Notes: a model not told the origin generated them from the sequence alone. Counted from the first letter of the whole stretch, positions 1 through 46,553 are shown. The stretch is DNA of 46,553 nucleotides, filler included, from Jimgerdemannia flammicorona (GCA_003990765.1; 2 parts of 2 records of this genome joined end to end with filler, not necessarily neighbours in it); one strand, 5' to 3'. Program-made: numbers and translations.

Positions 1-18
1 AAAAAAAAAAAAAAAAAA
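1..18 (+). repeat. Poly(A) tract at window edge, possibly the tail of a retroposon that truncates the adjacent LTR copy
   Basis: 18 A at the window start, directly abutting the decayed LTR copy. Confidence 0.5.
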
Positions 19-1487
19 GCTCAAGAGATCTACTAACTAATAAGTCAGAATACAGTTACACAGTACTAACTAATTTAACTATACTAATGACTGCTAAACT
101 ATTTATAGATTTAGTCACTATCTGGATATTTCTTGATAAGATTACTATCAATAATATTATCTCTGATAAAGTAATTATCTAGAAAGAGTAGTTCTTGAAT
201 TACACTTCTCTGTTTATTTATATATATAGTAATATATTGGAATAAAGTGATCATTCTATAGGATGGCATCATCTGTCTTATATAGAGAAGAGATATATCA
301 TCTTTGCTTTTATTAGATTTACTATCAGCATATCTTTAATAGATTATGGCACTATATATTACAGAATTGTAATATGTTAATAGTTATTTTTCATATTATA
401 TATACTTGAGAGATGGGGTTATTGGTTCTATCTTGAGAGTTATCTGAAGGTACAGGTTATGTTTTTCTATTTTTTCATTATAGTTGAAGTAGTTGGGTAT
501 AAATATAGGTTAATAATTATATTAATAATCATTATCTCAATAGGTCATATAGATAGTTATGAACTATTGTAAGTCTATTAGTAAGATTGGTAGAGTGATC
601 AGAGTTGGCAGAGATTCTTAGCTAGATAGCATCTCAGTATCAGAGAGATCATTGTCTTCTACTTTATCATTGTCAAACTAGATTATATTATAGACATCCT
701 TCATAGTACATCCAACTTGAGATATTTGCAGAATATAATTATCTAAATGTGGAAAGAGTCTATCAGTAGTTTAGACATACTTAATATATTTCTAATTGAG
801 TTCTTATACTATATTGTCAATTTGGCCATAGGTTAGAGTAATAAACATTTTAATAGTAATGACTCAGAGATAGAGAATAAAGGTGCTATACTTATAAAAG
901 AGTTCTCAGTATTTGTGTGCAATAAGTTTCTAGTATTGAGACATTTTAGTAATATCTATATTATAGTAATAGTTAACTATATCTTCAAGAAGACAGCTAA
1001 TCTGATAATAGCTTGAGATTTGTCTAATTTAATGAGTATTACTAAATATGTTCAGAGTATTTCATCTGACTTCTATGAAATAGAGGAGTGCTAAGCTATG
1101 GATATTTACAAGAAGTGAGAGTACTATAGTCTAGTTGACAATGATATTCTAAATATTAGTATGGATACAGTTATAGATTTCAGTAGTTATAACTAAGTAT
1201 ATGTTTAAGAGTTATAGTTATTTGTTTGGTTTGTTGTAGTTCTCCATTTTGACATACTGTATATCTGGTATATATATCTTCAATCTTGATTGATAAGGTT
1301 TTATTTTTATAAGTCTTATATTTTGTAACTTTAAGTTGACTCAGCTTTGTGATCTGTGACTTTAGTTTGACTCAGCTTTGTGATCTGTGACTTTAGTTTG
1401 ACTCAGCTTTGTAATCTTGCATGTAATTTCTAGATTTATTCTAAGAATGACATGTGATTTCAGTAACTTAGAGATTATGTACTTATA
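19..1487 (-). mobile_element. Truncated, decayed inverted copy of the ~2-kb LTR found at 44104-46123
   Basis: The reverse complement aligns by eye to about 44104-45600 (e.g. gtgatttcagtaactt vs aagttactgaaatcac; ctttatcagagatgatattatt block). It ends at CTTATA 1482-1487, the reverse complement of the TATAAG start of the other copy. Confidence 0.8.
1338..1415. repeat. ~31-bp tandem repeat (gactcagctttgtgatctgtgactttagttt), about 2.5 copies, inside the LTR
   Basis: Directly visible. The homologous region near 44177-44235 has about two copies. Confidence 0.85.
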
Positions 1488-2080
1488 TTATATTTCTCTT
1501 ACCAGATAAGTATTGATTCTTAATATCTACTGATTGTCAAAGTTATAATATCTGGTATATTACTTGGACTTTCTAGTTGAGTAGTAAAGAGGTTATTGAA
1601 GATGGCTAAAAACTAAATTTAGATTAGAAGATAGAGTTAGATAAGTTGGGAGATCTTGACAACTCTAGTAGATAGAGGAGGTCTAGGTCTGGTGGATTTT
1701 CTGAAAAGGATATATTGCCTTAGAACTTGGTAGTTGAAAAGAGCTGTTGAGTTATAGGGTGGAGAATATATATTATTAATACAGAAGGCCTGAAGGTAAG
1801 ATTCTCCCCAGAGGTTCTTTGGGAGATTTATTGTCAATAGTTAGACTGAGAAGTAGTAGATACTATAGTATAGGAGATTCTGATGAGAGATAGTAGAGAA
1901 AGCTTACTTTATTAATTTATATTAATATTATAATGAGAGAGAGATATAATAGAGATTTATAATATGAAGGTGAGACAGACTTCTGTTGGATGGTTTATCA
2001 CTAATAGACTCTGATATTGATGTTAGTATAGAGTATCAATAAGGGGTGAAACAGGATCTATAGCCAATAGACTGACAGTT
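1488..2080 (-). pseudogene. Possible Ty1/copia integrase remnant, heavily decayed
   Basis: ORF 1637-1837(-) contains NLPKNLWGES, resembling the copia integrase LPxxxWxEA motif. No other motif confirmed. Confidence 0.35.
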
Positions 2081-2161
2081 ACCTTTTACCAGTAACATTC
2101 AGGTAACACAAAACTCAGACAACACTTTTTGCAACATTTTTGATAAAAGGAGACTATCAAT

Positions 2162-4077
2162 ATGGACAGCAATGAATGTACTAGTGAGTATACTGGGCAG
2201 AGGGACAGCAGTATCTTTGGCTGGCAGCATGTAGGAAGGAGGGGAGATAGTCTGGGGATGCCAGGGCCTTCTATGGCTGGATGTGGTGCTGGTGGTAGAG
2301 GGAGGGGTGGATTGTAGCAATGAGAAGAGGAGAGGATGACCTTTGCTGACAAGGTCAAGAAGGAGAGAATATCATCTGGTCTGGATAGTTGGTTGGGATT
2401 GGGGAAGGTGTCAACAGCTTTGGCTGGAGATCAGGGAGGGGCCCCCATGGGAGGGTCAGGCAGTAGAGGAGAGGAGAAAGTAGGGGCTGAAGATGTGACT
2501 GCTGATGAAGCTGTAACTGGGGATCTGGAAAAAAATCCAGATGTGATGGTCATTGGTAGATCAGGACAGGGGATGGGCATGAGGTCTGGGGATCTGGCTG
2601 ATAGTATGACTGGCATAGTGTCAGCACCATTATTCAAAAAGTCGCAGTCTGAATTAGCCATCACATTGTGCTTTTGAGGCTTAGTGGTGACTGTGAGGAT
2701 GATTCTGGGGTTGATAGTATAGGAGGTGAAGGGAGCAGCTTTAGTGAAGTTCTTGAAGGGAAGGAAGGGGTTGAGGTTGGGTTTGAGAAAGAGGTATCAT
2801 TGTTAGAGACCATGGAAAAAGGAGTAATAGTGGGCAGAGTAGTGGTTTCTATGGCCAGGTGCATATACTAGGACCCCCAAGTGGTACAGTTGACAGTATT
2901 GGACCTTTCTATAGTGTTAAGAGAGAGGGCCAGGGAGTTGGTTGTGGAGGTGGTTAAGGAGTATGGGGAGATCATGGACATTGGGTTTAGAGTCTGGGAG
3001 AGTACAGAACTTTGGATGAGTGACATCAATATCAGAGTGAGGCTGGCTGAAAGAGAGAATACAGAGAAGACAAGGGACTGGCCTGCTGTGCTTAAGTAGG
3101 GACCAGTTGAGTGCAAGGTCTCATGAGTGAAAGAGATGCCAGAGGAAGAGGAGGACTTACTAGAGGCTCTTGAGGATCTAGCAGGAGCTGTTGAGAGGAG
3201 GCAACTGGCTTGGAAGGAGTATGAGACCAAGACAGTGGTAGAGATTGTGGATGGCAAGAGGGTCAGGATGGACAAGGGGACCTAGGAGAAGATGCAGGGG
3301 AGGCAAATCCAGAAGGAGTTATTGGAGAAGCTGGGAGGGGGTGGAGTGAATAATAGGGTGAGTGAAGGTGGTACTGGACTGAGAGAGAGCACCTGGGCTG
3401 GGGAGTATAGGATAGATCAGAATGTGGCCCAAAGTGGATCAAATGAAGGGAAACTGGGTGGCATAGTAGAGGATGCCAAAATGGAAGAGGAAGCATACCC
3501 TCAGTATAGTATCCTGAGTAGGGCAGAGGGAGAGGAGGAACTTCTGAACATACTGAAGGAGGAGTAGGATGAGTTGGAGAGGAGGAGCACTTTGGTGGAC
3601 CCAGTGGTGGGGGTTGAGAGAGTTGCCCAGAGTGTTGCTGAGGTGGTGGATAAGGAGAAGTGACTGTGGAAGACTCTGGAGGGAGTGGCAGCTGAGGAGC
3701 TAGGGGGAGAGGACTTCTGGATTCTAAGTGATAGATATTGGGAGGAAATTCTTTATGGGGAGGAGGTGTTGAGGAAGATTAGGAATAAGATCCTGGCAGT
3801 ACTCTTGGAGTCAGAGGAATATCAAGTTGATGATCAGAGAGAGGAGGCCCTTTGAGAGATTGTGAATGACTGGATGGCATACTTGTGGGGTTTGAGAAAG
3901 GGATTAGAGAAGTGGAGAGTAGTATGTACAGATTATCAGGTGGAAATAGAGATTGTGGATGGGGTAGAGTATCAGGAAATCTTGGAAGCACTGGATGCTC
4001 AGGCTGTAGCAGAGGATGAGGTAGAGGCAGAGTGGCGTTTGGATCTGGCTAGTGATGAGATAAGTATAGAATTCTAG
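2162..4077 (+). pseudogene. LINE copy 1 ORF1 (Gly-rich N-terminus, acidic C-terminus), multiple stops
   Basis: Fragments 2336-2677, 2881-3099 and 3862-4077 are homologous to ORF1 of the other copies (APLxKKSxxExAxTLCF motif). Confidence 0.75.
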
Positions 4078-4108
4078 ACTGGGCTCTCAATATCAAACAT
4101 TTTTAAAT

Positions 4109-7100
4109 ATGAACAGTACAACTAGAATTATTTCTTTGAATATAAATGGATTGAGGGAAGTGGCATGACATAGGAATATCTTTGGCTGGCTGAGGGGACT
4201 GGATGTGGATCTTTTCTTATTACAGAATATATGATATGAGATTGATATAGACTTATAGGACTGGACTAGAGAATGGGGTGGGGCAGCTATATGGGCTGGG
4301 TGGGTGGACATTCTGGTTCAAAAGGGGATGGGGGACATTGGGAACATTGGACATTGGGGAAGTAGGTTGGTGTGGAGAGTATGGAAGAGGCCTGAGTGGA
4401 ACCCTTTGACAGTTGGGTTGTGTTATTGCCTGGCTGAGAGGGGGGAATGCATAGATTAGATCAGTGACCTGAGTGAGGCTGGTGTTATGGATGAGACAGA
4501 GATTGATTGCTTGGAGGGTGATTTCAATATAGTATATAATAATGAGTTGAATAGAACTAATAGCGGGAGAGGAATGAGAGGCAAAAGTGGTGGGTTGGAT
4601 AATTGGATGGAGATTGAGAGATTGAGCTCCTTGGTTGACTTGGGGTGACAGTTTTGAATAGATCACTGAATTTATACCCATTAGATGGCAGGGCTAGGCT
4701 CTAGGATCAACTGGGTGTTGATGGCAGAGTGCTGGGGAGCAGATGTCTGGGATGCACTAGAGGTAGTTTAGTACCTGTGGTCAGATTACTGGGGTCTAGT
4801 AGAGAGGGGGAGATTTGGGAGAAGTGGGGATGAGCCAGGACATTGGCAGCTGAATTCTTCTTTGCTAGAGGATGGTTTCTTATGGACAGACTGGGAGGTG
4901 GAAGTGATTGCAAAGATTGGGAGGTGGCAGTAGCAGGGATTGGAGATTGAGAATTGCTGGTGGCAGCTGAAATCGAGTGCTCAGAGGTACTGGAGAGAGG
5001 CAGGTAAAGGAAGGAGTGCTCAGTGGCAATGGGCAGAATTGCTAGAGGATTGGGGGGCAGCTGATTGGCAAATTCTGCAGATACAAAAGGAGGTTATTGA
5101 GTTAAAGGAAGTGCTATGAATGGAGGAAGAGGTTTAGTTGAAGGAGATGGTGGTAAGGTTGCAGTGGCAGAGATTGGAGGAGGGGAAGAGGCCTACTTGA
5201 TTTCTTTCATGATTGCTTCAGGCTCGGAGAATCAGTGAGAGGAGATTCTGGATGAGGATAGAGAGATGGTGGCAGAGACTCCTAAGATTCTGGGATTGCT
5301 GAGGACTTACTGGGGGAATTTATGAAGTGAGGAAGAAGGAGGTGAGGATGCCCTGAACATTAAACAGCAATTGGAGAATTGGTATTCAGACCTGGCTCTG
5401 GGCTTGGGGATACTAGGAGATTCAGTGCAGGGGGGGGGAAGTATGCAAGGTCTTAGCTTCAATGAGCAAGGGGATGGCTCTGGGAGAGGATGGGCTTCTC
5501 TGGGATTTTTGGAAGAAGATAGCAGGAGTGGAGGTAGTATTGGAGAAGATGATGGTAATGAGTAATGAGGTCCTTCAATCTGGATCTTAGATTGGAGGCC
5601 AGCATCTAGGGCTGGTCTCTTTGCTCTATAAGGATAAGGAGAGAAGAGAAGATTGGAAGAACTGGTAACCAATCATGCTCCTTGACATGGACCACAAGCT
5701 GGTGACAAAGATCTTGATGACTAGACTGTAGAGGATCACTCAACAAGTACTAGGAGTGGAGCAGAGGGGTTTTGTTGGTGGTCAGTTGATCCAAGATAGA
5801 ATGGCCTGGGTCTATGGGGTGATTGAAGGGGCTCAGGCAGCTGGGGTTGATGGCCAGTTAGTGTTTCTGAATCAGGAGAAGGTATATGACAGGGTGAGGA
5901 GGGTTTGGCTAGAGGGAGTGCTGAAATAGGTGGGAGTTCCCTCAGGGTTCAGGAGGTCATTAATTAGTCTATTGGAAAACAGCCAAGCAGTATTAATAGT
6001 GAATGGGTACAGAAGTGTGACTTTTCCACTTGGTCATGGGGTGCTACAAGGAGATCCTTTGTCACCCATCTTATATACCCTTTTCTTGGAGCCCCTATTG
6101 GACAGGATCAGGCATCAAATTGGGGGTTTGGACATTTTGGAAATTAATTGGAAAGTGGGGGCTTTTGCAGATGATATGGTGGTTAGACTAAGTTCATTAG
6201 AGGATGTGGAGGAATTGAGAAGGTCTGTAGAATGGTATGAGAGGGGCTCAGATGCTAAACTCAACTGGCACAAATGTAAGACTCTGGTGCTAGGTGGTGG
6301 AATAGTTAGTGGCGATATAATTGAAACAGTGGTACCAGCAGAAGAACCAGTCTGTTACTTAGAAATCTACTTTTTGGCATATGGGTCTCTTCTGCCCCAT
6401 GTATGGTGGGCACAGTGGCTCCTAGTATGGGGAAATGTACTCTTAAGGTAGGGTGGTAGGCATATATCCTTGGCAGGAAGAGTGATGGTGCTGAATATAT
6501 ATTGGCTGCCAAAGCTGTAGTATGTGGGGTATTATCTGGACTTCCTGGTATAGGTGGTCAGGAGACTTCTGAAGATGGCAAGATCATAGATCTGGGCTGG
6601 GTAGTGAAGTCAGATAGGTTGGAAGATTCTGACCCTACTTGTTGACAGAGGTGGGCTAGGCTTGGTGAACTTTACCAAATACCTTCATTGTCTAAGAGCA
6701 TGGTGGCTGAAGAGAGTGAGCAAGTTGAGGGGCTGAGAGTGGGTACCACTCATGCAGAGGGTGTGGGAAGTCCGGTATTCCCCTCATGGAGTGACAGGGG
6801 ATCTGCTTGCAATAGTGGCCCTGGATGAGAGCAGGAGGATATAATATAAAGGCTTTTGGTAGGGGGTGGTAGATAGTGCCAGGAGAATTGGACTTCAGTA
6901 GTAGGGTGATGAGGGGGAGGAGGACTGGGGACTGTAGATATAGAGATGGGACAGGCTATTGCTGGGTGGTACATTGGTAGAGGATTTCCAGCTTGGCAAT
7001 GGAATGAATGGTATGTAGGGCCTAGAGGGAGACTTGTGGCTTGAAGCATGGCAGAGGGTGGAGATTGGTGAGGAGTGGGACTGGAATGGTCTTTGGTCTT

Positions 7101-7540
7101 GGAGCAAGAAGGTGATATAGTGGCTTCCCCCCAAGTTCTGGATGGTATGGTGGAGGTTTCTAAGGCAGAATGTGATGCTGAACTATCAGTCTGGGCACTT
7201 GATAGTAGAGGGCATATTTGAGTGTGAGGAATATATAGATATTGGCCAGAAGGGGGAAGTGGTACAAATGCCTGAACATTAGCTTGGTAAGTATAAAGTC
7301 CTGGAGGAGTTTTGGCACTACATTGCGAACCAGTTAGGACTACAGGCCCTGGTGGGGGGGGAAGGGGGGAGATGGGGTTACCTCTACCAAAGACTAGTGG
7401 GGGGGGTTGGGGATGAATGGTTGATCTTGGGATAGGTTCTGGCAATTTAGGTTGCTGGCCAGGTATTGGTTATATATATTTGAGGATGGCCAGTAGGTTG
7501 AGGTTGGGGTTAGGGTGGCACAATGAAAATAGTTACTACA
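4109..7540 (+). pseudogene. LINE copy 1 ORF2: APE-like endonuclease, reverse transcriptase and C-terminal Cys/His region, disrupted
   Basis: Starts MNSTTRIISLNINGLR (APE motif I) and carries GDFN. RT motifs GVLQGDPLSPILY, AFADD and AKLNWHKC lie in ORF 5930-6451. Confidence 0.9.
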
Positions 7541-7876
7541 GAGGAGGAAGAAGGCCCAGCGGGAGCCATGGGAGCGAACCCAGAGCCAGTGTCAAAGCAA
7601 ACGGAAGACATGTGGAAGAGCATGTATAAGGGGGACAAACAAAGAATGTAACCGAAAATGCATCAGCCATTTATTGCCATGTAAAAACGCGGTCCTTATA
7701 TACAAAATACGATGTCCCAAAAGGGAGGACACGCCACAACTCGGGGCGAACTGAATTAGGAACCACATGACCGCCGGAGATAGGTGGAGATAAAGGGGGA
7801 GCCAATCCCAGTTGCAGGATAAAAATCACAAACAAACACAAACAAAACAAATCCAAATCGAGATTAAAAAACATCT
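7541..7876 (-). repeat. 336-nt terminal repeat (pLTR-like), outer copy of the left arm
   Basis: Direct repeat of 11194-11529 and reverse complement of 15264-15599. Confidence 0.9.
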
Positions 7877-8042
7877 GCAGACCCTGGAGGGGTGAGTGCG
7901 AGCGAGGGGTGAGGCCGAAACAGAGTGAGCTACAGCGAGCCCAAGTGAAGTAAGGGGCCAAAGGCAGCAGAGGGGAGCGGAGTGAGGCCAAGACCCCGGA
8001 GCAAGCACGAGACCCCGGAGGGGGCAAGGATGTTTTTTAATC
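7862..8042 (-). repeat. GC-rich 151-nt spacer bracketed by the 15-bp inverted repeat (left arm)
   Basis: GATTAAAAAACATC(T) at 7862-7876 and GGATGTTTTTTAATC at 8028-8042. Confidence 0.9.
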
Positions 8043-10090
8043 CTCTCCAGCAGAACCGGAGGTACCAGAAGGTGATGAAAACGCAAAACAAGAGCGATGG
8101 ATTGAAGAAGAAACAGAAGGAAGATGTGAACGAGCAATCAGAGGGCATCGGGAAAGAGATGAAAGTCCATGGCATGAAAGAGAAGAGTGCAGAATGGTAT
8201 CAGGGCATTGAGCAACCCAGTGAGCATGATCAAATGGTATGACAAGAATTGGGGGTGGGAAAGAAGAGGGGGTACAGAGAGGGTAAGGGGGGAGAGAGGG
8301 AAGGGAGGGGGGATAAAGAGGAGAGAGGAGGGAAGTGCGAACAACAGACCATTCAACAGAAGCAAGCAGATCACAAATGATAGAAATAGGGTAGGCACGA
8401 CGATGGACCACAAAGTTGCCAAGAACCCGAACAGCAGACACCCAATCAGAACGATGGGAGCAGCAAAGTACAAGACGACGAGCCTCACTACGAACACATT
8501 CAAGAAGAGTGCGACGAGGATGATTGGACAAGAAGTCAGGGAACTGTTGGGAACAGGGAAAACAGGAATAAACAACAGTTCGGAAGGGAGAAAGAGAGAT
8601 GGAAAGGTCCAAAAAGGGAATACTAGTTGTACTGCACACCCAAGTAATAGAATGATGGGGAGGGTAGATGCCCAGGAACACACTAGAGATATCAATGCCA
8701 GCAACAGCGAAGACAATAAAGTCATCAATGTATCGGCGAAAGAAGATATCCCCAGCCCGGAACGCAATAGAAAGAGGTGAAGTAATATCATGTAGCGCAT
8801 GCAATTTATGGGCCAGGCCAATGAGGTTGGCAAGGGTGGGGGCACAATTCGTACCCATGGCGATACCAGAAGTCTGGTGAAAAGAGCCAAGGGCTGACTC
8901 AAAATAATTAGAGCCACAGATGAGGAGCGTAAGCTCAACAATGGAAGCCAGTGAAACTGGGGAATCCAAAGGAAAAACCAAGGAACCCAAGAAGCAAAGG
9001 CAATCATCGATCTCATCAAAATGAATAGCAGTATAGAAGGAAGAGAAGTCACCAGAGGCCAAATGGGAAAAACAGTGAACAGGCACAATGGTGGAGCAGA
9101 GAAGGGCGAGCTCCTGAGTATCACAAAGAATAGTATACTCAGGCCCAAGACAGTGTTGCAAGAGAGCCATCCAGGAGAGAAAGAAGTGAGATAACCATTT
9201 CGAAATCTTGGTGGTAGGAGAACTATAAGCAGCCATGATAGGACACCAAGCCAAAGTAGGCTTGTGAACTTTAGGAAGAGCATAGAAAACTGGAAGAGAA
9301 ATATCCAGAGAGGACAAAGAGTCCTGGAAGAAGTTAAAAATGGGGTTCGCAAATGGGGAATCCGAAAGTGATCTAGCATGAGCCAGAGAAACCCGAAGAA
9401 GAGTGAGAACCTCATCCAATCCAAGAGCACTAGGCTCATAAGCCATGGCTCGAAGGAGGGCAGAAAGGCCATCAAGGTAGAGTGACTTAGGAATAAGTGC
9501 AAAACCCTGATTCTTATCAGTGACTGTGAGCAAATGCATAGGCAATTGCTTGACCGATTTAAGCACAGTACGCACAGCATGGTCCGAAACCAAGCAAGAG
9601 CGAGCTCATCTGGGAACGGACAGTGAGCAAGCCATGTCGAGGAATATGCAGTGTGAAGAGACATTGGAGGGGGGACCCAATCACTAGGAACAAAATAGCG
9701 AGAGGGCATCTCACCATGATCTTGAAAGAAAATGGCAAGGTCGAGAGCACGACGAAAACATGTTAGATGAGCCGGATCAGTGAAGGAGAATTGTGAGGGA
9801 GTTACAGGAAAAACAAAGCAAGGACCCAAGGATAAGGTAAAGACTTGAAGGGGAGAAAGGGAGCAGTTAGCCAAAGAAAAAGGAGGAGACAAAAGAGTTC
9901 TAAGAGAAGAATAAACCCGAAAGTTCAGGACAAGCAACTGGGAAAGGCGAAGGGGGGACAACATGAGGAACCACTCAGGGCACACCAGAAGCGACGACGG
10001 AATCCGAGAAGGGACGGGGACACTGGGGGAGAACCATGCCAGGGAGAAGTTTAAGAGTGGGAGGCCTTCTCCTTCCCTCTGACTTTTTTT
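8037..10090 (-). pseudogene. Penelope-like reverse transcriptase (ORF2) of the left arm, no GIY-YIG domain; 518-codon core open at 8037-9593
   Basis: PLE/TERT-superclade motifs: LSLGPxF, SDWVPP, TDKNQG, FYALPKVHK, (R)PIM, GDFSSFYTAI, QTSGIAMGTNCAPTLANL, RYIDD, PFLD, SNHP, RAYP. A 1-nt deletion near 9666 and a TGA at 9606-9608 separate the N-terminus from the core. Confidence 0.92.
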
Positions 10091-11264
10091 GAAGGTGGCG
10101 AACTCAACAAACGAGAGCACACCCTATCAGAGTGCCAGACCTTGCAGCCACAGGCTTTTGTGCAGCCCTTACATTCGGGGGCATGGGGAGAGGAGGCGGA
10201 GGAGGAACTGGCAGAGGAGGCTGAAGGCAAGTGAGCAGCCGAAGGGGCAGCAGCGTGAGACCACCATGAGGACAGACGGACTTAGCCGGGTGCCAGTAGG
10301 CATGGTGGAGGCAACCGGAGCAGACATCGCAAGGCCAGGCCCCGACAGGGTGAGAACCAAGTTGGCGGCCACGCTTGGGGGCAGGGGGAATGGAGGAGGA
10401 AGCCTTGGCAGGGGAGGGGGACTGGGAAGAAGCCAATTAAGCCTGATTGGGCTTGGCAGGGGTCTTGGTGGGGGTCTTGGAGGGGGCCTTGGCAGCAGCA
10501 TCGGCGAAGGAATGAACCTCAGCACGAGCAGCAGTACGAGCTTTGGCATGAATGGCCTCGGAGACCGAAACCTCAGGGGAGGTAGGCAGGGGAGCAGTGG
10601 TGGTGGCGCGAGCAGCAGCAGCAGCACGTGACATTTCCTGCTTGTGAAGGCAAGTGACAAAAGAGGTGCTGGTGAGAAGGAAGCAACGCACAGCGTCAAT
10701 GTCGGCGGCGACAGAAGGAATGTCCTGGATGGCGAAGCCACAGAAGGGGGAGGCAACCGAAAGATGAGAGGAGGCGAAGGCCATGAAAGCAGCACAGGCA
10801 CGTTGGAAGGAGGTGGAGGTGGCGGTGGCAGAAGCAGTGGCGGCATCAGCGGCAGCAAGTTTGGCGGCAGCAGTAGTGGCACGAACCTCTTCAGAGAAGG
10901 CTTGGCGGCGGGCCTCAGGGAGAACAGAGTAGCAGACGGCAGGCAGAGTGATGATGTCGACATCACAGCGGAGATGAGCCTCCTTGGCAGAGAGGGCAAG
11001 AACTGACCGGAACTGGGAGAGGAGTGGATGACCAGAGGGACGAAGGTCCAGGGGGAGGGAAAGGATGGCAGATGAGACATAGGTCTCGAATGAGACAGTG
11101 GCGGAGGTAAAGGCAGGGGGAGGGGGAGGAGGAAGTTCCTCATCCATGAGCTCGTCGACGAGGACGGAGGCCCTGAGGGCAGGCGGTACAGCAGAGGAGG
11201 AAGAAGGCCCAGCAGGAGCCATGGGAGCGAACCCAGAGCCAGTGTCAAAGTGAACAGAAGACAT
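10051..11264 (-). pseudogene. PLE ORF1 of the left arm: Ala-rich helical protein with C-terminal Cys/His motifs; one stop and a frameshift
   Basis: ORFs 10437-11264 and 10104-10436 are in the same frame, and are collinear with ORF1 of the right arm. Confidence 0.75.
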
Positions 11265-11529
11265 GTGGAAGAGCGTATATAAGGGGGATGAACAAAGAAT
11301 GTAACCAAAAATGCATCAGCCATTTATTGCCATGTAAAAACGCGGTCCTTATATACAAAATATGACGTCCCAAAAGGGAGGATGTGCCACAACTCAGGGC
11401 GAACCGAATTAGGAACCACATGACCACCGGAGATAGGTGGAGATAAAGGGGGAGCCAATCCCAGTTGCAGGATAAAAATCACAAACAAACACAAACAAAA
11501 CAAATCCAAATCAAGATTAAAAAACATCC
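11194..11529 (-). repeat. 336-nt terminal repeat, inner copy of the left arm (5' UTR plus first ORF1 codons)
   Basis: Matches 7541-7876. Confidence 0.9.
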
Positions 11530-11622
11530 TTGCCCCCTCCAGAGTCTCGCGCTCACTCCGGGGTCTCGGCCTCACCCCTCACTTGCACTCACCCCTCTGG
11601 GGTCTGCGGATGTTTTTTAATC
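11515..11622. repeat. Palindrome centre: 15-bp inverted repeat enclosing a 78-nt asymmetric GC-rich loop
   Basis: GATTAAAAAACATCC at 11515-11529 and GGATGTTTTTTAATC at 11608-11622. The loop equals spacer 15113-15263 minus the 73 nt between two GGCCTCAC repeats. Confidence 0.92.
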
Positions 11623-11943
11623 TCGATTTGGATTTGTTTTGTTTGTGTTTGTTTGTGATTTTTATCCTGCAACTGGGATTGGCTCCCCCTTTATCTCCGC
11701 CAATCTCCGGCGGTCATGTGGTTCCTAATTTAGTTTGCCCCGAGTTGTGGCGCATCCTCCCTTTTGAGACGTCATATTTTGTATATAAGGACCGCATTTT
11801 TACATGGCAATAAATGGCTGATGCATTTTCGGTTATGTTCTTTGTTTGTCCCCCTTATACATGCTCTTCCACATATCTTCCATTTGCTTTGACACTGGCT
11901 CTGGGTTCACTCCCATGGCTCCCACTGGGCCTTCTTCCTCCTC
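11608..11943 (+). repeat. 336-nt terminal repeat, inner copy of the right arm
   Basis: Direct repeat of 15264-15599. Confidence 0.9.
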
Positions 11944-13088
11944 TGCTGTACCACCTGCCCTCGGGGCCTCCGTCCTCATCAATGAGCTCATGGATGAGAA
12001 ACTTCCTCCTCCCCCTCCCCCTGCCTTTACCCCCGCCACTGTCTCATTCGAGACCTGTCTTATCTGCCATCCTTTTCCTCCCCCTGGACCTTCGTCCCTC
12101 TGGTCGTCCGCTCCTCTCCCAGTTCTGGTCGGTTCTTGCCCTCTCTGCCAAGGAGGCTCGTCTCCGCCATGATGTCAACATCGTCACTCCACCCACCGTC
12201 CGCTACTCTGTTCTCCCTGAGGCCTGCCGCCAAGCCCTCTCTGAAGAGGTTCGTGCCACCACTGCCGCTGCCAAACTTGCCGCCGCTGATGCCACCGCTG
12301 CTTCTGCCGCCGCTGCCTCCACCTCCTTCCAATGTGCCTGTGCCGCTTTCGTGGCCTTCGCCTCCTCTCATCTTTCGGATGCTGCCCCCTTCTGTAGCTT
12401 CGCCATCCAGGACATTTCTTCTGTCGCCGCCGACATTGATGCTGTGCGTCGCTTCCTTCTCGCCGGCACCTCTTTTGTCACTCGCCTTCACGAGCAGGAA
12501 ACGTCACGTGCTGCTGCTGCTGCTCACGCCACCGCCACTGCTCCCCTGCCTACCTCCCCTGAGGTTTCGGTCTCTGAGGCCATTCGTGCCGAAGCTCGTG
12601 CTGCTGCTCATGCTGAGGTTCGTTCCTTCGCCACTGCCGCTGCCAAGGCCCCCTCCCAGACCCCCGCCAAGACCCCCGCCAAGCCCAATCAGGCTTCATC
12701 AGCTTCTTCCCAGTCCCCCTCCCCTGCCAAGGCTTCCTCCTCCATTCCCCCTGCCCCCAAGCATGGCCGCCAACTTGGTTCTTGCCCTGTCGGGGCCTGG
12801 CCTTGCACTGTCTGCTCCAGTCGCCTCCACCATGCCTACTGGCACCCGGCTAAGTCCGTCTGTCCTCATGGTGGTGTTCCTTGTGCTGCTGCCCCTTCGG
12901 CTGCTTGCTCGCCTTCGGCCTCCTCTGCCGGTTCCTCCTCTGCCTCCTCTCCCTATGCCCCCAAATGTAAGGGCTGCATGAAAGCCTGTGGCTGCAAGGT
13001 CTGGCACTCTGATGGGGTGTGCTCTCATTCGTTGAGTTCGCCACCTTCAAAAAAAGTCAGAGGGAAGGGGAAGGCCTCCCACTCTTAA
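11873..13088 (+). pseudogene. PLE ORF1 of the right arm (~400 aa); start ATG mutated to ATA, 2-nt deletion near 12057
   Basis: Combining ORFs 11846-12172 and 11814-13088 rebuilds the left-arm ORF1. The C-terminus has CTVC..HHAYWH..C and CKGC..CGC..WH..C. Confidence 0.75.
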
Positions 13089-13097
13089 ACTTCCCCC
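13049..13097 (+). promoter_or_regulatory. Candidate -1 programmed ribosomal frameshift signal (A AAA AAA plus downstream pseudoknot) joining ORF1 to RT
   Basis: ORF1 reads tcA AAA AAA gtc and the RT-frame ORF is -1 at this point with no ATG of its own nearby. Downstream GGGGAAG can pair with CTTCCCC. The same signal occurs at 10042-10090(-). Confidence 0.65.
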
Positions 13098-15103
13098 TGG
13101 CATGGTTCTCCCCCGGTGTCCCCGTCCCTTCTCGGATTCTGTCATCACTTCTGGTGCACCCTGAGTGGTTCCTCATGTTGTCCCCCCTTCGCCTTTCCCA
13201 GTTGCTTGTCCCGAACTTTTGGGTTTATTCTTCTCTTGGAACTCTTTTGTCTCCTCCTTTTTCTTCGGCTGACTGCCCCCTTTCTCCCCTTCAAGTCTTT
13301 GCCTTATCCTTGGGTCCTCACTTTGTTTTTCCTGCGACTCCCTCACAATTCTCCTTCACTGATCTGGCTCGTCTAACACATTTTCATCATACTTTTGACC
13401 TTGCCATTTTCTTTCAAGATCATGGTGAGATGCCCTCTCACTATTTTGTTCCTAGTGATTGAGTCCCCCCTCCCAATGTCTCTTCACACTGTGTATTCCT
13501 CAACATGGCTTGCTCACTGTCCATTCCCAGATGAGCTCACTCTTGCTTGGTTTCGGACCATGCTGTGCGTACCATGCTTAAATTGGTCAAGCAATTGCCT
13601 ATGCATTTGCTCACAGTCACTGATAAGAATCAGGGTTTTGCACTTATTCCTAAGTCGCTCTACCTTGATGGCCTTTCTGCCCTCCTTCGAGCCACAGCTT
13701 ATGAGCCTAGTACTCTTGGATTGGATGAGGTTCTCACTCTTCTTTGGGTTTCTCTGGCTCATGCTAGATCGCTTTCAGATTCCCTGTTTGCAAACCCCAT
13801 TTTTAACTTCTTCCAGGACTCTTTGTCCTCCTCAGATATTTCTCTTCTGGTTTTCTATGCTCTTCCTAAAGTTCACAAGCCTACTTTGGCTTGGCGTCCT
13901 ATCATGGCTGCTTATAGTTCTCCTACCACTGAGATTTCGAAATGGTTATCCCACTTCTTTCTCTCCTGAATGGCTCTCTTGCAACACCGTCTTGGGCCTG
14001 AGTATACTATTCTTCGTGATACTCAGGAGCTCGCCCTTCTCTGCTCCACCATTGTGCCTGTTCACCATTTTTCCCATTTGGCCTCTGGTGACTTCTCTTC
14101 CTTCTATACTGCTATTCGTTTTGATGAGATCGATGATTGCCTTTGCTTCTTGGGTTCCTTGGTTTTTCCTTTAGATTCCCTGGTTTCACTGGCTTCTATT
14201 GTTGAGCTTATGCTCCTCGTCTGCGGCTCTAATTATTTTGAGTTGGCCCTTGGCTCCTTTCACCAGACTTCTGGTATCGCTATGGGTACGAATTGTGCCC
14301 CCACCCTTGCCAACCTCATTGGCCTGGCCTATGAATTGCATGTGCTACGTGATATTACTTCACCTCTTTCCGTTGTGTTCCTTGCTGGGGATATCTTCTT
14401 TCACCGATACATTGATGACTTTATTGTCTTCGCTGTTGCTGGCATTGATATCTCTAGTGTGTTCCTGAGCATCTACCCTCCCCATCATTCTATTACTTGG
14501 GTGTGCGGTACAACTAGTATTCCCTTTTTGGACCTTTCCATCTCTCTTTCTCCCTTCCGAACTGTTGTTTATTCCCGTTTTCCCCATTCCCAACAGTTCC
14601 CTGACTTCTTGTCCAATCATCCTCGTTGTACTCTTCTTGAATGTGTTCATAGTGAGGCTTGTCGTCTTGCACTATGCTGCTCCCATCATTCTGATTGGGT
14701 GTCTGCTGTTCAGGTTCTTGGCAACTTCGTGGTCCATCGTCATGCCTACCCTATTTCTATCATTTGTGATCTGCTTGCTTCTGTTGAATGGTCTGTTGTT
14801 CGCGCTTCCCTCCTCTCTCCTCTTTATCCCCCCTCCCTTCCCTCTCTCCCCCCTTACCCTCTCCATACCCCCTCTTCTTTCCCACCCCCAATTCTTGTCG
14901 TACCATTTGATCGTGCTCGCTGGGTTGCTCAACACCCTGATACCGTCCTGCGCTCTTCTCTTTCATGCCATGGACTTTCATCTCTTTCCCGACGCCCTCT
15001 GATTGCTCGTTCGCATCTTCCTTCTGTTTCTTCTTCAATCCATCACTCTCGTTTTGCATTTTCGTCACCTTCTGGTGCCTCTGGTTCTGCCGGAGAGGAT
15101 TAA
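13049..15103 (+). pseudogene. Penelope-like reverse transcriptase (ORF2) of the right arm, one frame with three TGA stops, no endonuclease
   Basis: ORFs 13019-13462, 13547-13969 and 13970-15103 share one frame. Motifs DKNQG, FYALPKVHK, WRPIM, GIAMG, YIDD, FLD and SNHP are present. The stop TAA lies inside the 15-bp inverted repeat. Confidence 0.92.
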
Positions 15104-15278
15104 AAAACATCCTTGCCCCCTCTGGGGTCTCGCGCTCACTCCGGGGTCTCGGCCTCACTCTGCTCCCCTCCACTGCCTTCAGCCCCTCACTTCGCTCGGG
15201 CTCGCTGTAGCTCGCTCCGTTTTGGCCTCACCCCTCACTCGCGCTCACCCCTCTGGGGTCTGCGGATGTTTTTTAATC
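15098..15278 (+). repeat. GC-rich 151-nt spacer bracketed by the 15-bp inverted repeat (right arm)
   Basis: GATTAAAAAACATCC at 15098-15112 and GGATGTTTTTTAATC at 15264-15278, with repeated CCCCTC(C/T)GGGGTCT, CGCGCTCAC and GGCCTCAC units between them. Confidence 0.9.
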
Positions 15279-15599
15279 TCGATTTGGATTTGTTTTGTTT
15301 GTGTTTGTTTGTGATTTTTATCCTGCAACTGAGATGGGCTCCCCCTTTATCTCCGTCTATCTCTGGCAGTCATGTGGTTCCTAATTCGGTTCGCCCCGAG
15401 TTGTGGCACATCCTCCCTTTTGGGACATCGTATTTTGTATATAAGGACTGCATTTTTACATGGCAATAAACAGCTGATGCACTTTCGGTTACATTCTTTG
15501 TTCATCCCCCTTATATACGCTCTTCCACATGTCTTCTGTTCGCTTTGACACTGGCTCTGGGTTCGCTCCTATGGCTCCCACTGGGCCTTCTTCCTCCTC
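15264..15599 (+). repeat. 336-nt terminal repeat, outer copy of the right arm
   Basis: Matches 11608-11943 and ends ...CTGGGCCTTCTTCCTCCTC. Confidence 0.9.
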
Positions 15600-15810
15600 G
15601 ACATTTTGAATAGCTGGTGGAGAGGGTGGGGACTCAGTGGAGAGGATTGACAGAGTTTAGTGAATTGTATTTGCCAGAAAAGTGGAGGGAGGGTTTGGGT
15701 GGCAGGTAGCTGGGTTATCCTCCAATAGGGAGGGATGGAGGATAGAGGAGAGGATCTGAAGGACATCAGTTGAGAGGTTGAGGGTAAAATTGTATTGGTA
15801 TTTATAGATT

Positions 15811-18800
15811 ACACAATTCACATTACACAAACTTCAAGCAACAGTTTTCAACATGACTAGGAGAAAAGGTATTATAAATATATCATCGAGTAAGAGTTCT
15901 GATAGGCATACTGGGTCAGGTGGACCTGGGGCTTTTGGCTGGCAGCATGTGGGGAGAGGGTATGGATTGGGGATGGGGGCTTTTGGAGAGTTGAAGGGTG
16001 GTGAAGGCTCTGGAGGAGGACCAGTGTCTGGTGGATCTGGAGGAAGGCCTAGTCCCTCCAGCTTTGTTGACAAGGTGAAGATGAGTGGATGGCCTGCTGG
16101 AACCAGGGCTGGCACTGCTGAGAGGAAGGGCAAGGCTAGCGTCAGGAGGGGGAGTGGCCCTCAGGGGGGAGATGAGAGCATAGGGGCTGGAGGGGCTGTG
16201 GCTGGGGGTGTGACTGTTGATGGGAGTGTGACGGGGGATCAGGAAAAAAAAAGAGATGTAACAGCTGATGGCCAGGTGGGGCAGGGGTTCCCAATGTGGA
16301 AGGGAGACCTGGTGGATAGTGTAACAGGGCTGGTGGTGGCCCCGTTGCTCAAGAAGTCGATCTCAGAGTTTGCAGCTACCTTGTGCTTTCAAGGCTTGGC
16401 AGTGATGGCGAGGATGGTCCTGGGGCTTATTTCGAAGCAGGTGGCTGGGGCAGCCTTGGTGAAGTTCCTGAAGAGTCTAGAGGGGGTTGAGGTAGGCTTT
16501 GAAGAGGCAGGCCCACTGGATGAGGCTCTGAAGAATGGAGTAGTAGTTGGGGAAGTGGTGGTCCCCATGGTGTGGTGCTTGAGGTGGGACCTCAGAGTGG
16601 TGCAGCTTCTGGTGAGGAGGGTGCTGATGGTGATGAAGGAGGAGACTAGGAGGAGGGTGGAGGAGGTGATGGTAGAGTATGGTAATACATATGGTGGACA
16701 TTGGCTTCCAGATGTGGGAGGGGACCACATTCAGGATAGGTGATATTGATGTCAGGATTCAGCTGGTGGGGAAGGAGGTCACTGGGAAGTCGAGTGACTG
16801 GCCCTTGGTGCTAATGTAGGTGTAAGGTGTTGAGGGTGAAAGAGAGTGAAGAGGAGGAGGAGGACTTGTTGGAGGCTCCGGAGGAGTTGAGTGGTGCAGT
16901 TGAGAGGAGGGCAAAGGCCTGAAGAGTGTTTGAGGAGTCAACACATCTGGAGATTGTCAATGGGAAGTATATTCACACTGACAAGAGGCAGTGGGAGCAG
17001 GCCCAGGGGTGCAGGAGGCAGAGGGAGCTATTGTAAGTATGAAAGGAGAGGCAAAGAAGAAGATAGATAGGGCTGCAGTGTCTGGGGGCATCGAAGCCAG
17101 TGTCTGGACTAGTAAAGGAGAAGGGGAGGTAGAGGCAAATGAGAAAGGGGCTGGGAAGGTACCAAGCAAGAACCTCTATGCTGATGGCACGTTTGAAGTC
17201 TGGGAGCAGGATTTGGATGCCACCCCCCCCCCTCTTATCAGAAGGGGCCTGGCTGTGAGAAGAGGGACAACAGAGGATGTGCTGATGCAGGGGGCCCAGT
17301 AAGTGCACTTTGGGGTCCCCAATGTGGCCAAAGGGGGCCAGGTGGTGGCAGTTGGCAAGGACAAGCTGATGGATATCTCTGAAGAGAAGTGGGATGAGGC
17401 TGCCAGTGTAGGAGCTGATACCACAATGTTGGATGTAGGGTGGCCAGGGACTCCGGGAGGGAAGGAGGTGGGGAATCTGCTGTGGATGAGTAAGATGATG
17501 GATAACCTCATGGCTGAGGAGTTGGGAGAGGTGGACCTGTATGTGATGCCTGAGGAGTATTGGGAGAGGTGGACCTATATGTGATGCCTGAGGAGCATTG
17601 GGCATGGATTCTGCATGGCAATGGAGTGGTGGAGGCACTGAAGGTGGAGATTCTAGTGATTTTCATAGAGGAGAAGAGATATGAGATTGATAAGGTGAGA
17701 GAGGCAGAGCTGGCAGTTGTTGCTGGTGAGCAGACTGCCTTGTCTGGAGTATTATGAGAACTTTGAGAAGAGAGAGGATGGGGTGATGGCTGAACTTCTG
17801 GGAGGGTTGGAGGCACAGGAAGCTGAGAAGAAAGAACTAGTGGCAGAATAAGAATTGGACTTGGCACAGGAGGAGTTGAATGTGGATTTGTAGAGGATGT
17901 GAGTGATATATAACATTATTTCTTATGAACAGTACAACCAACATTTTCTCTTTGAATGTGAATGGGTTAAGAGGTGCTAGGTAGTGTAAGAACATTTTTA
18001 CTTGGCTCAAGGGATTGGAGGCTGATCTCTTTTTACTGCAGGATGTACGGTGTGAGGATGAGGACAATTGGGTGGAGTGGACTAGGGAATGGGGTAGGGC
18101 TATTGCTTGGTTTGGCAAAGTGGTGATTCTGGTGAAGAAGGGTAGAGGTGACCTGGGGGAAATCAGGAACTGGGGTGAGCGATTGGTCTGGGGAGATTGG
18201 ATTTGGCCAGGGTAGGAATCAGTGAGGGTTGGCTCCTGTTACTGCCCTGCAGTTAGGGGGCGAGAGGATTATATGGATTGAGGAGCTGCTGGAGGAGGGT
18301 ATTTTCTTAGAGGAAGGAGTCGATATTCTGGGTGGTGATTTTAATATGGTTCAGGATCCACATCTGGATAGAACTGATGGAGAGAGAAATACAGGTAGGA
18401 GGAGTGGTGGTCTGGAGGCATGGGAGGAGGTAGAGAATCTTAGTTCCTTAGGGGATATGGGCAGAATGCAGTGGGGTGACACCAGGGTCTACACACATTG
18501 GGTGAATGGCTTAGATATGAGGATTGACTGGATACTGACAGCCAAATGTTGGGGTGCTGATGTTAGGAAGACTTTGGAGGTAGAGTAGTGCCCGTGGTCT
18601 GATCACTAGAGACTGTTGAGGCAGGGGCAGTTTGGGGGGAGTGGAGATGGACCCAGACATTAGTGCCTTAACTTCTCCCTGCTGGCTGAGAAGGGGTTGT
18701 GGGAATCATGAGTGGAGGATGTGCAGGTGAAGGTTCCTTTCTGGAGGCATGAGGGTTTGTCTGTTGGTGTCTGGTGGATGAGGTTGAAGGAGGCTATAAG

Positions 18801-21050
18801 GGTTTATTGAGGTGGAGCTGATAGAGAGACTGGGAGACAGAGGAGGAAGCACATATGGTGTGCTTCAAATAGGTTGATAAGATTGCAGATGGAATGGGCA
18901 GACTTGCTTTCTTCTGTTGAGAGGGATGATTGGAGGTTAGAGTGGGCAAAATTGGAGGTAGTAGAACTGCAACAGGTGTTGAGAGAGAAGGAAGAGATTC
19001 ATATGCAAGGGATGGCTGCCAGGTTATGGTGGCAGGAGCTAGAGGAGGGGGAGCAGCCTACTAGGTACTTGTCTAGACTCCTCAAAGCTAGGAGGGTGTG
19101 ACATAGATGGGATGGGGTCTTGGATGCTGAGGGAAATATGGTACATGGCTTGCAACAGATCTTGGGGGTTTTGAAGGAGAGTTGGCAGGGTCTGTAGAGT
19201 GAGAAAGAAGGGGGTGTGGAGGAAGAGGCAATTGGTGATGCCCTGGAAGAGTAAGAGCCACTGCAGGTGGAGAGACTGGGTAATCTGATCTTATTAGTCC
19301 AAGAGGAGGAGATCTGGGGGGTCCTTGCAGCCACTAAGCTTGGGATGGTACCTGGGGAGGATGGGTTACCTTGGGACTTCTGGAAGAAGATGGCAAAGGT
19401 CTCTGAAGTATTAGGAGAGATGGCTGCCCTCTGTGACCATGTTCTTCTGAAAGGTGAGTAGGTTGGAGAGCAGAACTTAGGGCTGGTGGCCTTATTGTAT
19501 AAAGGCAAGGGTAGGTGGGAGGACTGGAGGAACTGGAGACCAATCATGCTTCTGGATATGGACCGGAAGTTGGTGACTAAGGTAATTGTTGCAAGATTAC
19601 AGAAGGTTGCTCAACAGATGCTGGGTGAGGAGCAGCAGGGCTTTGTAGGAGGTAGACTTATCAGAGATGGGACTGCCTGGGTGTATGGCATCATAGAAGG
19701 GGCCTGGGCTTGCAGACTAGATGGTAGACTGGTCTTTCTGGACCAGGAGAAGGCCTATGACCATGTTCGGCAGGTATGGCTGGGCAAGGTGCTGAATAGA
19801 ATTGGTGTTCTACAATAGTTTAGGGCTTCTATGTTGAAGTTGTTGGAGGGTAGTAGGGCAGTACTAATGTGCAATGGTCACAGGGGTTTGGCATTTCCCT
19901 TGGAGAGAGGAGTTCCTCAAGGAGACCCACTGTCTCCTATTCTTTATATCCTGTCACTGGAACCTTTGATGGATAAGATCTATAGGAAGGTGGCCGGGCT
20001 CTCTGTGTATGGTGTAGTGTGGAAGGTGGGGGCCTTTGCAGATGATATGGTAGTTAGACTTGGATCAGTGGCAGATGTAGAGGCAATTAAGGAAATGGTG
20101 GAATAGTATGAGGCATACTCTGGGGCGAAACTCAACTGGCATAAGTGTGAGACAATGGTGTTGGGGAATGGGCTAGTGGAAGGGGATGTCATTGGAACAA
20201 TTGGCCTCACAGGAGAGGTAGTGAGGTATCTTGGTATCTTTCTCTCTATATATGGGTCAGTCTTACCACAGATATAGTGGGAGAGGAGGGTAGCTGTTTG
20301 AGGGGAGGCTCTTTGAGGTTGGGGGGGTCATCACATCTCCCTGGTGGGGCAGGTATCAATCTTGAATGTTTACTGGTTTCCCAAGCTGTAGTATGTGGCA
20401 TATTACTTAGACTTTCCAGCCTGGGTGGTGAAGAGGCTGATGAAACTGGCTAGAGATTGGATTTGAGCAGGAAGAAGGTCCCAGATCAGTTGGGATACCC
20501 TTGTGGAGCCAGGGATTAGGAGAGGCCTAGGTCTGGTAGATTTCCCTAAGTAGCTATACTGTCTGCGAGCCTGGTGGTTGAGAATGGCAGTGGAGCTGCA
20601 GGGAGGAGGTTGGGTACTGCTGATACAGAAGGTATGGGAGATGAGATTCTCTTCTCAAGGGTTCTCAGGAGATTTGCTCTCTCTGGTGGGTCTGAAGGGA
20701 AGCCGACAGATGAGATATAAGGGCTTCTGGTGTGGAGTAGTGGATGGAGCACACCAGATAGGCTGGTGTGGCAATGAGGGAGAGGTGGTGTGGGGCTCTG
20801 CTATATAGCATTGGGACTGACTACTTCAAGGGGGGTCTCTACTTGCTGTGTTTGACATTGGCAATGGAGTAGAGTATCAGCAGGAACTTGGCTGGGATCT
20901 TTGGCCAAGGAGTTGGCAGGTAGTGGGGATTGGTAAGGAGTGGGACTGAGCAGGAATCTAGTCCTGGAGTACTGAGGTGTGGAGGTGGCTTCCTCCCAAA
21001 TTCTGGGTAGTATGGTGGTGAATGCTACAGAGGAATGTTATGTTGAATTC
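15811..21050 (+). mobile_element. L1/Tx1-like LINE copy 2 (ORF1 ~15880-17892; ORF2 17925-21050), broken at its 3' end by copy 3
   Basis: Leader acaattcacattacacaaacttcaagc; MNSTTNIFSLNVNGLR; ILGGDFN; NWRPIMLLDMDRKL; FLDQEKAYD; GVPQGDPLSP; AFADD. Confidence 0.9.
17522..17597 (+). repeat. 38-bp tandem duplication in ORF1 of LINE copy 2
   Basis: ttgggagaggtggacct(g/a)tatgtgatgcctgaggag(t/c)a occurs twice. Confidence 0.85.
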
Positions 21051-22056
21051 CACCTTTCTCTGCTACAATTCATGTTATACACACTTTTACAACACACTTT
21101 TAAGTCATTTATTAGAGAAAGGTACTAAGATAATGTCAACCAGCAAGTGAACTGACACACATACTAGGTCAGGCAGACCCAGGGCCTTCGACTGGCAATA
21201 TGTCAGAAGAGGGTATGGGCTTGAAATGGAGTCCTTCAGTGGCTCAAGTTGGCAGGGCAGCTTGGGCAGTGGAGGTGGTACTGGTGGGGGGGCTGGAGGG
21301 CAGTAGGGGAGGAGCTTTGCAGACATGCTGAGGACTGGAGGTTGGCTGGTGGGAGCTTGCAGTGAACAGGTAGGAGGGAAGGGGAAGCAGAAGGCTGGGG
21401 ATGCTGAGGGTGCTGGGCCTTTGCTGGTGGGAGGTGGGGGAAGTGGAGTAGCTGCTGGGGGTAGTGGCAGGACTGCTGATGGTAGCGTGACTGGGAATCT
21501 GGCAAAAAATTTAGATGTGGTGGTTGATATTGGGGCTGGGCAGATGGGCCCAAAAAGAAAAGGGGACCTGGCCAATGGTGTGATGGGACTGGCAGTGGCA
21601 CCATTACTCAAGAAATCGATCTTAGAGTTTGTGGCCACCTTGTGCTTCTGGGGCTTAACAGTGATGGCCAGGATGGTTCTGGAGCTTATTTCAAAGCAGG
21701 TGGCTGGGGTAGCCTTGGTGAAGTTTCTGAAGGGTCTGGAAGGGGTTGAGGTGGGCTTTGAGGAGGCGGGCCCACTGGATGAGGCCCTGAAGACTGGAGT
21801 AGTAGTTGGGGAAGTAGTGGTCCCCATGGTGTGGTGCTTGAGGTGGGATCCCAGAGTAGTGCAGCTTCTGATGAGGGGGGTGCCTATGATGACAAAGGAG
21901 GAGACCAGGAGGAGGGTGAAAGCCTGGAAGCTGTTTGAAGAGTCAACGCATTTGGAGGTTGTGGATGGGAAATGTATCCGTACTGACAGGAGGTAGTGGG
22001 AGTGGGCCCAGGGGTGCAAGAGGCAGAGGGAGCTATTGGTGAGTATGAAAGGAGGG
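21051..22056 (+). mobile_element. LINE copy 3: 5' leader plus partial, internally deleted ORF1
   Basis: Leader cacctttctctgctacaattcatgttatacac. ORF 21325-21996 is close to copy 2 ORF1 (APLLKKSILEFVATLCF) and skips about 250 nt near 21917. Confidence 0.85.
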
Positions 22057-22797
22057 TGCTCCTTTCTCTGCTATCTTACCGGTCACAATGGTTTGGTAGG
22101 CAACCTTCCGAGTCCACTTTCCACAATTATTACCCCCTCTACCTCAGGTTGGTTTGCTGTACCTATTGCAGGGCAGTGGGAGGGAGGCAATGGTGACAGG
22201 TTGCCCCTTTATCGGTGTCAGATCAGTGTCTTCTTCACTTTTTCACAGTTTCTGGTGCCTTCAGCTGCATCTAGAGTATATCTGTTTTGGTGCAGTGCCT
22301 TCTTCCTTTTGCTGTTGCCAACAAGGTATTGTCTCGGTGTGTCTTGGGCTATGTAGGGAGTTGGCTGACCTTGGGCATCAAGTGCTCAGTGTAGGTTATC
22401 TACAGGTCCTCGGTGCCTGTAGTGGGGCCCTCTGGCTTTGGCGAGCTTCCTGGCAAGCACAGTTCTAACATAGGTGGCTGCTTTTCAGGTGTTGTTGGGA
22501 TAAGAGGGGAGATGGCCATTACAGATAGGAGAAAGGGCGATAATGGTGAACCAGTAGGGTGCCAGGCTGGGGGCAGTCATCAGGGCTGAGGCAGGTGCTG
22601 CTTCGGTGGGGCCTTTTGATTGGTATAGTGCAGTTAGGTGGTAGGTGACACTCTCGGCTTCTTTTGGCAGGTTGGTGGGTTAGGCCCCAGTCATCAGGGG
22701 GGGTCAGGGGGCCTGAGGCTACCCATTTCAGGCATCTTGGCTACACTCAACTAGAACTGGAAGCTGACATGGCAATGTGATTGAGGCCCACAGGCTT

Positions 22798-23230
22798 CAC
22801 CTTTTTCCGGTACAATTCACGTTACACAAGACTTCAAGCAACAGTTTCCGACACTACTAGGAGAGAAGGTACTATCAACATGTCTTCAAGCAAGAGTTCC
22901 AACGGGCATACTGGGTCGGGGGGAGCTGGGGCTTTCGGCTGGCAGGAGGTAGGGAGGGGTTTTGGCCTGGGGATGGGGGCCTTTGGAGGGTCGAAAGGCA
23001 GCGAGGGCTCTGGAGGAGGACCAGTATTGGGTGGTAACAGGGGAAGGGCTGGCCCCTCCAGCTTTGCTGATAAGGTGAAGGGGAGTGGTTGGCCAGTTGG
23101 AGACAGGGCTGGAGACAGGGCTGGTGCTGCTGTGGGGAAGGGCAAGGCGAGCCTTGGGAGGGGGGGTGGTTCTCAGGTTGGAGGTATGAGCATAGGGTCT
23201 GGGGGAGCTGTGGCTGGGGGCGGGACTGCT
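22798..23230 (+). mobile_element. LINE copy 4: 5' leader plus ORF1 N-terminus (ATG ~22880), running into the assembly gap; least decayed copy
   Basis: Leader cacctttttccggtacaattcacgttacac; MSSSKSSNGHTGSGGAGAFGWQ; retains CpGs. Confidence 0.85.
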
Positions 23231-23330
23231 NNNNNNNNNNNNNNNNNNNNNNNNNNNNNNNNNNNNNNNNNNNNTTAATTAATTAANNNNNNNNNNNNNN
23301 NNNNNNNNNNNNNNNNNNNNNNNNNNNNNN
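23231..23330. other. Scaffold gap with artificial six-frame-stop linker
   Basis: 44 N, TTAATTAATTAA (23275-23286), 44 N. Contiguity across this point is unverified. Confidence 0.97.
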
Positions 23331-24385
23331 TTGAGGTAGCTCCAACGGGTGTCTCTATAGTGATGGGCGGTCCTTCAAATATCTCTATAAGACTCATTAG
23401 GTGACCTTGATGGTTGTCTCGGAGTGGGGTGGTGTGGAAACCTGGTTGAGTAGGTTCAGTTTGTTGGCTTCCTACGGCAATGCAGTTGCTGCCAATAGCA
23501 TTGGCTACTTCGGATTCTATCCCATTAGCATCTTCGGTTGATAGGCGGGAGAGGCTACCAGCTGTTACTCCTTGCAAGTGTATTATAGCCCAGGGAATAT
23601 TGCAGAAGATTTGATGGACGCGGAGGGCTCTCTTGATTAGCCGGCTGGTGGTTAACATTTTGGCAATGAGGTCTTCTTGGTCGCCTTCTTGAGTCTCATT
23701 GCGAAGGTGGTGTCCAATTTCGTAGTCATGCCAGAGGATTATTCATTCGGTAGTGTCTTTGAGCTGTTGGGTCATTATATACCGGTAGTTGATGAAGTGT
23801 CCAAGGTCCTCAGTGTAGAAGTTCAAGTGTTCGGAAGTATCAGGGCACCAGATGGCCTTCTTGATAGCTTCAAAGATCAGGGTCTTTGGGCCAGGCAAAG
23901 GGGTAGAGCGGCAGGAGGTCTGGTTGGTTTGGCGAATAGGAGGCATTGTGTGGTGGGTACTTGGTTCTTTGATGCTGATCCTTGAGGCGGAGTAGGGTTC
24001 CTTAAATAACGTGGTCTTCATTTTGGCTCGGGTCATCTTGTCTTCTTTTGGTGAAATCACTTGACGGATTAGGCTGGTCACCAGTTATCGCACCATAATG
24101 TCGTCTGATCTTGTGGTCACAGGGTACTCCGAATTTGGATAGGGTCAATTGTAGACATCACAATAGTTTCAGATCAGGTTAAAGATAGATAATATATAAT
24201 TCTAGATTAGATTAAAGACAAATAATATATAATTCTGGATTAGCTGTTTTTTAGATTAGATTTTAAGTTTATCAGATCAGATTTGTAAAATACTAACTAG
24301 AGGTAGAGTGGTATAGAAGCCAGCATTCTAGCTATATCTAACTAAAATCAGAAGCTGATATAATAATACAATTGAGGCCTATAGG

Positions 24386-24828
24386 TATAATAATTTCACA
24401 GTTATATTTAGTCTTAGTATATTTTTATATCTTTTAGTTAGTCTTTTCTTATGTTCTGTCATCTTCTACTTGCTTAGAAATCTTCTCTCAGTATTCAGAC
24501 AACACTAGAACATTCTTATCTTTCCTTAGTACTAAGTATCTTATCTTAGCTAGTCAAGGAACCTTTCAGAATATTATAGAATAGTATTAGTCAGCTTTGC
24601 TGAGAACTTATTTCTTAGTATTTCTCTTTCTTTCCAAGATCCTTCTAGATCTTTTTTTCAGATTCTATATAAATATCCTTGTTCTCTGTCTGAATAAAGC
24701 TTAGAATATTTTTCTCCTAGAAATCCTTCAAGAATACTTGAATCTTTAAGTATCTCTTTGAGCTACTTTAGGTCAACTAGAACTTTCAGATTTAGCCACT
24801 TCCTCTTAAAGAAACTAGAACCATTACA
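24386..24828 (+). repeat. 5' LTR (T[G>A]TAAT...TTACA)
   Basis: Collinear with 35869-36335. Confidence 0.92.
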
Positions 24829-24919
24829 CTTAGTAGCAGTGGTGTTATTACATATACCTTGCCTTATTAAGAAACCTCACACGAATTTGGAAACCAGTCA
24901 CAACTAGTCACATAAACCC

Positions 24920-25880
24920 AAAATGAGCTACAAAGAGTCAGTCTATCAGTCAGACCCCTCTGCTATAGAAGAAGCAGGAGGATTGTAGCTCAATATAGAA
25001 GATATGATCAATGTCATGGCCCACCAAATTCAAGAACTTTAAGTACAACTAGAACAGCAGAAAATACAAACTATAGAAATATCACATCCTGCCATAGCAC
25101 TAGTTAGTTTCAAGCTACTCAAGTCAGATACCTTTGACAGCCATTAAGAAGAACTATCTATAGATACATGGACCTTCTAGTTGGACCAATACTTCAAACT
25201 TACAAGAATGAAAGATGATATGTAAGTCCAATTTGCCACCACACTTCTTCAAGGAAATGCAGCCATCTGGTGGCACAATCATATTATAGTTATATCTATA
25301 CACTCATATATATGAATTAGAGACTGGAAAGCTTTCAAAAGAGCCCTTTACAAGCAGTTTAAGTCTGCTAATACTACCAAGCTAGCCAGAGACAAGCTAG
25401 TAAACATTAAGCAACTCAAGTCTATATAAAGCTATAATGTATAATTCTTATTAATTCTACTCAAGCTACTAGTAATATCTGAGGATAAAAAGATAGACCA
25501 CTATATCTGAAAGTCTGAAGGAAAACATACAAGTCAAGGTTGAGCTAGAAGAGCTCAAAAACCTTGATGAAGCTATAAGAATCATCAATAGGTTTAATAT
25601 TATCACCTTTGGCAACTACTTTGAACCAGAACACTATAAGAAGAACCACTTTGAGAACCATCACAGAAACCAACCAAGGATAGTTAACTTGGCATTAATA
25701 AATTTGGACACTATGAATAAAAAGAACACCAAGCTCACCCCTGAAAAAAAGGACTATCTGAAGAAATCTGGAGTCTGTTTCTTCTGTTACCAAACAGAAT
25801 ATATTATAACCAAATGTTCTAAGAAGACTAGTGAATCCTTAAGACCAGTCACTGTATTGTCCAAGGATATATCTGTCAAC
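24920..25880 (+). pseudogene. gag: gypsy gag remnant with degenerate zinc knuckle
   Basis: KxDTFD motif near 25120; KLTPEKKDYLKKSGVCFFCYQTEYIITKC is a decayed CCHC. Confidence 0.75.
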
Positions 25881-25889
25881 CTCATTACC

Positions 25890-26310
25890 AGTCAATCTGA
25901 GCTCAAGATCTAGAAGCTTCATCTAAAGGCCCAGATCTCTTAATATCAAACAGAAGGAGCCATTGGTCTTGATCTACACTTTGTCAAACAAGTCACTATT
26001 TCAGCCAAGAGCTGAACTCTAGTGCCTACTAGAATTGTAGTTCAATATCCTGAAGGACATTATACTAGAATTGCACTATGATCAGAACTTAGTGTTAAAT
26101 ATTATTTAAATATAGATGCTGGTGTCATTGACCTAGAATTTCAAGAACAAGTTCAAGTTCTGCTTATCAATCAGATGGATCAAGACTACATAGTTAAGGA
26201 AGAAGACTGAGTCATACAAATAATCCTGGAAAAAGCCAGTCAACTCAAGATCACAGAAGTCTAAGAACTCCCTGAAATCAAATGAGATCAAAGATTTTGA
26301 TAGTATTGAT
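25890..26310 (+). pseudogene. dut: Trimeric dUTPase remnant between gag and protease
   Basis: gatgctggtgtcattgacctagaatttcaagaacaagttcaagttctgcttatcaat translates to DAGVIDLEFQEQVQVLLIN (motif 3). Decayed motif 4 (DRVxQIILEK) and motif 5 (RxxxxFxS) follow. Confidence 0.75.
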
Positions 26311-26346
26311 CAAGCAGTAAGTCTTAGTGAAAATCAAGTTCAAGCT

Positions 26347-29300
26347 ATGCTCATTTTCAAAGGCCTAGTCAAAGGAAAAGAAGTTCAAGTACTTATAGAC
26401 AGTAGAGCTACAGAGAACTTCGTCAATCAGAACCTTATCAAAAGTCTCAAGATTCTTACCAAGCCTATACCCAAGAACAATAGTATAGTTACTACAGATA
26501 GTACTCTATACCCCATTGTGTCAATTGCTATCAAACTACCCATCAAGATCCAGAAATATTGAAAATGAGTAAACTTTGAGATTGCACTACTAGAAGATTA
26601 TGACCTGATCCTAGAAAAACCCTAGCTTATGAAACACAACTCAGATATTAATTGGTATAAGAATAAAATCACCTTACTTTAAGATGAAGCCAACATCACT
26701 ATCAAGATAGACAAGACTATAAGCAAGACCCAGATTACAATACTATCAGCTATACAGTATAAGAGAGCACTCAAGAAGACAATATATGTCTTTATTGTAA
26801 TAGTCTGTCCTAAGAAACAAGACAAGAGACTATCAGTCAATAAAAGTATCAAGTTACTGCTAGAATAATTCAAGGATATCTTTTCAGATAAGCTACCTGG
26901 TCTACTGCCTATATGAGAAGTTGATTATAAAATTAAACTGACCCCAGGAGCTGTACTACTCAAGAAACATATATACTATATATCACTACTTGAAATTGAA
27001 GCAGTCAAGAAGGAACTAGAAGAACTACTTGCATAAGGAGCTATTTAGCCAAGCAAATCTCCTTATGGCTCACCAGTCTTATTCATCAAGAAAAAGTATG
27101 GTACTCTGTGAATATATATAGACTATTATATACTCAATAAACTTACTGTTAAGAACTACTATCCACTACTCTTGATTGATCAAATATTTAGTACTCTTAA
27201 GAATGCCAAGTACTTCATCAAGTTGGACCTCATGTCAGAATACCATCAGATTCAAATCAAGTCAGAAGATATTTCCAAGACTATATTTATAACCCCCTTT
27301 GGACTCTATAAATTTTTGGTCTTAGTATTTAATCTCACTAATGCACCCACCACATTCTAGACTCTGATGAATAAGATATTCAAGGATTAACTATTTATTT
27401 TCCTATTGGTATATCTTGACAACATCCTGATCTTTAGTGTAACTAAAGAAGAACACCTCAAATATATCTTATGACAAGACTACTCTAATGGCAAAATTTG
27501 ATATATCAGTAGTGACTATAAATTTTAGGTCATAATCTGCATTATACAGGACTAGAGCATAGGTCAGGCAGTTCTTGAGTTTTTTGAAAGACTTGTTGAC
27601 AGAAGAGGTCTCAGGTATAGAGTACATAGTGGTCTGAGTGCAGAGCCTTCTTCATGAGGTTAGTTAGTGGCTCAGCAATATCAGAGAAGTTTCTGACAAA
27701 GTGGTGATAGTAGCCAGCTAGACCAAGGAAGGATTAGAGTTCTATGAGATTTGATAGAATAAGTCATTCTTCAATTGCTTCTATCTTGTATAGATCTACT
27801 TGAATTCCTTGTACAGAGATAATATAGCCAAGATATTCAACTTGTTCCTTGAAGAATTCACACTTCTTGAGCTTGGTATAAAGCTTGTATTTTCACAGGA
27901 TCTCTAGGACTATTTGAATGATGGCAAAGGATATCATTCTATTACTTTCAAGTTCTACAAGTTGGCTCTAGCTGAACAAAAACTAGTCACCTATAAAAAG
28001 AAACTATTGGCAATAATATATATACTAGACTACTGGCAATACTATCTAGAAGATATTGAGTTTGATGTCATTACTGACTATTAATTCCTCAAGTACATCA
28101 ACACCCAACCTACTCTGTTATATTTATAAGCCAAGTGGAGTCTCAAGCTTCAAACCTTCAATCCAATGATCATCTATAAGCTTGGTAAGATACTTATAGT
28201 ACCAGATGCCTTATCAAGATATTCTGACCTTGCTACAATCATGCAAGTTACCTTGGCATCAGAATTCCTAGATCAAATTGGGCAAGCTTACAAAGAAGAC
28301 ACAGTTACCAAGCCTCTCTCCAGTAATATTCAGATTACACAACCTTTTAGCAATACTTTTAACACAGTTTCTAGAGAAAGGCTACTAGTATTATGGCAAC
28401 TGATGAGCATTCTGAGATGTATACTGGGTAGGGTGACCCAGGTGCATTTGACTAGCAGTATGTAGGGAGGGGCCCTGGCTTGGAGGGAAGTATGAGGGGC
28501 CTGCTGGTGGGAGGATGTAGTAGGGGAGGGGGCAGCACTAGAGGTCAGGAGATAGAAAGGGTGAGCTTTATAGATATAGTGAAGGGGGGTCAGCAGGGAG
28601 CTGGACTGGAGAGCTGGCTTAGGAGAGGCAAGGAGATGGTGAAGACTGTAGAGTAGTAGTCTCAAGGGTAAGTCTCTCTGGGGGGCCAGAGTAGTGGGGC
28701 TAGTAGTGTAGAGACTGAGAAAGTGACTATTGATGGGAGCATAATGGATAATCAGGAAAAAAATCTAGATAAGACTGCTGATAGTAGACTGAGTAGTGGA
28801 AAAGGCATAAGACCTAGTAATCTGATAGATGGTATAACAGGACTAGTGGTGGCACTATTACTCAAGAAGTCAATCTTAGAGTTTACAGTCACTTTGTACT
28901 TCTGGGGCTTAGTAGTGATGGCAAAAATAGTTCTGGGGCTGATTGCTAATCAGGTGGCTGAAGTAGTGTCCATGAAGTTTCTGAAGAGACTAAAAGGAGT
29001 AGAGGTTGGCTTCGAGAAGGCTGGACCATTGGAGGAGGCACTGAAGGTGGGGTTGACAGTTAGAGAGATGTATATTCTGATGGCGTGCTACTTGAGATAG
29101 GACCCCAGGGTGGTGTAATTACTGGTGAAGGAGGTACCTATAGTGATCACTGAGAAGACAAAGAGAAGAGTTGAGGAAGTCATAGCTGAGTATAACAAGG
29201 TAGTCGATGATAGGTTCTGGGTCTGAGAGGAGACCTTATTCAGGACTAGAAATATTGATGTTCAAATCTGATTAGCAGGGAAGGAAGCTACCAGGAAGGC

Positions 29301-32300
29301 TAGGGACTGACCTTTGGTGATGGTCTGGGAGGCTTTCTTATACATATAAGATGATAAGAGTGAAGAGGAGTGAGGAGGAGGAAGAGGATCTGCTGAAGGC
29401 ACTGGAAGAGCTGAGCAGTGCTGTAGAGCAGAGAGCTAAGGCTTAGAAGGTGTGTATTGAGTCAATGCATTTAGAAGTAGTGGATGAAAAGAAGATTCAA
29501 ATAGATAAGGAGTAGTGAAAAAGATATTAAGGATATAAGAGATAGAGAGAGCTGTTAGCAAAACTGGAAAGTAGAGTGAAGAAAGATGCTGGAATCATAG
29601 AGAGAGCCAAGGAGAGCATCTGGACCAGTAAGGATAGAGAGAATATAGAGAAGGAGCCAGGAGGGAGAGAGGAGGCAAAGAGAAATGACTCTTATATAGA
29701 TGGTATCTTTGAGGTCTGAGAGCTATCCCTGACCTCTATACTACTTATTAGATGAGGTCTAGCTTCAAGAGATAGAGTGGCAGAGGATGTACCTATACAG
29801 AGAGCCCAGAGAGTATACTTTGGAGTTCCTGAGGTAGCAATGAGGGGGCAGGTGATGGTGGTGGATGAGGATAAACTGGTGGATGTTCAGGAGGAGGAGT
29901 GAGATGAGGCTGTGAGTGCAGAGACTGATATCTCAATGCTGGATAGAGGGCAGCCAGTAACTCCCAGAGAGAAGAAGGTGGAAAATCTACTATAGATGTG
30001 CAAGATGATGAACAACTTTACAGTAGAGGAGTTAGGGGAGATAGACCTGTAAGTGATGAGTAATGAGTATTGAGTACATATTCTACATAGTGAGAGAGTG
30101 GTAGAGGCACTGAAGGTAGAGATTCTTGCTATTTTCCTGGAGAAGGGAGGGTATGAGATTGATAAGGAGAGAGAGGCTAGGCTGGCAGTTGTTGCTGGTA
30201 AGAGAACTGCTTTCTGTTGGGTAGAGTGGTATAGATTGAAGCTCTGGCAGGAGGCCTATCTGGAATATCATAAAGAATTCAAGGAGAAAGAGGATGGGAA
30301 GCTTATGGAACTTCTGGCTAGATTGGAGGCTAAGAGGACTAAAGAGGAGGAGGAAGCTGTGGAATATAATCTGGACCTAGCTTAGGATAAGATGAATATA
30401 GAGCAGTAGAGAATATACTTACTATTATATATTATTCCTTATGAATAGTATAACTAACATTTTCTCTTTAAATGTGAATGGGCTCTAGGGTTCATTTCAT
30501 CAATAGAACATTTTTGCTTAGCTGAAGAAATTGGAGACCAATCTCTTTCTTTTGCAGAATATCAGGTGCAAGAATGATTTAGATAGACAAAGAAATGGAG
30601 AGGAGAGGCAGTTTGGAAGGACAAGGTTGGGATTCTGGTCAGAAAGGGTAGAGGGGAGATATGTGATGTGTGGAGCTGAGGAGACAGGCTGGTCTGGGGT
30701 GAGTAGATTCACACTGGTCAGAAACTAGTTATGGTTGGATCCTGCTACTGTTCTGTGGTATGGAGTGAGTATGTAGAGTGGATGAAGAGTCTCCAGAAGG
30801 AAGAGACTCTGGCAGGGACTGGAGTGGACATGCTTGGAGGAGACTTTAATATGGTCAGAGATATACTATTAGATAGAACTAATGGAGGGTGGGGGGCAGA
30901 GGAAAGGAGTGAAGGTTTGGAGATATAAGAGGAAGTAGAGAGGCTGAGTGCTTTGATGAATGCTGGCAGAGAGTTGTGGGGTGACAGAAGAATATATATA
31001 TATTGGATGAGTAGTCTAGATATGAGGATTGACTAGATTTTAACAGTGGACTGCTGGGATCTAGATGTTTGGAGGTCTCTGGAGGTAGAATGGTATCTGT
31101 GATCTGATTATTAGAGATTGCTGGGATAGGGCTATTTTGGGGGGAGTAGAGATGGACTAGGACATTGGTGTCTCAACTTCTCCCTAATAGACAATAAGAT
31201 ACTGTAGAACAAGTAAGCTGAGGATATTTGGCAGAGGATGGAGGGGTAGATACAGGAAGGTGTCTCAGTTGGTATTAGATAGATGAGAATGAAGGAGGCT
31301 GCTAGGGTCTATTGGAGAGAGATAGATGTGGCAGCTGGGAGATAAAGAAGGAAGAAGAGGTTGTGGGCCTCTGCTAGATTGATGAGGCTGTTGGAAGATT
31401 GGGCAGGTTTGGTGGCCCTGGAGGGGATAGAGGATTGGAGATTACTATGAGTAAAAAAGGAGATTGTGGAGTTGCAATAGATATTGTAGGAGGAGGAGGA
31501 AGTACAGGTGTAGAGTATGGCAGCACATCTATATTAGCAGGAGCTGGAGGAAGGAGAGAGGCCCTCTAAGTTTCTCATGAGGACTCTTTGGGTAAGGAGG
31601 GTTTAGCAGAGATGAGAGGGGGTTCTTGATTCTAAGGAGATATTGGTGCATAGTATACAAGACATTCTCAGATCACTTAAGAAGCAGTGGAGTAGCTTGT
31701 AGAGTAAGGAGGAGGGTGGGGCAGAAGATGCTGTCATTGGTCTTACCTTAGAGGATTAGCACTCACCATAGACAGAAGGACTGGGCAACCTGGTGATACT
31801 AGTATAGGAGGAGAAAATTTGTCAGATTCTTGCTACAACTATGCTGGGTATAGTACCAGATAAGGATAGCCTGCCATGGGCTTTCTGGAAGAAGATGGTA
31901 GATGTTCCCAGTGTACTGGGAGAGCTGAGAGCACTCTGTGACTTAGTACTATAGTCCAAGAGATAGATAGGGGAGCAGAATCTGGAGCTAGTGATACTGC
32001 TGTATAAGAACAAGGGTAGGAGGGAGGACTGAAAGAACTAGAGGCCAATTATGCTACTAGATATAGACAGGAAGTTGATTACTAAGATAGTAGTAGTGAG
32101 GTTGCAGAAGGTAGTCCAGCAGATCTTGGGAGTAGAGCAGCAGGGATTTGTTAGAGGCCAACTCATTTGAGATAGTATAGCTTAGGTACATAGTGTTATT
32201 AAAGGGGCACAGGCCTGTGGATTGGATGGGTACCTGGTCTTCTTAGATCAGAAGAAGGCATATGACTGTATTTGGAAGGTCTGGTTGGCAAAAGTATTAG

Positions 32301-35300
32301 ATAAGATTGGAGTCCCTTAATAGTTCCAAGTGGCAATAGTCAGCCTACTAGAAGAGAGTAGGACTGTACTTATGTATAATGAGCATCAAGGGGTGGCTTT
32401 TCCTCTAGGTAGGGGTGTTCCCTAGGGGGACCCACTGTCTCCCATTCTGTATGCACTCTCCTTGGAGCCCTTAATAGATAGAATTCAGCAGAAGATAGGA
32501 GGGCTTTCAGTTTATGGCATTGAGTGGAAAGTTGGTACTTTTGCAGATGATATAGTAGTCAGTCTAGATTCAATTACCAATGTTGAGGAGCTCAAAAAGA
32601 CTATAGAGTGGTATGAGGCACACTCTGGGGCTAAACTCAATTGGCATAAGTGTGAAATAATAGTGCTGAGTAATGGCCTGGTGGGGGGGGATGTCATTGG
32701 AACAATTGTCCCTACTGGAGAGATAATAAGATACTTGGGTATCTATCTATTAGTATATGGGTCCATTCTTCTAAAACTCTAGTAGGAGCAGTAGGTAGTT
32801 ATCTGGGGGGAGGCTCTATGGAACTAGAGAGGCTACTACTTGTCTCTAGTAGAGTATGTTTCCATCTTAAATACTTACTAACTACCAAAGTTGTGGTATC
32901 TGACATATCATCTGGACTTTCTGGCCTGGGTGGTGAAGAGACTGCTGAAATTGGTCAAGGGGTGGATCTGGGCAGAGAGGAGGAGTCAGATTAGCTGGGA
33001 AATTCTGTCCTTATCAGTGACTAGAGGGGGACTCAGACTGGTTGACTTCCTAAAGAGATTGTACTGCCTGGGAGTATGGTGGCTGAAGAGAGCTATTGAG
33101 CTGGGGGGCAGCAGCTGGGTTCCTCTATTGAAGAAGGTCTAGGAGATGAGGTTCTTACTGAGAGAATCTACAGAAGATCTTCTATCCTTGGTTGGGCTTT
33201 AGAACAATAAGCATATGCAGTTTAAGGGCTTTTGGTAGAGAGTTACTGATGGAGTATACTGTATTAGTATTTACTGACAAGGAGATGAGAGAGAAAGGCC
33301 TTGGGGTCCAGTAATATGGAGATGGGACCAAGTGTTACTAGGGGGTATCCTCCTTAGTGACTTTGATATTAGTGATAGAGTTGAGTACCAGAGGGGGTTG
33401 GGATAGGATCTATGGTCCAGCAGATGGCAGCTAGTGGGTGTTGGTGAAGAGTGGGACTGGAACAGAATCTGAAACTAGAGCACTGAGGTTCAGTAGTAGC
33501 TACCACTGAAGTATTGGGTGGTCTGGTAGTATATATTGAGGAAGAATATCATACTCAACTTTTGCTCTGGCCACCTGGTAGAAGGGGGAACTTTTGACTG
33601 TGAGGAGTGCTATAATATTAGACAGAAAGGGGGTTTTGTACAGATGCCTAAATATTGGCTAGGGGAGTGTGAGGTACTCAGTGACTTCTAGATAGTAGTT
33701 GGGAAGAGGTTGAGTATTATGTAGAGAGAGAATAGTGTGAGGGGTCAGTAGGAGGATCTGTGAGATAGATTGATAGGAGGGGTTGAGAGAGAGTAACTTA
33801 CTTTAGAGTAGGTGCTAGCTATATAGATAGAGTTGGCAGAATACTAGCTATATATATTTGAGAATAGGAGATATCTGGGCTTAGGAGCATGACTGCTGTA
33901 ATAAAGAACTGATGGAGGATACTCTGTAGAGTTAGTGGTATGAGTGGAGACTACAGAGTGGTTAGTAGTATTGTTTGGTAGAGAAGATATGTGGATAGAG
34001 TGGGGGGAGGGTTGGGGTCATGGGAGACAGGGTGATTTTCAAATATATATGAAGAGATAGGGGGAGAGGGGGGGGTTCCCTTATAGGAATTGGGTAGTGG
34101 GAGGAGATAATGTAAATTTATATATAGATTGGTGAAGTTTAAGTTACTATAAAAAAAAAAAAAACATAGTCACCAGTAGAGTTTTCTTAAATAAGCTTAA
34201 GAATATATATATGGTTGAGAATAACCTGATCTATTATCAAGATCAAGTCTATCTACTTGAAAAAATGAACCTATGCTATAAGGTTTTACAAGAACACTAT
34301 AACTCTCCTCTTACCAGTCATCCAGAAATTGAGAAGACTGTCAAGAATATCCAATACCACTACTATTGGTCAAGCATGGTTAAGGAAATCAAGAATATAT
34401 TGCCAGCTATGATCTATGCTAGTACAACAAGTCTACCAACCAAGTATCTGCCAGTTTGTTACAACTACTGCTAATTCCTACTAAGAAATTTGAGCAAGTT
34501 ACCATAGACTTTATAACTTAACTACTATGAACTCAATCTGGTGCTAATGTTATCATCATATTTGTTGACTGCCTGACTAAGACTATGGTTGCTGAACCAA
34601 CTACTATCAATGCTACTATACCTAAGATTGTAAGAATCTTCTTTAAGTCCATCTTCTGTCACTATGACCTACTATGAGTAATTGTCAGTAATCATGACCC
34701 CAAGTTCATCAGTTACTTCTGACAAACTCTCTTCAAGACTCTGGAAACCCAATTGGCTATGTTTACTACTTTCTACCCACAAACTGATGGACAAACTAGA
34801 CATATGAACAGAACTCTAGAACAAATACTTAGAAAATATTTCTTATGAGTAAGATAATTGAGATCATTATCTAACTTATGCAGAGTTTATATACAACAAT
34901 ACCATCCAATCATCTACTGGTCTTTTCCCTTTCCAGTTACTCTATGGTCAAGATCCTGAGACCTCTGCAAGTCTTTTTCCTTTCAAGAAAAGCAGTCAAA
35001 TATAAGTTCCTACTATTAAGAGCCTTACATAAACTACTCAAGATTGCTACTATGAATCTTCAGAAGACTCAATAGCATCAAGCCAAATATACTAATAAGA
35101 AATGCTATGATATCACTTATACTATTAGAGATCAAGTCCTACTGTCTACCAAGAATCTCAAGATATAATCTCAAGTCAATTACTCTTTGAACAAGTTCTA
35201 ACTCAAGTATATTAGATCTTTCAAGATCACTGAACAAGTCTCTGCATTCTCCTATCACCTCAAGCTATCTGAAACCATAAGAGTACATTCAGTCTTTCAT

Positions 35301-35545
35301 ATGTCACATCTTAAGACCTAGAACTAGTTACTGTCCTACTCTGGTTGAATTTCTAAGCCATCTACCTCTGTGATTATCAAAGACTATATCAAGTACAAAG
35401 CTGAAAAAATCCTTGACAAATGAATCTGCTACTACTATCCTAAATACCTAGTCAAGTGGATAGGCTACTCTAAATATGATACTACCTGGAAACCACTGAT
35501 CAATCTCAAGAACTCTTAAGATCTAGTCCAAGACTTCAAGACAAA
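26347..35545 (+). pseudogene. pol: gypsy pol (protease, RT, RNase H, integrase, chromodomain), interrupted by an inversion and a LINE
   Basis: VLIDSRATENFV (protease); KLDLMSEYHQIQI, TPFGLY..V..F.LTNAPTTF and YLDNILIFS (RT); HPEIEKT..YYW (integrase Zn region); F/YYPQTDGQT; YKAEKILDK..YLVKWIGY..TW (chromodomain, ~35390-35520). Confidence 0.9.
28311..34163 (+). mobile_element. Full-length L1/Tx1-like LINE copy 5 (ORF1 ~28400-30408; ORF2 from 30441) with poly(A) tail and ~12-bp TSD
   Basis: 5' leader, MNSITNIFSLNVNG, GGDFN, GTFADD, A-tail 34151-34163. TSD acacagttacca (28299-28310) vs acatagtcacca (34164-34175) differs only by C/T. The gypsy pol resumes after it. Confidence 0.92.
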
Positions 35546-35868
35546 ATATATTACCCAATCTCTGTAGTAACTTTCTTGAATTATCAATAACTTATGGTAA
35601 TAACTAGTATCTTATATATTGGAAGTTTACTTTGGGACTTCAGAACTAGCAGAATATTTAATGAACAAGAAGTCCACTAAAATAAAGCTACTAGCTGAGT
35701 TTGAATCCCTCCTAGTTGGTTAGTCTGATAATAGATCCTCTGCCCTATATGAGAATGGCTAATCTCTGTCAATATACTGATATAAGTTTGAGAAATTTTC
35801 ATTAAGTATATCTAGTCTTGTGTTACCTAAGAACTCAATGAGAATATTAGTTCTTAAGGAGGAAGAGA

Positions 35869-36335
35869 TGTAATAATTTCACAGTTATATTTAGTCTTAG
35901 TATATTTTTATATCTTTTAATTAGTCTTTTATTATCATTTTATAAATATTCTACTATGTTCTGCTATCTTCTACTTGCTTAGAAACCTTCTCTCAGCACT
36001 CAGACACTACTAGAATATTCTTGTCTTTCCTTAGCACTAAGTATCTTATCTTAGCTAGTTAAGGAACCTTTCAGAACATTGTAGAATAGTATTAGTCAGC
36101 TTTGCCAAGAATCTATTTCTTAGCATTTCTCTTTTTTTTTTCAAGATCCTTCTAGATCTTTCCTTCAAATCCTATATAAATATCCTTATTCTCTACCTGA
36201 ATAAAGCTCAGAATATTTTTCTACCAGAAATCTTTCAAGAATACTTAAACTTTTAAGTATCTCTTCAAGCTACTTTAGATCAACTAGAACTTTCAGATTT
36301 AGCTACTTTTTCTTAAAGAAACTAGAACTGTTACA
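35869..36335 (+). repeat. 3' LTR (TGTAAT...TTACA)
   Basis: Collinear with 24386-24828, with a ~24-nt extra segment. Confidence 0.92.
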
Positions 36336-36850
36336 ATAGGCTTAAGAAGTAGAGCCTTTTTTATTAAACAGTACTTAACTGAAACCAAAAGCTAATATAA
36401 TAATATAATTGAGGTCTATAGATTCAGAGAGTGAGATTGGAGTCTTTTTAGATTTTAGTCTATATATTAGTCTTTTTAGAGAGATTTTTATATATTAGTC
36501 CTATCTTACTTCTTATTAATTAATTAGAGAGTTTTTCTTTTACCTTGGGCTTTTATTTAAAGTTCAGAGGACTATTTTTTATTTAGTTCTAATATTACTA
36601 GATCTGATATATAGATGTGCTCTCATAGTAAATAGACTGATAATCTAGTCTAATGAGTAGACAAGTCTGATCTATAAAGTAAGAAACAGTATATCTATTA
36701 TATATAGCTGAAATAGTAAGACTACTAGATAATTTGATAGCCTAGATTAATAGAGAGATAGTGCTCAGAGAGGTAGAGAGAGGGGGGAGGAGGGTTTTAG
36801 TCTATATAGTCTAGATTCTCTTTCAATAAAAATCTATAGAGACTTAATTC

Positions 36851-36854
<4 letters not shown>

Positions 36855-36923
<69 letters not shown>
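36855..36923 (+). repeat. 69-nt uninterrupted poly(A) tract
   Basis: Directly visible. Confidence 0.95.
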
Positions 36924-36925
<2 letters not shown>

Positions 36926-37559
36926 GTATTCTACTGAGCTATCAGTTATAGAGAAATTCTTTGATAGTATTCAAAATATCATACAGATCTACTTATTATG
37001 AATTTTATACTTTAGAGCCTATTAATACTATACTAAGTTTCAAAAATACTTTAAGTTAGAGTAACTACTAAATTAAAAATAAGACATAACTAAAGAAAAA
37101 TATATTACCAAATATTAGATATTATATATCCAAATTACTATTATTAAATGAGTTTACAAGCTATTTAAAAATAATGAGCCAGCTTTAGCTCATTTCTAAG
37201 AAGTAATCTTAGGAGATTTTAGATAAATAAAATAATACTATTAGAAAAATATAATTGAGTAAATCATATAGTACTAGAATATATAACTGATGGAAGCTGG
37301 AAAATTTGAATAAGATAATTTAGAGATAAAATTATTTATTTAAAAGAAAGTTATAATAGTTAATCTAAATTAAAAATAAGAATCAGAAGATAGAAATTTA
37401 ATTAAGATATCTAAATCTGATTTTTAATATATAGTATAGTGTATATTATAGTTAATAGTTATCTAATCTCATAGTTATATAATTTATATAATTATATAAA
37501 TTATACAGATATATTGATCTTACAACTATATAAAATAATTTATAGGAAAAGAAGTCTTA

Positions 37560-37800
37560 ACTTAGCTATCATATAGCTAATAAACTTATAAATATATATA
37601 TATATATTTAGTATTTAGAGTAAATAAACCTTATATTCAAATAGTTCAAAGTAAAGAGATAAGAGAACTAGTAAGTCTATAAGTAGATATACTTCAAACT
37701 CACCTATCTCTATCTTAAGAATTCTAAAAAGTTAAAGAAGATTAAGTATTTAAGATAAAAAAATCTGTCATATTTCTAAGATTATATATTTACTATATTA
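37560..37800 (+). repeat. Heavily decayed LTR fragment of the 38505-41982 family, opposite orientation to that element
   Basis: aaatagttcaaagtaaagagataag..aactagtaag is the reverse complement of the young LTR sequence. Confidence 0.75.
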
Positions 37801-37969
37801 TATATATAATATAATATATAACTGAGTATTTTTCTTAGATTATATATATATATATAAATCTAAATAGTTTATTATTTTATTAGAGAAAATAAACTATTTC
37901 TAGTTATTAATAATTAATTTTAATATTTAATAATAAATTTATATTATACTTTAATATTGTAATATTATA

Positions 37970-38400
37970 GATATAATCTAAAAAGATGACAAATTTCTTT
38001 ATCTTGAATACTTAATCTTCTTTAACTCTTTAAGGTTTTTCAGATATAAAGATAGATAAGATTGAAGTATATCTGTCTACAGACTTATTATTTTCTTTAT
38101 CTTTTTATTTTTGAACTATTTTAATCTGAAATTAATTCACTCTAAATATTAAAAATAAATAGATATAATCTAAAAAGATAACAGATTTCTTTACCTTGAA
38201 TACTTAATCTTTTTTGACTCTTTAGAGTCTTTCAGATATAGAAATAGATAAAATTGAAGTATATCTATCTATAGATCTTTGTTTTTTTTTTTTTTTTTTA
38301 AACTATTTTAATCTGAGATTTATTTACTCTAAATACTGAAAATATTTATACAAATTTACTAACTATATAATAGCTAAGTTAGAACTTCTTTTTCTATAAG
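37970..38400 (-). repeat. Two tandem decayed partial LTR copies of the same family
   Basis: The block atttctttatcttgaatacttaatctt...ttgaagtatatct occurs twice with a period of about 190 nt and is homologous to 38540-38710. Confidence 0.7.
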
Positions 38401-38504
38401 TTTTTACAACTATAAGATTCTTATATCTGTAGAATTCTTATAATTATAAGTATCTTATAAGTATAAAATTCTTACAATTGTAGAATTCTTATATTTATAA
38501 GTAA

Positions 38505-38972
38505 TGTAACATAGCAGACACTTACTCTTGAAAGTATGTCAGATTTCTGTATCTTGAAAACTTGACTATTCTGACTCTCGCAGAGTCTCTTGAAGTTGCA
38601 GAGGAGGGTGGGTGAGTTTGAAGTGTATCTGCCTGCAGGCTTACTAGTTTCTTTGCTTATCTCTTTACTTTGAACTATTTCGATCTGAGGTTTATTCACT
38701 TGAAGATACTGGGTTATTTATATAAGTTTGCTAGCTATGAGATGGTTACTGGGTTACGTGGCTAAGTTATGAGTTATTTAACACTTTGCGAAATGTTTCG
38801 CCAGTTGCGAAATGCTATACTATATCGGGGAACTCGATCTTGCACTTTGTGAAATATTTAGCAAGTTGCAAAATCAAGAACTGTTAACTATGTGGCTATA
38901 CTACTTTGGGACTGGGTGCGATCAAGTGTCTATTCTCTATTTCCTTCTTCCAAATCTGGCTATACGGTTACA
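38505..38972 (-). repeat. 3' LTR (468 nt)
   Basis: Near-identical to 41515-41982. Confidence 0.95.
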
Positions 38973-39087
38973 ACTTCCTCCTGAATAGATGATCTTGTCC
39001 CTAAAGCATCTATTCAAACTCCCAAGCTTCAATGGTCTGTATGGTCTTATATTGCGCAATTTGTTGTATTACTGTTTCTCAATAGTG

Positions 39088-40110
39088 TCATCTGACTCGG
39101 TTGAAGTCTGAGAGAGTTACTCCTCCTTCAATTGTAATTTCACTTCTAGCCAAGCTGCTTCTTGTCTTGAGAATCCCGACATGGTCCTTTGGGATGGTCA
39201 TCTCCAATCTGGTTGCAAGTAGGGTGGTTGTCTGGGGTTCCAGTACAGTCTCTTCTACTATAGCAATGTCCATTCTAGCTGCATTTTCTGACTTGTATTC
39301 TGGCAAGACTGCATCAGGGTGGATCTTTCGGATCTTGACCTTGATTTCTTCTTCATCATCACTATCCTCCAGGAGAGCTAGTGGTTCATCATCTTTCTCC
39401 TTCTCTTCTTCCTTGATCTGTTTTTCAAGAGCTTTCTGCCTTCTTTCCTGGTGGATCTTTCTGATTCCGATGGTACACTGGTAGCAATCGTTGACGTGCT
39501 CCATGCAATACATCTTGATCCCATGAGGATACACTCCTTGTGGGGCATAACCTTCTGTGATCTTCTTACACCATTCTTCTTCACTCATCCATCTGACTTT
39601 CTTCTTCTTTGGAGTAGTTACCATATAAGCTTCCTCTTGCTCGCTCTCTTCTTCCTCTATGTCAGGCAGGACTCCTTTGTTGACATTGATGAGAATTCGT
39701 ATCTTCTGTCCCCGGTAGGTGATCTGCATCTTCTGGGCATTGAGGTCAATTACTGCCTTGGCTTTGTGAAGCCATTGGTTGCTGATGAGGATGTCATAGT
39801 TGGTGGTGTTGGTTACGATTACATCTACTAGGATGGTTGCTCCTCCAATTTTGATGGGAACATCTCAGATCTTTCCCAGAGGTGTGGCTCTTGTGCCATC
39901 AGCTGTGATGAACACCAGCTTTGTTGCTTCTTCTATATCTCAACCTAGGTGGTCTGCTGCCTTCTTGCTGAGGAGGCATCCTCCTGCTCCCATATCAATG
40001 ATGGCCTCAAAGATTCTATCTTCGATTTGGCATGTTGCATATGCAGAGGTTTTGTGATTGTCCTCACTTTCTTCTCCTGAGTCTTCTTGAGCATTATTGG
40101 CCTTGGTTAT
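39088..40110 (-). pseudogene. Aspartic protease followed by linker and N-terminal half of dUTPase
   Basis: EAIIDMGAGGCLLS (DTG mutated to DMG); IRKIHPDAVLPEYKSENAARMDI (dUTPase motif 1); GILKTRSSLA (motif 2); cut off at EGGV (start of motif 3). Confidence 0.85.
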
Positions 40111-41410
40111 CTTCCATCCTTGTTCCTTAGTTGTTTCAGTAAGTCCAAACCTCATTTGCTGTCTGAATGTTGGGATTTCTGCAAGCTGACCAAAGGTTGC
40201 ATTGACCTTTTGTTGGCTGAGGTTCTTGAAGATATCATACTTGAAGGTCTTGGTCTTGCGAAGCTTCTTCTCTTTTTCTCCCTTACTGGCTGGAGTGGTT
40301 CCTCGGATGATATCTTGAACTGCTTGCTCCAGCTCTATATCTTGGTCCATCTCTTTGGCTTGGCTTTCTGTGGCAGTTTCCATCTGCTTTTCTACTGGGT
40401 TCTTCTTGGGTCTTCCTGGTGGTCTCTTGTAGGGTTCTTTGCAAGCATCCTTCTTGGTGGTCTGAGCAGGATAGGCCTCCCATTCTTCTTCGTCAGAATC
40501 TCCGATCTCCTTGAAGGTAATTATATTGGCCTGCTCCTTGTTTCATGTAGCATTGCTTGGTTGAGCCTTGCACTTGGTTTCGCTCATGCATTCATAGGAG
40601 TAGTGGCCTTCTTCTCCACAAGTGTAGCAGGTATCTTTCTTCTTGTCTGAGGTGGCCACAAACTTCTAGACAGGGCGGCGGTCTCTTCCTCGAATTTCCT
40701 TTACCATGTCTCCCAGGTGGGCAGTCATTTCGGCAAACCTTTTGGCAAGTTCCTCCATAGGGTCACTATTCTTTTGCTGCTCTGTAGCTTTTGGCTGAGG
40801 TGTGTTCTGATTGATCATTGTGGTAGGGATCACACTGGTTGCCTTGGGTGCCTCGATTCTGACTTCTGTGACCCTTTCCATTGTATGGTCTTGTGGATGT
40901 CTGGCTATCCAGTATCGCTGAGCATAGGTGACCTTCTATAGCAGATCCAGAATTACTGGTGATGAGTGGATCGCTATAGCTATTTCTGGGTAGACTCCTT
41001 TTATGAAGGTTGCTTCGGCTACTTGGTCTCGGATAGCAGCAGCATAATCTGCAAGGATTATCTGATATCGAATTCTGGTATAGAATGTGTTTGGATCCTC
41101 GCTCATTCCTTGGCATATTATGTTGAGCTGATCCTTTAGGGCTTGCTTGATCTTGTCTGTGTAATATGTGTTTCAGAGCCAGGTCTTCTATGCTGTCAGT
41201 ATAGCATCGGCATCATTTTCTGCATGGGTTGCAGCTATGAATGCTGCTCTGGCAGGGCCTCATAGGCTGAAAGGCATGAGTGCTACTTGCTGTGCTGCTG
41301 TCAGGGTCCTTACAGCGGCATACTGCTCGAAATCATCAATGAAGGTGATGATTGATTTGTCTGAGGTATATCCGTGGAATACTGGTGGTCTCATATCCAT
41401 CTTGTCTGGG
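40110..41410 (-). pseudogene. gag: gag with intact CCHC knuckle and FGQL motif, several stops
   Basis: The reverse complement of ~40588-40632 encodes CYTCGEEGHYSYEC. YDIFKNLSQQKVNATFGQL lies in ORF 39940-40383. Confidence 0.8.
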
Positions 41411-41514
41411 TATTGGGGCTCGGTTTGTATGGTTGTTTGGGTGGTGGCAGTTGTTCATTGTTAAGCTTGAAAGTGAGGGATTCGTCTTGAATCACCAGCC
41501 AATGGGCACCAAGT

Positions 41515-41982
41515 TGTAACGTAGCAGACGCTTACTCTTGAAAGTATGTCAGATTTCTGTATCTTGAAAACTTGACTATTCTGACTCTTGCAGAGTCTCT
41601 TGAAGTTGCAGGGGAGGGTGGGTGAGTTCGAAGTGTATCTGCCCGCAGGCTTACTAGTTCCTTTGCTTATCTCTTTGCTTTGAACTATTTCGATCTGAGG
41701 TTTATTCACTCGAAGATACTGGGTTATTTATACAAGTTTGCTAGCTATGAGATGGTTACTGGGTTATGTGGCTAAGTTATGAGTCATTTAACACTTTGCG
41801 AAATGTTTCGCCAGTTGCGAAATGCTATACTATATCGGAGAACTCGATCTTGCACTTTGTGAAATATTTAGCAAGTTGCAAAATCAAGGACTGTTAACTA
41901 TGTGGCTATACTACTTTGGGACTAGGTGTGATCAAGTGTCTATTCCCTATTTCCTTCTTCCAAATCTGGCTATACCATCACA
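41515..41982 (-). repeat. 5' LTR (468 nt)
   Basis: Near-identical to 38505-38972. Confidence 0.95.
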
Positions 41983-41990
41983 GTAACTAT

Positions 41991-42332
41991 TAGTACTTTT
42001 AAATAAATCAAATTAGAGATTTTTTAATTTAAATTGAATTAAGGTCTAATTTAATTCAAAATTTTTATTCTAACTTTAAAATCCAATAACTCAATAAAAA
42101 TATATTTAACTTTAATATTCTTTATTATACTATATTTCTATAATAAGATATATCTAATAAGCTAAAATTTATTAAATTTAAATATATTTTAATTGAGTTA
42201 TTTGAATTTTGAAAAATTAGATTTGAATTGAATTTTAAATTAAATTAAATTGATCTTTAATTTTCTTTAAATATTTCAAATCAAATTAAATTGAAATTAA
42301 ATTTAATTTAATTCAATTTATTCCAAGTACTA
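41991..42332. mobile_element. hAT-like MITE (~342 bp), near-palindromic
   Basis: Imperfect TIRs tagtacttttaaataaatcaaatt / aattcaatttattccaagtacta; 8-bp TSD gtaactat (41983-41990) / ataactat (42333-42340); additional internal inverted repeat. Confidence 0.6.
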
Positions 42333-42719
42333 ATAACTATTAACTATAATACTATACTATATTTGAAATCAGATAATTTAGATCAATTATCACAATATAT
42401 ATAATATAAAAAGTCAATATAGTTTCTTTTTTTTGATAACTATCTTTAGATTTTTAGATTTTTTTCTTTCTTTCAGTATTTAGTATCCTATCTTAGAACT
42501 AATATATATATTACTATTATATTAAAGTTCTTTTATAACTTAAATAATAATGATTATTTATTAGTTATTAATAAGTTAAAGTTTAATAATATTAAACTTA
42601 TAAAATAAGACTATCTATTATGATAGTTGAACTAAATTAAGAATATAAATTAGGAGAATAGATATTTGATTATGATATCTAAATCCAATTTCTAAATATA
42701 GTATAGCCTTATAAATAGC

Positions 42720-45700
42720 AGTTATTTTACAAATATAGAATTTTCACAATTATAGAGATTTTACAAATATAGAAGATCTATATTTATAAAAAGTAACTTA
42801 TAGGAAATATAGTCATAACTTAGTCATCTTATAGCTAGCAAACTTATATAAATATCTCCAGTATCTAAAGTAAATAAACCTCAGATAAAAATAGTTCAAA
42901 GCAAAGAAAAAGTAAGAGAACTAGTAAGCCTATAGGCAGATATACTTCAAACTTACTCACTATATCTCAAGAACTCTATAGAGTTAAAGAAGATTAAGTT
43001 TTCAAGATATAGAAATATAATATACTTACTCAGTTATATATCTACTATATTATAACTTAGTGCCTATTGACTGATAATTCAAGATGAATTCTTCACTTTT
43101 AAGCTAAATAATGAATAACTACTACTCAAATAACCATATAAATTAAATCAAAATATCCAAATAAGATGGATATGAGACTACTAGTATTTTATAAATATAC
43201 TTTAGATAAATTAATCATTATCTTTATTGATAATTTTAAATAATACATATACTGCCATAAGAACTCTGACAGTAAGATAGCAAGTAGTCCTTATATATTT
43301 TAGTCTTCAAGGTCTAGTAAGAGTAGTATTTACAACTATAATCTATATGGAAAATGATAATAATACTATACTAACAGTATAGAAGACCTAGCTTTAAGCT
43401 ACCTACTATATAGATAAAATTAAACAAACTCTAAAAAATCAGCTCAATATAATATACTAAGAAATAAGTGAGAATCTAAATATATTCTATACTAGAATTT
43501 GATATTAGATAATTCTTATAAATTATACTACTACTATCTGAGATCAAGTAGCTAAGATAATCTTCATAAAGAGAGTCTATCTAGAGATAGTTATAGCTAT
43601 CTACTCATTATTAGTAGTTCTGGATCTAGTACAAAAGGTCATCTATACTCAGTAATACTGGAAAGCCAGACATCTACAAGACTATATAATAGAAAGAGTT
43701 ACTGAAGTTAGAATTGAAGTACTTATATAAGATAACTAATATGATTTCTACTATAGTGATTAATTAAAACACATCTCAACCAAGAGCTACTAAGTAGTAG
43801 AGAAATAATGATTCTATAGAAGAGCTAGTTAAGAAGTTTGCTGAAATAACTACTCATCTAGAAGATATAGTAAAAGAAATCAGAGGAAGGGCCTATTGTT
43901 TAGTTTAAAAGTTTACTGCTATCTCAGATAAGAAGAGAGATATCTACTATATCAATAGAGAAGAAGACTACTACTTATATAAATATATAAGCAAAACTAA
44001 GTATAAGACTTAGTTAAGCAATACTACTTGAACTAGAAAACAGGTCAATATTATTATTTTCAAAGAAATTGGAGAGTCTGATGAAGAAGAATAGGAGACC
44101 TACTATAAGTATACAACTTCCAAGTTACTGAAATCACATATCACCCTCAGAACAAATTCAGAAATCATATGTAAAATTACAAAGCTGAGTCAAACTGAAG
44201 TTACAAAATACAAAGCTGAGTCAACTTGAAGTCACAGAATATAAGATTTACACAAATAGAATCTTATCAATCAGGATCAAAAGTATATATACTGAAAATA
44301 CAGATATGTTGAAATAAAGAACCATAATAAACTAAACAAATAACTATAACTCTTAAATATATATACAAACATAACTACTGAAATCTACAACTATATCTAT
44401 ACTGACATTTGGAATATCATTGTCAACTAAGTCACACCTTCTCTGCCCCTTATAAATATCCATAGCCTGGCATCTCTCTACTTTATAAAAGTCTGATGAA
44501 ATACCCTGAACATACTTAGTGAAGTCTACTGAATTGGACAAATCTCAAGCTACTATCAGATTGGTCATCTCCTAGAAGATATAGTTGAACACTACTATGA
44601 TATAGATATTATCCAGATGTCTCAATATTAGAAACTCATTACCTGTAAATACTAAGAACTCTTTTATGAATATAGTACCTTTATTCTCTATCTCTAAGTT
44701 ACTATTACTGAAATAGTTACTACTCTATCTTATGGCCAAATTGATGATATAGTACAAAAACTTAACTATAAGTATATTGAGTATGTTTAAATTACAAACA
44801 GACTTTTACTACACTCTAATGACTATATCCTGCAAATGCCCTAAGTTGGATATACTATAAAGAATATCTATAATATAATCTAGTTTGATAATAATAAAGC
44901 AGAAGATAATAATCTCTCTGATACTGATATGATCTCTAGCTAAGAATCTCTGCCAACTCTGATCACTCTACTAATCTTGCTAATAAACTTATAATAGTTC
45001 ATAACTATCTATAAGACCTATTGAGATAATAACTACTGACATAAGTACCAATCTATATTTATATCTAATTACTTCAACTATAATGAAGAGACTAAAAAAC
45101 ATAACCTATATCTCCAGACAACTCTTAAGATTGAATCAACAACCCCTTTTTCTGAGTATGAATGAAATAAACCATAGCTACCAGCCTACTACAACCCTAT
45201 AACTCATAGTATAATTACCTATAGAAGATATATAAACAGTGAATTCAATGAAAGTAAAAATGATATATCTCTTCTCTGCCTACTGATACCTTATCTAACA
45301 TATAAAACAGATAATGCTATCTTATATAATAGTAATATAGTCCTAATATACTACTATATAAATAAATAAGGAGACATAATCTAAGAACTGCTCTTCTTAG
45401 ACAACTTCTTTATCAGAGATGATATTATTAATAGTGATCTCATTAAAGACTATTCAGATAGTATTTAAATCTATAGATAGCTCAGTAGTCACTAATATAG
45501 TTAGATTAGCCTTATATAATATAATTGTATACTAACTCAATAATCAGATAATCTCTTGATATATTAGATCACACTTGTACTATGTGACTGTATTCTGACT
45601 CATCAAAGTACTAAGTACTATATCTATATTTAGCAAAGTTCAGAGAGTCCCCTATTAGTATAAATACCTGCTTCTCCAGACCTCAGAAACTCAGACTTGA

Positions 45701-46200
45701 ACAGACAGAAATATATATAAGAACTCCTGAATACTTCTCCACAATATCTCTTTACATAACTACTCTTAGTATAGCAATATCATAAATAGTAAATAAACCA
45801 ATTTAATAACCCACAAACTACTCTTAAGTAAATCTGTACTCTATTAGGTCCTACTTCTAACTAAATCATAAAATTTTCTAATTGAATATTGTCTACAGTG
45901 ATATATCAATTCAACTAAGCTGATCTTAGTTTCTTGAACTTTCTGAAATATAGAAAATTCTGAACATTCAGAACTAGTCTGAAAAAGGACTTTGGTTGAG
46001 ATATTAACTTAATCTTGAAATCAATAAGTATAGAGAATGTACTCTATATAAAATTAATCTTGACCTAAAGAAAATAGTCTTCCAGAACTATATAATAGTA
46101 CTTTTATAAGTAACTCTCTTATACCTACTCTATATAGACTACTAAGAAAAATATCTATAAGAAATTCTATAAGAGACTACTAAAGAGATCTAAGAAGATA
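42720..46200 (+). mobile_element. Old, heavily decayed copy of the 38505-41982 family (LTR to ~43055, PBS, gag), split by a solo LTR
   Basis: ataacttagtgcctattgactg is the decayed LTR end plus PBS. gag is collinear to 44103 and resumes at 46124 (cctac..gactactaagaa.. vs young cctgctcagaccaccaagaa). Confidence 0.8.
44104..46123 (+). mobile_element. ~2.02-kb solo LTR (or TRIM-like unit) with 5-bp TSD
   Basis: Ends TATAAG...CTTATA (decayed TGTAAG...CTTACA); TSD CCTAC at 44099-44103 and 46124-46128; TATA-like tataaata near 45659; no coding motifs recognised. Confidence 0.8.
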
Positions 46201-46553
46201 AGTCATACTCTTTCTGCTATAATTTATATTATACAAACTTCTGACAATACTTTCAATAAAGTTTTTAGAGTAAAGTTAATAATAACATAGCAACTAATAA
46301 GAGATTGAAGGAGTATACTGAGCAGAACAGCCCTAGTATATTTGACTGATAGTATATAGAGAGGAGTCATAACTTGAGAGGAAGTTATCCCTTAGATGGT
46401 ATTAATTTGCAGCCAAATATGGCTGCATTTTTATTATTTAAATAATTTGGTTATTATTAAATTTATATTTAATTTAATAATAATAATTAAATATTAAAGA
46501 TATATATTTAATATTTTATTTAAAAAAAATTATATCTTTTAAACTAAAATTAA

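Follow-up and report, generated by a model that had tools for sequence, protein, structure and literature searches.

A full-length head-to-head pair of an endonuclease-less Penelope-like element in Jimgerdemannia flammicorona turns on the element's own inverted repeat

Introduction

How does a Penelope-like element (PLE) without a detectable endonuclease come to lie in a chromosome as two complete copies, joined head-to-head at their 5' ends? We examined one such locus of an element family, at positions 7541-15599 of a 46,553-nt window (the whole stretch of DNA that was analysed) from Jimgerdemannia flammicorona (GCA_003990765.1), which consists of two parts joined with filler. The first-pass annotation had read this locus as the possible product of a cDNA that snapped back and copied itself.

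Results

Two complete units form one insertion in an old LINE

The reported arrangement of two complete reverse transcriptase (RT)-encoding units, with arms of 3989 and 3992 nt, was borne out by both repeat search and alignment. In the repeat search, collinear inverted blocks covered the two arms over their entire length with 92-94% complementarity, leaving a gap of 78 nt between the innermost arm ends (Table 1). Alignment of arm against arm with MAFFT yielded 3708 matches and 279 mismatches (93.0% identity), with three indels of 4, 1 and 2 nt; unit B measures 4085 nt when the central module from 11515 is counted. Each arm carries direct terminal repeats, a TATA box, ORF1, a seven-A -1 frameshift site and ORF2 with a Penelope-like RT, and is thus a complete unit, as had been claimed.

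The outer ends of units A and B fall on the same base of the terminal repeat, in agreement with the earlier description, which also allowed for 2 further bases at the left end; these do match the element (as do 5 of the next 7). The shared base lies 29 nt inside ORF1. By analogy with Pen2a_Av, whose pseudo-LTR covers the first 12 codons of its ORF (about 10 here; PMC3846280), this shared end is the normal 3' terminus of the element family. A common end point is therefore expected of any two insertions of the family, and the earlier argument that two independent insertions would not share it carries little weight.

LINE copy 3 runs collinear with both flanks, which marks the 8-kb block as a single discrete insertion at an interstitial site. 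Positions 7363-7514 align with 33740-33885 (score 54, best of 200 shuffles 45) and positions 15618-15810 with 33925-34130 (score 77, best of 200 shuffles 57); the gap between the LINE-aligned blocks is 44 nt here versus 39 nt in LINE copy 3, and the next LINE copy begins at about 15813. The copy seen is chromosomal, with LINE on both sides. Beyond 7541 and 15599 the repeat search detected no inverted similarity. No target-site duplication or empty site was resolvable at the ~65% identity between LINE copies, and the right junction showed no primer-RNA microhomology, while the left showed 2 nt (5/7). A search for telomere repeats (TTAGGG) returned one 11/12 match at 7504-7515, which is at chance level (41 of 100 shuffles reached its score).

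Table 1 Coordinates of features at the head-to-head locus.
Feature	Position	Strand	Length and remarks
Left flank	7363..7540	(+)	3' region of degenerate LINE copy 1
Unit A	7541..11529	(-)	3989 nt; sense on minus strand; left to right: 3' terminal repeat, hairpin module, ORF2, ORF1, 5' terminal repeat
Terminal-repeat copy	7541-7876	(-)	
Complete hairpin module, unit A	7862..8042	(-)	
Unit A counterpart of the seven-A heptamer	10084-10090		Conserved
Terminal-repeat copy	11194-11529	(-)	
Central junction	11515..11622	(+)	IR1, 78-nt spacer remnant and IR2
IR1 of central junction	11515-11529		15 bp
Spacer remnant of central junction	11530-11607		78 nt; unit B orientation
IR2 of central junction	11608-11622		15 bp
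Unit B	11608..15599	(+)	Arm of 3992 nt; sense on plus strand
5' terminal repeat, unit B	11608..11943	(+)	336 nt; part of pseudo-LTR
TATA box, unit B 5' terminal repeat	11782-11788		
ORF1 ATG, unit B	11915		
ORF1, unit B	11915..13088	(+)	391 codons, read by alignment columns
Small stem-loop with CT-rich tail, unit B 5' terminal repeat	11917-11943		
Putative slippery heptamer	13049..13055	(+)	Seven A
ORF2, unit B	13049..15103	(+)	685 codons, from slip site to TAA in IR1
Complete hairpin module, unit B	15098..15278	(+)	181 nt; IR1, 151-nt spacer, IR2
Terminal-repeat copy	15264-15599	(+)	
Right flank	15600..15812	(+)	Same LINE 3' region, continued

The element has a PLE-type RT and no detected endonuclease

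The 336-nt direct repeats of each unit, spaced with a period of 3656 nt, constitute the pseudo-LTRs that arise from partial tandem organisation in PLEs; with the hairpin module, the repeated part comes to about 500 nt. ORF1 is alanine-rich with Cys/His clusters, has no match in Pfam and terminates at a TAA common to both arms. ORF2 reads in the -1 frame relative to ORF1, and the register of the seven-A heptamer suits a -1 ribosomal frameshift that would carry translation out of ORF1 and on through ORF2; a G-rich/C-rich stretch 3' of the heptamer could pair. The content of ORF2 comprises PLE N-terminal motifs, a TDKN motif, RT motifs including YIDD, and a thumb.

The TDKN, PKVHKP, GIAMGTNCAP, RYIDD and FLDL motifs align with those of relatives, as in PLE-type RTs. 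Relatives numbered 2872 at E<=1e-3, among them the RT plus GIY-YIG proteins P0015, P0094, P0098 and P0107; the named matches were amphibian and shark PLE-type RTs, and the atlas neighbours carry HTH_animal/RVT_1. Pfam RVT_1 scored 15.7 and 19.4 bits, below the cut-off of 29.6. On a tree of 70 unnamed RT rows, the window RT falls in a five-row clade (SH-aLRT 99) that is separate both from the GIY-YIG clade and from 30 rows of long proteins, with no endonuclease detected, that form a clade of their own.

No endonuclease domain was found by a Pfam scan of five ORFs. Our own PLE endonuclease profile recognised 34 of 222 stored proteins at E<=1e-3, but among the 177 six-frame pieces of 7401-15750 its strongest hit had an E of only 0.35. 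ORF2 stops where endonuclease-bearing (EN+) relatives run on into the linker, and the clade member P0046 has the same stop place. The element thus differs from EN+ PLEs (Penelope/Poseidon, Neptune, Nematis, Hydra; Naiad/Chlamys), in which GIY-YIG is fused to the RT, and the RT motifs and negative searches together uphold its earlier designation as an endonuclease-less PLE. Hammerhead motifs in the pseudo-LTR are a reported feature of every PLE group apart from Naiad and most Chlamys (PMC8557442). Here an Rfam search of 7000-16200 at E<=5 returned three weak matches, none of them a hammerhead, and a hammerhead core pattern matched four times in the window and not once within 7541-15599.

The turn falls on an element-encoded inverted repeat

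The innermost 15 bp of the arms recur inside unit B (15098-15112 and 15264-15278, 151 nt apart, 100% complementary), where they form the sole perfect inverted repeat longer than 11 nt among the five inverted pairs listed. Because the repeat is present within a single unit, the turn falls on an element-encoded repeat, exactly as the first-pass annotation had it. At the centre, the left copy serves at once as unit B IR1 and, in reverse complement, as unit A IR2, so the 5' ends of the two units overlap by 15 nt; the joining of an inverted copy to the 5' pseudo-LTR through a palindrome or an overlap is a PLE trait (compare PMC3846280). IR1 contains the ORF2 stop codon, and the 181-nt module closed by the repeat begins at that stop. 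In the unit A module, the IR2 copy carries one CpG-type change.

The 78-nt asymmetric loop was reported at the correct size, but its sequence comes from the element itself: it corresponds to the 151-nt spacer between the two repeats, in unit B orientation and minus a 73-nt apex, and the 73-nt deletion lies between 10-nt direct repeats. The unit B module is predicted to fold as a long imperfect hairpin. The RNA fold of a 211-nt segment with this module gave -73.3 kcal/mol (z -3.97), and the antisense DNA folds gave -34.6 kcal/mol for the full module (z -4.88) and -21.6 kcal/mol for the central version (z < -4). In these models, the antisense cDNA end is predicted to adopt a stable hairpin in which its 3' end is paired.

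The two arms have decayed alike

Units A and B are old, dead copies. Unit A has a 4-nt deletion near 10260, a 1-nt deletion near 9668 and a private ORF1 stop at 10439; unit B has a 2-nt deletion at 12055 and private TGA codons at 13460 and 13967. Decayed CpG sites account for 246 of the 279 arm differences, and non-CpG divergence of the arms is ~0.8% (33/3987 sites). The CpG observed/expected ratios of the two arms are 0.52 and 0.56, and polarised transitions number 130 versus 138; judged from these sequence counts, arms A and B are of equal age. One in-frame TGA is common to both arms (9608 in unit A, 13532 in unit B), and all four remaining ORF2 CGA codons are intact in both, a combination that mildly favours one defective source lineage.

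In a subfamily test on derived CpG states shared among the four terminal-repeat copies, the counts for the three possible partitions were 9, 6 and 5 (permutation p 0.44). The nine states form a cross pattern (A3 with B5, A5 with B3) and the five a copy pattern (A5=B5, A3=B3); the test favours no model of origin.

Short inverted repeats are known starting points for palindromic duplications. An inverted duplication at the DNA level, through break-induced fold-back at the repeat or template switching, or else an assembly error, is nevertheless very improbable here. A DNA fold-back would not halt at the element boundary, whereas on either side the arm stops precisely at the element's 3' terminus, next to a LINE-collinear flank. 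Assemblers often have difficulty with tandem and inverted PLE structures (PMC8557442), yet an assembly fold-back artefact is unlikely since 7% of sites differ between the arms, with changes in both directions, and three indels separate them as well, which double-counted reads would not give. Among the short contigs of a soil metagenome (a single run with related sequence), none bridges a junction.

Priming from both ends of a break may have produced the dimer

Without an endonuclease, the element would need pre-existing 3'-OH ends, as described for endonuclease-less (EN-) PLEs (PMC8557442). We tentatively favour, at rather less than an even chance, one complex retrotransposition event in which both ends of a DNA break primed synthesis. 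From the sequence we infer a break, two primers, two RNA templates and mutual priming, in the following order. A break in the 3' region of the old LINE would have received the two-ORF element, and each broken end would have primed reverse transcription of element RNA at the fixed start within ORF1. Each cDNA would have exceeded one unit length, generating a pseudo-LTR, and reached the module at the ORF2 stop. The imperfect palindromy of this module would allow the two antisense cDNA ends to anneal through the 15-nt repeat, whereupon each would serve as primer for second-strand synthesis on the other. The break would thereby be closed as a head-to-head dimer with one common central module, and both copies would later have decayed, mainly through CpG deamination.

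Such a course fits, by analogy, the attachment of endonuclease-less PLEs to free DNA ends. A Poseidon protein, when purified, cuts both DNA strands and extends them, and it begins reverse transcription inside the RNA, near the ORF start (PMC11167929). The scheme is demanding in that two cDNAs must each exceed one unit and end at the same module, while PLE insertions are often 5'-truncated (PMC8557442).

A snap-back copy, which would give the same product as both-end priming with annealing at the module, yields equal and complete arms for free. As first proposed, a single cDNA primed at 15599 would terminate in the reverse complement of IR1, fold back on its own IR2 and copy itself to its first base; the resulting 8-kb self-complementary strand would be joined across the break and made double-stranded by displacement synthesis. 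The predicted pairing of the antisense 3' end and the orientation of the loop, which is that expected of a cDNA begun at 15599, both stand in its favour, and the arms are complete and equal within 3 nt, with ends that agree within 2 nt. Self-priming has also been inferred from palindromes at Penelope inverted junctions (PMC3846280), and self-annealing of cDNA ends into hairpins has been proposed for L1 (PMC11702581). Fold-back priming alone, however, gives one double-stranded copy with a closed tip, and after replication the palindrome would include flank. Here the flanks are LINE-collinear and not inverted copies, so that a 4-kb hairpin would have to be unwound in an extra step. Moreover, the 2 element bases that unit A may carry past the unit B end would be impossible in a copy of B (a chance match of 1 in 16), and the copy partition received the fewest states, 5 versus 9 and 6, a difference that is not significant. 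We thus regard the snap-back as unlikely, though a serious competitor.

Two separate insertions are less probable again. Unit B would have inserted first with its 5' end at IR1, and a later copy in opposite orientation, guided by the 15-nt complementarity, would have been joined at a break at the 5' junction. PLE proteins are capable of homing to the pseudo-LTR of their own element (PMC11167929), nested or secondary PLE insertions in opposite orientation have been described (PMC3846280), and the most frequent pattern, the cross pattern, fits two source variants with inter-arm inversion. Against this, its excess is not significant, the second copy must abut the first with no flank between them, and the arms share equal CpG decay, low non-CpG divergence and the in-frame TGA.

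Relation to known elements

Inverted pseudo-LTR overlap at a palindrome is a layout already known for the Penelope family. Arkhipova et al. (2013) described inverted and direct pseudo-LTRs that overlap by 15 bp, along with inverted-junction palindromes, in endonuclease-bearing Penelope elements and read them as self-priming, so the idea of a self-priming second strand had been published; the same paper states that endonuclease-deficient PLEs do not have such an organisation (PMC3846280). Canonical EN+ Penelope elements (Pen2a_Av and Pen3a, Adineta vaga; PMC3846280, Craig et al. 2021 PMC8557442) share with the J. flammicorona element direct and inverted pseudo-LTRs, a TATA box in the pseudo-LTR, PLE RT motifs and, where the pseudo-LTR begins at its 5' end, a palindrome on which the inverted and direct copies overlap by 15 bp. 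As described there, they differ in having a GIY-YIG endonuclease, one ORF and a hammerhead motif, where the present element has no endonuclease, two ORFs with a -1 frameshift site and no hammerhead. Their inverted partner is a short 5'-truncated piece and their palindrome 18- to 38-bp, in contrast to a complete unit with its own pseudo-LTR and a 181-nt interrupted hairpin here. What is new is the host element: endonuclease-less, with two ORFs, non-telomeric, without a hammerhead and with a full-length inverted partner. Its use is to illustrate a copying step that is under debate, and the mechanism itself is not new.

Among EN- PLEs, Coprina (Coprina-1_Alen, PMC13159263) and Athena (PMC8557442) likewise have no endonuclease, a DKN-type motif before the RT and two ORFs, with ORF1 separated by a frameshift as is the 391-codon ORF1 here, with its putative in-phase heptamer in both arms. 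Direct terminal repeats of a few hundred bp are also common to both (up to 422 bp in Coprina-1_Alen, PMC13159263), and dependence on pre-existing DNA ends is inferred for Coprina/Athena as for our element. Coprina/Athena occupy chromosome ends among telomeric repeats, with reverse-complement telomere repeats and hammerheads near the 3' end, whereas the J. flammicorona element has interstitial LINE flanks, no telomere array and no hammerhead.

L1, which can insert at breaks independently of its endonuclease, is a further comparison system. In L1 twin priming the second target end primes too, and the inverted segments, joined by microhomology, are complementary parts of one RNA that together amount to at most one unit (PMC11702581). 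In contrast, each arm here exceeds one full unit, which calls either for a second template or for copying of the first cDNA.

The pFOXC retroplasmids of Fusarium are extrachromosomal, mitochondrial linear plasmids with hairpin ends, and nothing at the present locus lends support to a hairpin replicon outside the chromosome. They resemble this locus only in the notion that a reverse-transcribing element may bear a terminal hairpin, the copy seen here being a chromosomal insertion in a LINE with a PLE-type RT.

The palindrome joins two complete units head to head

A repeat search of the window returned collinear inverted blocks that together make up two arms, unit A and unit B, the innermost lying 78 nt apart. 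MAFFT alignment of the arms in sense orientation (3989 and 3992 nt) gave 3708 matches, 279 mismatches and three indels, an identity of 93.0%, which bears out the first-pass annotation's claim of an 8-kb inverted dimer of two complete units of a Penelope-like element (PLE). When unit B was compared with the window by BLAST, the only matches were the two copies themselves. Transitions account for 268 of the 279 differences: 148 fall at a CpG still kept in one arm, and a further 49+49 form paired CA/TG states between the arms, each pair being read as one ancestral CpG that probably decayed on opposite strands. The remaining differences, 33 over 3987 aligned sites (~0.8%), are non-CpG. The changes are split evenly over the arms (130 versus 138), whose CpG observed/expected (o/e) ratios are 0.52 and 0.56. 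Since two reads of one sequence would not yield such balanced divergence, a fold-back assembly artefact is unlikely as the source of the palindrome. The sole sequencing run with related sequence, no RNA run being listed, was a soil metagenome, present as contigs rather than raw reads and containing 0.06 of the sampled words; alignment of 284 short records of related copies from these contigs revealed no joints, and no listed piece bridges a junction, stretches without coverage being uninformative.

Organization and decay of the units

Each unit ends in direct terminal repeats (pseudo-LTRs) and carries a hairpin module, in which the inverted repeats IR1 and IR2 flank a spacer. Among the five inverted pairs found in unit B, no perfect pair other than IR1/IR2 exceeds 11 nt. 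The 3' end of the insertion lies 29 nt past the ORF1 ATG. ORF2, in the -1 frame, overlaps ORF1 at the latter's end; a seven-A heptamer, kept in both arms 31 nt ahead of the ORF1 stop codon, is a candidate -1 programmed frameshift site linking the two frames. The heptamer is followed by a G-rich/C-rich stretch with the potential to pair. The extreme 3' end of the element consists of a small GC stem-loop and then a CT-rich tail, seen at 11917-11943 (+) and at the equivalent ends of the three remaining terminal repeats; it lies directly downstream of the ORF1 start codon and is a candidate start site for reverse transcription. A bacterial promoter/terminator scan of the centre, meaningless for a eukaryotic element, flagged only the small stem-loop (11917-11931).

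Features of the palindrome and of the surrounding window
Feature	Position	Strand	Remarks
Unit A, arm	7541-11529	-
Unit B, arm	11608-15599	+	from 11515 with the central module
Terminal repeats of unit B	11608-11943 and 15264-15599	+	336-nt direct repeat at either end; period 3656 nt
Hairpin module, unit B	15098-15278	+	IR1, 151-nt spacer, IR2; upstream of 3' repeat; perfect 15-nt inverted pair
Hairpin module, unit A	7862-8042	-
TATA box	11782-11788	+	in terminal repeat; ORF1 ATG 127 nt further on
ORF1 ATG	11915	+	in terminal repeat
ORF1			391 codons by alignment columns; TAA terminator common to both arms
Seven-A slippery heptamer, unit B	13049-13055	+	in phase for -1 ribosomal frameshift
Seven-A slippery heptamer, unit A	10084-10090	-
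ORF2			685 codons, slip site to TAA stop codon inside IR1
Shared in-frame TGA in ORF2	13532-13534; 9606-9608	+; -	between N-terminal motifs and TDKN motif
Unit A lesions			4-nt and 1-nt deletions; 1 private stop in ORF1; shared in-frame TGA
Unit B lesions			2-nt deletion; 2 private TGA in ORF2; shared in-frame TGA
LINE copies	2097-7540, 15813-21050, 22812-23228, 28328-34130	+	G-over-C skew 0.4-0.5; CpG o/e 0.01-0.15
AT-rich stretches	1-2000, 24001-28000, 34001-39000, 42001-46553		GC 0.17-0.35; CpG o/e 0.0-0.1
Open frame in LTR-retroelement remnant	39091-39864	-	CpG o/e 0.30
44-N runs	23231-23274, 23287-23330		12 bases apart

To judge by the lesions in their sequences, both units are dead. At each of the three indel sites, the soil-metagenome contigs have additional bases, consistent with deletions at the window locus. 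The TGA shared by the two units may have been inherited from a defective source copy or have arisen by CpG decay in parallel, a recoded stop being less likely; since all four CGA codons still left in ORF2 are intact in each arm, a parallel double change at this site is somewhat less likely. Equal arm decay and the shared TGA suggest a single event or a single source lineage. The first-pass annotation had weighed the shared turn point and end point against two independent insertions. The shared end is present but, being the usual 3' terminus of the family, located inside ORF1, carries little weight; two separate insertions are, in our judgement, improbable.

The dimer lies as one block within a LINE

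The left flank (7363-7514) aligns to 33740-33885 of LINE copy 3, a degenerate plus-strand LINE of the window (score 54, against a maximum of 45 in 200 shuffles). The right flank (15618-15810) aligns to 33925-34130 of the same copy (score 77, against a maximum of 57 in 200 shuffles). The unaligned gap between the flank blocks measures 44 nt at the palindrome locus versus 39 nt in LINE copy 3. Because the flanks match consecutive parts of this copy, the 8,059-bp block represents one discrete insertion in a LINE 3' region, made without a large deletion or duplication and without an inverted copy of either flank. A search for a target-site duplication found only a 3-nt ACA recurring at both junctions, the LINE copies being just ~65% alike. 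No telomere array was detected; a single stretch, at 7504-7515 (+), agrees with two TTAGGG units at 11/12 positions, a similarity expected by chance in a window so rich in G. This telomere-like stretch lies within a G-rich run, 26 nt away from the left junction and on the would-be primer strand. The CpG o/e of the palindrome (0.50) is far above that of the older elements (0.00-0.15), which makes it the youngest part of the window.

The junction falls on an element-encoded hairpin module

The turn was originally placed on the element's own 15-bp repeat, with a 78-nt asymmetric loop at the centre. The turn stands, whereas the loop proved, in an alignment of the four pseudo-LTR regions, to be the element's own 151-nt spacer in unit B orientation minus 73 nt. 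A 10-nt direct repeat brackets the absent 73 nt, which correspond, roughly and by eye, to the hairpin apex. Unit B starts at IR1 (11515) and unit A at IR2, whose reverse complement in unit A is the same 15 bp (11515-11529) as IR1 of unit B; the 5' ends of the two units thus overlap by 15 nt. The module is predicted to fold into a long imperfect hairpin, with -73.3 kcal/mol (z -3.97) for the RNA of a 211-nt segment, -34.6 kcal/mol (z -4.88) for 181 nt of antisense DNA and -21.6 kcal/mol (z -4.43) for the central 108 nt of antisense DNA, and the 15-nt ends were paired in all three predicted folds. Since random end joining would not give a 15-nt overlap on an element-encoded repeat, the sequence indicates that the junction was probably made by annealing.

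How the annealed strands arose can be pictured in more than one way. It is quite possible, if somewhat short of an even chance, that both ends of one break primed reverse transcription, and that the two antisense cDNAs paired via the palindromic module, each then priming second-strand synthesis on the other. Priming from both ends would give the observed product directly and agrees with the attachment of endonuclease-less PLEs to free ends, 3' end proximal, at the cost of requiring two long cDNAs. The snap-back proposed by the first-pass annotation, in which a single cDNA folds back at the module and copies itself, is the simplest account of equal, complete arms, yet we consider it rather unlikely. 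Its direct product at a DNA end would be a single copy with a closed tip, and replication of that product would give a palindrome including the flank; as neither is seen, the snap-back would work only if displacement synthesis starting at the other end of the break unwound its 4-kb hairpin. A possible 2-nt extension of unit A past the end of unit B (5/7 bases), maybe due to chance, would also be awkward for the snap-back. DNA-level fold-back was rejected as the main account, the arms stopping at the element ends, and we regard a DNA-level duplication or artefact as very improbable. Classical L1-type twin priming was rejected as a full account, each arm being longer than one unit.

The four terminal repeats cannot decide between priming from both ends and snap-back: over 22 ancestral CpG sites, the numbers of derived states shared under the three partitions are 9, 6 and 5 (best-of-three p 0.44, in a site-shuffling test that takes no account of clustering). 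A cross-pattern cluster at repeat positions 240-278, considered as a sign of two sources plus inversion, was dropped (p 0.14; best-of-three 0.44).

The element is an endonuclease-less PLE of an isolated family

ORF2 could be aligned to its relatives through the motifs TDKN, PKVHKP, GIAMGTNCAP, RYIDD and FLDL. A HMMER scan of 1.84 billion representatives gave 2872 matches at E<=1e-3, and just four of them reached E<=1e-30, so the family is isolated. Named matches of the RT profile search were amphibian and shark PLE-type RTs, with no named close relative. In a quick maximum-likelihood tree of 70 unnamed rows of at least 380 residues, the window RT fell in a five-row clade with the related proteins P0001, P0046, P0047 and P0048 (SH-aLRT 99). 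This clade is set off from two others, the GIY-YIG clade and one comprising 30 rows of long proteins in which no endonuclease was detected. No solved structure matched at E<=0.01, the exact 25-nt terminal-repeat pattern had no match in metagenome contigs, and none of the pattern matches from protein-guided scans (86 in metagenome, 25 in genome and 24 in viral contigs) was confirmed as a relative.

A C-terminal GIY-YIG domain was found in four Pfam-scanned relatives (3/69 in one set, plus the related protein P0015). A profile built from the endonuclease parts of four relatives reached E<=1e-3 with 34 of 222 other collected proteins; among 177 six-frame pieces of 7401-15750, its best E was 0.35. 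ORF2 terminates where the endonuclease-bearing relatives run on into the linker, a stopping point that it has in common with P0046. On these sequence grounds, the element is a PLE without endonuclease. Rfam gave no hammerhead at E<=5, and the four matches to the hammerhead core pattern in the window all lie outside the palindrome. Athena and Coprina-1_Alen, as described in the accessible portions of PMC8557442 and PMC13159263, share the two ORFs; in contrast to the window element, they have telomeric repeats and a hammerhead.

A known PLE architecture in a new variant

According to the accessible text of Craig et al. 2021 (PMC8557442), PLE insertions form partial tandems with pseudo-LTRs and often carry an inverted 5'-truncated copy at the 5' end; the mechanism is described there, and in the corresponding part of PMC11167929, as undefined. 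In the available part of Arkhipova et al. 2013 (PMC3846280), the Pen2a_Av pseudo-LTR takes in the first 12 ORF codons and the inverted copy overlaps the direct one by 15 bp, 18-bp and 38-bp palindromes lie at pseudo-LTR 5' ends, and self-priming is given as the best reading of such palindromes where they occur at inverted junctions. Both the layout and the self-priming idea, put forward in the first-pass annotation, were therefore in print for endonuclease-bearing elements; the novelty here lies in the endonuclease-less carrier. In our literature search, which did not extend to most subscription papers or to supplements, we came across no description of a full-length head-to-head dimer for any PLE lacking the endonuclease.

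The locus is a clean, complete example of the known architecture in a new variant, endonuclease-less, interstitial and lacking a hammerhead, with two ORFs and a frameshift site. Penelope-type architecture, that of endonuclease-bearing PLEs, is thus found without endonuclease at a non-telomeric site. This goes against the statement, in the same accessible part of PMC3846280, that such an organization is not shared by the endonuclease-deficient PLEs known from protists and fungi. It also implies that the inverted architecture is independent of the GIY-YIG enzyme, against the proposal in the available text of PMC8557442 that it stems from that enzyme's cleavage properties. As a fossil the locus is unusually clean: both units are complete, their junction overlap coincides exactly with a hairpin that the element itself encodes, the outer ends are identical, and the flanks can be compared with a copy of the target that has no interruption. 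The hairpin module gains a concrete, testable role.

In the PAc study (PMC11167929, accessible part), the Poseidon protein cleaves and extends both DNA strands and begins reverse transcription inside the RNA, its minimal template needing the first 172 nt of the ORF. We suggest, speculatively and with fairly low confidence, that endonuclease-less PLEs of this clade may enter chromosomes at internal sites, capping the two ends of a double-strand break in the way that they cap telomeres. The conserved hairpin module would pair two cDNA ends or fold one, priming the second strand and resealing the chromosome, and head-to-head dimers would be a regular signature of endonuclease-free integration. 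If true, capping would go some way towards accounting for the inverted architecture of PLEs in general, which has long lacked an explanation. The earlier interpretation is partly supported. A single decayed locus, which shows neither a hairpin replication intermediate nor a retroplasmid link, sharpens a hypothesis already in print and does not establish the mechanism.

Older repeats around the palindrome

The window is full of transposable-element remnants. The three degenerate LINE copies retain apurinic-endonuclease and RT remnants, are arranged partly head to tail and show a very strong G-over-C skew; the two N runs, which form the filler joint of the two records, lie in a LINE-rich part. 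Gypsy-like pieces sit in the AT-rich stretches, with protease, RT and integrase zinc-finger remnants. TpG and CpA are lowered there as well, which suggests very old repeats whose decay may have gone beyond CpG deamination. The open frame at 39091-39864, part of a younger LTR-retroelement remnant, has retroviral-type protease and dUTPase matches, and the only relative found for it is a metagenome protein, 53% identical.
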